In this document: positions 1 to 44,943 of the stretch, piece after piece | Position numbering within the stretch: the first letter of the stretch is position 1 | How the letters are laid out: each line of letters opens with the position of its first letter | From: a virus | Taxonomy: Duplodnaviria > Caudoviricetes | Reading direction: 5' to 3' (one strand) | Length of the DNA stretch: 44,943 nucleotides | Virus record (IMG/VR): IMGVR_UViG_3300024186_000074 | Coordinates: 1 to 44,943 of that record | Notes under the pieces: generated by a model | Database searches by the model: none | Seen by the model: the letters and a program-made list of their open reading frames with translations, nothing else | Told to the model about the DNA's origin: nothing | Made by a program: the position numbers and the translations under genes

Positions 1-6
1 AAGCCT

Positions 7-132
7 ACACGCGGTACAGCTCGTAGGCTTCGGCCGGCTCGTTGATGATGTAGCTAAACCTTCCCTGTTCGCTGCCGACGTGACCTTCACTGGCGCATGC
101 CCATCCGTTCACTGCCATGATGCCTAGCACCT
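7..132. repeat. Terminal direct repeat, left copy (126 bp; matches 44818-44943); circular assembly overlap
   Basis: ACACGCGGTACAGC...GCCTAGCACCT is identical at both ends. Only the first 6 nt of the window differ. Confidence 0.95.
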
Positions 133-181
133 GGTTCCGTAGCCGTATCTCTTCCTCTGGCCCGGGCAGGCGTTCATGCAT
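7..181 (-). CDS. 5' part of a hypothetical protein spanning the circular junction (MHERLPGPEEEIRLRNQVLGIMAVNG..., continues to 44618)
   Basis: ATG at 181 overlaps the end of the upstream gene (ATGCATGA) and is in frame with ORF 44618-44941 across the repeat. Confidence 0.7.
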
Positions 182-386
182 GGCTCGGTGCCTCTAACCC
201 GAAGAACGCGTACGCCACCTTTGCAATCTCAATCACAAGGCCGTAGAAGAGCCCGTGCATGATAGTCATGACTATCTCGCCCATAATCTTGGCGGCTATC
301 TTGATGCCCTCTTTAAAGGCCTTCCATACTTCCGACCAGTAACCGCCGGGCTTGGATGGTGGTGCAGCTCCTGGCTCAGCCTCCAC
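174..386 (-). CDS. Small hydrophobic hypothetical protein
   Basis: Probable GTG start overlapping the upstream TAG (TAGTG); hydrophobic C-terminal half. Confidence 0.55.
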   Translation of the reverse strand: MEAEPGAAPPSKPGGYWSEVWKAFKEGIKIAAKIMGEIVMTIMHGLFYGLVIEIAKVAYAFFGLEAPSHA

Positions 387-805
387 TAGAACTCGAACCC
401 TTCTTCTGGCGTGTCGCCAGTGCAGGGTTCGCCTAAGTACTGGTGGATGCAATACAGGGCGTTGTCGTAGCCGACAGCCATTGCTGCGTAGTAGCCCTCG
501 TCGACGAGCTTGCCGATAACCGCCCGCTGTTCGGCGTCATGCTGCTTGTTCTTAGAGGGACGGTAGCCCTCGGCTTTAATCTCTAGGAACATGCCGGCGT
601 ATGAGTCGACGCTTTGGGGCTTGAGGCGGGGTCGGGCGATGAATAAGTCTGGGTAGCCGCGGCTAGCGTTGATGCGTGAATAAAGGGCGCGGCTGCGGGG
701 GGATGGGTTGTTGATGCCGGAGCTATCGAAGCGCCACAGTAAATCTACGTGCCACTTTTTGAGGTGGCGGGCGAGTAGTTCATAAATGTCGGTTTCTTTG
801 GCCAT
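386..805 (-). CDS. VRR-NUC-like PD-(D/E)xK nuclease (possible Holliday junction resolvase)
   Basis: GYPDLFI...GMFLEIKA motif followed by 'EQRAVIGKLVDEGY'. Confidence 0.75.
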   Translation of the reverse strand: MAKETDIYELLARHLKKWHVDLLWRFDSSGINNPSPRSRALYSRINASRGYPDLFIARPRLKPQSVDSYAGMFLEIKAEGYRPSKNKQHDAEQRAVIGKLVDEGYYAAMAVGYDNALYCIHQYLGEPCTGDTPEEGFEF

Positions 806-1066
806 ATGTTTCTTAGTTCACCCCGCCGTAGCATAGCTACTATTGGTGGTTTACAGGCTGCTCTAGTGCCAAGTCACACGGGTGGGCAATGCGACGGCGG
901 CAGCATGGCGGTGGTCTCCAATGCTTCTGTAGCGGAGGCTTCTATATTTTCTCGCAATGTGCTGGCCGGTGCAAGGCCGATTCTGTGTCACACACTGATA
1001 TGAGTGTGCGACGTTGCCATAAGAGGTGGCCTGCAGGTTTGATTTACAACGCGGCTTGTCAAGTGC

Positions 1067-1306
1067 CTAGTCCAACCACTTCGCACCCCTGTCGGGGTAG
1101 GTTATTGTGCCATGTTGGACTTTTGGTGGTCTAATATGCTTGATATCCCCACACGAGCATGCAAGCACGTACTCATGGTGATGGTCGCCGGCGGTTGAGG
1201 ATATCGTCTTCCGCTCCGCAATCAGGAACGGGCAAGTATTCGGGTCGACCGGGCAGTGCTTAGCCTTGCAGCCTTGCTTTGGACCGTGGCCATCGTCCTT
1301 GCTCAC
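1067..1306 (-). CDS. Small Cys/His-rich hypothetical protein
   Basis: ORF in a chain of overlapping minus-strand genes; HHHEYVLACSCG motif. Confidence 0.55.
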   Translation of the reverse strand: MSKDDGHGPKQGCKAKHCPVDPNTCPFLIAERKTISSTAGDHHHEYVLACSCGDIKHIRPPKVQHGTITYPDRGAKWLD

Positions 1307-1452
1307 AGCCGTGCCTTACTCACCGCCATAGGCTTCTCATATGGCAACTCCTCGAACTCCAGCGGGAAGTTTGCCAAGCGTAGCGGGTCGGGCTTGGCGG
1401 GATGCAGGATGTTCAGCAGCAGGATTATCGGGTTCGTCCTAGTAGTCTTCAT
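1303..1452 (-). CDS. Small hypothetical protein (MKTTRTNP...)
   Basis: 3' part of ORF 1303-1524; overlaps both neighbours. Confidence 0.4.
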   Translation of the reverse strand: MKTTRTNPIILLLNILHPAKPDPLRLANFPLEFEELPYEKPMAVSKARL

Positions 1453-1624
1453 AGCTGTCAGCCTCCGCCGCCTCAGAATCATTGCTGTCATGGATAGCGG
1501 CGTCACAGTGCCCGCAGGTGCCACATGGCTGTGCGCGGTGCTGCCGTATGCGCTCGTCTGATATCTCGAAGCCCTTACGGATTGCCTGCATGGTGTCTGA
1601 TAGCTGTTGGTCTAGGGCGTTCAT
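1439..1624 (-). CDS. Small hypothetical protein with CxxCxxC motif
   Basis: ATGA overlap with the upstream gene; acidic tail. Confidence 0.55.
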   Translation of the reverse strand: MNALDQQLSDTMQAIRKGFEISDERIRQHRAQPCGTCGHCDAAIHDSNDSEAAEADSYEDY

Positions 1625-2193
1625 CTGAACTCCGCAGGAATCTCATCCTCGGGTATGTTGTCTGCCCGCATGCCGCGGCCAATGAGTGACGCGAACTCGG
1701 CGTCATCGTCTGGCGGTTCGTTGGTGACACGTGACTGTAGTGGTGCTTGTGTGGGTGCCTTCACGCGGTCAACCATCGCGAAGAACGTCTTCGCCCACTT
1801 CTCGATATGGCTGTCTGGAGAACCAGTCATTTGACTGAGGTCTGGGGAGAGGTAGGCGATTGCCTGCCCTATGGCCCACTGAGCCCGGATGGCCATGTCA
1901 TCGCGTGGCGTCCAGCTGGAGCCGCTAGAGCTGCCTGTAGGGGCTTGTGAAGGGTCTGGGCGTTGGTCGCGGTAGAAGCGCTGATATGGCTTGCCGGCTT
2001 GGGATGTCTTGGTCTCTATGTGGCCGTACACAGTCTGGCCGACAGAGATGGTGCTGGGGTCTTTGACAACCCAGCGTAGGGGTTCGTTAGCGCGGCCCTT
2101 GAACAGGACGTTGCACCAGGTGTTGCCGTTGGCGTCCTTGTAGTCGCCTACCTTGAAGTACGAGACCTCATAAATTTGTGGTTGTTCTGTCAT
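1621..2193 (-). CDS. Putative single-stranded DNA-binding / recombination-associated protein
   Basis: Beta-rich OB-like N-terminus, flexible linker, acidic C-terminal tail (DNIPEDEIPAEFR), strong AAGGAGGTG RBS. Confidence 0.5.
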   Translation of the reverse strand: MTEQPQIYEVSYFKVGDYKDANGNTWCNVLFKGRANEPLRWVVKDPSTISVGQTVYGHIETKTSQAGKPYQRFYRDQRPDPSQAPTGSSSGSSWTPRDDMAIRAQWAIGQAIAYLSPDLSQMTGSPDSHIEKWAKTFFAMVDRVKAPTQAPLQSRVTNEPPDDDAEFASLIGRGMRADNIPEDEIPAEFR

Positions 2194-2202
2194 ATCACCT
2201 CC

Positions 2203-2397
2203 TTAGTAATCTTCCTCGTCCCTGGGGTCGTCGATGTCGTCCGCATACGGGTTGTCTTCGGCCGGACCGAGCGGTACTGGGTTAAGCAGCCAGGCTTCGG
2301 CTTCGAGGTCGTAGAACAGTTCGTAGTGGTGGTTAGTGTCAATCCAGCTTGGTAGGGAGAGCTTTAGCGGGTCGCCCTGTACTTCTATCGTTGTCAT
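2203..2397 (-). CDS. Small acidic hypothetical protein
   Basis: ATGA-coupled ORF. Confidence 0.6.
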   Translation of the reverse strand: MTTIEVQGDPLKLSLPSWIDTNHHYELFYDLEAEAWLLNPVPLGPAEDNPYADDIDDPRDEEDY

Positions 2398-2549
2398 TTG
2401 CCCGTCCCTCGTTCCTTAAGCAACTCGAAGGATACGAGTGAGTACGCGAGTACCACTATTCCCCAGGCAACTTGCCGCCAGACATGTGCGCCCTCCACGA
2501 CCATATAGCCGCTGGAGATTGCTGCGAAGCCAGCTAGGAAGGTTGTCAT
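2394..2549 (-). CDS. Small membrane protein (MTTFLAGFAAISS...); a longer start at 2789 is possible
   Basis: Two hydrophobic segments; ATG overlaps the stop of 2546-2773. Confidence 0.55.
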   Translation of the reverse strand: MTTFLAGFAAISSGYMVVEGAHVWRQVAWGIVVLAYSLVSFELLKERGTGK

Positions 2550-2773
2550 TTCTTGGGCTCCCCAGCCTTTATCTCCTCGATAAACGCCCGCCGGATTTGT
2601 TTGTTTGCCAGCAGCTGGAGCACGATTAGCTCGTTCCGGCTCTTCGTGTTTGTTTCCTTCGACACCCTTGTGAGTGCCCGGCTTAGTGCCCTTGGCAGGT
2701 ACACCGACCAAAAGTGCTTTGGGTATTTTGGTGACTCGATGTACAGAATCGCTTCTTCTAGGTCTGTCATCAC
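2546..2773 (-). CDS. Ribbon-helix-helix DNA-binding protein
   Basis: HFWSVYLPRALSRALTRVSKETNTKSRNELIV fits the RHH strand-helix-helix pattern; first gene after a strong promoter. Confidence 0.55.
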   Translation of the reverse strand: MMTDLEEAILYIESPKYPKHFWSVYLPRALSRALTRVSKETNTKSRNELIVLQLLANKQIRRAFIEEIKAGEPKK

Positions 2774-2885
2774 TTCCTTTCTTAGTCATAGTTTACTCCA
2801 TTTGGTTGTTTGTATGGTCGCGCCCAAGTGGCTGCCGATGTACCCAATTGGTTGTTGGTAATCCGCCACTTGGTTGCTGGAGGGT

Positions 2886-2944
2886 ATTATCGTTAAGTGA
2901 CTAATATTAGTCAAGGGTTTAATGCATAATTCCTGTGTATAACT
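2886..2944 (-). promoter_or_regulatory. Leftward sigma70/sigmaA-type promoter (TTGACT-17-GATAAT) with palindrome TGACTAATATTAGTCA and upstream DnaA-like box
   Basis: -35 at 2909-2914, -10 at 2886-2891, 16-bp palindrome at 2898-2913, TTATACACA on the minus strand. Confidence 0.7.
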
Positions 2945-3172
2945 CACTAAGATAAGGGGTGTGTGCCGGGGCGTAGGCCAGCCCGTGGGGCTACTGTGTG
3001 CCCCGGCCACCATGGGGCACGGCCATCGCCCCTGGTCAGCGGCCCGGGCAGCCACCAGACGGTATACGCCCTGGCTATACCTACCGAGCGGGGGCTCTCA
3101 AGCTGGCCGCACGGCCGCCGGCGGACGGCGAGCTCCTGGCCGCGAACCTACAAGCCACCTACAATACCCACC

Positions 3173-3859
3173 ATGCAGATACAGCCCCGTGACATGCAAC
3201 TGCTACGCCTTGTCGCGGAGTTCGGCTTCCTTGATGCGAGACAGATAAGAGAACTAATCTTCCATGACCTTAGTAGTGATACATCATCAGATAGAACGTT
3301 CAAGAGACTAGTGGAAGCTAAGCTACTCACCAGGATTGAACCGCCGCTCGTCGGCAACCGGCGAGGCGGCAACGGCGTCTACATTTACCGGCTTGGAGCT
3401 GCTGGAGTTAGCCTGTTTGGCGGAAGCAATCCGCATATCTCAACCATCTATCATTCCCTAGCGATTGCCGACCTCCATATGATGCTTGTCGGCCTGGAGC
3501 GGCAGGGACGCATCCAGGTCATGGCCTACCTAACCGAGCCGAGTACGCACCAGACAATCGGCGGCAAGGTGCTGAAGCCAGACTATTACGCGGAGATTCG
3601 GAACCGGCGCGGGGAAGACTTCGCCTTCATGTTTGAGATTGACATGGGCACCCAAAGCACGGCTATCCGTGGCAAGCTCGCCAACTACCGTGAGGCGGCG
3701 GCCGACGAAGACTGGCCGGACAATCAGTCAGTGGTGTTTGTGGCCATAGACGAGAAGCGCGTGCGGACGCTTGAGCTGATGCTTAGCCGTTGGGATAAGG
3801 AATGGCGGGAGGTTATCAGCGTCAGCACCGCTAGTGGAATTGCTGCTGTCCTATCTTAG
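3173..3859 (+). CDS. Replication-relaxation (Replic_Relax, PF13814-like; MOBC-related) relaxase
   Basis: N-terminal wHTH (RDMQLLRLVAEFGFLDARQI), HSLAIADL, LKPD and FEIDMGT motifs. Start at 3173 lies 7 nt after TACAAT, suggesting a leaderless mRNA. Confidence 0.8.
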   Translation: MQIQPRDMQLLRLVAEFGFLDARQIRELIFHDLSSDTSSDRTFKRLVEAKLLTRIEPPLVGNRRGGNGVYIYRLGAAGVSLFGGSNPHISTIYHSLAIADLHMMLVGLERQGRIQVMAYLTEPSTHQTIGGKVLKPDYYAEIRNRRGEDFAFMFEIDMGTQSTAIRGKLANYREAAADEDWPDNQSVVFVAIDEKRVRTLELMLSRWDKEWREVISVSTASGIAAVLS

Positions 3860-3916
3860 TTATACACAGGAATATATACAAAAGGTGTTGACTAATACAC
3901 CCTGTAAGCGCATACT
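3858..3916 (+). promoter_or_regulatory. Rightward promoter (TTGACT-17-CATACT) with upstream DnaA-like box TTATACACA
   Basis: -35 at 3888-3893, -10 at 3911-3916; mirror image of the 2886-2944 element. Confidence 0.7.
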
Positions 3917-4003
3917 TGGAAGTATCACCAAAAGCGGGCAACCAAGCAAAAGCAGGTAGCTGACCAGCGAGGCGAACTAAGCAACTAAACGGGGAATCAA
4001 GCA

Positions 4004-4150
4004 ATGAAACTATCAGCAAAACTAGAACTGGACGCCCAGACGTTGGCCTGGTACATCAACGGCGAAGACCTGGAAAGCGCCCTTGAATCGGCTTGCGATG
4101 GCCAGGTAAACGTCATACGGCGGGCTATCCAGATTAACGAGGGCGACTAG
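4004..4150 (+). CDS. Small hypothetical protein (48 aa, MKLSAKLELDAQ...), below ORF-track cutoff
   Basis: GGGGA RBS; first ORF after the promoter; abuts the next gene. Confidence 0.6.
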   Translation: MKLSAKLELDAQTLAWYINGEDLESALESACDGQVNVIRRAIQINEGD

Positions 4151-4152
4151 CC

Positions 4153-4428
4153 ATGACCATCACATTCAACCAAGAAGCCTCACCACTACTATGGCTCATC
4201 GAGGGCGTAGTCACCTACAAGGGAGATGAGTTCGCCTTCTGGTACGAGTACGACGGGCGCTGTGGAAATGGAGAAGAGCACTTTGAGGCCCGCCTAGAGT
4301 TTGATGACGGCGAGCCCAACGATGACTTTGACTTCGAGGCGTTAGCAGAGGCCTGCCTGGCGCAAGTCAGGAAAGGTATGCGCGTCACTAAGCAGCTAGG
4401 CATCGAGAAGGTTTTGGTAGCAGCATGA
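4153..4428 (+). CDS. Acidic hypothetical protein
   Basis: Coupled ORF in the early operon. Confidence 0.6.
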   Translation: MTITFNQEASPLLWLIEGVVTYKGDEFAFWYEYDGRCGNGEEHFEARLEFDDGEPNDDFDFEALAEACLAQVRKGMRVTKQLGIEKVLVAA

Positions 4429-4664
4429 CCGACATAACCAAAGACACCATAACCCGCCTGCGTGCCGCAGAAGCCCGCCTAACCTTCCGAGCCAACCAAC
4501 GAGACCACCTACAGCCTAGGACAGCTCCTGGGGCTCCGTATGGCCTTGTAGTGAAGCGTGGCCGGGCTAAGGGCATCACGAAAGATGAGATAGTCGTGCT
4601 CGTCCTGGCGCTGCTGGCCGGCATCCTGTTCGGGCTGGGGCATGTGGGATTGTTTAACTACTAG
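4425..4664 (+). CDS. Hypothetical protein with C-terminal transmembrane helix
   Basis: ATGA overlap; IVVLVLALLAGILFGLG segment. Confidence 0.6.
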   Translation: MTDITKDTITRLRAAEARLTFRANQRDHLQPRTAPGAPYGLVVKRGRAKGITKDEIVVLVLALLAGILFGLGHVGLFNY

Positions 4665-4673
4665 CCCCACCTA

Positions 4674-4710
4674 AAAGGAAATACCCTCCGTATGCTGGAG
4701 GGTATTTTTG
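4674..4710. terminator. Bidirectional intrinsic terminator
   Basis: AAATACCCTCC-loop-GGAGGGTATTT hairpin with U-tracts on both strands. Confidence 0.8.
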
Positions 4711-4847
4711 TGCTCGACAGTCCACAAAGAGAAAGTGGAGGGTAACAACAATCTTTCCGTAAGGCTTGATAAGTAGAACGCTATACGGTGTGGACTGCGG
4801 CGAGCGAACTTTCCCAAGGTGCTTAGGCTGGCGCTAACCAGACTACG
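4674..4847 (-). ncRNA. Candidate structured ncRNA (~170 nt)
   Basis: Extended -10 TGcTAGAAT at 4853-4861, nested inverted repeats, ends at the terminator. Confidence 0.5.
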
Positions 4848-4911
4848 CCTATATTCTAGCAAATTGCTCGTGCTAAATCAATCCGCTTGCAAGCAATAGG
4901 TGGTTGGGCTG

Positions 4912-5418
4912 CTACGCCCGCAGTAGACCCTTCTGTTTAAGCATGGCTCGCAGTCGCTCCTTGGCCGGGCTCGGTTCCCCCCTCTTAATTTCATTGCCCG
5001 CTTCTATTGTATTTCTATTGTTATTCTTGGTTGTGGTTTTTGAACGATTTTGTTCACTTTTTGAACGCCCGAACGCACTTTTTGAACGGTCTGCCGGCTG
5101 CGCGTTCAATTTTTGAACGTTATAGGGGTGATGGGCGAGAGCGTTATGGTAGATGTCAGTGGTGCGAACATGCTTTTGCTTGTCTATTTCTAGCAGGCCA
5201 CGCTTCACAAGGCGGTTCCGCATGTAGTAGACGGCCGACTTTCCCAAGCCGAGGTCTCTGGCTATGGCATCAAGGGACTTGTAGCACCAACCGCTACGTG
5301 ACAGGTAGTAGACCATGTCAAGGTAGACGTATTCCGCTACTGATATGTCGAGCTCCAAGCGCACGCTGTAGAGAATCGTGCAGAACTTGGGTGAGTGTTG
5401 GGTATTTTCTTCGTGCAT
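4912..5418 (-). CDS. HTH replication initiator (lambda O-like organisation)
   Basis: wHTH (WCYKSLDAIARDLGLGKSAVYYMRNRLVKRGLL); internal iterons; N/T/K-rich linker. Confidence 0.7.
   Translation of the reverse strand: MHEENTQHSPKFCTILYSVRLELDISVAEYVYLDMVYYLSRSGWCYKSLDAIARDLGLGKSAVYYMRNRLVKRGLLEIDKQKHVRTTDIYHNALAHHPYNVQKLNAQPADRSKSAFGRSKSEQNRSKTTTKNNNRNTIEAGNEIKRGEPSPAKERLRAMLKQKGLLRA
4985..5119. repeat. Putative replication origin: four TTTTTGAACG iterons plus adjacent AT-rich tract
   Basis: Copies at 5037, 5058, 5079 and 5110 (spacing 21, 21, 31 bp). Confidence 0.7.
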
Positions 5419-5620
5419 AAACATCCAGGAACGAAAACAGCCCATCCCTTGATAGAGTCGGGCTGAGCTGTTTTCGCTTTACAATTGTAAACGCTAACTC
5501 TATCTTAGCACCAATCATTATGAGGCATGAGCGTGCTTAGGTCAAGCTGACTGGGGTGCCCCTTGACCCTCCCGCCAACATATGCGTTACTGAAGCCATA
5601 ACTAAACGGAGACTTTAGGC

Positions 5621-6229
5621 ATGGCCGAACGGGTAATTAGAGAAACACTTAGCGACATGAGCGCGCAGGTACTACCAGAAACCGAGGTAGTGCAGCTGCA
5701 CGTAGACCACCCGGACATGCCAGAAGCACCTACGCACCGCCTGGACGTGAGTGGCGATGAGGCTGATGCGCTAAGGAAGCTAGCAGCTCCAGTGGTCCGG
5801 GTCGTAGTGGTGGCGCCCGGCCAAGAGGCTCCCGAGGTCTTGAGCGTACCTGTGGCCAAGTTCGACAGTCTGTTTAAGGCCGTTGGTAAGAAGGCTGTGG
5901 ACGTGCTGGTGGAAGCGCCGGTAGTCGGTAAGAAGGTCAGGCCGGAGAATGGTAACGGCGACACCGGCCGGGACTACGCAACCCTTGAGTGGGCAGGCAC
6001 CCCAAAGAAAGGCCGGGTCTCCCCAGCTGAGAAAGAGTTCATTCGGAACAACTTCGACGCCGTGCAGGAACGACTAGCCCGTGATGGCATGCGGAAGATA
6101 GACCTGAACAACCCAGAGCATGTTGCCAGATTCGGGTTGGAAGAAATCGCCAGCATGGCCAAGTTCTTAGCAGCCGGTCCGCCGGCGGAAGTCGCGGCTC
6201 AGGTTGAGCAGGTGGCGGCGCAGGCCTAG
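5621..6229 (+). CDS. Lsr2-like protein, paralogue A (N-terminal domain shared with 17003-17434; different C-terminal domain)
   Basis: SDMS..HPD..LDVSGDEA..EAP..FDSLF aligns by eye with the second paralogue; C-terminal DYATLEWAGTPKKGRVS. Confidence 0.55.
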   Translation: MAERVIRETLSDMSAQVLPETEVVQLHVDHPDMPEAPTHRLDVSGDEADALRKLAAPVVRVVVVAPGQEAPEVLSVPVAKFDSLFKAVGKKAVDVLVEAPVVGKKVRPENGNGDTGRDYATLEWAGTPKKGRVSPAEKEFIRNNFDAVQERLARDGMRKIDLNNPEHVARFGLEEIASMAKFLAAGPPAEVAAQVEQVAAQA

Positions 6230-6285
6230 GGTCATGAGGAAGGCAGCACTATGAACGTATATAACAGCTAATCGTTCCTTATCTG

Positions 6286-6367
6286 AACAAACAAAGAGAC
6301 ACCCCGCTAAGGGTGTCTCTCCAGCTGGCCAGCTGCATAGCGGGGATATCCCCGGCTAAGTGCAGCA
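6286..6367 (-). ncRNA. Candidate small RNA (~80 nt) with its own promoter and terminator
   Basis: TGcTATACT at 6373-6381, long 5' hairpin, terminator GAGACACCC-loop-GGGTGTCTC-TTTGTTT. Confidence 0.55.
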
Positions 6368-6400
6368 AGACCAGTATAGCACGCCGTTAACCGCGGCGTG

Positions 6401-6455
6401 CTTTCCACATGTGCATAACTTTAGCATTGTATTACATGCAACAAACATGTATTAT
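6401..6455 (+). promoter_or_regulatory. Promoter TTGTAT-17-TATTAT with two DnaA-like boxes upstream
   Basis: CTTTCCACA at 6401-6409 and TGTGCATAA at 6410-6418; -35 at 6427, -10 at 6450. Confidence 0.6.
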
Positions 6456-6464
6456 ACCTAAAGC

Positions 6465-6716
6465 ATGAAAAGACGAGACGATACCCACTACCTAACCAAA
6501 GAACGTAAGGACAACGACACCCTTAGGGACGTGCTAGCCGCACTACTGGAGCGGCCAGGAATGTCCATCCGGGAAGCAAGCCGGCAGTCCGGGGTAGGCG
6601 CAGACAAGCTCTACCGGCTAAATAGCCACAGGCGCGTATTCTTCTCTCCCGAAGAGATTGTTGCGTTCGTGGCTGTCTACGGCCTCAAGCTGGAGCTTAC
6701 GGAGCTTGAGCCATGA
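6465..6716 (+). CDS. Cro/XRE-like HTH regulator
   Basis: MSIREASRQSGVGADKLYRL helix-turn-helix; first gene of the operon. Confidence 0.65.
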   Translation: MKRRDDTHYLTKERKDNDTLRDVLAALLERPGMSIREASRQSGVGADKLYRLNSHRRVFFSPEEIVAFVAVYGLKLELTELEP

Positions 6717-6970
6717 GCAGGCTGGACGACATCCTCTACAAGAACCAGATGGAGCACCTGATACAGGACGAGCCGAACTATGGCTTCTGCGAGACATGCC
6801 AAGAAATGGCTGACTTCAGATGTCACCGAGCTAATAAGTATTTGCCCTATGCCAAGCAGGAGCTAAAAGACCTGGTGCTGGAGCTAATGGACAGCTGCAA
6901 CGCTATCCATGAGAACGGCAATCCCTACATTGACGAAGTTCAGTTTAGCCAGAAGTTGGAGGAGCTATGA
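6713..6970 (+). CDS. Hypothetical protein (CxxC)
   Basis: ATGA-coupled ORF. Confidence 0.6.
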   Translation: MSRLDDILYKNQMEHLIQDEPNYGFCETCQEMADFRCHRANKYLPYAKQELKDLVLELMDSCNAIHENGNPYIDEVQFSQKLEEL

Positions 6971-7073
6971 CCAGAACCCCCGCCGACTGGCTAGCCCGTA
7001 TCCGCCGGCATAATCGTAAGAGCTACTACACGCCTATTCCTTGGGAGGAGTGGGGGTGGGGGGAAGACACACT

Positions 7074-7484
7074 ATGAATACGGCCTCCCCAGAGCTTTGC
7101 CAGGAACTGTACGAGCTTAGTGGGTGGGATGACAAAGAGCTTGAAACCTATTCTGAGTTCGCTCATAAAACACATATAGAGACTGACAAAATGATGGTAC
7201 AGATACCCGCCTACAATCTCGGATATCTGCTGCGGAAACTGCCGGCGTTCGTAAACAGCACTAGTGGCCGCGGTTACAAACTGAAGTTGACCGCCAACGT
7301 GACAAGTAGCGGTGACAGAGAAGCCACAATCGGCTATGAGGCGCTTAGGCAGGTAAGCCGCGACCAAACAGCCGGATTCGAGTTCCTACATCACCCGAAG
7401 ATTCAGTTTCAACATGGAACGTTTGAGAATGCCACCTGCAAGCTAGCCATCGAACTAATCAAGGCCGGGGTGCTCAAGCCATGA
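7074..7484 (+). CDS. Hypothetical phage protein (YNLGYLLRKLP motif)
   Basis: Coupled ORF; probable start MNTASPELC. Confidence 0.65.
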   Translation: MNTASPELCQELYELSGWDDKELETYSEFAHKTHIETDKMMVQIPAYNLGYLLRKLPAFVNSTSGRGYKLKLTANVTSSGDREATIGYEALRQVSRDQTAGFEFLHHPKIQFQHGTFENATCKLAIELIKAGVLKP

Positions 7485-7612
7485 ACATCCTCTGCCGCCT
7501 ATTCGGCCACAACTGGTTCATAAAGAACCCCCGCCTTAAAGCCTGGCAGGACAAGCCAGAAAAGGGTGCACCATGTAAACGTAAGGGATGCAAAGGAGTT
7601 TTTGAGGGATGA
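7481..7612 (+). CDS. DUF1660-like prophage microprotein (MNILCRLFGHNW...CKRKGC)
   Basis: LCxLFGHxW signature; ATGA coupling on both sides; below ORF-track cutoff. Confidence 0.65.
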   Translation: MNILCRLFGHNWFIKNPRLKAWQDKPEKGAPCKRKGCKGVFEG

Positions 7613-7752
7613 GCGAAACCAAGACAACTTATCCATGCGGCTGCGTAGTAAAGACAACAGGTACTGGCACAATCTACGCCGGGACACTTACCAGCTACTG
7701 TGAAGCGCACAACCCCTTCAAGAACATCGCGCCGAAGGTGGAAACCATATGA
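7609..7752 (+). CDS. Microprotein (MSETKTTYPCGC...YCEAH)
   Basis: AAGGAG RBS; coupled start; 47 aa. Confidence 0.55.
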   Translation: MSETKTTYPCGCVVKTTGTGTIYAGTLTSYCEAHNPFKNIAPKVETI

Positions 7753-7785
7753 GTAAACGTAAGGGATGTGAGGAGGTGTTTTAGG

Positions 7786-7968
7786 ATGAGGAAACCTAAT
7801 CCTGGTTCTGAAGAAGCTGTCGCACTCGGTTGCGTCTGCCCAGTCCTTGATAACTGTCGCGGCCAGGGCGTGCCAGACGGTGAGGGCGGTGTTGCTTTCT
7901 GGTTTACGGCCAATTGCCCCCTACATGTGCGGAAATTACACGAACAGTTCTTGGAGGAGAAGTCATGA
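7786..7968 (+). CDS. Cys-rich phage protein (PNPGSEEAVALGCVCPVLDN...CPLH)
   Basis: GAGGAGGTG RBS; metal-binding-like motif. Confidence 0.7.
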   Translation: MRKPNPGSEEAVALGCVCPVLDNCRGQGVPDGEGGVAFWFTANCPLHVRKLHEQFLEEKS

Positions 7969-8300
7969 CTAACCCAACAGGGCAGACCGGTGTAGAGGGG
8001 CTACGAGCCGCGCTAGTTGACTCTGTAGATGGGCGACGGTTTGACACCGGATTTCCAGAACTGGATTACGAGGAAATTGAGTGGCTTGTTGATAACTGCC
8101 TACTACCACGAGTAAACCGGTTCCTGGAAGCCCACACATCAGCCGTTTTGGACAGAGTGGAGAAGGGCATGCCGGAAGTAATCGGCCCTAATATACCGAA
8201 CATCAAGGGAGCGGTTATGTACACCTACGCCAACAACATTCTTGCCGAGCAGCGCACCAAGTTCACTGACCTCATGAAGAAAGTGCGGGAGGAAATATGA
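7965..8300 (+). CDS. Hypothetical protein
   Basis: GGAGGAG RBS; ATGA overlap (MTNPTGQ). Confidence 0.6.
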   Translation: MTNPTGQTGVEGLRAALVDSVDGRRFDTGFPELDYEEIEWLVDNCLLPRVNRFLEAHTSAVLDRVEKGMPEVIGPNIPNIKGAVMYTYANNILAEQRTKFTDLMKKVREEI

Positions 8301-8301
8301 G

Positions 8302-8490
8302 ATGAACGAACCACTAATGTTTCACGCCGCCGTGAAGGCTGAAGACTGTGCACAATATGACGACATGCGTCTTAGGATGCTAATACGCAGGGCATGGGTG
8401 GATGCTACGGAGGCTCAGCTTACCCTTGACGAAGCATTGCACATCTTGGAGGACGAGGTGATGTACTTGCAGAAACGGATGAAGCCATGA
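8302..8490 (+). CDS. Hypothetical protein
   Basis: GGAGG RBS; operon position. Confidence 0.6.
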   Translation: MNEPLMFHAAVKAEDCAQYDDMRLRMLIRRAWVDATEAQLTLDEALHILEDEVMYLQKRMKP

Positions 8491-8795
8491 AAGCTCCCCA
8501 ACCTGATGATGAGCCAACTCTTGACGAACTGCTTGATTTACTGCAGTCGAACACCTCTCCACTAATCAGTTTCAATAGGCAGAGAATCCGCGACTACTTC
8601 GCCCGCCGGGAAGAGGTAGCTGTGTTGGCGGGGCAGCAGCAACTAGCAACCGACCTTATGGCTGCGCTGGATAAGCGCTGGCCAACACCTACGAGCGGCC
8701 ACAACACAGTTTGGGAAGAACTACGAAAGCTTGTTCCCGGAGCGACCCTCCAGGCTGAGCAGGTGAAGCTAAATAGGAGGGATGGTGAGAAATGA
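8487..8795 (+). CDS. Hypothetical protein
   Basis: ATGA coupling. Confidence 0.6.
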   Translation: MKAPQPDDEPTLDELLDLLQSNTSPLISFNRQRIRDYFARREEVAVLAGQQQLATDLMAALDKRWPTPTSGHNTVWEELRKLVPGATLQAEQVKLNRRDGEK

Positions 8796-9052
8796 GTGCT
8801 CATGGATGTGTAAGCCCGTGCCCCACCTGTAAGCAAGGCTGTATGATATGCCGCCCTTGCGACCTGATGAAGCATGGCAGCTTAGTCCCCGGTTTCCCAG
8901 CGTACCCGATACCCCTACATCCGAAAGGTGGTCAGAAATGTGACTTATGCGGCAGCACGGCCATAGACCACACAGAGATGCACTGTCAGATAAATCGCGC
9001 TTTCAAGAGACAGACCCACCCCACCACCAAACTTAAGGGAGACAGACCATGA
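8792..9052 (+). CDS. Cys-rich putative metal-binding protein
   Basis: Several CxxC pairs; ATGA coupling. Confidence 0.6.
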   Translation: MSAHGCVSPCPTCKQGCMICRPCDLMKHGSLVPGFPAYPIPLHPKGGQKCDLCGSTAIDHTEMHCQINRAFKRQTHPTTKLKGDRP

Positions 9053-9261
9053 GCAACCAACTTTACACACTGCAAATTCAGCTTGGCGACTACGAGCCCG
9101 GCAGAATTGTGGCCGACGATGACTCCGGTTGGATTATGGCGACATACGACTATCTAAACCACCGTGGCAGTGTCAAAGAGGGCGAACTGGCTATGTTGCT
9201 GGACTACGCCCGAGACAACAAGCTGACGAGCATCCTAGAGCCCTTTGGGGATGAATCATGA
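9049..9261 (+). CDS. Hypothetical protein
   Basis: ATGA coupling. Confidence 0.6.
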   Translation: MSNQLYTLQIQLGDYEPGRIVADDDSGWIMATYDYLNHRGSVKEGELAMLLDYARDNKLTSILEPFGDES

Positions 9262-9572
9262 GCCAACCCAACCAGCCAGACCCTATAGGCGCATGGATGG
9301 AATCGCTAGGCTACGAAAAAAGCAAGGTACGTGGCTACCGCAAGTGGTTCGACACACCAGAAGGTAGCAAGTTCTATTTCCTTACTGATGAGCAAGCCGC
9401 CTTCTTCTACAGTTTGATGCTGCGAGAGAGGCTAAGACAGGCGGAGCAGGACTACGACATTGCGGCCGACTGTTTCGAGGAAGGCCCAGATTTTAGGCTA
9501 TTCGTACGCAAGCTAGCGGCACAACGGTCTGCTCTTTTGGCCCAGCTCGTAGAAGCGGGAGGCAAGGCGTGA
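9258..9572 (+). CDS. Hypothetical protein
   Basis: ATGA coupling. Confidence 0.6.
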   Translation: MSQPNQPDPIGAWMESLGYEKSKVRGYRKWFDTPEGSKFYFLTDEQAAFFYSLMLRERLRQAEQDYDIAADCFEEGPDFRLFVRKLAAQRSALLAQLVEAGGKA

Positions 9573-9802
9573 TTGGCGTCTACATAACCATCAACGGCAG
9601 GCCCATCTTTGCCCGCACGGCGGTCAACCGCCTGCAGGAGCGGGGCGTATACGTTGCTGACGACGGCCTCGAAATCAAGCACAACCCGGACGAAGGTGCG
9701 GTCGCGCTGGCTATAAAGCTGCTGGAGACCATCCACTCGAACCCCGACAAGGAGACGCCGCCGGCTTGGGAGCGGTGGATGGGGCAGGGGAAGGAGGGGT
9801 AG
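9569..9802 (+). CDS. Hypothetical protein
   Basis: GGAGG RBS; GTGA coupling. Confidence 0.6.
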   Translation: MIGVYITINGRPIFARTAVNRLQERGVYVADDGLEIKHNPDEGAVALAIKLLETIHSNPDKETPPAWERWMGQGKEG

Positions 9803-10003
9803 ATGGCTAAAGTTCTATTGAAATACGACACGGCCGAGCAGTTCAACGGTCTCTACACAAATCTGTGGGGCTACCTGAACTCAGATAATTGCCATAAGAC
9901 CGGCTATGCCAGCATCACGATATACAAGAACCGCGAAACCGGCCTTACAACCTACTTCAAGGTGACCAAGGCTGGAACCGTCGTAGGGAGGGTGGCGCTA
10001 TGA
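9803..10003 (+). CDS. Hypothetical protein
   Basis: AAGGAGG RBS. Confidence 0.6.
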   Translation: MAKVLLKYDTAEQFNGLYTNLWGYLNSDNCHKTGYASITIYKNRETGLTTYFKVTKAGTVVGRVAL

Positions 10004-10383
10004 ACCCCACCTCAGATAAACCCGACACACCACAGGAGCGTAAGGAGCAGCTATGTCTAGTGTGCTTCCAGTTCTACACAGAGCCCAGTTTCGGTGGATT
10101 CGGGATATGCGGCCGCTGTGATACAGGCATAGCCCCTGACGGCCACAAGTACACGTATAACGAGATTCTACATCAGGGCCGCGTTAGGAAACACATAGAC
10201 CAGCTTCTCCAGCAAGCCCGCAGTGATGCTATTGGGGAGGCTCGTAAACAGGTTGCCGGCGAAATCTTTAATCTTGCCCACAAGTACGCCCAAGACGACA
10301 AGACAATGATGGGAGCCGAACAGCTACGCGCCTACCACTACTACAACGCGATTCATAAGATTGGAGATTTCAGTGGCAGATAG
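10000..10383 (+). CDS. Hypothetical protein with CxxC...CxxC zinc ribbon
   Basis: CLVC...CGRC; ATGA coupling. Confidence 0.6.
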   Translation: MNPTSDKPDTPQERKEQLCLVCFQFYTEPSFGGFGICGRCDTGIAPDGHKYTYNEILHQGRVRKHIDQLLQQARSDAIGEARKQVAGEIFNLAHKYAQDDKTMMGAEQLRAYHYYNAIHKIGDFSGR

Positions 10384-10478
10384 TCAACTAAAGCCCCCTG
10401 AGCAGGAGGAAGGGTAGGATGAGCCCGATAACCAAGCTCAAGGATAAGTCCAGGCTTCGCCAGATAGCCCGGCTCCTG

Positions 10479-11885
10479 CTAAGCTAGCCGCTCGAACCGA
10501 ACCAACTCTGGGTCAAAGCGCATACGGGTGCCGTTGTAGTACGGCTTCGATTGCCCCGGCAGCAGAATAATCTTACCCATGTCGCTGAGGCTGAGTATCT
10601 GCCGCCGAACTGTATCACTCCCACACTGTTCCCAAAGCTGGCGCAGCGTCTGTCCCAGGGGTACAAGTCCGCCGCCGAGCCGCGCACGGTTTATCCTATC
10701 AATCTCGCTGTCTATGGCCTTCAGTTCGGCCTCAGCCCGTAGCTTCGCCTTGCCCATCTGGTCGCGAGTCAGTAGGCCGGTGGCATAGTCATCCAGAATC
10801 TCATCCACGCGCTTGGCCTGCGTATCGCGCTGTCCTAGCAGTTCCTTGAGCCGACCGTCATCTTCTTGCCCCTCTTCCAGCAGGGCGGCCATAGCGGGGC
10901 TCTCCAGGTGCCACATGAGGGTTTCGACTACGTAGTGCTCCAGAGCGTCGGCATTGCGGGAGACACCATGGCAGGCGCGGCAGGTATATATGCGGCGTAG
11001 CGGGCGGTCCGCATGGTCGCGCTTGGTTTTGCCGTTGCAAGGTTCGCCACACACGCCACAGAAGACATTGCCGGTAAGTAGGAACTTGCGACCCTTCGGC
11101 CTGGTCGTCTTCGTCTTGTCCTGCTGCATGCGGATGGCCAGCTGGAGGCGCTGCCATGTTTCAGCGTCGAAGATGGCTTGCCAGTTGCCCGGGTACTCAA
11201 TGCCCTCATGCACGATGATGGCCGCGTAGGTTTTGCGCCTGAGCGTCATGACCAGAGTGCCGGGGTGCCAGTTATTACCCTCTGAGGTCTTGTGGCCGGC
11301 TGCTACAAGCCACTTGGTTACCTCATTGAAGGAGTGTCCCAGGATGATACGTCGGGCCATCTCACGGACTACCGCGGCTTCGTCCGGGCGGATGGTGTGG
11401 TCTTTCTCGTAGCCGTAGCAGCGGCGGCCGGCATGAGGTTTGCCGGACTGCGCCATCTGGCGGTTCGCCGCCTTGTGGCGTAGGCCTTTCTGGTCAGCCT
11501 CGTTACGGGCGACTGATGCCATGATGCGGGCGAGCAACTGGCCCATCGGGTTCGACAAGTCCAGGTCGCCGCTGACCGTGACAACCTTCACCTTGTTCGT
11601 GACTGCGACGTTGATGAGTTCCTCGAGGTCAGTCAGCTTCCGGGTGAGGCGGTCTACCGCCCAAGCTACGACTGCATCTACGTTGCCGGCTGCTACCAGT
11701 TGTAGAAGGCGCCCATAACCCTCGCGCTTGCCCTTGCTGGCCGACACGTCGTTGTCTTCGATTACCTCGATGACAGTCCAGCCGCGTTGCTCGCAGAGTT
11801 TCCTACAGGCTTCTAGCTGTCTGGTTACTGCTAGGCGGTCGCCGGTGGCGTCAAGACTCTGGCGGAGGTAGATTATTACATTCAT
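10479..11885 (-). CDS. int: Large serine recombinase (phage integrase)
   Basis: YLRQS catalytic motif, DNDVSAS, DRLTR, recombinase domain (YGY), zinc ribbon CGVC...CRAC, coiled coil. Confidence 0.92.
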   Translation of the reverse strand: MNVIIYLRQSLDATGDRLAVTRQLEACRKLCEQRGWTVIEVIEDNDVSASKGKREGYGRLLQLVAAGNVDAVVAWAVDRLTRKLTDLEELINVAVTNKVKVVTVSGDLDLSNPMGQLLARIMASVARNEADQKGLRHKAANRQMAQSGKPHAGRRCYGYEKDHTIRPDEAAVVREMARRIILGHSFNEVTKWLVAAGHKTSEGNNWHPGTLVMTLRRKTYAAIIVHEGIEYPGNWQAIFDAETWQRLQLAIRMQQDKTKTTRPKGRKFLLTGNVFCGVCGEPCNGKTKRDHADRPLRRIYTCRACHGVSRNADALEHYVVETLMWHLESPAMAALLEEGQEDDGRLKELLGQRDTQAKRVDEILDDYATGLLTRDQMGKAKLRAEAELKAIDSEIDRINRARLGGGLVPLGQTLRQLWEQCGSDTVRRQILSLSDMGKIILLPGQSKPYYNGTRMRFDPELVRFERLA

Positions 11886-11905
11886 ACCTTATGTCCATTT
11901 TACTT

Positions 11906-11961
11906 CTTGCGGTGCATATCGTCAACATCAATTCTGCCATGTGTCAAGTAGGTACCGCAAG
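11906..11961. other. Putative attP site
   Basis: 56-bp imperfect inverted repeat (CTTGCGGT...ACAT / ATGT...ACCGCAAG) just upstream of the integrase start. Confidence 0.6.
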
Positions 11962-12022
11962 CGTCAGTCGCCGGTCGTGACCATGCTCATCTACTTACGT
12001 CGATGGATTCGAGCGGTCGTTG

Positions 12023-12235
12023 CTATGCGATGAACGTGCCAATCCCTTGCCGCCCTTCAACCACCCCGGTCGCTCGCAGCACAGCAAGCGCTGTCTTGAC
12101 GACTGCTTCCGAGCACTCGTACTGAGCGGCCAGTTGCTTGATGGAGGGCAAACGGTCGCCGCGCTTCAGCGCTCCCGTGGCGGCACTATTTGTGATATCC
12201 GTCACAATTGTCTGGTAAAGCGGCATATGCGGCAT
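12023..12235 (-). CDS. Stand-alone GntR-family wHTH regulator
   Basis: LKRGDRLPSIKQLAAQYECSEAVVKTAL...GRQGIGTFI. Confidence 0.9.
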   Translation of the reverse strand: MPHMPLYQTIVTDITNSAATGALKRGDRLPSIKQLAAQYECSEAVVKTALAVLRATGVVEGRQGIGTFIA

Positions 12236-12441
12236 TAGCCCTCCTTGTCAATCCTAAGGAGAGCAGGTGGTCGCCGGGGTTGACTACGTTGGCCTAGCTA
12301 GCTACGGTGGCCATCAGTCCCGGCCGTTTCATGACTGAGCCCTGCAGCGGTCGGTTGACATCCAGCCACGTGCAGTGTTGGGGGGTGTGGGCGAACAGCG
12401 CCAGCTGCACGTGGCTGGAGTCTGTCTACGGAAGGATTGCG

Positions 12442-12660
12442 ATGTCCGGCCCGTTTGGCATAGAAGACCCGACTGGTGGCCTAAGCCCCCGCATGGTGAG
12501 GCACTACCTAGACCTCTACGTGCGCCACATGAACGTCGGCGTGCTTAAGCACTGCTTCTGGTGCCAGAAACACAACTGCGACGACTTCATGTTCGCCCGC
12601 GCAAGCCTTATTGCGGGCGGCCAGCAGCTTCCCGGCACTACGGAGTGGACTGGTGAGTAG
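12442..12660 (+). CDS. Hypothetical protein (H..CxxC..C) divergent from GntR
   Basis: GAAGG RBS; probable start MSGPFGIEDP. Confidence 0.6.
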   Translation: MSGPFGIEDPTGGLSPRMVRHYLDLYVRHMNVGVLKHCFWCQKHNCDDFMFARASLIAGGQQLPGTTEWTGE

Positions 12661-12862
12661 CAGCACCGCATCAGAGGAAGAGTTGTACGACCACCTCATG
12701 GCTGACGCTGGCGGTAGGTGCTACACGTGCCGCGAACACGAGCCTTGCGGCAGGCGACTAGCGCTTACTGCTGCTTTCTCTCGCGTGGGGGCACTACCCA
12801 GACGTCAGCCCGGGCGGGCGGGGTTGGCTCTGACTCATCAGCTGTCTCGCCTGCAGGTGTAG
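12653..12862 (+). CDS. Hypothetical protein (H..GRCYTC..PC..LPRRQPG)
   Basis: Overlapping GTG start; metal-binding motif reminiscent of actinomycete GntR-linked small genes. Confidence 0.6.
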   Translation: MSSSTASEEELYDHLMADAGGRCYTCREHEPCGRRLALTAAFSRVGALPRRQPGRAGLALTHQLSRLQV

Positions 12863-13181
12863 TTCCTCCCCTCAGCTGTCTCGCCTGAAAGCGAAGTTCC
12901 TTGGTCCTGATGCGCGGCGCCATCCCCGAACTAAGCCCTCGGGCAGGGGGAATCGTGCGGCTATCCGGTTCCTTGCCGTACTTCTGGTAGGCCGCTGAAC
13001 CAGACACGCCCAGCGCGGCACCAACCTCTGACCAACTGGCACCGGTGTCCTTAGCCCGGCGCGCCGTGGCGTCCAGCTCTTCGGCCAGGGCTTGGTAGCG
13101 CCGCCGGATGGCAAGCAACTCCTCCAGCACGGCGTAGTGGGCCGGTGCCGGTGTGTCTGCGTCCGCTGGCCTCCATGGCAT
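12765..13181 (-). CDS. Small HTH DNA-binding protein, actinobacterial type
   Basis: ARRAKDTGASWSEVGAALGVSGSAAYQKY helix-turn-helix. Confidence 0.7.
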   Translation of the reverse strand: MPWRPADADTPAPAHYAVLEELLAIRRRYQALAEELDATARRAKDTGASWSEVGAALGVSGSAAYQKYGKEPDSRTIPPARGLSSGMAPRIRTKELRFQARQLRGGTTPAGETADESEPTPPARADVWVVPPRERKQQ

Positions 13182-13422
13182 GTCAGCAGAGTCTACATGA
13201 AGCTAGCTGTGCCCGGCAGTAGGTCTTGGCTTACCCCTTGCCATGAAGGTGTCTTAAGGGCTACCGTTAAGCCAGCGGTAGACCCAAGCTTGAAACCCAA
13301 GGACTGGGCTGCAGGCGGCAGCTACTTGACTCCTCCACAGTGACGGCTTAAAGCGCCCGGGTTCAAGGGCGCACCGTTAAGTTGACTTAAGACCTACCTA
13401 GCTTTAAGGGAGGTGAACAGCC

Positions 13423-13722
13423 GTGACTGGTGACCTTGCCCGCTTCGCGAAGCAGGAGATGTCCCCGCGCAAGCAGGACCGTGCGGTGGCGGCTGCGGCC
13501 AAGCTCGTGTTCGACGAGGTACGCCTGGCCGCGCTTAAGGCCGACGGAGCCATCGGGCTCGCCGGCCACATCATGGAGGGGATGACCGGCCTCGATGAGC
13601 GCCGCCAGACCCTCAGCACTGGTGACCGTGCCAACGACATCATGCTCACCGAGATTCAGATTGCCGCCCTCCGTGCGGTTAAGGCCATCCAGGCCAAGCT
13701 CTACAACCAGTGGGGGATGTGA
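13423..13722 (+). CDS. Helical hypothetical protein, first gene of the coupling-protein operon
   Basis: GGGAGGTG RBS with GTG start. Confidence 0.7.
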   Translation: MTGDLARFAKQEMSPRKQDRAVAAAAKLVFDEVRLAALKADGAIGLAGHIMEGMTGLDERRQTLSTGDRANDIMLTEIQIAALRAVKAIQAKLYNQWGM

Positions 13723-13931
13723 TGGTTTTCCTCTACGTCATGTCGTCCTTGAACTTCTTGCTTCTGCTCTGGGTCATGGTGCTGGTGGCGTTGTCCAAGC
13801 AGACGCCGCCGCCCACCAAGCTGGAAGTCGAACTCGAGCAAGTGCAGTACGAGTTCAACAAGGTGTTCAACGAGGCGACCAAGCTGATGAACCAGAAGGG
13901 CGGCGCCCCGCCCAAGCACCTGAAGCAGTAG
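13719..13931 (+). CDS. Small single-pass membrane protein
   Basis: N-terminal hydrophobic helix; GTGA overlap. Confidence 0.6.
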   Translation: MMVFLYVMSSLNFLLLLWVMVLVALSKQTPPPTKLEVELEQVQYEFNKVFNEATKLMNQKGGAPPKHLKQ

Positions 13932-13942
13932 GGGGCAAGCTT

Positions 13943-14548
13943 ATGTCCCAGATATATGACGACCTACTCCGTATCCGTGAGTTGCTGTCTGACCCGGCGC
14001 GCTGGGCTAAGTTCACGCTTCACGACACCGCCGGCAGCAAGGGCGACCGTTGGTGCCTTGTCGGGGCGGCACAGCACGCGGTCGCCACGACGGATGACGA
14101 CCCTGGCAACGTCGTAGAAGCTTTCTTCGCCAAGACGCTCGAGGAACGGTTACTGGAGGCTGACACCACCCAGCCCCGTGACCAGAGTCAGCGGCTCAAC
14201 GAAGTACTCAAGGCTATCGCCCGCGAGTTGCCGGCATCTGGCCGCCAACCAAGGGCGGCCATCCCGGTGTACAACAACGCGGCGGCTACGACTCACCAGG
14301 ACGTTATCAACATCCTGGACGCGGCTATCATCAGCCAGCTTCCGGCTATCGCTGCTGGTAACCCGCGCGCTTCTATCCCCCGCTACAACGACGCACCACA
14401 GCGTACACACGCGGATGTCATGCGGATGCTGGACGCGGCCATCGAGCGTTACCGCAACGAAGACGACCAGGCTGCCGCCAAGGCTATCCAGGCGGTAGAG
14501 GCTCCGCGGCCGATGACTGCCATACAGATACTAAGGAGGCAGGCGTGA
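13943..14548 (+). CDS. DUF6197-like protein with internally duplicated C-terminal motif
   Basis: W...WCLVGAA and two copies of I..YN(N/D)...TH.DV...LDAAI. Confidence 0.6.
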   Translation: MSQIYDDLLRIRELLSDPARWAKFTLHDTAGSKGDRWCLVGAAQHAVATTDDDPGNVVEAFFAKTLEERLLEADTTQPRDQSQRLNEVLKAIARELPASGRQPRAAIPVYNNAAATTHQDVINILDAAIISQLPAIAAGNPRASIPRYNDAPQRTHADVMRMLDAAIERYRNEDDQAAAKAIQAVEAPRPMTAIQILRRQA

Positions 14549-14709
14549 TTGTCCGCCGGCTTATCAGTGCGTTGGCCATCATCATCCTGTTGGCCATCGC
14601 TATCCAGCAGATTTGGAAGGTTGTGGTGCTTTTCCTTCCGCTGCTCATCGCCGCTTGCATTGTACTGTTCCTCGTTGGCGGTTGGTTCTACTACAGCCGC
14701 CGCGAGTAG
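14545..14709 (+). CDS. Small two-helix membrane protein (MIVRRLISALAIIILL...), below ORF-track cutoff
   Basis: AAGGAGG RBS; GTGA overlap; 54 aa, strongly hydrophobic. Confidence 0.7.
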   Translation: MIVRRLISALAIIILLAIAIQQIWKVVVLFLPLLIAACIVLFLVGGWFYYSRRE

Positions 14710-14732
14710 CTAATGTGGCATCCTTAAATAGG

Positions 14733-16997
14733 ATGCTTGCATACACTCTCCTGCTACTTGTTCCGCTCTTGCCCTTGGGGGGTGTGTTTGTGGCTCGGGC
14801 TATCATCCAGAATGACCTGGATAAGCGTAAGACGTACCGCGTGTACTTCCCCACGGATGTCGAACCGGAAGCGGTAGCCGGTTGGCTCCGCACCCTCTCT
14901 GGCACGCTCCGCCCTGAGTCGGCCGTACTGCGGCTGATGCAGGTCTGCCCGAGCATCGTGCTTGAGACCATCTCCATAGAAGGCCTGTTCGTCCACCGGC
15001 TCAAGATTCCCCACCAGTACGAGTCACGCATCCGGCCGCCGCTCGAGCACTTGGTGCCGGGCATCAGCTTGGTACCCGAAGACAACAAGCTGCAGTTCAA
15101 GTGGAAGTACGCCGTAGAGATGGGGATGCGGGGCGCGCACCGGCCGCTCAACATCCCCGACCTCTACCACAAGAGCCACGACTTACTGGCTCGGTTCCAG
15201 CACTTGGCTACCGGCGAAGCGCTCATCATGCAGTGGGTCATCTCGCCGGCCATGCCCGAACGCAAGCCGGTACATGGCGAGTCACAGAGCCTGGAGGGCG
15301 GCGCCTGGTCGTACCTGACCGGCGCACCCGCCGGCCACGATGAAATCAACGCCCGGCGTGACAAGCTCGACGACAACAACCTGAACGCCATCGTGCGCAT
15401 CGGCGCCCAGGCCGGTACCAAGGCCAGGGCACGGCACATGGTGATGGACGTCAAGTCAAGCATCAAGGCTACGGCCGGGTCACAGCAGCACTTCTACGAC
15501 CGCATGGTTGGTTGGGAGGAGCTGCAGCGGCGGATAGACCGGGCGACTAACCCAGCCATGCGGCACATCCGGCTGACCGTAACCGAGATGACCGCGCTCA
15601 TGGGCTGGCGCCTTGGTGATGTGGATATAGCCGGTATGCCGGCACCGCTAGCCCGGCGGTTGGCGGCACCGCGGAGCGTCCTGGATGCAGGACGGGTAAT
15701 CGGGGTGTCTAACTTCTCTGGCCGCGAGCGGAACATCGCCATCGGCCACATGGAGACCCGCTACCACACCTACGTCATCGGACCAACCGGCTTCGGTAAG
15801 ACGACCGAGCTCTACAACATGATGTTCCAGGACATCCGTGACGGGCACGGCATCTTCATGCTGGAGAGCAAGGGCGGCCACGAAGGCTTGTACCAGATGG
15901 CTCTTAACGCCATACCGCCCGAGCGTATCAACGACGTCATCCTGCTCGACCTGACGGACTTCTACCACCCCATCGGGCTCAACGTGCTCGACCAGCTGCA
16001 TGTCTCCATCGACGAACTGGTGGGCGTCCTTAAGGGTCCGCACGGCAGCGGGCCATGGATAGACATGGTATTGCCCGGCGGCATCCGCACGGCACAGGCA
16101 GCCGGACTGACCATCATGGACGTACCGCACCTGCTCATGCCCACCTCTGACGAAGTTACCTGGCGGGACGCCATTGTCCGTAGCCTCAAGAGCGAAGACC
16201 TACGGGCGTTCTGGCAGCGCATCGACAAGGAAGGGAAGTACGGCGGGGAAAAGGTAAGCCAGTCGGCATGGGACAGGCTCCAGCTGCTGGCTAACCGGCC
16301 GGAAATCGGCCACATCCTCGGGCAGGCTAAGTCGTCCTTCAACATGGACGATGTGGTCAGCGGTAAGAAGATACTGCTGGCCAACCTTTCCGGCGTACCC
16401 AAGCAAAGTGCCTCGATGATGGGCACGCTGCTCTTCAACCTCATGACCCAGTCGTTACGCCGGGTGCCGCCGGAAGCTAACCGCTCCATGATGGTCTACC
16501 TGGACGAGTTCCAGCACTTCATGGATATGTCGGTAGACATGCCCGAGATGTTGTCCGAGGTGCGCTCACGCGGCGCGTCGCTCACCATGGCGCACCAGTA
16601 CCTCGGGCAGCTGGACAAGCCGGTAGAGGAGGCCGTCATGGCTAACGCCGGCACCAAGATAGCTTTCCAGCTGAACGCCAGTGACGCCCGCATCATGGCA
16701 GCAAACATCGGGAAGCCGCTGACACCCGAAGACCTGCAGCGGCAAGGCAGGTTCGAGGCCATCGCGAGTGTCTACACGCCGCACGGTAAGAGCGGCCCGC
16801 TAACCATGAACACCCTGGCGCCGACCCAGGGATATGGCTTGGGCATCCACGTGGTTGAGGCGTCCCGCGCCAAGTATGGCCGTCCTATCGAGCAAGTGCA
16901 GGAAGCGATGAAGCAACGGCGCATCGCTGACGTAGTACCCATCCGTAAGCGCCCCATCCGCAAGCTTGAGGACTTCGGTGAGGCAAACAACCAGTAA
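14733..16997 (+). CDS. Type IV coupling protein-like ATPase (VirD4/TraG/TraM-recognition, HerA-FtsK superfamily)
   Basis: N-terminal TM helix, Walker A HTYVIGPTGFGKT, Walker B YLDEFQHF, LSEVRSRG..LTMAHQYLGQL...NAGTKIAF. Confidence 0.85.
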   Translation: MLAYTLLLLVPLLPLGGVFVARAIIQNDLDKRKTYRVYFPTDVEPEAVAGWLRTLSGTLRPESAVLRLMQVCPSIVLETISIEGLFVHRLKIPHQYESRIRPPLEHLVPGISLVPEDNKLQFKWKYAVEMGMRGAHRPLNIPDLYHKSHDLLARFQHLATGEALIMQWVISPAMPERKPVHGESQSLEGGAWSYLTGAPAGHDEINARRDKLDDNNLNAIVRIGAQAGTKARARHMVMDVKSSIKATAGSQQHFYDRMVGWEELQRRIDRATNPAMRHIRLTVTEMTALMGWRLGDVDIAGMPAPLARRLAAPRSVLDAGRVIGVSNFSGRERNIAIGHMETRYHTYVIGPTGFGKTTELYNMMFQDIRDGHGIFMLESKGGHEGLYQMALNAIPPERINDVILLDLTDFYHPIGLNVLDQLHVSIDELVGVLKGPHGSGPWIDMVLPGGIRTAQAAGLTIMDVPHLLMPTSDEVTWRDAIVRSLKSEDLRAFWQRIDKEGKYGGEKVSQSAWDRLQLLANRPEIGHILGQAKSSFNMDDVVSGKKILLANLSGVPKQSASMMGTLLFNLMTQSLRRVPPEANRSMMVYLDEFQHFMDMSVDMPEMLSEVRSRGASLTMAHQYLGQLDKPVEEAVMANAGTKIAFQLNASDARIMAANIGKPLTPEDLQRQGRFEAIASVYTPHGKSGPLTMNTLAPTQGYGLGIHVVEASRAKYGRPIEQVQEAMKQRRIADVVPIRKRPIRKLEDFGEANNQ

Positions 16998-17002
16998 GGA
17001 GC

Positions 17003-17434
17003 GTGGTGGCCGTGGCTACCGGTGTCATCAGTGACCTGTCGGGCAGGCTCGTCCAAGAGCGCGTCCGCCTGGTCGTAAAGCAGCACCCCGACCTCGAACA
17101 AGCCGTGGTGCTGGACATGGATGAGTCTGAGGCTGACGGCATCAAGGGTTCGGCCGGCAACTTCGTCGTGGTGGAGCTGGTGCGCGACGGCGAGGCACCC
17201 GTATCCATGGTGCTCGAGCTCAAGGCGTTCAACGGGCTGTTCAAGGGCGACCCCATCGACGCCTTGGAGTCGGCGCCCAAGGCTAACGGCCTGTTGAGTG
17301 GGGCGGCCAAGCGCGACCCCAACTATCTCCAGGCTGTGAGGGAGTGGGGACGCGCTAATGGGTGGCCAGAACTGAGCGATAGGGGAAGGGTTCCGGCCGC
17401 AGTGGAGAAGGCGTATGGACAAGCAGTCGCCTAA
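17003..17434 (+). CDS. lsr2: Lsr2-family nucleoid-associated protein, paralogue B
   Basis: C-terminal AVREWGRANGWPELSDRGRVPAAVEKAY carries the RGR AT-hook; AAGGAG RBS. Confidence 0.8.
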   Translation: MVAVATGVISDLSGRLVQERVRLVVKQHPDLEQAVVLDMDESEADGIKGSAGNFVVVELVRDGEAPVSMVLELKAFNGLFKGDPIDALESAPKANGLLSGAAKRDPNYLQAVREWGRANGWPELSDRGRVPAAVEKAYGQAVA

Positions 17435-17561
17435 CCAGCAAACATGCACCATTTACCACGCACAACGGCGGCCCGGCGGTGAGTGGTCGTGCTGTCGCTG
17501 TCGGAAGGACTTCAAGACTAAGGACGACCTTAGGTCTCACGTGTGGGCGACTTTCAATTGA
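17415..17561 (+). CDS. C2H2-like zinc-finger microprotein 1 (48 aa)
   Basis: GGAGAAGG RBS; CCRCRKDFKTKDDLRSH. Confidence 0.55.
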   Translation: MDKQSPNQQTCTIYHAQRRPGGEWSCCRCRKDFKTKDDLRSHVWATFN

Positions 17562-17576
17562 CGGGAGGTGAGTACC

Positions 17577-17741
17577 TTGCCACTGCCTTGGTTCCTGGAC
17601 AAGAAGACGAGCCACAAGCGTGGCTGTCGTAGGAGCGACGGGACGTTCGTAAAGTCGATGGGACGTTGGCACTGCTCGAACTGCAAGCGGCAGTTTGGCA
17701 GCCAGCGGTCGTGGTTCAACCACACTATCAGCATCTTCTAA
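17577..17741 (+). CDS. C2H2-like zinc-finger microprotein 2 (54 aa)
   Basis: GGGAGGTG RBS with TTG start; CSNCKRQFGSQRSWFNH. Confidence 0.6.
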   Translation: MPLPWFLDKKTSHKRGCRRSDGTFVKSMGRWHCSNCKRQFGSQRSWFNHTISIF

Positions 17742-17769
17742 GCCGCCGTAGAAGCCATCTGAGACGTTT

Positions 17770-17801
17770 GAGGCACCCAGGTCGGGTGCCTCTTCGTTTT
17801 T
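17770..17801 (+). terminator. Intrinsic terminator ending the coupling-protein/Lsr2 operon
   Basis: GAGGCACCC-loop-GGGTGCCTC followed by TTCGTTTT. Confidence 0.75.
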
Positions 17802-17836
17802 GTGGCTAAAGCCGACCACGCGGCTTCCTGGAGCGT

Positions 17837-17965
17837 CTAGTTGCGTTGTACTAGGCCTAGCACGATGCACAGACCGCCCACGACTAGCAGGCTCATCACG
17901 ACACTCCATCCGACGAGGCCAATGAATATGGCCACCGCTACCAGGGCCACACCTAGGAGTAGCAT
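17837..17965 (-). CDS. Small membrane protein of the lysis cassette (42 aa)
   Basis: MLLLGVALVAVAIFIGLVGWSVVMSLLVVGGLCIVLGLVQRN; GGGAG RBS. Confidence 0.6.
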   Translation of the reverse strand: MLLLGVALVAVAIFIGLVGWSVVMSLLVVGGLCIVLGLVQRN

Positions 17966-17966
17966 G

Positions 17967-18131
17967 TCAGGCTCCCTGGTTCTTGGCCTGGTAAACGCCA
18001 AGGGCGGTCAGTACTGATACTGCCATCTGTACCTTGGGGTTGGTGCCATAAAACTGCAGTAGTACCGTTGCAACTGCGCCTAGCAGGGCGACCCAAAGCT
18101 TATTGTATTTGAATAGTTTGCTTAGGTTCAT
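17967..18131 (-). CDS. Putative holin (54 aa)
   Basis: YNKLWVALLGAV...LTALGVYQAKN with two TM segments; AAGGAG RBS; directly downstream of the endolysin. Confidence 0.7.
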   Translation of the reverse strand: MNLSKLFKYNKLWVALLGAVATVLLQFYGTNPKVQMAVSVLTALGVYQAKNQGA

Positions 18132-18139
18132 AGAACTCC

Positions 18140-18931
18140 TTACTTATTAGCTATCTTCTGCCAGAACCCGTTCCATATTTCCCCGAAGGTATAGTCCTTA
18201 ATGGGAGTACGGACGGTCTTAGTAATTACTTGGGGCTCGGGCGCTGGCTTGTCCTGCGCTTCCTTGAGTTCGGCGGTGAGGTCCGCAATCTCCTGTTGCC
18301 AGTTCTCGGCTACGGCCTGTTGGCCCACGGCCTGCCAGTTTGAGACAATGTCTGCCTCTGGGTCGTCTTCGCAGTACTCGACAAAGGTCAGGAATTCCTT
18401 GCCGACAAAGCTGACGAAAGTATCCCTGTCCAGCTCCCTGCCTCGTGTAGCCCGGTAAGTGATGTTGCACCGGTTGTACCAGTTAGTTGCGTCTTCTATC
18501 TTTACCACGTCGTCCTCCTGTGGCTGTGCCACTCTTACGTTTGCGATGTCCTCGCTCCATCCGAGGTAGGTCAGCGGGTACTTACCATTACTGCTGTAAA
18601 TCCGCTCCAGTTCGGCTCTAGATGGCAGGATGGCCTGTGTTGTCCCGGCCTTATACGGCGAAGAGAGAATGGTGCCGTCACCTAACGACGACGCGACGTG
18701 CCCGTCGTTATTCCCGTTGTTTGCGGGGTTGAGATAGTCCCACCACATCAATACCGCAACACCGTCTGGCGGTTCTTCGCCCGGATGCCTGTATTGAGCC
18801 GCATCCCATGCGGCACGTGCCGTTGGGTAGATGTGGGGCGCTCCCCAGACATCATCTTGCTTCGCCAGGCAGTAGCCGACTCTACCGGTGCCAGTGTCGA
18901 GATTGGGTTGGACTAATTGCTGATAGCTCAT
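18140..18931 (-). CDS. Endolysin, Cys/His (CHAP/NlpC-like) peptidase
   Basis: GYCL...ARAAW...GHVA...YLGWSED; flanked by membrane proteins. Confidence 0.75.
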   Translation of the reverse strand: MSYQQLVQPNLDTGTGRVGYCLAKQDDVWGAPHIYPTARAAWDAAQYRHPGEEPPDGVAVLMWWDYLNPANNGNNDGHVASSLGDGTILSSPYKAGTTQAILPSRAELERIYSSNGKYPLTYLGWSEDIANVRVAQPQEDDVVKIEDATNWYNRCNITYRATRGRELDRDTFVSFVGKEFLTFVEYCEDDPEADIVSNWQAVGQQAVAENWQQEIADLTAELKEAQDKPAPEPQVITKTVRTPIKDYTFGEIWNGFWQKIANK

Positions 18932-18936
18932 ATACC

Positions 18937-19302
18937 CTAGACTTGTTTGCTTTCCGTCACGGTCTGATGTTCGACCTTTTGTACGTCGATATGTTGCATC
19001 CCGACGGCGGCGATAATGTCTTTTGTCGCCTTTTCCGCGAGTACACGCGTGTTCTCATTCGACTGCATGACTAGTTCGGCTAGGTGGCCGTTGCGCTGTT
19101 TGGCTTCGTCTGCGCTACGCACTGTGGCTTCTGCCACCCTGTTACTGTTCTTCGCCATGAGAGCGATAGCTTGGGAGAGTTCCTTACGTCCTTTGCGGTC
19201 GGCGTCACGGTCTCTGGTGGCCTGGCCAAGCATAATCTTGGCAATGGCCAGAAAGGCAAGTACTACCGTGACGAATGCTCCAACCACCGTTGAGTCGCTC
19301 AT
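18937..19302 (-). CDS. Single-pass membrane protein with coiled coil (lysis-associated)
   Basis: N-terminal TM helix; directly upstream of the endolysin. Confidence 0.6.
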   Translation of the reverse strand: MSDSTVVGAFVTVVLAFLAIAKIMLGQATRDRDADRKGRKELSQAIALMAKNSNRVAEATVRSADEAKQRNGHLAELVMQSNENTRVLAEKATKDIIAAVGMQHIDVQKVEHQTVTESKQV

Positions 19303-19308
19303 GACGTC

Positions 19309-19509
19309 CTAGGCTTTGCCGGCCTTCTTCATCTTCTTCAGCACGGCACCAGCTACACGTTCGCCAGCCTCCTCGGAACCGTATTCAGCGGCGGCCTTGT
19401 TGGCAACGACGTTGAAACCCGTAGTCTTCCCGTTGTTCTTCTTGCCGACGTCACCCTTCTTGGTTGCGAGTGCGACGGCAGCTTTCTTTGCAAAGTTTAC
19501 CTTGGCCAT
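19309..19509 (-). CDS. Small basic Lys/Ala-rich protein
   Basis: GAGGA RBS; start MAKVNFAKKAA. Confidence 0.65.
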   Translation of the reverse strand: MAKVNFAKKAAVALATKKGDVGKKNNGKTTGFNVVANKAAAEYGSEEAGERVAGAVLKKMKKAGKA

Positions 19510-19523
19510 GGATGTGTCCTCAT

Positions 19524-19577
19524 AATTAAAGCCCCAGCAGCGAAGCCACTGGGACTGTTTATGCAGGCATAATAGCA
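19524..19577 (-). promoter_or_regulatory. Extended -10 promoter (TGcTATTAT) followed by hairpin and U-rich run (leader copy E)
   Basis: AGTCCCAG..TTCG..CTGGGGCT-TTAATT. Confidence 0.55.
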
Positions 19578-19580
19578 AAG

Positions 19581-21617
19581 TTACTTGACCGCATCAAGGA
19601 TACTCTTACGCTGGGCACTGGGCTTGCTCTTCGGCACCTTGAAGTGGTTTTCCTTGTATATGGAAGACCAAATCTTGTCCTTGATGCCGGTGATGGTCTT
19701 CGACTTCTCATCGTTCGACAGCTTGTCGATATGGCTCTTTTGAGAGGCTAAGGCATCATCGTAGCGACGGTTGAACTCCTTCAGTGCGGCGTTGAACTTG
19801 TCGTTGCCGACCTTCTGTTGGAACGCTACCTGCGTGCTACTCAGGTTCTGCTGCGCCGTCTTGTTGCTTTTGCCGTAGGTGTTGGCCGAAACACCGAACG
19901 CGTCAGCCAGGACGGCAGCCAGGACGTTGGCTGAGTGCGGGTCACTCTTGAGTTCCTGGTAGTTCTTGAAACCCAGTGGAGTGACTAGACCGCCAGCTTC
20001 GTTCTTGGCAGAGAACTTGTTGCCGGCATGGTCTTGGCCCTTCAGTTTGTCGATGACGACGCCACCTACGGGTGAGGTCTTGTTGGCCAAGAAGTTGACC
20101 AGTACGTCCAGGCCGGTCTGTGAACCGTACTCGCCACTGTTCAACTTCGTTATGACGCCAGTCGTAGCGCTCTTGGTGCTCCAGGTCTTCAGCTGAGCGG
20201 CTAGCTCGACTATGGAACCCATGCCGCCGGTGACGTCAAACCGGGTGTCACCAATCTTAATCTTGCCGAAGTTCGAGCTGCGCGGGTCGAAATCCACACT
20301 GCCGGGCTTGAGCTGGTCAGCTAAGGCCAGTACACCGGCGGTGCCAACGACTATCTTTGCGATGTTGATGGCGGCTTTGCGCTGGGCCGCGGACGCGATG
20401 CTAGCGCCTTCCTTGCGTCGTATAAAGTCTGCTGTGCCACCTACACCGGAACCAAGCGGATGCAGCAGTAGTGTATCGAGGTTCGACTTCAGGAAGCGTG
20501 CTGAGTACATGGCTACGTTCAGCGGACCGGCTATAGTGTCATAGCGGCCGAAGCTACCCCGTCCGGTCAGTGAGTTCACCATCCGTGCCATGTTCTGCCC
20601 ATACTCCTTGGGCACAGCACCGTCTAGTTCTCTGGCCATCGCCATCTGCTTCTTGTAGATGGCTAGGCGTAGGTTTTCAGCAAACGCGTTGTACGCGACT
20701 TCTGATGCACCGAACAGCCTGCCCGCCAGCGGAATCTTCTCCGGTAGTGAGGTCGGAAAAGCGTCTTCGTTTCCCTTCAGCGCCAGACCGTCCTTGATAG
20801 CTTGGTCGTAATGTGGGTCGGCCATGAGGTGTGCTGTAAGGTCGCGCTTGGCCTGGTCGGTGTTCTTGAACCCGCGGACGATGTTCCTGAAGCTCTCGAG
20901 GAACTGCTTGCGCCAGATACCATTCTCCGTCCAGAACGCCTTTAGGCCCTGGCGTAGCGCGAAGCTGTCGTCTAGAGACGCGCCGATTGACTTGGTAGTG
21001 TCGACAATCGCCTTACTAACCGCAGGTACGGCCTGTAGTGCGGTCTTGCCCCTAAGGTCTGCGAAGCGGAACTTGCCAGCATCATTCTTGAGTGTGTTGA
21101 TGTGCTCGTGGAAGTCATGCCGGGCGTAGCCGTACGCTAGGTCGTTCGCGGTAGGTGTATATCCCTTCTTTAGCGCGTCCTCCTTAGAAGTTCGGGGCAG
21201 CGCTTCAGCTTCTTGTACACCCTTACTCAGTTCGGCAATCCGCGCAGCTTCCTCGGCACTCACGTCCACGCCCAACTTGGTACTGGCTAAGTCCTTAAGG
21301 AACGACTTCTCCTCCTCCGGACTGAGCACATGGTCTAGTTTGGCTATCTTGGCCTCTAGTGTGCGGCGTATCTCTGGCTTCATGTTGGCGGTACGCTTCA
21401 TCCACGTCAGGAAGCCTTGCTGCTGGTTCTTGAGTAGCAACTTCTCCTCGAAGTTGGCATTGATAAACTTCGCGTTGCCCTCACCAAGCACCTGGGAGAA
21501 GAGTGCGTGACGCTCTTCGCTGGTCATCGTCGCCAGACGGTTAGGGTTCAATTTACCGCTAACCAGGTTGGCCTTAAAGGCGTCCACTAGTTTCGGGGGT
21601 AGGCAGACGTTTAGCAT
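19581..21617 (-). CDS. Large helical internal virion / ejection protein
   Basis: 678 aa, helical, last gene of the virion block; DPRSSNFGKIKIGDTRFD motif. Confidence 0.55.
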   Translation of the reverse strand: MLNVCLPPKLVDAFKANLVSGKLNPNRLATMTSEERHALFSQVLGEGNAKFINANFEEKLLLKNQQQGFLTWMKRTANMKPEIRRTLEAKIAKLDHVLSPEEEKSFLKDLASTKLGVDVSAEEAARIAELSKGVQEAEALPRTSKEDALKKGYTPTANDLAYGYARHDFHEHINTLKNDAGKFRFADLRGKTALQAVPAVSKAIVDTTKSIGASLDDSFALRQGLKAFWTENGIWRKQFLESFRNIVRGFKNTDQAKRDLTAHLMADPHYDQAIKDGLALKGNEDAFPTSLPEKIPLAGRLFGASEVAYNAFAENLRLAIYKKQMAMARELDGAVPKEYGQNMARMVNSLTGRGSFGRYDTIAGPLNVAMYSARFLKSNLDTLLLHPLGSGVGGTADFIRRKEGASIASAAQRKAAINIAKIVVGTAGVLALADQLKPGSVDFDPRSSNFGKIKIGDTRFDVTGGMGSIVELAAQLKTWSTKSATTGVITKLNSGEYGSQTGLDVLVNFLANKTSPVGGVVIDKLKGQDHAGNKFSAKNEAGGLVTPLGFKNYQELKSDPHSANVLAAVLADAFGVSANTYGKSNKTAQQNLSSTQVAFQQKVGNDKFNAALKEFNRRYDDALASQKSHIDKLSNDEKSKTITGIKDKIWSSIYKENHFKVPKSKPSAQRKSILDAVK

Positions 21618-23119
21618 TTTAGGCCCTCTATGAAGCTGTCGACCGTCTCCCGCGTGACCTTTGGCTTGGCGGCCTTGATAGCCCGCACCTCGTCCTGCGT
21701 GGCCTTGGCTACCGGTTTGCCCAACCGCTTCTCTACGGCCGCCCTACGGGCCTCTGAGACGGCGCGGATGCCGCTGACGGCTGAGTGCGGTGCGTGTTCG
21801 GTCAGCATAGAGATGCGTTGCCCCATGCCGGTTGCCTCGCTCGTCAGGCTTGACTCGGTGGCTAGCCGGCGCAGCAGGTCTACGTCGCCGGTCTTCTGGG
21901 CCTGGTGCGACACGGCTATGAACGCGCTCTCTGGCAACAAGCCTTCTGGTGGGTGCTCCTGGCCCATGGCTATACGCACGGCTTTGTCCGGGTCGGTCTG
22001 AAGCAGGTTCACGGCGGCCTTGAGCTGGTCGGCCTTGTTGACGTTGGCATACTCGGGTTTGCCCTCGAAACCGTCAGCCAGACCCTTCTTAATGGCGGCC
22101 TTCTCGACGTTCAACGCCAGTTTGGAGGTCTTAATCTCGGGAGTGTCCGTAGGTTGCACATGGTCGTCTATCGGAACGTTCGTGACTGGCTTGCCGGGCT
22201 TGGGATTGTATTCGGTCTGCTGGCGGTTGGAGACTTTGGGTACAGGTTCAGGCGGCCTCTTAGCCTCAGACTCAGCTAGGACATTAGCGGGTACGGAGTT
22301 CACGGTCGGTTTAGGCTCCGCAACTGGTTCTGGGGTCGTACTACGTACCTTGTCCAGCATGTGGTTCTGCTTAGCAGTCTGCAAGGCTTCTCTAGCCCCT
22401 GTAGCGGATGCTCCTTCGACAGCTCCATGCAGGAGAGGGGCAAAGCCACCAACTACGCCCCCCAACAACGTGTTTTTAGCTATCTCACCGCCCCTGTCCT
22501 TAGTAAGGTTTCCCTGGATTGCCTCATTTGCTACGGTCGTTCCACCGGCTACAGCGGCGTTGGTAACCGCCCCGCCGGCAACTTTCCCAAATAGGCTCGC
22601 TCCTTCAGCGGCCTTACCAACCGGCAAGACTAGTGGTGCTATGTCAGTAATCGCTTGGGTAGCTGGCTTGATAAGGCTAGTTCCACCCTTCTCCGCTTGC
22701 TTGGGTGTAAGGTATGCGCCCTTACCGCCTGCACCCTTAGTAAGCAGGCTGTTCATCTCCTCCTGGGTACCTTTCAGAGTTTCCTTAGCACCCTTCTTGT
22801 TACCGGTGGCAGCTTGCACGCCGGCGGTACCCAGACCAACTACGCCAGCCGTACCCGCGCCTACAGTGTTGACTGCCTTCTCACCGGTGGTTACGACCGG
22901 CTTGACTACTAGGTCGTTAACGCCTTTTACAACTTTGCCCAGAAGACTCGTCTTTGGGTTAGCTTTGGGAGTGGAATCGCCGGCGTCCGTGGTCGCCTGC
23001 TTTGCCGGCCTGGGGGCGTCTACCGGGCCAGTAGAAGCGGTCCACCGCTGAATCTGACCTCCCGAGCCGGATTGCGCGGGTGCCGAGGCTTTAGCGGGAC
23101 CCCAGGCTGCTATAGGCAT
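21611..23119 (-). CDS. Putative internal virion / ejection protein
   Basis: Gly/Ala-rich amphipathic segments; position typical of podovirus ejection genes. Confidence 0.55.
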   Translation of the reverse strand: MPIAAWGPAKASAPAQSGSGGQIQRWTASTGPVDAPRPAKQATTDAGDSTPKANPKTSLLGKVVKGVNDLVVKPVVTTGEKAVNTVGAGTAGVVGLGTAGVQAATGNKKGAKETLKGTQEEMNSLLTKGAGGKGAYLTPKQAEKGGTSLIKPATQAITDIAPLVLPVGKAAEGASLFGKVAGGAVTNAAVAGGTTVANEAIQGNLTKDRGGEIAKNTLLGGVVGGFAPLLHGAVEGASATGAREALQTAKQNHMLDKVRSTTPEPVAEPKPTVNSVPANVLAESEAKRPPEPVPKVSNRQQTEYNPKPGKPVTNVPIDDHVQPTDTPEIKTSKLALNVEKAAIKKGLADGFEGKPEYANVNKADQLKAAVNLLQTDPDKAVRIAMGQEHPPEGLLPESAFIAVSHQAQKTGDVDLLRRLATESSLTSEATGMGQRISMLTEHAPHSAVSGIRAVSEARRAAVEKRLGKPVAKATQDEVRAIKAAKPKVTRETVDSFIEGLKC

Positions 23120-23124
23120 AATGG

Positions 23125-23841
23125 CTAGTTGAACCCATGGTACCCCTTGTACCGTTGGTTAACGAAGCGGACGTTTTCTTTCACGAACTCGGCTGCGGGA
23201 TAACCGGCTGCCGTCCAGTCAGCCATAGCCCTGTTCCACGTTTCTTGTGAGACGTGGCCGTCCTTGCCTACCTTGGACTGAAGGTTCTGCGCCGATGTTG
23301 CCATGTCCTGCTGCTTGATTTGTGCCGGCGCAGCTGCTTTGGTCGATTGGCCTACATTGAACTCACGTACCTTCTCGGCCTCTTGCTGTGCGGCCAGCTG
23401 GGCAGCGGCCTTGTCTTGCTCGGTCTTGTACGCCATACCGTATTCGGATTCGAGGTTACTGCGGCCAGCGTTGTAGTCGTTTACCTTGTTTGTGGCCGAG
23501 GTCGTAGCCTGCCCGAGCGCCGTAGTCAAATCCTGCTGGCCCTGGTCCAGGGCGTGGGTCTGGTCGCTCAGCTGGCCGGCTATCGGGGCGCGCTCGTTGG
23601 CTACCTGCTTCTCGCGCTGGGCCTCCGTCACGAGGCTGCCCTGGGTACGGCCGGTTACCGACGGGTCGACGGCGTTCAGAGCGTTAGATGTATTGGTGAC
23701 AGCTGTGCGCAGGCCAGAGACAGTGTTCCGAATCTCGGGTACACCGAACTGCGACAGCGCCGAATTTAGAGCGTCTGTCGAAGTGACCGGGTTGGCGTCA
23801 TAGGTGGCTAACTTTTGGGCGATTGCTGTGCTTGGTTGCAT
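23125..23841 (-). CDS. Putative internal virion / pilot protein
   Basis: Ala/Gln/Thr-rich helical protein. Confidence 0.5.
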   Translation of the reverse strand: MQPSTAIAQKLATYDANPVTSTDALNSALSQFGVPEIRNTVSGLRTAVTNTSNALNAVDPSVTGRTQGSLVTEAQREKQVANERAPIAGQLSDQTHALDQGQQDLTTALGQATTSATNKVNDYNAGRSNLESEYGMAYKTEQDKAAAQLAAQQEAEKVREFNVGQSTKAAAPAQIKQQDMATSAQNLQSKVGKDGHVSQETWNRAMADWTAAGYPAAEFVKENVRFVNQRYKGYHGFN

Positions 23842-23854
23842 GTGGCTTCCTGCA

Positions 23855-23905
23855 TAAAAATAGCTCCCACTAGGGGAGCGTTTAGCTACTAGTGGAAGTA
23901 TACTA
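23855..23905 (-). promoter_or_regulatory. Repeated leader copy A: TATACT-6nt-AGTAGCT-hairpin-U tract
   Basis: Near-identical elements at 28748 and 31757. Confidence 0.75.
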
Positions 23906-23913
23906 CGAGTCCA

Positions 23914-24642
23914 CTACGATGTGCTAGTAACATTGAGGGTGAAGACAGTGTAGTAAATCGTGATAGCCGACGCCGTCACACTACCACCAGTGAAATTGGT
24001 GAACCCTAGACCCAAGTACAGGTTAGTCTGGTCAAACGACAACCACAACTGGAAGAAGGCCTCTCCTGTGGCGTTGTCAAGTTGGACAACACTGTCACCC
24101 ATGCTTACCTGCGTCAACTTGCTTAACGGATACCCCGTCGGTATTACCGGCGAAGATGGGCTGAAGGGGTTGTCGCTTAGGTATTTTTGAGAGAAAAAGC
24201 TTACGTTCGGAACAAAGCCTACGTTGTGGGGAATCGTAACGACGGATGAAGTGGCGTTCGCACCATCGGCAACCGAACCAAGCGACGCAAATGTGTAACT
24301 GCTTTGAAGCGCCACCGTAAAGCTTCTCGTGCTGTTGAACGCGAGTTTGGTTGGGTCGGTGTTCGTAGTGACATCAACACCGGTACGGGTTACGAAAAAC
24401 CCCTCACCAAACGTCGCCTGTTTCCCCATCAGCACTTGCGGCACAGTATCTGCAACGATTATCTGACTATTGCCACCATCTGAATATACCTTGTCACTGC
24501 CAAGCTGCTGTATACCTCGCGTCGTGCCCGTGGCGACTTGTCGCGGGGCCACGCGGTCCGTGCTTGGCGCAACAGGCACATCTGAGATAGTGGCGAAGTC
24601 GTCACTCGGCTGAGCGTCTGCGGGGGCACCCAGCTCGCTCAT
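23914..24642 (-). CDS. Putative tail structural protein
   Basis: Beta-rich; TIPHNVGFVP motif; coupled to the nozzle-like gene. Confidence 0.5.
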   Translation of the reverse strand: MSELGAPADAQPSDDFATISDVPVAPSTDRVAPRQVATGTTRGIQQLGSDKVYSDGGNSQIIVADTVPQVLMGKQATFGEGFFVTRTGVDVTTNTDPTKLAFNSTRSFTVALQSSYTFASLGSVADGANATSSVVTIPHNVGFVPNVSFFSQKYLSDNPFSPSSPVIPTGYPLSKLTQVSMGDSVVQLDNATGEAFFQLWLSFDQTNLYLGLGFTNFTGGSVTASAITIYYTVFTLNVTSTS

Positions 24643-26528
24643 AAGGCAAACTCTGTCTCCCGTGGTTTGTACTCGAGGATGTGGGTGTAGATAGTCGGCG
24701 TGGTCGCGGTGGCACTACACGTGCCGTCAAAACCTGTCACGATGCGCTTGAAGGGGTTCGGGGAGTTCACCGGAGATATCAGCCTCTCAGCACCCGTAGT
24801 GTGGCTCAGGCCGTTTACATAGGCACCACCGTTGATACTCGTGACAACGGTCATCGCTACTCCGGCGGGCAGTGCTGCGGTAACAACACCCACCTTCAGG
24901 GCTAACTTGTCGCGGTGCGCCTGGCCGCCATCGAAGCGACGAGCTCGGAACTTGAATATTGGCGCCGGCGTGCATAGGTTGTCAACAATGTCAAGGCCAT
25001 AGGCACCGTTAGAGTCCTTCCAGCTTATGTACATCTCGTCACCAAAGCTGCGGACGCATCCCAGTTTTATCGAGTTGCCGGTCGGTGTCGTCTGGTGTGA
25101 CGACGCCACATACCCATAGTTGAAACTAGCCGGGTAGTTCTTCTCCAGACTACCCCAGACGTACACCCCGTGCTCGATACCGGTGTTGGTAGTAATCGAC
25201 GGAAACCCGATATGGAGCAGGTTGTCCTTGACGCACAGCATGTTCGGGTAAACCCTCGTGTTGTCGATGACGCCACTAAAGGTGTTATCAAGGCTGGCAA
25301 TCTTGCGGACTTGGATAATCTCTTTACCACCAGCCCAGGCGCAAAGCTTGCCGCTTACGACGAAGTACGGATAGTTCAACAATGTCTCTATGCCCTCGGG
25401 CGCACCGCCAGATACATCGACAATCTGGTTGTAGGTAGTAGCGGTGCCGTCCCATGTAAAGAGTTTGCCGGACTGGAAATCCTTGGTGCCATCAGTGCTG
25501 TACTTGGCGGCTGCGATGACCAGGAACTCGTCTGTCACTGCCAAGCCGCAGACCTCGTAGCCGTCTGGAAAGGTTAAGCGGTGACGTTGGAACTCGTTGT
25601 TGGGCGGGTTGTTATCTGTCAGCGGTTCCCAGACCGCCAGGTAACGGCCATTGCCAATACAGGTGAACTGCTGGAACTGCGCCATCGGATGAAAGCCATT
25701 GGTGGTCTGCACGAACCGGTATGCCCACAGCTCGAAGTCGGCGGTGTTCAGGCTGCCTGACGTACTGCAGGCTACCGTTGTGTCGCCCACCGTGCTAGTC
25801 AGGTGGATGTGGTATGTGCGGGCATTTGGTTTAACAAGCGCACGTATTTGACTGCTGTAGACGAACTCAACAAGGCCGGTAGCCATGTTAGCCGCGGTAA
25901 TGGTCGTGCTAGCTAGTTGGTTGTTTAGGCCGTCATGCAGGGTCAGCGTGACGTTGCCCGTGCCTTTGCTAACGACATTGACCTTGGTGCTGTAAAACGG
26001 CTCGATGTCAGGCTGGAAAGAGATGTATTGGTTCTCGTCTAAGGTGGTGGGGATGGTGTAGGTGGATGCCCCCCCAGTACGGTAAGCAGTGGTAGCCGTG
26101 GACTTGCTCGGCCCATAAGTCACGTCGAACGTCGGTGTGCCGCTCATCGGGTAGTAGCGGCGCAGGTCGGTCTGGGTGGCAAAGTAGCAAGCGTCTGAAT
26201 CTGAGCGGTACAGCGCACCATCACTGCCCGTCGAGAACTTGTTCACATAAGTGAAGGTGTTGTCGGTGGCAATTTTGTAGACGTTGCCCTGGTCGCCGTA
26301 GCCGTAGCGCGTACCGTTGGCAGTCTGAACGATGTTTTGGATTAGGTCGTTCGCCACACCTATTTGCCTCGGTCCTGGCAGTACAGTCAGTTGGGACGGG
26401 TTCTTCCGGTGCTCTAAAGCGCGCGAATAGCTAAAGCTCGCCGGCGTGCCGATGGCTTCATCACTGGACATGCCACCATAGAACTGCTGGATGGGCACGA
26501 AGTGACTTAGATAAGGTATGTATCTCAT
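24639..26528 (-). CDS. Putative tail nozzle / DNA-stabilisation beta-propeller protein
   Basis: 629 aa, beta-rich, FYGGMS N-terminus, follows the adaptor gene. Confidence 0.55.
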   Translation of the reverse strand: MRYIPYLSHFVPIQQFYGGMSSDEAIGTPASFSYSRALEHRKNPSQLTVLPGPRQIGVANDLIQNIVQTANGTRYGYGDQGNVYKIATDNTFTYVNKFSTGSDGALYRSDSDACYFATQTDLRRYYPMSGTPTFDVTYGPSKSTATTAYRTGGASTYTIPTTLDENQYISFQPDIEPFYSTKVNVVSKGTGNVTLTLHDGLNNQLASTTITAANMATGLVEFVYSSQIRALVKPNARTYHIHLTSTVGDTTVACSTSGSLNTADFELWAYRFVQTTNGFHPMAQFQQFTCIGNGRYLAVWEPLTDNNPPNNEFQRHRLTFPDGYEVCGLAVTDEFLVIAAAKYSTDGTKDFQSGKLFTWDGTATTYNQIVDVSGGAPEGIETLLNYPYFVVSGKLCAWAGGKEIIQVRKIASLDNTFSGVIDNTRVYPNMLCVKDNLLHIGFPSITTNTGIEHGVYVWGSLEKNYPASFNYGYVASSHQTTPTGNSIKLGCVRSFGDEMYISWKDSNGAYGLDIVDNLCTPAPIFKFRARRFDGGQAHRDKLALKVGVVTAALPAGVAMTVVTSINGGAYVNGLSHTTGAERLISPVNSPNPFKRIVTGFDGTCSATATTPTIYTHILEYKPRETEFAL

Positions 26529-27418
26529 GGGTACGTAACTGGGGGCGTTAGGTCAATCCAGCTAGGACGGCGGTTGTTATTGCGGCTCTTCACGCCCATA
26601 CGTGAGGTAGACCGCGCGTACGTCTCCTTGGCGCTTTTGACCTTAAGCTCGAACCGCTGGGCGAACAGAGGGGCTGTACGTTGGTCATTCTGAACCATGT
26701 AATACCGCTCGGCCGCGTAGTACACAGGCGCGTCCTGGTAAGCGTTGGGAATCTTCATCACCTCGCCGATGCGGAAACTGCGGCCCGACCCGCTGACCCC
26801 TTCGTAGTAGTTCTCCAGAGTCAGCACACTAGTAGAGGTGTAGGCCGCAATGCGGTACCACTTGCCATCGGTGCCATCTGTGACCTGGAGCCAGCGCCCG
26901 ACCATCTCAGGCAGGAAACCAGTAGCGGAATGCGTAAGCGTCGCCGAACCGTTGGAGACAGTCACCGTACCTGTAGTGAAGTCGTCATGGGTAAGGTCCA
27001 CGTGTTGTGGTTCGAGTGAGACCACCAGGCCGTTAGCTACGGTCGTACTCGGTATTGGATAAAGTCCCACCTCATTAAAGCCGCGGATGTAGTAATGCGT
27101 CGGGTAGTTGCCACTGGTGGAGATGGTGTTCAGTTGATTCCACTCGAGCTCGGATGTCACCAGGACGGGCGTGTAGTAGTTCGTGCCGTTCAGACAGCGA
27201 ATCTCGCTAATGCGGATGGCTTCTGCCGGCAACTGGTAGTATTGCTGGGCAGCGGTCAGCGACGCAGTCATGTATTCCTTGTTGAACTTCCGGCCTAGGC
27301 GGTTCAGGAACATAGCGCCGCCCTCGTTGATGTCACGCTTGAACATGACGAGGCTAGCCGTAGACGTGTCTCCGGTGAGTTGCTGGAGCATTTGGTACTG
27401 GTCCTGAAAGGTGAGCAT
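26525..27418 (-). CDS. Putative head-to-tail adaptor
   Basis: Helical N-terminus, QQYYQLP, PTHYYI..GLYPIPS, IPNAYQDAPVYYAA. Confidence 0.65.
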   Translation of the reverse strand: MLTFQDQYQMLQQLTGDTSTASLVMFKRDINEGGAMFLNRLGRKFNKEYMTASLTAAQQYYQLPAEAIRISEIRCLNGTNYYTPVLVTSELEWNQLNTISTSGNYPTHYYIRGFNEVGLYPIPSTTVANGLVVSLEPQHVDLTHDDFTTGTVTVSNGSATLTHSATGFLPEMVGRWLQVTDGTDGKWYRIAAYTSTSVLTLENYYEGVSGSGRSFRIGEVMKIPNAYQDAPVYYAAERYYMVQNDQRTAPLFAQRFELKVKSAKETYARSTSRMGVKSRNNNRRPSWIDLTPPVTYP

Positions 27419-27420
27419 GG

Positions 27421-28308
27421 CTAAACCTTATATTCGATTATTTGCATAGTGGACAGCGTGATGCCACCAAACTTACGGGCGCCAGCGAATCCATTAAACG
27501 TAGCCGTGGCAGCAGACACAGGGCCGGCTCTAAACCTAAACGTAGTCGAGGACGTCGTACCTGAAACCATGTCATGTTCTATCAGTAGATTCACCATACC
27601 GCTGGCAGCATTGACAGTAATATCTTGCGCTGCAAGGGCGTTGGCTGTGGCGTCCTGGAATAGCGCACCTATGATATCGTTCGTAGCAGCACTCTGGGAA
27701 AGAAAGGCTTTTACTCTTATATAGAGGTGGTTTGTTGCGCTCTTGGGAGTGATTGCTAGCGTCATGAACTCGGTTCCCTCAGTAATCTGGGGGATTGTGT
27801 CGTCTTCGGGGATAAGTGTGGTCCCGGTCGCCACGGCCGTGAAGTTGCTGTTAACCATCTGTACGGGTACACCAGTGGCCAATTGACTGCTGCCCACGGT
27901 ACCGGCAGTTAGGTTCGCACCACTCATGAAGCCACTCTTGATGTTCACGCCGCCAATAGTCGTGCCATTGCCGGGAGTACTCTCGTTAATGGTGTCAATC
28001 TTCGGTGTGACAAGGGTAGGAGAGGTGCCGAACACGGCAAGACCGCTACCGGTCTCGTCGGACAGGCTGGCGGCCAGCTGGGCACTCGTGAGCTGCGTCC
28101 AGGCGCTCGTGCCCGTGCCGGTGCCAAACAGCAGCGTACTGACTACTGGCGTGCTAGAGCCTGTGCCCACTTTCGCCTCCATGGCTTTAATCGAATCGTT
28201 GGCGTTCGCGTGCTGGCTAGCGTGGTGCGGGCTGGTAGGCGCATCGCCGGCGGCCGGGTTAGGCAGCGTCGAGTTGTTGTCAAGCGAACCAGGGAAGTTG
28301 GTAGCCAT
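27421..28308 (-). CDS. Putative tail fibre / spike protein
   Basis: MATNFPGSLD start; SDETGSGLAVFGTSPTLVTP; beta-rich C-terminal domain. Confidence 0.6.
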   Translation of the reverse strand: MATNFPGSLDNNSTLPNPAAGDAPTSPHHASQHANANDSIKAMEAKVGTGSSTPVVSTLLFGTGTGTSAWTQLTSAQLAASLSDETGSGLAVFGTSPTLVTPKIDTINESTPGNGTTIGGVNIKSGFMSGANLTAGTVGSSQLATGVPVQMVNSNFTAVATGTTLIPEDDTIPQITEGTEFMTLAITPKSATNHLYIRVKAFLSQSAATNDIIGALFQDATANALAAQDITVNAASGMVNLLIEHDMVSGTTSSTTFRFRAGPVSAATATFNGFAGARKFGGITLSTMQIIEYKV

Positions 28309-28478
28309 TACGCAGCGCTCCAGACGGTCGGTGTCTTATCGCTGGCAGGGCTCTCCGTCGTGTCCTGGTTGCCGTCGTAGTGGCTGTAGATAGTGTTGTA
28401 CGTCACGCCAGTAGGTTCATACGTGTCTGTGCTGACAGATGACGGGTTGGGAGTCCACCGAGTCGGAACTTTGGTCAT
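28308..28478 (-). CDS. Small virion-associated protein (56 aa, MTKVPTRWTPNP...)
   Basis: GGGGA RBS; TAATG coupling to the next gene; below ORF-track cutoff. Confidence 0.6.
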   Translation of the reverse strand: MTKVPTRWTPNPSSVSTDTYEPTGVTYNTIYSHYDGNQDTTESPASDKTPTVWSAA

Positions 28479-28480
28479 GG

Positions 28481-28723
28481 TTAAGTCCCCTGATGGCTAA
28501 GCGCGCTTACCGTCACATCTTCGGTGGACGCGTTGACTACCGTTACCGAGCCAGTGAAGCCGTAGTAGCGTTTGCTGGTGACGCCTGTACTAGCCGCTAT
28601 GACCGCCACAGTGGTGCCGCCATCAGCGATGGTGAGTGTGCCAGTTAGGGCCTTGTTTATCTCGACCAGGATGCCGTAGGTCTTGCCGATTGTGGTAGTG
28701 GCCGCGGTGGTGATGTAGTTCGT
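28481..28723 (-). CDS. Small beta-rich virion protein with apparent ACG start (NYITTAATTTIGKTYGILVEINKALTGTLTI...)
   Basis: 81-codon open frame fills the gap exactly; GAGGA RBS 7 nt before ACG; no in-frame ATG/GTG/TTG between the leader terminator and this position. Confidence 0.6.
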   Translation of the reverse strand, partial: TNYITTAATTTIGKTYGILVEINKALTGTLTIADGGTTVAVIAASTGVTSKRYYGFTGSVTVVNASTEDVTVSALSHQGT

Positions 28724-28747
28724 GGTGCTATCCTCGCTTTCTGAACA

Positions 28748-28796
28748 TAAAAATAGCCCCCGTAAGGGAGCTGTTGAAGCTACTGAGTGGATTATA
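28748..28796 (-). promoter_or_regulatory. Repeated leader copy B: TATAAT-6nt-AGTAGCT-hairpin-U tract
   Basis: Same architecture as copies A and C. Confidence 0.75.
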
Positions 28797-28798
28797 TA

Positions 28799-29722
28799 TC
28801 AGGAGCCTACACCAAGCAATGTTAGGTTGTGGGCGGTCACTGGAGCAGTGGTGCTGTTTTTGAACCCGACAGAGTAATAGGTGTTCGTGTTGGCATTAGT
28901 GTTCGCGCTAGTACCCACCTGAAAGCCGTCAGACCCGAAGTTCTGGATGATGTTGGCCGCCTCGCCGGTAGCTGTCATCAGGTACGCGTTATCGCCAGAC
29001 TCGGTAGAGAACCGTACGGCCATTGCGTCTGTAGTAGTGTCCTTGTCCCATACGCAGTCGGGCTGGAAGCCCATGCCCGTGATGTCGCGGTTGTCGCTGC
29101 CGTTGCCTGTGTAGGTAATCGGCTTGAAAAGGCTGGCTGTGGTGTCGATGACCGCATAGTAATAGTTACGCCCCGTACCGTTTACTTCGTTGCGGAAGCT
29201 AAGCGTGAAGCCATCGGAATCCAGAGACAGGATACGGTCCGTCAGTTGCGCGCCGGCATTATAGGGCAGATAGCTGTCAGTCGCCATGTCACTCGTGCGA
29301 TAGCCACCGGTGTCGCCGAGGTCGTCCCATATGAATAGGCCGTCTGGAGCGAAGCCAATACCCGTGAACGCTCGCGGGCCAGTAGAGTTGCCGGCATACG
29401 TACCCGTCTTGAATGAACCTCCCGTAGTGTCGGTAATCGCAAGGTAGTGGTAGACCGTAGTGTTGTTATTAACCTTGGCGTCCGTTCCAAGCGTGAAGCC
29501 ATCAGAATCATAAGAGCTCAGGCGACCGGTTGCCGGAGTTGCGCCGGTAATATCCTGCATCTTCGTCGAGCCCATCTCTGATGTTCCGACTTGTGCCAGA
29601 TTCGAGCCGCCCTTGATAAGGAGCATCGTGTGGCTACCAGAGTTCATCGCGAACCCGAGCCCTGTTATGGATTTTGCTGACCCCGTCCCTGTGTATGTAC
29701 CGACCTTTATTTTCAGCGCCAC
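28799..29722 (-). CDS. Virion protein with three internal repeats (YTGxG...ITGxGF.PD...DGF.LG)
   Basis: Three ~100-aa repeats visible in the translation. Confidence 0.65.
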   Translation of the reverse strand: MALKIKVGTYTGTGSAKSITGLGFAMNSGSHTMLLIKGGSNLAQVGTSEMGSTKMQDITGATPATGRLSSYDSDGFTLGTDAKVNNNTTVYHYLAITDTTGGSFKTGTYAGNSTGPRAFTGIGFAPDGLFIWDDLGDTGGYRTSDMATDSYLPYNAGAQLTDRILSLDSDGFTLSFRNEVNGTGRNYYYAVIDTTASLFKPITYTGNGSDNRDITGMGFQPDCVWDKDTTTDAMAVRFSTESGDNAYLMTATGEAANIIQNFGSDGFQVGTSANTNANTNTYYSVGFKNSTTAPVTAHNLTLLGVGS

Positions 29723-29731
29723 AACGACACC

Positions 29732-31756
29732 CTACTTGTAGTAAAAGTTGACATCACAGGTCGCACCGGTTGAACCCGTCCTAGTGGTGGTGCATGCGTA
29801 GGAAATGGCGGTCCCAAAGGGAATGCCCTTATCGATATTCAGGGTAACGCCGCCGGATGCAGGTATGCCAATAGATATGTCTGGGACGGTTGTGCCCAAG
29901 GTCACTGAACCAGAGGCCACGTTGAATAGTTGCACGTAGGCCGCGGCGGCGGTGGTGTTAAATAAGTGGTACGCGTATAGCTGCCCGGCTGAGGCTTTTA
30001 TAGAGGTGGCTGTACCGCCTGTAGAAGCACTCTTGATAGATAGGCCGCCAGAGGTAGCAGGAGTATCAGTGACGAGCCACGGTGTGCTGTTGGCGGTGTT
30101 CCCCGGCTGGACTGTCCATGTGCCGGACTGGGAAGCGGGTACTACATCATCGGTAGCTATAGTCACACGTTGTGTACCGGCCGAGCGCGTACCGGTGTTC
30201 ATGGCTATGGCTGCGCCGTTCATCTGGGTAAGACTCGTTACGGTTGAGACCGTAGACATTGCGCCGGTACCGTTGTTGGCCAGTTCTACGCGTAATGCAC
30301 CAGTAGCAGTGCCGGAGCCGGTCGTGGCGTAACTGACCGGCTGTGTAGTGGCCGAACCGTCTACTGTGAGGGCATTGCCTGCAGTGACATTGACACCACG
30401 CTCATTCCCTGCTGCATCTCGGATAGTGGAGTACTGGTTTCGGTTCGCTGACATCCTCACAAATCCGAAACTGTTCTCTGTAATCGCGGTAGGGGATACG
30501 TCATCGAACACGGCCGCCATCGCAGAGTTCACGCCGCTATTGGCCGATGCACTGTTCATCGTACTAACGGGTACGGTGGCAGATGAGGTAGTAACAGAAC
30601 CGATGGCTGCAGAACCAGCAGCTAATGCAATCTGCCCCGTGGAATCAGAAGCTACAGTTACCCGAAGCGCGGTGGTGCTGGCAGTACCGTTACCGGTAGC
30701 AGCGGCATTAGTTCCAAAAGATGTGATGTTCGTATTGGTCGCTTGGATTGTCGGGGAATGCGGAAGGGAGAAGTGTATGGTGCCGGCATAGCTACCTGCA
30801 GCCAGGCTAGCGACACTTATTCGGAAGTATCGTGCATTTAATGGCCCGGCGTATATACCGGTGGCGTTGGCACTAGTGGCTGGGGCGCTGTTTCCCGTTG
30901 CCCCGACGCTAGAGAGTGAAATGGAAACCCATGTTGAGTTGTCGTTCGATGCTTGGAAGGTGCCGACACCGCTCGTACCAACGCTCGTGACTTGTACGGA
31001 TACGAAGCCGTAGTTCCCCGCATCAGTTGCACCTACGGTCGTGTTCGAGCTCGTCGTAAAGGTAACTGGCAGATAAGCTGCACCCACAAGCGCGGCGTTC
31101 TGGCCAGCCGCGGTGCCGTCCGACTTCAGGACATTAGCTACGTTGGTGCCATCAGTCAGCTTCGCCTGTTGAGTGCCGCCGGTCAGCGTTGCATCGAGCG
31201 CCAGGCCGTTGGTCGTACCCATATTCGCGGTCACGGTGCCCGACACCGGTTGAGGGGTGCCAGAAGCCACGCCTTGAACAGATATAACATCGGTCGAGGG
31301 ACTACCGGCGGTTCCAAGAGCCGGCTGTTTGGCCGCGGTGGCAGCACCAGTCGGTAATGCCGAGCTTGCCACAGTCACAGCACCCGTGTTCACAGCCGTA
31401 ATCTTGCCGTCGATGCTCGCCAGGCTTGTGTTGCCCGTGTCCTGTTTGGCAGAGGTGGCCAGGCCGGTAGTGTCGACGGTAGCTGAAGTTGGCAAAGGAT
31501 TGGCCGATGAGACGGCCGTGATGGTACCGGCCTTATCGAAGACGGGTATGGTGCCTACGGGATGGGCAACCGTAGCGGCGCCATCGGTGTACTGGACGTC
31601 ACTGCCACCGCCTCCACCAGAGCCAGACGTAAGCATGGCGCCTGTAGTCGGGTCAACCTCCACTGGTACCGGGGTAGTGCCGTCGGTTGAACTGACGCCT
31701 ATGAGCGTCGGCACTCGGTTTTGGTCGTGTGAGGCGTTGGTTCGTGGTGCTGGCAT
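29732..31756 (-). CDS. Large Thr/Ala/Gly/Ser-rich virion fibre or decoration protein
   Basis: Low-complexity repeats (ATSAKQ/ATAAKQ, LRVTVASD/LRVELAN/QRVTIATD). Confidence 0.6.
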   Translation of the reverse strand: MPAPRTNASHDQNRVPTLIGVSSTDGTTPVPVEVDPTTGAMLTSGSGGGGGSDVQYTDGAATVAHPVGTIPVFDKAGTITAVSSANPLPTSATVDTTGLATSAKQDTGNTSLASIDGKITAVNTGAVTVASSALPTGAATAAKQPALGTAGSPSTDVISVQGVASGTPQPVSGTVTANMGTTNGLALDATLTGGTQQAKLTDGTNVANVLKSDGTAAGQNAALVGAAYLPVTFTTSSNTTVGATDAGNYGFVSVQVTSVGTSGVGTFQASNDNSTWVSISLSSVGATGNSAPATSANATGIYAGPLNARYFRISVASLAAGSYAGTIHFSLPHSPTIQATNTNITSFGTNAAATGNGTASTTALRVTVASDSTGQIALAAGSAAIGSVTTSSATVPVSTMNSASANSGVNSAMAAVFDDVSPTAITENSFGFVRMSANRNQYSTIRDAAGNERGVNVTAGNALTVDGSATTQPVSYATTGSGTATGALRVELANNGTGAMSTVSTVTSLTQMNGAAIAMNTGTRSAGTQRVTIATDDVVPASQSGTWTVQPGNTANSTPWLVTDTPATSGGLSIKSASTGGTATSIKASAGQLYAYHLFNTTAAAAYVQLFNVASGSVTLGTTVPDISIGIPASGGVTLNIDKGIPFGTAISYACTTTRTGSTGATCDVNFYYK

Positions 31757-31806
31757 ATAAAAAAGCTCCCGCTAGGGGAGCTGCTTAAGCTACTAGTCCT
31801 ATCATA
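31757..31806 (-). promoter_or_regulatory. Repeated leader copy C: TATGAT-6nt-AGTAGCT-hairpin-U tract, abutting the ATG
   Basis: Same architecture as copies A and B. Confidence 0.75.
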
Positions 31807-31811
31807 CGATA

Positions 31812-32675
31812 CTAGCCAGCATTCTCCAAGATGCCTCCCTTGCGCTTGAGACGGAGTTCTGCATCGGCAATTAGGGCCTCACGCTCAATGAGCGACTGCT
31901 CCTTGGCCGCCAGCGCCTTCCTGGCCGTCGATTCATACTGCAGAAACTCAGTATGCTTGCCTTCTACAGATGCCACGGCGGTTTTGCGAGTCTCGAGTTC
32001 TGCAGTCACGTCCTCAAGCTCCGCACGCTTGGCAGCGTGCTTCGTGTCGAGCTCCTGGACTTGCCGTTCTGTTTCAGCATGTTTGCCGGCCAGTTTGTCA
32101 GCCTCGGAAGCTATCTCAGCCTGCTTCTGCACGATTTCAGCGTCCAGGTCGGCTAGAATGCGCTTCCTGGCCTCAATGCCCGCCAGAATGGCTGTATTGT
32201 CGTCAGCGAGCGTCTTGTTTAGGGTCTTGAGACGGTCGGTCTCTAGCCGGCATTCATCCACGGCAGCTTGCGCCTTTGCCACACACCCGTCTTGTTCTGC
32301 CCTCGTGGCCTCAAGAGTGCTTTCCGCGGCCTCGATTGATTGCCTGAGTGTTCCGAGTTCCACGGCCAAGTCATTGAGCGTAGTTTCGTGCTCGGCAATC
32401 TGCTCGGCCCGGGTATGGGCCTTCTCATCACTTTCGACCTGCGACTTATCCCGCTGCTGTTCCAGGTCCTTGATGGACTGCTGCAGGAATTTCACTCTGG
32501 CTGATAGTGTAATGCAGTCTTGCGAGAGACTTTGCTTACTCGCTTCGAGTTTGACCACCTGGTCGTCGATGGCCTCGGCCTTTGCGAGTAGTTCCCTAAG
32601 CTCCGGCAGGACGGCCACTTGAAGCCTTCGGCGTAAAGCTCTTACCCGTTCCAGGGGCTGGCGGTTCGGTGTCAA
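31812..32675 (-). CDS. Coiled-coil protein (true start probably near 32618)
   Basis: Heptad-rich E/A/K/L sequence. Confidence 0.6.
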   Translation of the reverse strand: MTPNRQPLERVRALRRRLQVAVLPELRELLAKAEAIDDQVVKLEASKQSLSQDCITLSARVKFLQQSIKDLEQQRDKSQVESDEKAHTRAEQIAEHETTLNDLAVELGTLRQSIEAAESTLEATRAEQDGCVAKAQAAVDECRLETDRLKTLNKTLADDNTAILAGIEARKRILADLDAEIVQKQAEIASEADKLAGKHAETERQVQELDTKHAAKRAELEDVTAELETRKTAVASVEGKHTEFLQYESTARKALAAKEQSLIEREALIADAELRLKRKGGILENAG

Positions 32676-32985
32676 GCACTTCTACTTGCGGTTGTGGTTC
32701 AACGACTACTTTCTGGACTATAGGGTCAGCGCCCGCGACGAGCTTTTCGTAGTATTGCTGCCTGAAACCTTCTTCGTTCCAGCTGGGGAATTTGCCATCT
32801 GCCTGCGCCAGCTGCGTAGCCAGCCCATAGACGTACACCCAAGCAATGTAGCCGGGCATCTTGGCCGTCTGGCCGGGCCCGAGCTCGTAGTCTTTATTGT
32901 GTACCTTGAACTTGTACGTTTCGGCGGTCGGATTAGTGACGGTTACCTGCTGGTCCTCCGTCCATGAGAACTCTTTGGGGTCCAT
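32596..32985 (-). CDS. Hypothetical protein
   Basis: AAGGAG RBS; TGcTATTAT promoter at ~33014-33022. Confidence 0.65.
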   Translation of the reverse strand: MDPKEFSWTEDQQVTVTNPTAETYKFKVHNKDYELGPGQTAKMPGYIAWVYVYGLATQLAQADGKFPSWNEEGFRQQYYEKLVAGADPIVQKVVVEPQPQVEVLDTEPPAPGTGKSFTPKASSGRPAGA

Positions 32986-33027
32986 GCTTTTAAGCTCCTT
33001 ATGTTATGCGCTCATAATAGCATAACC

Positions 33028-33060
33028 AAAACAAAACCCCCGACGCGCGGGGGTTGTTTG
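33028..33060 (-). terminator. Intrinsic terminator after the capsid operon
   Basis: AACCCCCG-loop-CGGGGGTT followed by TTGTTTT on the minus strand. Confidence 0.75.
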
Positions 33061-33075
33061 GTGGGTCTGTATCCG

Positions 33076-33696
33076 TTAGGACGTTGACCAAGGGGTGGTT
33101 GGCGTCGCACTGGCGACAATAGTGCCCGTAACGCTCCATAGCGTAGAGCTGACACACCGCCATTCTTGAACCGAGCCGATGATACCACCGGTGGCGTTCG
33201 ATGAGGCGGAGTTCATGATTGTGGCTATATGGCTAGTACCGTTACCCAGGAACGACTTGCTTGCCAGGTTGTCGGAGCTTGCCAGGAGCGAACCCGTAGC
33301 AAATGTTGTACCGGCATCTGTAATGACCTTGTAGGTGTTCGAGGTAACCGTGACGGTCGTCAGGAACATATACGATAGGCCCACTACTGGCGCTGGCAGC
33401 GTAAACACAATCCCGGCAGCACGGTCCATAAGGACGAATGAGCCAGACTGGGCAGCGGTCAGCGTTACAGTTGCGCCAGAACCCGAGACTACGCTTGATG
33501 TGCGGCCACCGGAGAACACCGGTGCTGCGCTAAACGTCGCTACGCCCGTAAAGTTCGACGTACCAGTGACGGCCAGGGTGCTAGAAAGCGTGGTCGCTCC
33601 GGTAACTGCGACAGTACTACCAAACGTAGCCGCCTTACCGGTGTTGAAGCCGTTGGCCATGACGTTCGGTTCGTTGTTCTCGATTTTTATCGTCAT
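33076..33696 (-). CDS. Putative minor capsid / decoration protein
   Basis: VTGATTLSSTLAVTG repeats; TLTAAQSG...FTLPAP..GL motif. Confidence 0.55.
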   Translation of the reverse strand: MTIKIENNEPNVMANGFNTGKAATFGSTVAVTGATTLSSTLAVTGTSNFTGVATFSAAPVFSGGRTSSVVSGSGATVTLTAAQSGSFVLMDRAAGIVFTLPAPVVGLSYMFLTTVTVTSNTYKVITDAGTTFATGSLLASSDNLASKSFLGNGTSHIATIMNSASSNATGGIIGSVQEWRCVSSTLWSVTGTIVASATPTTPWSTS

Positions 33697-33707
33697 ATGG
33701 TCCCTTT

Positions 33708-34427
33708 CTATTCTAGGGTTAGGAAGACTGGGTAGTATTTGGCGTCAACCGTTGCTTCGGGAGCTACACCAACGCGCTGGGTGACTGCCGAAGTGCCTTC
33801 GACTACTAGGGCGCCGTTCACAGAGGCAGAGACGATGGCGTCAGAGCCCTTGCCGATTACACCGTCCGACAGCACTGATGCGATACCACCGGTCTGCGAC
33901 CAGTAGAAGTAGGTAGCAGTAGCTGCCACGTTGTTAGTGCCGTTGACGAACAGGGCGGCTGCAGCAGCTGAAACAACCGCGTTGCCGTAGATTGGGGGTT
34001 GCAGGGAAGCTTTGCTAGAAGTGGTAAGCGCGGTGGCTACACCTTCTGCTAGCTGGATGCGGCCACTAGTGCTGAGTGCTATGACTGGCGTGCCGGCGAC
34101 CAAGTAGGCGCAACCTACGCCAGCTGAGTCGTTGATTACCAGGTAACCACCGTCATACTGACCAAGCGTGGTAGCCGTAGCACCAAGTGTCACGTTTACT
34201 GAACGGTCACCAACGGCCGCGGCAGTCGCTACAGCCATGTTGGTGTGGTCGGTTACTTTGGCAGCGGGTGTGTTTACCTTGCCAGCGGCCAGGTTGACTG
34301 CGCCGGCGGACGCATAGCGGAATACGCGGCCGTCCGAGGTCTCAGCAACGCTGCCGAGCTTGTGCAGCTGGGTAGAGCTGGTGGTGCGCGCGTCCTGGTT
34401 GCTTAGTGAAAGTCTTTGTGTAAACAT
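33708..34427 (-). CDS. Putative capsid cement / decoration protein
   Basis: Directly after the major capsid gene; DGRVFRYA and YFYWSQTGG motifs; strong RBS. Confidence 0.6.
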   Translation of the reverse strand: MFTQRLSLSNQDARTTSSTQLHKLGSVAETSDGRVFRYASAGAVNLAAGKVNTPAAKVTDHTNMAVATAAAVGDRSVNVTLGATATTLGQYDGGYLVINDSAGVGCAYLVAGTPVIALSTSGRIQLAEGVATALTTSSKASLQPPIYGNAVVSAAAAALFVNGTNNVAATATYFYWSQTGGIASVLSDGVIGKGSDAIVSASVNGALVVEGTSAVTQRVGVAPEATVDAKYYPVFLTLE

Positions 34428-34438
34428 CGTTCTTCTCC

Positions 34439-35494
34439 TTAGACTCCCGTGGTGCCAGTCATTACGCCGGAGCGGACTGGGTTACGGTTTATTAGGTTGC
34501 CATAAACGATGATGTGCCCGATGTCACCAAGCTGGTTGTAGGGGTTCATCATCTCGGTGATTTGGAAAGCGCTGGGTGAGGGCTCGTTGTTGTAGACGCC
34601 CTTGGTGACTTGGTTGCTCAGTGTGACTGCCTTCATCTGTGGGAAGTCCAGCCGCGCAAAGTCGATGCTGTTCTCGTTCAGGGTGTAAGTCTTGCCAGAG
34701 GCAACCTTCTCATCCTTCACGAATGGCACGCCGCGGTGGAAGATGGCCGTAAAGCCAGATGCGCCACCAAGTTGTGCAGCTTTGACTGCGCCACCGTTCG
34801 GTGTGTAGGCCGATACGTAGGTGGGGATGTTGGCGTACATCTCGCGGGTCTTCGGGTCGAGCAGTTGCTCGACGTAGCCCCAGATTGTCTTAGTGGTCAG
34901 TGCCAGAGTAGTCCCTTCAGCGCTGTTGGCCGGAGTACAAGCGTCGAACTGGGTGCCGATGGCGGCCAGTGTCAGGGTCGTAACCGCGTTCACCTGGCCG
35001 TTGATGACGGAGCCATAAGTGGTGCGGCTTAAGGTGCCGTAGGTCGAGCTCAGGGTCGAGTTGTCCGTCATCAGGTCTAAGCCTTCGATGGCGTCGCCCA
35101 AGCCCAGGCCGGTCAGCGTGGTGCCGAGGCGGTCCTTCAGTTCGTTCTTAGCCACATCCATCTTGCGGGCTACGAGCTTGATGACTCCAGCCTTAGTCTG
35201 GTTGTGTGCTATTTCAGCCCAAGGGATAACGATGCTTTGGCGCTTACCCTTAGCCAGCCATTTCAGGTTCTGGTCGGTATTTACGGCCGATACGTCGAAG
35301 ACGGGCATGCCGACGAAGTCGCTGTTGTTGTCGTTCAGCGAGGTCTGAATCGGCTGTTGCATGTACTGGCCTTCGTCCCAGTCGACCGGGTTAGTTAGGA
35401 AACGGGCAGGCAAAACGCTACCGTTGTGGATGCCATCTACTACGTAACCAGCTAGGCTTTGCGCCGTAGTGGTTAGGATGCCAGCATAATCCAT
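34439..35494 (-). CDS. Major capsid protein
   Basis: 351 aa, follows portal and scaffold, strong RBS, GFTAIFHRGVPFVKDE and terminal RNPVRSGVMTG. Confidence 0.8.
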   Translation of the reverse strand: MDYAGILTTTAQSLAGYVVDGIHNGSVLPARFLTNPVDWDEGQYMQQPIQTSLNDNNSDFVGMPVFDVSAVNTDQNLKWLAKGKRQSIVIPWAEIAHNQTKAGVIKLVARKMDVAKNELKDRLGTTLTGLGLGDAIEGLDLMTDNSTLSSTYGTLSRTTYGSVINGQVNAVTTLTLAAIGTQFDACTPANSAEGTTLALTTKTIWGYVEQLLDPKTREMYANIPTYVSAYTPNGGAVKAAQLGGASGFTAIFHRGVPFVKDEKVASGKTYTLNENSIDFARLDFPQMKAVTLSNQVTKGVYNNEPSPSAFQITEMMNPYNQLGDIGHIIVYGNLINRNPVRSGVMTGTTGV

Positions 35495-35560
35495 GTTCTT
35501 TCTCTCCTTACGTGATTGATTTAGGTTATCAATCTCCGCAAGGGGAGGAGTTTAAAGCAT

Positions 35561-35612
35561 GAAAAACAGCCCCCTTGCGGAGGCTGCTTGATGAACCATT
35601 GACTGCATAATA
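35561..35612 (-). promoter_or_regulatory. Leader copy D before the major capsid gene: TATTAT-6nt-AATGGTT...CAGCCTCC-GCAA-GGGGGCTG-TTTTT
   Basis: -10 box at 35607-35612 and GNRA-loop terminator hairpin. Confidence 0.7.
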
Positions 35613-35643
35613 GCCGAAAGGCTGGGCTAATACAAGGACATTC

Positions 35644-36483
35644 TTACAGGAGACCCATTGCCTTGGCAGCTTGGGTGGCATTGCGGGCGCTACCAGCCTT
35701 GTAGACCGGTGAAGCACCGGTTGCAGGTGCGCTAGAACCGCCCACTAATGAACCGTTCTTGCGTGCGGTCTCTTTAGCAGCCTTGTCAGCCTCTACCTTG
35801 GCCTCGCGCGCCTCTTTGTTCTCCAATTTGTCAAGCGCATCTTCAAAACTGCCGATGGTTGGTGCTCCGGCGGCTATACGCTTGTCGTTTTCCTCGGCCA
35901 TGAACTTGTAGACTTGGTCGACGCGCTCGGTACCAGTGGCTGGCAGGCGCTTCTCACCCTGTAGGGCCTTGATTTCCTCATTCCAGCCCTTCTGAATGTC
36001 AGCCACGCGCTGGTTTTGGGCGTTGGTAGCTTCTGCAGCGGCCTGGTCGGCCTCATACTTGGCCTTCTCGCCCTCTTTTTGCTGGAGGTCATGCAGAATC
36101 TGCAGAATCTGGCCGTTACTCTTAGGCTCGAAGTCTTTCAGGGCGTCCTCTAGGTTGTCGCCCGGCTGCAGCTTGAACGTGACACCGTTGGCGTCTACTA
36201 CTTGGAGTGTGAAGTCAGGGCCATCAGTAGGTGCCTCCGGTTCGGGCTCTGGTTCAGGCTCTTCGGGTTCTTCTTCCTCTGGTTCCTCGGGAGCAGGTTC
36301 TTCAGCTGGTGCCTCTGGTTCAGCCTCGGCCTTTGGGGTATCCAGCTTGATACCCGAGCCCTTAAGTACTTCCGCTACTTCTTCCGGTGTCGTGCCCTCA
36401 CCTTTGTCTGCGGGTGCCTCGGCTGGCGCCTCTGGCGCTGGTGTTTCTACTGCTGGCGCTGGTGCGCCTGATTCGTCTTCCAT
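35644..36483 (-). CDS. Capsid scaffolding protein
   Basis: Glu/Pro-rich N-terminus and helical body; lies between portal and capsid genes. Confidence 0.7.
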   Translation of the reverse strand: MEDESGAPAPAVETPAPEAPAEAPADKGEGTTPEEVAEVLKGSGIKLDTPKAEAEPEAPAEEPAPEEPEEEEPEEPEPEPEPEAPTDGPDFTLQVVDANGVTFKLQPGDNLEDALKDFEPKSNGQILQILHDLQQKEGEKAKYEADQAAAEATNAQNQRVADIQKGWNEEIKALQGEKRLPATGTERVDQVYKFMAEENDKRIAAGAPTIGSFEDALDKLENKEAREAKVEADKAAKETARKNGSLVGGSSAPATGASPVYKAGSARNATQAAKAMGLL

Positions 36484-36496
36484 GCTTTACTCCTTA

Positions 36497-38491
36497 TTAC
36501 TGAACTGGTTTAGGTGCAGCCCCTCGCTGCGGTGGCTGGCCTGGCGCTCCAGGTTGCATTGGTGGCGGTGGCGCACTGTTAGCCGCGTCTACCTGCATGT
36601 TGTGGGCTGCTACGTCCTGTGGGGTTGGCAGCTGTGTCTCAGCCATGCCAAGCATCTTCTGGCCACGGGCTAGCTGGATATCTATGAACTGGCTAATTAC
36701 CTGGCGCGTCATGATGTCGATATTCGGGTTCTCGAGGTCGCCGCTCAGCACGTAGTGGTTCAGGTAGTCGAAGTACTCCTTGCTCAGCTCGTCACGGTAC
36801 GGCGGCTGCTGGCCGGCCTTAAGCATCTGGATGTCCACGTAGGCGTCGCGGTCAAAGACTTCTTCTTGGGTATCCTGTAAGAAACCGGTAGGATTGGCCG
36901 TCCAGTCAGCCACGCGCTTGGCGTACTTTTGCGCGTTAGGCTCATCCATGATTTCCCAGTAGGTCAGCGGGTCAATCATCATAGATGCGGCAGCCTTGTC
37001 AGCGGTAGCGCGGCGCTGCGGATTGTCGATAGGCATGGATGTGCCGGCCTTAATCTGCATCTCAGCGTTCACGTCTAATTCATCGGTGTGCATGATGACG
37101 TAGTCGAACTCGGCGTTCTCACCTACGAACTTGAACAACTCCTGCTCCTGGCCGTAGACGAACAGGAACTGCGCCACCAGTGGGTAGAGCCGCGCCATGC
37201 CTACGTCTATGGCATCCACAATCTCTTGCTGGCGGCCTACAGACTGGTCACGTAGCAGCTCGTCCTGGCCGAGCGTCTTGTTGTCGGATTCGTTGCCCTG
37301 GTTCACGTTGGAGGCGCCAAAGGTGTTCTGTACGCCTTCTACGGCATCCTGCTTGTCCTTGTAGACATCGGGGGAGAGTGTGCCGGCCTTCCAGGTGGTG
37401 AAGACGTCATTGATGCTCTGCTTGCCAGCATTGCTGACGTCGAGCTCCAAGACGGTGTCTGGCTCAAACTGCACGTACTCGGCTTGGTCGTCAGCCAGGG
37501 CGGCCGCGTCCACTACAGGCATCCCGATGTTGCCCAGGCCGGCGTTCACGCCTATCTGCCGCCCACGCTGGTCTATGGTGCTCTGCAGATACTTAGCCTG
37601 CTCTACGAAGCTGGTGCGGTCTATGTGGGTACGGCCGTCAGCCAACACGTTGAACTCAATGAGCGGCATCTGGGGGTAGTCGATGAAGTTCTGCTTGCCC
37701 GGTAGCCAGTTAGGGTTGGGTACAGCACCAAAGCACACCTTGTTGTAAGACCAACTACATATGAGGTCTAAGCCATCATCACCCGGTACGAAACACCAGT
37801 CCTCGTGTATCTGGTAGGACTTCTGCATGTCGGCCCGAGGCGAGTTTTCGTCCAACTGGAAGGTATCAAGTATCTTCGCCTTCATGTCAGGGAACATGGT
37901 AATGAGGTCTTCGGGCGTCTTGTCCAGCACATGCCGGAAGTACCGTAGTTCCTCGTCGGTGCGGGCCTTGTGGTCAACGATGATGGACTCTGCCGGCACG
38001 TACTCGATAGCGCAGAAGTTCTTCTTAACCGCGTCGTAGCGCAGTTTGAGGTAGCCGCGGCGCCGTATGATGGCATCTTCCAGCGCGAACTTTACCTTGC
38101 GCTTCAGATTCTGCTTCTTTACGTGGATGTACAGCGCCTTTTCGATGTCCTCGGCAAAGCGCTTAGCCTCTTCTGATGTGCTGCTAGGTGCACCTTCGGG
38201 CTCGGTAATACGGCTGGTTACGTACGGCACGATGGTGCGTATGGAGCTAAAGATGCGGTTGTCAAGCGACAGGTTCTTGTCCTGGCTGTCATCTAAGTCA
38301 GAGACTTGCTTGCCGAAGTAGTACCGCTCGTTGGCCTTGGTGGTCTTCTCAAGCTCGTAGTCTTTGCCATCCCAGAAGCCCTTAGACTCGCCTATGCGAC
38401 GGTCCATCATCTCTACTAGCTGGTCACCCGTCATGCCCGCGATATTCACGGTCGGGTAGTCCTGTTTAGCTGGAGTCGAGGATTTAGCCAT
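36497..38491 (-). CDS. Portal protein
   Basis: 664 aa; DNRIFSSIRTIVP and IKAGTSMP motifs; Pro/Gln-rich tail; upstream of scaffold and capsid. Confidence 0.8.
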   Translation of the reverse strand: MAKSSTPAKQDYPTVNIAGMTGDQLVEMMDRRIGESKGFWDGKDYELEKTTKANERYYFGKQVSDLDDSQDKNLSLDNRIFSSIRTIVPYVTSRITEPEGAPSSTSEEAKRFAEDIEKALYIHVKKQNLKRKVKFALEDAIIRRRGYLKLRYDAVKKNFCAIEYVPAESIIVDHKARTDEELRYFRHVLDKTPEDLITMFPDMKAKILDTFQLDENSPRADMQKSYQIHEDWCFVPGDDGLDLICSWSYNKVCFGAVPNPNWLPGKQNFIDYPQMPLIEFNVLADGRTHIDRTSFVEQAKYLQSTIDQRGRQIGVNAGLGNIGMPVVDAAALADDQAEYVQFEPDTVLELDVSNAGKQSINDVFTTWKAGTLSPDVYKDKQDAVEGVQNTFGASNVNQGNESDNKTLGQDELLRDQSVGRQQEIVDAIDVGMARLYPLVAQFLFVYGQEQELFKFVGENAEFDYVIMHTDELDVNAEMQIKAGTSMPIDNPQRRATADKAAASMMIDPLTYWEIMDEPNAQKYAKRVADWTANPTGFLQDTQEEVFDRDAYVDIQMLKAGQQPPYRDELSKEYFDYLNHYVLSGDLENPNIDIMTRQVISQFIDIQLARGQKMLGMAETQLPTPQDVAAHNMQVDAANSAPPPPMQPGAPGQPPQRGAAPKPVQ

Positions 38492-38516
38492 GGTTTAAGT
38501 GAATTGTAGCACAGTG

Positions 38517-38813
38517 CTAGAGCTTGCGACGCAAATCCTCAAGCTCCTCGGGCGTGAATACCTTTTTGGCAGTGTCAGGGTACAAACGTAGGAACTCCAC
38601 ATTGGGGCCAACCGCGTTGTACGGCTGGATGGTGTCTTGGGCGTTGTCTTCATAGCCGCGGCGCCGTTCATAGCTGGCAGCGCCCGAGCTAAGCGTCTCA
38701 CCGCCTAAGCAGCCTTGGCAGATGCGGCTGTAGTACTTGCCGTTGACGACTGCCGCGCGGCAGTGTGGCTTAGTCTGTTTGCAACTCTGGCACTTCATTG
38801 CCCAACTCTTCAC
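38517..38813 (-). CDS. Hypothetical protein with CxxC pairs
   Basis: CQSC...CQGC. Confidence 0.6.
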   Translation of the reverse strand: MKSWAMKCQSCKQTKPHCRAAVVNGKYYSRICQGCLGGETLSSGAASYERRRGYEDNAQDTIQPYNAVGPNVEFLRLYPDTAKKVFTPEELEDLRRKL

Positions 38814-38997
38814 TGAACCGACGGTTTACCTCCCCAAACAATGCCTTGAACTCGGCGGTCGTGAGTTGCACCACTGTCTTGGAGCTAAATACACCATCGC
38901 GGGCATCATTTATGTGAATCTCAAACATCTCAGGGTAGGCCTCGCTGTCACGCACCCATATGAACGTGTTACGGAAGTTGTGTGACACTAGTCTCAT
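38770..38997 (-). CDS. Hypothetical protein
   Basis: Overlapping ORF in the operon. Confidence 0.5.
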   Translation of the reverse strand: MRLVSHNFRNTFIWVRDSEAYPEMFEIHINDARDGVFSSKTVVQLTTAEFKALFGEVNRRFSEELGNEVPELQTD

Positions 38998-39220
38998 CTT
39001 CGGTGGCCTCCTGGGCTTCTTTAATCTTGCGTAGCTGCTTGGGCATGACCTTCACGACCCGGCCACCTTGATACGAGTCGTGTGGCCGGTATGTAGGTGC
39101 CTTGGTATGCGTGATGAAGCGGCCGCGGCTAGCATGCGGGTTCTCGACAGGCTCTACCGGAACCTCAACGACTGGCCGCCACCAAGCCCTAAGCCGCTCT
39201 AGCAGGTTCTTCATCTTCAA
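38969..39220 (-). CDS. Hypothetical protein
   Basis: Overlapping ORF in the operon. Confidence 0.5.
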   Translation of the reverse strand: MKMKNLLERLRAWWRPVVEVPVEPVENPHASRGRFITHTKAPTYRPHDSYQGGRVVKVMPKQLRKIKEAQEATEDETSVTQLP

Positions 39221-40799
39221 CGTCCGTGATTATCGCGCCCATGGTAAGTAGCGAACCAGCAATGCTGAACGCATTCTTAACTGCCTGGGTGACTACCTTG
39301 GTGGCGTCGACTATGCCAGCTTCGACCAGGTCGACAGGCTCGGTAGTCATCTGCCGTAGGTTGTAGCCCATGCCGTAGCCAGCTTCTAGCGTCTTGTTCA
39401 GGTACAAGCCAGCGTCCTCGCCGGCGTTGCTCATGAGCAGGCGGAAAGGCTGTTGAAGGGCTTCTTTAACGAATGCTTCCAAGGCGGGAACTTCGTCATT
39501 GCCAGAAGCAGATAGGGCTGCCTGGTGGCGCAGCGTGCTAGCGAACAGCAACGTGGTAGCACCACCGGCCACGATGCCGCTGCTTAGAGCGCTCTTACAT
39601 GCCTCTACAGCGTCTTCAACCCTGAAGAACAGCTCTTCGCGTTCGCTCTCGGTAGCTGCACCGACCTTGATGATGCTGACTTTGCCGGCAAGCTTGGCCT
39701 TGCGCTCGTCCAGCTGCTCCTTGAGGCTTGGTGTAACGTCGCTAGCGGCTAGTTGGCCCTCAATCTCGGCAATACGGCTAGCTATAGCGTCACCAGTGCT
39801 GTTGTCACCGAACAAGATTGCCTTGTCCCGGTTGACACGTGAGCCTTTAATGGTGCCAAAATCTTCGAGCTTCACGTCTTTAAAGCTGTCGCCTTCGAGC
39901 ACCAGCGTGGCGCCAGTGTAGGTAGCGATGTCTACGAAGAAGTCGTGGCCATCTGCACCGAAGGCTGGCGGGGGGATAGCCATACCGTCAGCCTTGCCGT
40001 TCTGGATAGCCCATACGAGCGTCTCTAGGGCTGCGCCGGCCACATCACCGACGATGATGAATTGCCTGTTATTCTGAGCCATCAGCTCGAGTACGGGGAT
40101 GATGTCAGTCTTGGTAGCCATGCGCTTCTGGGTAACGAGCACAAGGGGAGCTTCAAACTCCACCTCTTGTGACAGCACACGGAAACCGTTGTTAAACAGG
40201 TAGCCAGTAACTTTCTCGACCTGGACGTTGGGAGCGTTGTGGTAGGTAATGGTGATAGCACCGTCTGCGCCTACATCCCACACCAAATCACTTACCATCT
40301 CGCCCAGCGCCTCGTCAGTGGAACTGATGACGGCTACCTGGCGCAGCTTGTCTTTGGTGCACTCCACCGATTTGCTCTCTACGAACTTCAGGATGGTTTC
40401 ACGGTCTCTGTCCAGCGCACGCTTGATGACCATAGGGTCTTCGCCTGCCACGATGCGGCGGTAGCCAGCCTTGTACAACTCGGCCAGGAGCACGACCGTA
40501 GCCGTGGTGCCGTCGCCGGCGGTTTTGTTGGTCTTCTCGCTAGCCTGGTAGACCAGCTTGGCAGCCTCACGAGCTATTGGGTTAGGTAGCTTGTTGCCGT
40601 ACCCAGCAATGTCGCGAGCTACGGTTACACCATCACGAGTAAGTATCGGGTGCACGTACTTCTTCTGTATGAGCACGTTACGGCCACCAGGGCCATATGT
40701 ACTGCCTACAGCCTTGCGCATTGTTTCAACGCCCTTGGCGATGTCTACGTGGGCTACTTCATCAAAGGTCACCTCTTTAGTTCGGTCTTTTGCTTCCAT
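39189..40799 (-). CDS. groEL: Chaperonin GroEL (phage-encoded, divergent)
   Basis: TYGPGGRNV, TRDGVTVA, AGDGTTAT, IKVGAATESE, RVEDAV and GIVAGG motifs; no GGM tail. Confidence 0.95.
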   Translation of the reverse strand: MEAKDRTKEVTFDEVAHVDIAKGVETMRKAVGSTYGPGGRNVLIQKKYVHPILTRDGVTVARDIAGYGNKLPNPIAREAAKLVYQASEKTNKTAGDGTTATVVLLAELYKAGYRRIVAGEDPMVIKRALDRDRETILKFVESKSVECTKDKLRQVAVISSTDEALGEMVSDLVWDVGADGAITITYHNAPNVQVEKVTGYLFNNGFRVLSQEVEFEAPLVLVTQKRMATKTDIIPVLELMAQNNRQFIIVGDVAGAALETLVWAIQNGKADGMAIPPPAFGADGHDFFVDIATYTGATLVLEGDSFKDVKLEDFGTIKGSRVNRDKAILFGDNSTGDAIASRIAEIEGQLAASDVTPSLKEQLDERKAKLAGKVSIIKVGAATESEREELFFRVEDAVEACKSALSSGIVAGGATTLLFASTLRHQAALSASGNDEVPALEAFVKEALQQPFRLLMSNAGEDAGLYLNKTLEAGYGMGYNLRQMTTEPVDLVEAGIVDATKVVTQAVKNAFSIAGSLLTMGAIITDVEDEEPARAA

Positions 40800-40948
40800 T
40801 ACTTCTCCTTGAACAGTGGTTGCTTAGTTGTGCGGTCGATTAGCTCGACCTTGTTGATGTCCAATATCGAGCCGGTGCCGTCCTCGAATGTGACGACGAT
40901 GCGCTTGAGCACTAGCTTGCGGGTGGCTCGAGCCTGTTTGTTGCTCAT
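40799..40948 (-). CDS. Small hypothetical protein (49 aa, MSNKQARATRKLVLKRIVVTFEDG...)
   Basis: ATGA and TAATG coupling on either side; below ORF-track cutoff. Confidence 0.65.
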   Translation of the reverse strand: MSNKQARATRKLVLKRIVVTFEDGTGSILDINKVELIDRTTKQPLFKEK

Positions 40949-41430
40949 ACGGGGACTACCAAGTCATGAGCCTTGACGTATGCGATATACGCCTTGTGTG
41001 CCTCGGCTGGTGTGTCAAAAGTACCTAATGTGATGCGGTTCCTGTTTCCACCAATACGGGCCTGCCAGCGCTTACCCATACGCTTCACGCCTCGGTAACC
41101 GGATATGCCCATGGGAGTCACGCGATTGAACCCATTATCACTTCGACCCACTAACCGTAGGTTTCCCCTCTGATTATTGAAGGGGTCTCGGTCTATATGG
41201 TCGCAAAAGAGCGCGGATGGTATCGCGCCAGCCCTACGTTTCATGATGTCTCGTTGCATCTGGACAGTGACCGTTCTCCCTATACTGCGTGGGCCAACTC
41301 TGTACGTTCTGCAGGGATAACCCGTATTGCTGACACTCCAGCTAAACTGTTGAAGATAGTCGTAATCTTCCTCACTCACCAGGGCGTACTTGCCGTTGCC
41401 ACGTTTGCCGTGTAATGCAATCTTTCTCAT
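40945..41430 (-). CDS. HNH homing endonuclease with AP2 DNA-binding domain
   Basis: CDHIDRDPFNNQRGNLR (HNH_3) and SGYRGV..WQARI..LGTFDTPAEAHKAY (AP2). Confidence 0.9.
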   Translation of the reverse strand: MRKIALHGKRGNGKYALVSEEDYDYLQQFSWSVSNTGYPCRTYRVGPRSIGRTVTVQMQRDIMKRRAGAIPSALFCDHIDRDPFNNQRGNLRLVGRSDNGFNRVTPMGISGYRGVKRMGKRWQARIGGNRNRITLGTFDTPAEAHKAYIAYVKAHDLVVPV

Positions 41431-41747
41431 TCCTTGCAAGCCCGTATATCGTACCAGTAGATGAACCCGTACAACTTGCCGTCTTCCTCGAATGTGGTGC
41501 CAGCCTCGGCACCTTCGTTCCAGATGATGTCTTTGCCAAGACAGACTTCAATCTGCCCTAATAGGGCTAGGTGACCCTTAGACAAATCATCAAAGGGGTA
41601 CGCTTGCGTCGGCACAAGGAACCCGATGTTTACGACCTTACCCTTATGAAAACTCTTACCCATCATGGACTCGTCGTTGCCGCCGCCCCATGCTGCATCT
41701 GTGTCGTCTATCTCAACGAGCACGCTATTAAATTTTGGTTGGTACAT
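41427..41747 (-). CDS. groES: Co-chaperonin GroES-like protein
   Basis: PKFNSVLVE...GKVVNIG...G..I.....GTTFEEDGKLY.....DI pattern; close to groEL. Confidence 0.7.
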   Translation of the reverse strand: MYQPKFNSVLVEIDDTDAAWGGGNDESMMGKSFHKGKVVNIGFLVPTQAYPFDDLSKGHLALLGQIEVCLGKDIIWNEGAEAGTTFEEDGKLYGFIYWYDIRACKE

Positions 41748-41777
41748 GCTTTAAGCTCCTTCTTGCTTATGCCTTGG

Positions 41778-42305
41778 TTATACCATAAGTGCCCATTCCT
41801 GGCCACACTTATTGAATGTACAGGTACGCTGGATAGGACCAAGCCGTGATGGGTTCAGGTACTCAAACGGCACGCGGTTATCCACCATCTGCGCTATGCG
41901 GTCGCTAATGCTCTGAAAGGCCTTGCCACACTCCAGGCAGTGCATGTAGCGCAGACGCTTGACTGGCTCGCTTACCAAGTAGACTGACTCGGGCTGTAGG
42001 TACAGCGGTACCGTGTTTATCTCATATGTGACGTGAATCGAGACAATAACGGTGTAGCTCTGTGCACAGCGACCACATACAACGTCAACTGGTGTGTAGT
42101 CTGCTAGGTTAATCTCTTCCGGCTGTGAGGTGTCACCAATGCGGTAAGCCACATCGCCCTGGCGCTCTAAGAACTCTTGCCCGCATTCCATACAGTTCAG
42201 CGTGCGGTACTTCATGCCCGTGGTGCTGGACAGGTACAGCTGGATGACCGTGTCCGCGTACGGTGCTCTAATGGCGTCTACGACCATATGCCCTCCTAAA
42301 ATCAA
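41778..42305 (-). CDS. Hypothetical protein with duplicated zinc-ribbon motifs
   Basis: CMECG...CGRC and CLECG...CTFNKC. Confidence 0.6.
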   Translation of the reverse strand: MILGGHMVVDAIRAPYADTVIQLYLSSTTGMKYRTLNCMECGQEFLERQGDVAYRIGDTSQPEEINLADYTPVDVVCGRCAQSYTVIVSIHVTYEINTVPLYLQPESVYLVSEPVKRLRYMHCLECGKAFQSISDRIAQMVDNRVPFEYLNPSRLGPIQRTCTFNKCGQEWALMV

Positions 42306-43701
42306 GGTTCAGCACCTGCTTACCATCCGGCAGCGCTATGTTCGTGGGTATATGCGGATAGCGCGCGCCAACAGTCCTAACAACACCACCAGTTTGCCGC
42401 CCTGGCCCAGCCTTACGGCTACCCATCTTGCCGTAGCGGTAGGCGTCGTAGTCGTGGTCATCGGCATCAGTGTCCACATCATCAGTCTTATTAGGGTCAT
42501 AAGGCAGTGCTGGGATGGTCCGTATGCTGTTCAGGCAAGTGCTAAAGAACCGCGTCTTAGCCAGGCCATCCGGCATGATTGCAAAGCTGTCATGCACCAC
42601 GGCTAGACCGGCTACACGGTCGTTGTTAGCCGGCATCCACTTGACGCCGTTCTCTTCGTATATCTGCGCTACCGTCTTACCGGTGTTGTGGTCAGCCGCA
42701 CCCTTCCATATGGCTGGGTCGGCCAGGCCAAACGATACGTTCTCACCCTGCTCTAGCTGGAGCGTAACCTTAGCCTTCTCCGTAATGGGTATGAAGGTGT
42801 CTGTGCGGTACTCGCGGTAGACGTACTCATGCTCGGTCTGCGGGTCTACGGTATGCCAGAGCGTAGTGTTGTGGTTGCCGTAGTCCATGCTGCGCCAACG
42901 CGTCCAGTGGTCCGGTATGGTGAATGGCTCAATGACATGCTTGTCGTATGACCACTCAACGAACACCTGCCCGGCAAACGTGTCCCAGTCACCATCACGG
43001 AGGGCTGCGCGTAGCTGTAGGTCGCTAATGGCATCCAGCTGGCGGCCGTAGGACTTCTGGAAGGCTAGGCTTACGTGGTCGGTCAGCTTGGCTGGTATAA
43101 AGACCTGCGTAATACCCGTCAGCGGGTCTGTGTACAGCTGGTTCGGCATAACAGGGTCGATGTACTTGCGCTTGACGTAGCCATGCCCTATGCCACCAGG
43201 GTTGGTGCCAGCGAGGAACAGCACGGGCCATGCCTCATTAGCAGTTCGGTTACGGGTCTTTAGGTACTCAATCCAAGCCTGGGGGAACTGTGTGAGCTCG
43301 TCCACGATGATGACCGGCATCTCGCGGCCTTGGTACTTGTAGACGTCAGCATCGTTGTCACAGTAGTTTAGGCGGATGCGTGAGCCATTCTTAAACAGGA
43401 ACTCACGGTCTATGCCGCGGTACGTAGCGTGGCCGGCCTGGATGTACGCGCCTGCCATCTTCATGATTTCCACGTAGAACGTGCTTTTAAGCTCCGGGAT
43501 GGTACGTCTAAAGCAATCTACCGGTATGCCTGGGTACTCGAGTGCTAGCGTAATTGCTTCAGCGGCTAAGGCTGCTGTCTTGCCACCGCCGGCGGCACCA
43601 CCATACAACTTCTCATCGGCCACTGCCATATGAAAACTAGCCTGGCGCTCGCTAGGAACGTAGTCCGGTACCCTAATCTTTTGGGGGCCGTGGGACATCA
43701 T
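42268..43701 (-). CDS. terL: Terminase large subunit
   Basis: YGGAAGGGKT, IIVDELTQF, TNPGGIGH, SMDYG and DHDYDAYRY motifs. Confidence 0.93.
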   Translation of the reverse strand: MMSHGPQKIRVPDYVPSERQASFHMAVADEKLYGGAAGGGKTAALAAEAITLALEYPGIPVDCFRRTIPELKSTFYVEIMKMAGAYIQAGHATYRGIDREFLFKNGSRIRLNYCDNDADVYKYQGREMPVIIVDELTQFPQAWIEYLKTRNRTANEAWPVLFLAGTNPGGIGHGYVKRKYIDPVMPNQLYTDPLTGITQVFIPAKLTDHVSLAFQKSYGRQLDAISDLQLRAALRDGDWDTFAGQVFVEWSYDKHVIEPFTIPDHWTRWRSMDYGNHNTTLWHTVDPQTEHEYVYREYRTDTFIPITEKAKVTLQLEQGENVSFGLADPAIWKGAADHNTGKTVAQIYEENGVKWMPANNDRVAGLAVVHDSFAIMPDGLAKTRFFSTCLNSIRTIPALPYDPNKTDDVDTDADDHDYDAYRYGKMGSRKAGPGRQTGGVVRTVGARYPHIPTNIALPDGKQVLNLDFRRAYGRRRH

Positions 43702-44038
43702 TCACGAACTGGACTGCGCCACTTAGGTTGTTATCTACCTCGGTCTTCTCGATATAGCCATGCTTACTCAGTAGCAGCCTGGCCAGTCCCGAATCATAGC
43801 GTTTCTGCAAACCATTCTGCATCAGTTTCTGCGCCTGGGCTTGCAATAACTCTTCTAAGATGTAGGAAAACGCTTCATCGCTCTCGCGCCAAGCATATAG
43901 CGTGTCTCTATGCACGTGGAGATATAAAGCCAGTCCTTCGATGGTTGGCAACATGGTAGACATGAACGTACTATTTTCATCTAGATACGTCCGAGCATCA
44001 TCTAGTATTTGCTGGGTGAGCTTCGTAGGACGTGCCAT
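43673..44038 (-). CDS. terS: Terminase small subunit (P22 gp3-like)
   Basis: MARPTKL...LPTIEGLALYL...TLYAW; TATAGT 6 nt upstream of the ATG suggests a leaderless mRNA. Confidence 0.8.
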   Translation of the reverse strand: MARPTKLTQQILDDARTYLDENSTFMSTMLPTIEGLALYLHVHRDTLYAWRESDEAFSYILEELLQAQAQKLMQNGLQKRYDSGLARLLLSKHGYIEKTEVDNNLSGAVQFVNDVPRPPKD

Positions 44039-44067
44039 ACCCCTACTATACTCCACTAGGCAATAGT

Positions 44068-44466
44068 CTACTCATCATTCCCTAAGAACAGTTCTACCAA
44101 CTCTGCCGGCACATCAGTATCGTCACCCTGTTCATCAGCCGGGCCGACAACCAGCACATTGCCAACAAGCGCAGTCTGGCCACGATGGTAACGGTTGCCG
44201 GCCCATAGCAGTTCAGTGGCACGGTAGTTAAATGGCAAGCCAAGCAATAGTCCCTCATCATTCAGGATAATGCTGGCTGGCGGCTCGATGAGCTCCACGT
44301 AATCGATAAGCCCAAGCACCATCTCTTGGCGGCGGCTCAGGTCACTCTTGCCTAATTGGATGGCTTCGACTGCTAGATTGCCTAGGGCTGGCACAAGTAA
44401 GGCATGGATTGTCTCTCCGCTTGGCTCACGCTCTACACCCCATATTTGGTCTTCACGGTCGCCCAT
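44068..44466 (-). CDS. DUF3846-like protein
   Basis: LNDEG..LPFNYRAT...LVGNVLVVGPADEQGDDTDVP. Confidence 0.65.
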   Translation of the reverse strand: MGDREDQIWGVEREPSGETIHALLVPALGNLAVEAIQLGKSDLSRRQEMVLGLIDYVELIEPPASIILNDEGLLLGLPFNYRATELLWAGNRYHRGQTALVGNVLVVGPADEQGDDTDVPAELVELFLGNDE

Positions 44467-44484
44467 GTTGCCGCCATTGTACCA

Positions 44485-44631
44485 TCATTCGTAGAACTCG
44501 AACAATTCCTTGAGGTAGCGCTGCTTTGTCTCCTCGCTCCACTCAGTGGGCAGGAGTATCGTCCGGCCGCCGCCTTCCCAGGCCATGGAGACCATGGTGC
44601 CCATTTCGGTGAGTGCGCTAGTAACCGCCAA
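44485..44631 (-). CDS. Small hypothetical protein
   Basis: AAGGAGG RBS with TTG start. Confidence 0.45.
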   Translation of the reverse strand: MAVTSALTEMGTMVSMAWEGGGRTILLPTEWSEETKQRYLKELFEFYE

Positions 44632-44943
44632 GGTAGTACCCCTCCTTGACGAACTTCCAATGGTGGTAGTTCGCTTCCAGTTGTCTGTAGGCGTCCAGGA
44701 GCTCGGCACGCTCTTGATACTGGGTGACCTCGAGGTCTGGCTGCCCATGGTCTATCACGAGCCAATTGCCTAGTATCTGGCCAACGACCAGGCCGCGGGC
44801 ATCTAGTGAGCCGGCAAACACGCGGTACAGCTCGTAGGCTTCGGCCGGCTCGTTGATGATGTAGCTAAACCTTCCCTGTTCGCTGCCGACGTGACCTTCA
44901 CTGGCGCATGCCCATCCGTTCACTGCCATGATGCCTAGCACCT
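44618..44943 (-). CDS. 3' part of the junction-spanning hypothetical protein (starts at 181)
   Basis: Frame is open to the window end and continues through the terminal repeat. Confidence 0.7.
   Translation of the reverse strand, partial: VLGIMAVNGWACASEGHVGSEQGRFSYIINEPAEAYELYRVFAGSLDARGLVVGQILGNWLVIDHGQPDLEVTQYQERAELLDAYRQLEANYHHWKFVKEGYYLGGY
44818..44943. repeat. Terminal direct repeat, right copy
   Basis: Exact match to 7-132. Confidence 0.95.

Follow-up and report, generated by a model that had tools for sequence, protein, structure and literature searches.

IME_Class_8 elements are recognized by a signature of three proteins, namely a serine integrase, a MobC/PF13814 protein and VirD4 (Coluzzi et al. 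2017, PMC5357655). Among phages, the FtsK-type ATPase and Replic_Relax genes of certain Bacillus phages have been read as plasmid replication and segregation genes (PMC9658697). In addition, a study from 2023 (PMC10746230), based on spacer evidence only, gave a hint of phages that meet both Saccharibacteria and Actinobacteria; the strings 'relax' and 'conjug' do not occur in its main text. Here we analysed a soil virus genome for which a first-pass annotation had proposed a hybrid of phage and mobilizable element with a second, capsid-independent route of transfer. At the level of the genome this description stands, as the pair of relaxase and coupling ATPase is recurrent in phages; the second route is an inferred model. 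Our main reading, to which we assign a probability of roughly 55%, is that a temperate phage stably carries a serine integrase, a VirD4-like ATPase and a MOBC relaxase, by means of which its genome, once excised, likely passes to a cell in direct contact without lysis.

The window, i.e. the whole stretch of 44943 nt that was analysed, represents a circle of 44.8 kb, and the 126-nt terminal repeat at both ends (7-132 and 44818-44943) upholds the earlier claim of one circular molecule. Read depth over the window in run X1 was 9.5-11.2×, and a single 33872-nt unitig from this run spans 24944-44943 plus 7-13674, with two further unitigs over 13653-20000 that overlap it and one another. As terL, capsid, relaxase and integrase are joined on one unitig, we take the window not to be chimeric. 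Run X1 is possibly the source of the record and hence not independent. Run X2, from a second study, holds a relative of the window, mostly 90-99% alike, and one of its contigs is continuous over 17444-18257, linking the last part of the ATPase operon with the lysin gene; this run covers no virion module, so that gaps there carry no weight. The GC step at 10.4-17.8 kb and the breaks between run X1 unitigs at about 13.66 and 17.4 kb might suggest an assembly chimera, but with the even depth, the shared unitig, the bridging contig and like content in 21 other records such an artefact is exceedingly improbable, and none of the feared coverage breaks appeared. The single molecule carries terL, portal, major capsid and integrase, the gene content of a tailed temperate phage.

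A Replic_Relax-type gene had been described in the window together with, about 11 kb away, a membrane-anchored VirD4-like ATPase in an operon with two small membrane proteins, and no VirB4, pilin or mating-pair genes; our results agree on each of these points. The relaxase gene (3173-3859, + strand) matches PF13814 with an E-value of 4.6e-19 (69.7 bits against a cut-off of 25.3), and its product comprises a winged helix (residues 1-85) and a PD-(D/E)XK nuclease domain (model pLDDT 89.7), with a PD..E-x-D..K..Y motif at residue 136. Structure searches with the model returned wHTH matches with Z up to 9.6 and, for the nuclease domain, XisH, EndoMS and MunI, all weak. Judged from its sequence, the relaxase gene is intact and of the MOBC type.

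Ahead of this gene lies a GC-rich leader (2960-3172, + strand), which contains CTGGTCAG at 3032 and, 7 nt before the relaxase ATG, a -10 element (TACAAT, 3160-3165) that is predicted to form a leaderless promoter. A YANNNT element was present 5-8 nt ahead of the relaxase start in 23 of 24 cases, and a CTGACC[AT]G-like motif in only 10 of 27 relaxase leaders. This leader and motif are only candidates for an oriT, none being established, and no direct-repeat array resembling the pAD1 bind site was seen. The predicted fold of the leader (-56.3 kcal/mol) was obtained without a shuffle control and is not counted as evidence. Promoter-like sites were read from the sequence at 2886-2914 (- strand; AT-rich, sigma70-type, TTGACT-17-GATAAT, leftward) and, downstream of the relaxase, at 3888-3916 (+ strand; TTGACT-17-CATACT, rightward).

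The VirD4/TrwB-like coupling ATPase (14733-16997, + strand), measured at 10.9 kb from the relaxase, matches TraG-D_C (3e-7) and TrwB_AAD_bind (3.7e-6) in Pfam above cut-off and has Walker A (GPTGFGKT) and Walker B (YLDEF) motifs. Its model (pLDDT 94.7) has a hydrophobic anchor helix at the N-terminus, and the best fold match was TrwB (Z 29.7, rmsd 4.3, 372 residues aligned). The VirB4 C-domain (Z 28.2) and DndH (Z 28.0) come near TrwB, and thus this fold is not specific to coupling proteins; values for HerA were 24.6 or lower (19-21 for defence HerA), and that for FtsK was 19.1. The α/β N-domain aligns loosely with VirB4 (TrwK/VirB4, 565 aligned over 1-714, rmsd 13.8). A complex prediction of the ATPase with the relaxase scored 0.01 and is not counted as evidence.

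That a PD-(D/E)XK nuclease and a ring ATPase work as a HerA/DndH-like pair in defence or superinfection exclusion would fit their location in the lysogeny region and the DndH and defence HerA matches, but TrwB outranks HerA, so that the ATPase did not group with the HerA and defence ATPases. The membrane anchor, the accompanying small membrane genes, the distance of 11 kb to the nuclease partner and the IME pairs found as nearest non-phage homologues likewise speak against defence, which we consider very improbable.

The ATPase operon begins with a gene for a 99-aa protein (13423-13722), homologues of which (46% identical) lie upstream of the ATPase in two relatives (G003 and G015). It continues with a small protein whose N-terminus has a single hydrophobic segment (13722-13931), similar in layout to what precedes the relatives' ATPase, and a DUF6197 protein (13943-14548; PF19698), which has no homologue in other records of the group. 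Directly before the ATPase is a 54-aa hydrophobic protein with two membrane helices predicted from sequence (14545-14709), and at least eight relatives have a hydrophobic ORF of 52-69 aa at this position. An Lsr2 nucleoid-associated protein (17003-17434; PF23359, E 5e-8) lies beyond the ATPase, all these genes being on the + strand. Profile searches of the 64 ORFs of the window gave no match to VirB4, VirB6 or pilin; no wall hydrolase for a transfer channel was found in the window, and no mating-pair gene cluster among the 45 largest protein clusters of the relatives.

A large serine integrase (10479-11885, - strand; PF00239, PF07508 and PF13408; phrog_95, E 1e-97) is the third part of the transfer module beside the relaxase and the ATPase, a role that the first-pass annotation did not recognize; an exact-repeat search found no att core. 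The window also encodes, apart from the relaxase, an HTH protein resembling replication initiators (4912-5445, - strand; phrog_428, E 1e-10, and phrog_678), an Lsr2-family paralogue (5621-6229, + strand) that clusters with the relatives' Lsr2, a cluster member matching PF11774 and PF23359, a GntR-type HTH regulator (12023-12235, - strand; PF00392, E 8e-14) and an HTH DNA-binding protein (12765-13181, - strand; phrog_686). The claim of an intact virion and lysis set held for the former, since a podo-like module for the virion and its packaging, which also has GroEL/GroES (19581-44056, - strand; Pfam/PHROG matches), includes family matches to major capsid (34439-35494), portal (36497-38491), terL (42268-43701), terS (43673-44056) and adaptor; the tail is called podo-like because no tape measure was found. 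The putative lysis genes (17837-18931, - strand) comprise a pair of small hydrophobic ORFs and a gene at 18140-18931 that likely encodes an endolysin, its sole match being phrog_12298, 'membrane associated protein'. Three circular phages have a capsid 77-86% identical to that of the window and are without the whole transfer kit (relaxase, ATPase and small membrane proteins). A DUF3846 protein (44068-44466, - strand; PF12957) travels with this kit, being present in 20 records of the group with no match in these three phages.

Both relaxase and ATPase were present in all nine related viral records that were at least 90% complete, and both occurred together with terL in 21 other records, the opposite of relatives that never carry the two. 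The ATPase was found in 9 of 14 and 4 of 12 relaxase records, conversely 5 of 8 ATPase records had a relaxase, and the two co-occurred in 16/16 GTDB genomes; one record (G022) has a broken ATPase with no relaxase found, and another (G042) a frameshifted ATPase. The virions of pair-carrying phages are of sipho- or podo-type with unrelated modules, and terL identity among pair-carrying records averaged 21% (8-86%, n=16). In a quick tree, the phage rows of which left out G006, G013, G020, G029 and G043, 25 of 26 phage relaxases fell into one clade (SH-aLRT 100, stem 1.31). Mantel tests, which left out G020, G040c4, G009, G043 and records without a full serine integrase, terL or ATPase, showed relaxase and ATPase to co-vary weakly (rho 0.38, p 0.043; one of six tests, and one that would not hold after correction), but the ATPase and its neighbouring integrase not to do so (rho -0.07). 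ArdC-like proteins, which are known from conjugative plasmids, occur in 25 of 32 records, the window itself being without one. The group analyses do not include G014, a record of 175 kb with 33% GC and 23% identity. No close relative was found among 50697 INPHARED phage records, and single-protein pattern scans of viral contigs gave no finds. The group is one of uncultured temperate phages that keep a relaxase and a coupling ATPase.

This recurrence in many phages, with one relaxase clade, agrees with the earlier argument against a recent cassette insertion, and it bears on whether the kit is a passenger, i.e. an IME inserted in the phage that hitch-hikes and serves itself only. The integrase belongs to the phage itself, as its edge gene, the relaxases of other phages lie amid early genes with several to many kb between them and the ATPase, and their clade has a long stem, all of which make a passenger very unlikely, even with a higher GC3 in the ATPase operon (0.73-0.83) than in the virion genes (0.58-0.73), nearest capsid relatives without the kit, and a record (G021) with an adjacent ATPase-relaxase pair and a relaxase outside the phage clade.

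The relatives reside in the chromosomes of actinomycetes as prophages of low GC, two of which split comM, in Arthrobacter and Kocuria. Close relatives have named hosts in Arthrobacter, Kocuria, Cryobacterium, Naasia, Ornithinimicrobium and Rhodococcus. The host of the window phage is likely one of the Actinomycetota, as for these relatives; to our knowledge, low GC and leaderless starts alone are not diagnostic of a host. The suggestion of intra-mycelial transfer was not supported, as Streptomyces and Actinomadura have only a distant, non-phage form of the kit. Cultured lysogens, all of them non-pathogenic strains, are Arthrobacter sp. AL12, Cryobacterium algoricola and Naasia lichenicola. Two Naasia copies were rejected as active mobility and treated as an assembly duplicate, because their flanks are 100% identical.

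In the proposed mechanism, the integrase would excise the phage circle, and the relaxase, expressed from its own predicted leaderless promoter, would nick an origin that is probably in the GC-rich leader ahead of it. The membrane-anchored ATPase would then pump the strand out of the cell, and the small membrane proteins with the VirB4-like N-domain might either build a minimal pore or attach to a type IV channel that is borrowed. On arrival, the recipient would re-circularize the DNA and either integrate the phage or make virions. We infer that this capsid-independent, conjugation-like self-mobilization would start from an actinobacterial lysogen. If the phage had switched host into Actinomycetota and used the relaxase to initiate replication by rolling circle or in a plasmid state, with the ATPase serving to segregate or tether the circle, this role without transfer would explain the absence of channel genes, the place of the relaxase among early genes and its PHROG label, 'replication initiation by nicking', and it has the Bacillus phage precedent (PMC9658697) and a Pfam family that covers plasmid replication (PMC3424549). 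We nevertheless regard it as rather unlikely, given a separate initiator-like gene, a DnaA box that 13 of 27 relatives have ahead of the relaxase (≤4 in shuffles), an ATPase that is TrwB-like and not FtsK-like, elements that integrate, and kit-less relatives that exist without relaxase or ATPase.

The virion genes show a link to Saccharimonadia that the first-pass annotation had not noted. The three kit-less phages have 35-50% GC and the same gene order in the virion module as the window; a small protein that they carry is present in 5/5 Saccharimonadia but in 0/5 actinomycetes, and a Saccharimonadia chromosome harbours a related siphovirus as a prophage. Phages of Saccharimonadia are the probable ancestors of the virion genes. 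A search of 301 genomes for kit-bearing relatives in Saccharimonadia found no phage-clade relaxase, and the ESM Atlas returned viral capsid clusters only, with no host indicated. Possibly the kit passes phage DNA to or from host-borne Saccharibacteria too. Tentatively, and with less confidence than in transfer itself, these could be two-host phages that lysogenize Actinomycetota and build virions in, or enter via, attached Saccharibacteria epibionts, the kit carrying the genome from one phylum to the other through the junction of epibiont and host. If the kit does act in transfer, the window phage would have two transmission routes, by virion and conjugation-like, free of receptor limits on host range. 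This offers a testable handle on how Saccharibacteria and Actinobacteria both come to see phages and on whether DNA crosses the epibiont-host junction, and it is practical to test because lysogens are among cultured strains.

Set against known systems, the window lacks the VirB4 and mating-pair genes of an ICE, and with no PF01580 match and the low FtsK score it differs from an AICE, defined by an FtsK/SpoIIIE Tra and Rep (PMC3218068). In Hodor conjugative megaplasmids (PMC12934698) a prophage likewise spreads by conjugation, but it rides a plasmid of >300 kb, whereas the window phage itself encodes mobilization genes. The cultured Bacillus phages CP-51, JL, Shanette, S4-1 and Novomoskovsk/Bolokhovo also carry an ATPase and a Replic_Relax gene; however, these genes are adjacent, their proteins are 21-26% identical over part, and the host phylum is another. 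TraX (pAD1) and MobC (CloDF13) share the N-terminal winged helix, the PD-(D/E)XK domain and a VirD4-family partner with the window relaxase (PMC12857230), which differs in being phage-borne. Distant relatives of the pair are compact ATPase-relaxase-integrase elements in the IME_Class_8 layout (PMC5357655). Like these IMEs, the window phage has the three signature proteins and no T4SS of its own; unlike them, with their compact coupling protein-relaxase-integrase order and no virion genes, its kit is dispersed in phages of 37-60 kb with a separate relaxase clade. The window phage would work like an IME, but is not filed as one.

The window is circular, with a 126-nt terminal repeat, and family searches of its ORFs found terS, terL, portal, capsid, adaptor, GroEL/GroES and large serine integrase genes; because no tape measure was found in it, we regard the phage as podo-like. 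In profile searches the gene at 3173–3859 (+) matched PF13814 (relaxase; E=4.6e-19) and that at 14733–16997 (+) matched both TraG-D_C and TrwB_AAD_bind above cut-off, whereas none of the 64 ORFs matched VirB4, VirB6 or pilin. The first-pass annotation, which had seen a virion gene set, a relaxase and a coupling ATPase on one circular molecule with no recognizable VirB4 or pilin genes, was thus borne out. It is extremely improbable that this gene content reflects a chimeric assembly: in run X1, possibly the source of the window, read depth was 9.5–11.2× and a single 33.9-kb unitig carried terL, capsid, relaxase and integrase, and in a run of another study the contig of a relative spans from the end of the ATPase operon to the lysin gene. 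GroEL and GroES-like genes lie within the packaging module (39189–41747) with an HNH-AP2 gene between them. At 6400–10400 several small early ORFs are skipped in a relative from the second-study run X2 (joints e.g. 7051–7475 and 9572–10017), which marks this region as variable and cassette-like.

Relaxase scans turned up 14 further viral records, nine with the ATPase, and later another 12, four with it; an ATPase scan added eight, five with the relaxase. Records missing one gene are incomplete, and the ATPase usually sits at the prophage edge. Both genes occur together with terL in 21 records besides the window, so the phage/mobilizable-element hybrid proposed initially is real, while the second, capsid-independent transfer route raised with it is something that we infer. 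The virion modules of these records are unrelated, comprising siphoviruses with a tape measure and several podo types, and terL identity among 16 of them is 8–86% (mean 21%). Over 32 records, which had been selected on the gene pair, the commonest genes were relaxase (29), Lsr2 (29), ATPase (25), ArdC-like (25), serine integrase (24) and DUF3846 (20). A quick tree groups 25/26 phage relaxases in a single clade (SH-aLRT 100, stem 1.31). The correlation between relaxase and ATPase distances is weak (one of six tests; rho 0.38, p 0.043), and ATPase distances do not co-vary with those of the integrase. Both genes were present in 9/9 viral records at least 90% complete, including G021, with an adjacent IME-type pair, and G009, whose ATPase is truncated where the record stops. 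That the pair is a passenger IME seems improbable to us.

The ATPase model (pLDDT 94.7) is closest in fold to TrwB (Z 29.7, rmsd 4.3, 372 aligned), followed by the VirB4 C-domain (28.2), DndH (28.0), DotL (26.3) and HerA (24.6), with defence HerA (19–21) and FtsK (19.1) lower still. A grouping with HerA/defence ATPases, which would have spoken against the initial reading, was therefore not found, and a defence role for the pair is unlikely. The whole length aligns loosely with TrwK/VirB4 (565 residues, rmsd 13.8), and the modelled N-domain may therefore be VirB4-like. A hydrophobic ORF of 52–69 aa lies upstream of the ATPase in at least eight relatives among the matches listed. Six ATPase homologues (P0020, P0034, P0035, P0045, P0066 and P0084) are 200–350 aa longer, with two matched stretches each, and are possibly intein-bearing.

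YANNNT stands 5–8 nt upstream of 23/24 relaxase starts and a Shine–Dalgarno-like motif at none, compared with 5/70 and 26/70 for six other gene families; leaderless starts are common in Actinomycetota, and the relaxase start is predicted from sequence to be leaderless. The gene is flanked by AT-rich divergent promoter-like sites. A CTGACC[AT]G-like motif, a candidate oriT or operator, occurs in 10/27 relaxase leaders (shuffles: mean 0.7, maximum 4), six times at −56/−57; a similar copy in the window, at −141, is outside this count. A perfect DnaA box (TTATCCACA) lies 200–450 nt upstream of the relaxase in 13/27 phages, the window not among them. A function of the pair in replication or segregation is possible if rather unlikely. 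We favour, at a probability of roughly 55%, a role in mobilization: the prophage excised in an actinobacterial lysogen would be nicked, pumped through a minimal or borrowed channel into a cell in contact with it and re-integrated there.

A GTDB scan gave 17 loci in 16 genomes, every one with the ATPase. Nine are phage-type (identity 32–37%), from Arthrobacter, Cryobacterium, Kocuria, Ornithinimicrobium, Naasia (duplicate assembly), Rhodococcus (two contigs), an Actinomycetota MAG and a MAG labelled Acidobacteria. This last (G035; L108:154–1017) has flanks of 70–80% GC and a T2SSF/Tad-type gene; it is probably mis-binned and the contig actinomycete. The prophages, about 40–44 kb and 44–63% GC, lie within chromosomes of 64–80% GC and are rare, with none in 400 other Actinomycetales genomes sampled. 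In Arthrobacter (L091:4906–5595 and L093:14096–15079) and Kocuria (L094:5445–6098 and L096:12008–13009) the prophage splits comM beside dprA, which demonstrates true integration and may disable host transformation. The Arthrobacter prophage ends on its right side with a gene encoding a TIR domain (L093:13025–13951), possible defence cargo.

Three circular phages have capsids 77–86% identical with that of the window and the same gene order, but no relaxase or ATPase and no match to its serine integrase, Lsr2 or DUF3846. GC content is 35–50% in these phages and about 56% in the window. All three also carry GroEL and GroES-like genes. A small glycine-rich protein, which we take to be KGG-type, occurs in 3/3 of them and in 17/32 pair-bearing records, and matched 5/5 Saccharimonadia and 0/5 actinomycete genomes, the two groups searched. 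The window capsid matched 1/401 Saccharimonadia genomes (a free 40-kb contig), and the group's sipho tail tube 3/401, against 0/400 other Actinomycetales; one of these is an intact-looking prophage that has a tyrosine integrase and lacks the pair, located in an 893-kb chromosome contig (G205 C1, about 276–311 kb, L200–L203, between topA/VirD4 and dprA). IME relaxases of Actinomycetota and Saccharimonadia are intermixed in a quick tree, and relaxase GC is 0.63–0.73 at 11/25 Saccharimonadia loci (10/24 minus L162, from an unpublished genome), host GC, seen for G043 only, being 52–62%. That Saccharimonadales chromosome holds two high-GC ATPase–relaxase–serine recombinase elements (C9 16182–21045, L146, and 71939–76713, L147), one of them close to a Shedu gene. 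That these phages shuttle between Actinomycetota and Saccharibacteria is a tentative proposal; a simple change of host in the past, with acquisition of the pair, accounts for the same data. A direct link is disfavoured by the lack of a KGG gene, ArdC and a DnaA box in the window, by the failure to find the phage-clade relaxase in 301 Saccharimonadia genomes searched, and by identities of just 25–52% for the virion proteins shared with Saccharimonadia.

A search of an open-access library yielded no description of this phage group; phages of this kind could be listed in the supplements of PMC10746230. The group is real, conserved and new as a variant, and a categorically new lifestyle is plausible. 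The relaxase model (pLDDT 89.7) comprises a winged helix and a nuclease domain with the motif PD..E-x-D..K..Y, the MOBC architecture as described in PMC12857230 and PMC3424549. The other eight GTDB loci are a distant form (identity 23–30%) in which the ATPase adjoins the relaxase in 7/8, mostly with an integrase next and, Actinoplanes excepted, without VirB genes, an arrangement that corresponds to IME_Class_8 as set out in PMC5357655.

Follow-up and report, generated by a model that had tools for sequence, protein, structure and literature searches.

The minus strand of the analysed window, a stretch of 44,943 nt that is the entire genome of a temperate soil phage, carries a repeated cassette in which a promoter runs directly into a terminator in front of late genes. 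These cassettes (gates) probably act as a late-gene switch, in which transcription would terminate by default and read-through would depend on an RNA-binding phage protein, most likely a Com-like zinc-ribbon protein, that stabilises a mini-hairpin (P0) in the leader. This would be protein-dependent RNA antitermination for the timing of phage late genes, likely in a new variant. Promoter anatomy, the adjacent terminator, repetition per module and conservation in a large phage group together indicate a gate rather than a chance arrangement. On these points the original prediction of an attenuation/antitermination switch was borne out; the leader fold that it had proposed and its analogy to Q-type regulation fared less well.

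Cassettes and promoters of the window phage

Three cassettes (A, B and C) had been predicted on the minus strand, and their coordinates and letters were all verified; in each of them AGTAGCT begins 6 nt past the -10 box (23890, 28784 and 31794). AGTAGCT by itself was not enriched, with 10 matches in the window against 6.9 expected and 17 of 100 shuffled sequences reaching 10. A loose -10 followed by AGTAGCT occurred three times (200 shuffles: mean 0.195, maximum 3), AGTAGCT followed by a GCYCCY..RGGRGC hairpin also three times against none in 200 shuffles, and a generic promoter-hairpin-U scan gave six window matches against none in eight shuffles. Beyond A to C, we found cassette D before the capsid gene and a weaker cassette E before a lysis-side gene, both on the same strand. 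It had also been claimed that no clear -35 is visible, which had to be corrected, as B, C and D carry TTG-starting -35-like hexamers (TTGCTT, TTGGAG and TTGTAT, respectively) at exactly 17 nt; A is the only window cassette with neither a -35 nor a TG extension.

Cassette A (23855..23902; all features given here are on the minus strand) has its -10 TATACT at 23897-23902 and its predicted +1 at 23890. Its mini-hairpin joins the box at 23884-23887 to the partner at 23877-23880 with three of four pairs, its terminator stem (23863-23879) is followed by a U tract, and the gene behind it (23125-23841, 238 aa) has its own AGGA site. Cassette B (28748..28819) consists of the -35-like hexamer at 28814-28819, the -10 TATAAT at 28791-28796, the predicted +1 at 28784, a mini-hairpin at 28769-28781 with all four pairs, and a terminator at 28755-28772 with its U tract. 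The gene after B (28481..28735) has a GAGGA site at 28731-28735 and an 80-codon frame with an ACG start at 28723. A frameshift or assembly error was ruled out here by this start with its own ribosome site and by the identical sequence in a separate assembly (possibly from the same sample), and homologues of the gene also lie downstream of cassettes in three relatives (G002, G003 and G005). Cassette C (31757..31829) has the -35-like hexamer at 31824-31829, the -10 TATGAT at 31801-31806, the predicted +1 at 31794, a mini-hairpin at 31779-31791 with four of four pairs, and a terminator at 31764-31782 with its U tract; the gene after it (674 aa, ATG at 31756) has no separate ribosome site. Cassette D (35561..35635), before the major capsid gene, has the -10 TATTAT at 35607-35612, the predicted +1 at 35600, a GGUU/AGCC mini-hairpin at 35582-35597 and a terminator of -18.6 kcal/mol. 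The weaker cassette E (19522..19577) has a TG-extended -10 TATTAT (19569-19574) and a poor U tract, and its mini-hairpin (19544-19556) takes a second topology, in which the box is the 5' arm of the terminator, 3 nt farther out than usual.

The window thus has five gated late promoters, and at least three are ungated. The small terminase (terS) promoter (44036..44050) is ungated and predicted to be leaderless, with a -10, 6 nt and then the ATG; it is predicted to drive terS-terL and the zinc-ribbon gene described below, and the same ungated leaderless arrangement recurs in G001 and G005. The portal promoter (38489..38508) is ungated in the window, and at 33003..33055 the ordinary contrast layout is found, with a terminator and then the promoter of a gene for 129 aa. 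Gating of one gene differs among relatives, which counts against the proposed switch: the portal gene is gated in G001-G003, and the 129-aa gene in G002 and L025.

Conservation of the layout in related phages

The relatives share the layout of a sigma70-type promoter followed by a terminator-ended leader, in 36 copies, chosen by hand, from 13 records. The leader begins 6-8 nt after the promoter and is 29-50 nt long. A TG-extended -10 is present in 29 of the 36 copies, and a TTG -35 at 16-18 nt in 13, compared with 0-3 in background windows; six of the seven copies that lack TG carry the -35, so that every copy except window A (35/36) has one or the other. Folding ranks the terminator first in 35 copies, and in 34 the U tract has at least 6 U in 8.

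The nearest named relative of the window phage has a Saccharibacteria host, and the phages carrying the gates are probable Saccharibacteria phages. In a Daviesbacteria phylum sample of 401 genomes, neither the box pattern (searched in host chromosomes) nor the capsid profile had a match; no capsid relative appeared in GTDB contigs, and not one of 44 GTDB pattern matches came with related phage genes or with a -10 in the right place, so these searches added no host link. The exact window cassette pattern had no match in viral contigs, and a promoter-plus-box pattern gave 10 unrelated viral matches, none with a terminator when read by eye. Rfam returned two weak matches in the window (E up to 1), both away from the cassettes, and no tRNA or tmRNA was found in the window. 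In the open-access literature, we did not find the cassette or its mini-hairpin described.

A mini-hairpin that excludes the terminator

The box, at leader nt 4-7, pairs with a 4-mer shortly downstream at 137 of 144 positions, with compensatory changes, and P0 is complete (4/4 pairs) in 29 of 36 copies. When boxes were permuted over the 13 unique box/partner types, the observed 48 of 52 pairs stood against a mean of 41.4 (p 5e-5, with kinship ignored), and moving the boxes by 1-3 nt left no complete hairpin. Since both P0 strands resemble RRYY, composition should account for part of the pairing, while the presence of G-U pairs and of loops with 3-8 nt indicates that the pairing is at the RNA level. 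All 11 copies found after the P0 idea had been noted are complete, with a scanner that favours well-paired registers, and in seven of them the partner strand is mostly unpaired in the terminator fold. P0 and the terminator are mutually exclusive in two different topologies. Distant relatives have the same design with a 3-bp P0, with 7 (G424), 6 (G419) and 6 (G418) copies per genome, and one G419 copy shows a compensatory change from A-U to U-A.

The fold proposed at first, in which the 5' AGUAGCU pairs with the 3' arm and U tract of the terminator, is possible in A, B and D. Of the 23 window-type copies, only 11 allow it in full, and boxes that read AACU or GGAA do not permit it, so it is not the conserved alternative fold; the box and the following 4-mer are completely paired in 18 of the same 23 copies and have 3/4 pairs in the remaining ones.

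The computed energy of P0 is +0.6 to -4.5 kcal/mol (about -2) and that of the terminator -8 to -19 kcal/mol, and the terminator fold beats P0 by 1.7-16 kcal/mol (median 7.7). P0 is therefore too weak alone, and we infer a stabilising factor. The unpaired 5' ARY is conserved as AGC, AAC, AGT or AAT in 35 of 36 copies, which suggests recognition.

From consensus anatomy and the same spacing in leaderless terS, the host sigma70 polymerase would start 6-7 nt after the -10. The first ~15 nt of the leader, whose structure is shown by covariation, would then fold into P0 in the cell. According to the computed folds, the unaided terminator would win and an RNA of ~36 nt would be released, and the same hairpin would also end the transcripts of the upstream module. 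The zinc-ribbon protein, presumably made from the ungated terS promoter, may bind P0, either as a dimer or, in the tandem form, as a pseudo-dimer, and once P0 was bound the polymerase could pass into the capsid, tail and lysis-side genes.

A candidate trans factor with zinc ribbons

The gene at 41778..42287 (minus strand), behind the ungated terminase promoter, encodes 169 aa with two tandem CxxC..CxxC zinc-ribbon domains. Its product is our best candidate for the trans factor, a prediction that falls a little short of even chances. Its family, which lacks annotation and numbers at least 100 proteins, has a profile that matched Mu Com with an HH probability of 91.9% over a short match of 34 columns; none of 73 control peptides with two CxxC motifs reached that score against Com (best 51%). 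The Pfam Com family (PF10122) matched 3 of 27 family members, with a best E of 0.0017, which falls short of the Pfam cut-off, and other zinc-ribbon families matched equally often; the PHROG gpCom matched one of the 27. Searches of Atlas, PDB sequences, NCBIfam and INPHARED were uninformative. The tandem form is found in all four window-type genomes and the single-domain form in all five second-clade loci covering the region. The homodimer model of the single-domain form scored 0.42 against 0.01 for the best control, with contacts agreeing at 26% or more and pLDDT of at least 47. Of 30 solved homodimers, 20 get to the homodimer mark, and of 23 monomers one does. The tandem model has a pLDDT of 67 and the single-domain model 55; the fold search with the tandem model gave no Foldseek match at E 0.001, and the best VIA Z was 3.6.

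Among 79 portal-related loci, the zinc gene occurs in 39; many of the loci do not extend over its position. Five complete or near-complete records without a zinc-domain match (G409, G412, G414, G415 and the TM7 phage) also lack repeated gates. The gate-less genomes all fall in one clade of the portal tree, which was built with a quick method, so the co-occurrence amounts to about one loss event. There are also exceptions: G418 has six gates and no zinc-domain match, G411 lacks repeated gates in spite of a divergent zinc gene, and L086 has the zinc gene and an ungated portal. For G418, a zinc protein of 51 aa encoded behind the portal is a weak candidate for the factor (HH 4.7%). The co-occurrence is thus only suggestive as support for the factor. 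In the Manatee Spring phage, the zinc gene was recovered with an iterated profile (E 2e-7), and a single gate, its P0 ambiguous, lies before the capsid gene. A 98-aa zinc protein encoded before the portal was rejected as the factor, as the gate-less TM7 phage has it too.

Taken as a whole, the system may be a previously undescribed regulon, which we propose tentatively, in which a Com-like zinc-ribbon dimer would act on a 15-nt 5'-end hairpin to flip a terminator at up to seven promoters, topology and domain number having changed together between clades.

Comparison with known systems and alternative explanations

In ANTAR systems, very short protein-stabilised stems exclude a terminator and two hairpins with six-base loops are needed; the cassettes differ in having one hairpin, at the 5' end. 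In the BglG/SacY/LicT systems, as described in PMC5393181, a weak leader hairpin overlaps an intrinsic terminator and must be caught by a small dimeric RNA-binding domain before the terminator is complete. The cassettes too have a weak hairpin that overlaps and excludes the terminator, but it has 3-4 bp within the first 15-20 nt, occurs in two topologies and recurs, with up to seven copies in one phage genome. Pfam matched no CAT or PRD domain among the 20 proteins scanned, which included the candidate, and the 27 zinc-family members.

An unlikely alternative is that a factor binding RNA polymerase (Q, Xp10 P7 or gp39 type) opens the gates, with P0 as no more than a signal for pausing or loading close to the exit channel; a weak hairpin that ends at +15 might function as a pause hairpin. 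The lambdoid late design likewise places a terminator immediately after the promoter (as described in PMC7547250), and the lambdoid pR'-tR'/Q, Xp10 P7 and P23-45 gp39 systems share with the cassettes a host-type late promoter silenced by a near intrinsic terminator until a phage protein acts. P7 is described in PMC6624301 as plugging the RNA exit channel and bypassing terminators before late genes. Lambda Q is reported to contain a zinc ribbon. However, these systems are described with one late promoter or a few and with a factor that binds polymerase, whereas in the window phage a conserved, competing RNA structure goes with many short gates, and gated and ungated promoters stand where the lambdoid design has a single promoter for the late operon. 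A processive factor would need neither a gate with a mini-hairpin in each module nor an overlap of P0 with the terminator in both topologies, and no Q family was among the PHROGs matches of the 64 ORFs scanned. The analogy to a DNA-loaded factor of the lambda Q type is weaker than that to an RNA-binding factor.

Somewhat less probable still is translational control as in Mu com/mom, in which transcripts would continue past the U tract, with the ribosome site masked by the big hairpin until a Com-like protein opens it via P0. Com is described as a translational activator that binds a short hairpin adjoining an inhibitory stem (PMC6483171). The likeness to our case lies in a CCCC zinc finger of related pattern, a short hairpin beside a stronger inhibitory one and late expression. 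Cassette C has GGGAG in the 3' arm of the terminator, 8-9 nt ahead of the start codon, and 11 of 36 copies lack a separate ribosome site. But the other 25 have their own site past the U tract (tens of bases beyond it in capsid leaders), which rules out for them a stem that hides the translation start, as in the Com target, and the U tracts would be superfluous for translational control. Com differs in having a single target, and its known activation is of translation and not of transcription, which weighs against the antitermination reading; the predicted targets of the zinc family end in U tracts, and the family has a ~19-residue insertion between the knuckles, an N-terminal strand and a tandem form.

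We regard it as improbable that the cassettes are protein-free leaky attenuators, in which the hairpin ends the upstream transcript and P0 passes a fixed share of polymerases, setting gene dosage. This would fit gates that sit directly after the stop codon of the upstream gene, the variable gating of the same gene among relatives, and G418, which is gated without a recognisable factor. The energies given above, however, make P0 too weak as a lasting trap, and the conserved 5' ARY suggests recognition. It is very improbable that the terminated RNAs of 30-50 nt are made for their own sake, as small RNAs or decoys: a terminated late leader is a regulatory RNA in Shiga-toxin phages (as described in PMC7547250), but the loops of the terminator hairpin vary freely among copies, Rfam gave no match to them, and all copies stand before late genes, several of which (portal, capsid) are essential. 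It is hardly credible that the box and its partner form a palindromic operator in the DNA for a repressor: AGCT-N4-AGCT and AACT-N4-AGTT at +4 to +16 are inverted repeats, but the spacers measure 3-8 nt, the half-sites are highly variable and G-T 'pairs' are frequent.

Known phage late switches use a polymerase-loaded factor (Q, P7, gp39), promoter activation or a sigma change. If the proposed antitermination is true, a sugar-operon-type RNA switch that is repeated, leader-specific and worked by a Com-like finger would add another late strategy. Its antiterminator RNA would be among the smallest under protein control, a Com fold would act on transcription termination, and the zinc-ribbon family would gain a function. 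For the phages of Saccharibacteria, bacteria that can hardly be cultured, it would be a first regulatory circuit open to testing, and its parts are compact: about 40 nt and an 85-aa protein, with natural sequence variants, which suits a sigma70 reporter in a laboratory host.

Promoter-terminator cassettes before late genes

The late genes of the window lie on the minus strand without exception, and cassettes made of a promoter, a short leader, a terminator-type hairpin and a U tract (gates) recur in front of them. Cassettes A (23855-23902), B (28748-28819) and C (31757-31829), all on the minus strand, were found as the original prediction had described them. The heptamer AGTAGCT was unremarkable in frequency on its own; together with the hairpin it occurred three times in the window and never in 200 shuffles. 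Scanning without a motif for a promoter with a hairpin and U tract behind it gave six sites in the window and none in eight shuffles: A, B, C, D (35561-35635, minus strand, before the capsid gene), the weaker E (19522-19577, minus strand, upstream of a small gene on the lysis side) and one before the replication gene. At 5430-5489 (minus strand), just upstream of the replication-initiator gene, a promoter is followed by a long hairpin and a U-rich tract, and the leader is unlike those of the late gates. The late promoters of terS (leaderless), portal and a 129-aa gene are ungated; the last has its terminator upstream of the promoter.

Searches with the capsid brought up three complete genomes of close relatives (window-type clade) and, at about 45% capsid identity, a second clade. 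From late-strand intergenic matches, 36 cassettes of 13 records (23 window-type, 13 second-clade) were picked by hand, leaving out E, one two-way terminator in the relative G001, and matches outside late regions or on the opposite strand. A TG-extended -10 was present in 29 of the 36, and six of the other seven had a -35; overall, a TTG -35 at 16-18 nt was seen in 13/36, versus 0-3 in background windows. The predicted leader starts 6-8 nt past the -10 with AGC, AAC, AGT, AAT or ATC, and leaderless terS genes have their ATG at the same distance. The best predicted fold was the terminator in 35/36, at least six U followed the hairpin within eight nucleotides in 34/36, and predicted terminated products were 29-50 nt (median 36). 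We infer that transcription starts at these leaders, that it terminates at the hairpins, and that the cassettes are switched.

A covarying mini-hairpin that would compete with the terminator

Leader nucleotides 4-7 (the box) are complementary to a 4-mer 3-8 nt downstream, and the two strands covary. Box/partner types include AGCU/AGCU, AACU/AGUU, GACU/AGUC, GGUU/AGCC (window D), GGUU/GACC, AACC/GGUU, AGCC/GGCU, GGCU/AGCU and GACU/AGUU, among others. Pairs were formed at 137/144 positions and the mini-hairpin was complete in 29/36 cassettes, while shifting the box by 1-3 nt left no complete hairpin. The 13 unique types formed 48/52 pairs versus a permutation mean of 41.4 (p = 5 × 10−5; 0.0036 and 0.007 for the separate clades), in permutations that ignore relatedness. 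The original prediction had instead paired the box with the 3' arm, which fared worse, being complete in 11/23 window-type copies versus 18/23 for the mini-hairpin.

In the window-type topology the partner strand forms the base of the terminator 5' arm; in the second-clade topology, which E shares, the box itself makes up the 5' arm, with the partner at the terminator top. Mini-hairpin and terminator are mutually exclusive in both. Second-clade contigs found after the mini-hairpin idea was noted had 11/11 complete mini-hairpins; selection used a permissive pattern for one copy, only the hairpin and U tract for four, and a scanner favouring paired registers for six. In 7 of these 11 the partner was mostly unpaired in the predicted fold, therefore terminator pairing does not explain the complementarity.

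The mini-hairpin is weak (+0.6 to -4.5 kcal/mol in the 36 cassettes), and forcing it over the terminator fold costs 1.7-16 kcal/mol (median 7.7), so a stabilising factor would be needed. This situation, a weak hairpin against an overlapping terminator, resembles that of the LicT-bound RAT hairpin, which according to PMC5393181 has to be caught before the terminator that overlaps it is finished. The cassettes also resemble BglG/LicT systems in their presumed switching and lambdoid pR'-tR' in the purpose of control. However, no CAT domain was found in 20 proteins scanned in Pfam, many late promoters are involved, and no Q was found among 64 ORFs with PHROGs, so the cassettes appear to fall outside both classes. 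Searches of the open-access literature turned up no description of the element; the leaders might be listed in supplementary motif catalogues from screens for structured viral RNAs.

Eleven copies, C among them, have no separate ribosome site past the U tract, and there a translational effect may add to termination or replace it. In 28481-28750 (minus strand), the gene behind B uses ACG as its start codon, preceded by a GAGGA site; an ATG immediately 3' of the U tract of B starts a six-codon frame that ends on this site, and A has a comparable out-of-frame ATG downstream.

Distribution of the gates

A portal search gave 79 loci in 27 clusters, and by eye gates with 3-4-bp mini-hairpins of either topology stood upstream of the capsid gene in most clusters showing that region. 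Whole records carried up to seven repeated gates (G424 7, G419 6, G418 6), and portal and the 129-aa gene were gated in some relatives and ungated in others.

Several local variations were also seen. All five window-type capsid leaders (window 35550-35562, minus strand; G001, G002, G003, L030) have CATGCTT after the U tract, then 50-60 bases with an additional hairpin. Both gates at L002:14706 and L002:20387 (G002) have a tandem second hairpin or a second 3' arm plus U tract. In G004, G005, L026, L028, L029 and L032, the capsid promoter has a near-consensus -35 and a deviant -10, and the major capsid gene starts with TTG or GTG. An oral-type clade without the zinc gene described below (L149:7831 and relatives) keeps a single conserved promoter-hairpin-U element, which may contain a displaced mini-hairpin.

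A candidate zinc-ribbon factor

Our candidate for the factor in the proposed antitermination is the zinc-ribbon protein encoded at 41778-42287 (minus strand, 169 aa), in a gene that overlaps the terL end downstream of the ungated terS promoter. The protein is a 77-aa CxxC..CxxC domain present twice and has 55 near-length homologues; the second-clade version has a single copy (45 homologues, 26 representatives at 50% identity). The gene was present in 4/4 window-type genomes, in 5/5 second-clade loci covering its position and, by iterated search, in 39/79 portal loci and in the Manatee Spring phage. In whole-record searches the domain was found in 10/22 records, several of which had contributed to the alignment. 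Five records without it had no repeated gates; G411 had the gene and no repeated gates, and G418 had gates and no domain found by this search. In a quick portal tree the five domain-less records and G411 form one clade, therefore they amount to about one loss.

The broad family alignment matched Mu Com with an HH probability of 91.9% across 34 columns, higher than any of 73 control peptides that carry two CxxC pairs (51% at best), and Pfam and PHROG Com matches were weak. According to PMC6483171, Mu Com binds a short hairpin adjoining an inhibitory stem, which the protein is proposed to melt. The cassettes differ from com/mom in that the start site is not hidden in most targets. A single-domain homodimer model scored 0.42 versus 0.01 for the best control, narrowly over the tool's mark, which 20/30 solved dimers and 1/23 monomers reached; runs gave 0.00, 0.50 and 0.42, with contact agreement of at least 26% and pLDDT of at least 47. 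The prediction fits the tandem form and bears on dimerization, not on RNA binding. A second zinc protein (38517-38813, minus strand; 94-98 aa), upstream of portal, is also kept in gate-less relatives.

The phage and its probable host

The record is a complete virus of 44,943 bases with repeated ends, and encodes a serine integrase, terminase, portal, capsid, GroEL-like chaperonin and short-tail-type virion genes. Only two relatives are annotated, the Saccharibacteria (TM7) phage DolZOral124_53_65 (capsid 39.8%, portal 27.8%) and the Manatee Spring phage, so the host is probably a Saccharibacterium. No host link came from searches for capsid relatives in GTDB contigs, or for the box pattern and capsid profile in 401 Daviesbacteria phylum-sample genomes. 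A caveat on the host is that the early region contains Lsr2-like, GntR and relaxase genes. The replication-relaxation protein, coupling-protein-like ATPase, Lsr2-like and GntR genes (2963-3859, 14613-17434 (+), 12023-12235 (-)) are missing in close relatives and look like cargo of an integrative element from another group. GroEL-like and GroES-like genes occupy the terminase-portal interval in the window (39189-41747, minus strand) and in every close relative, and the window has an additional HNH gene inserted there.
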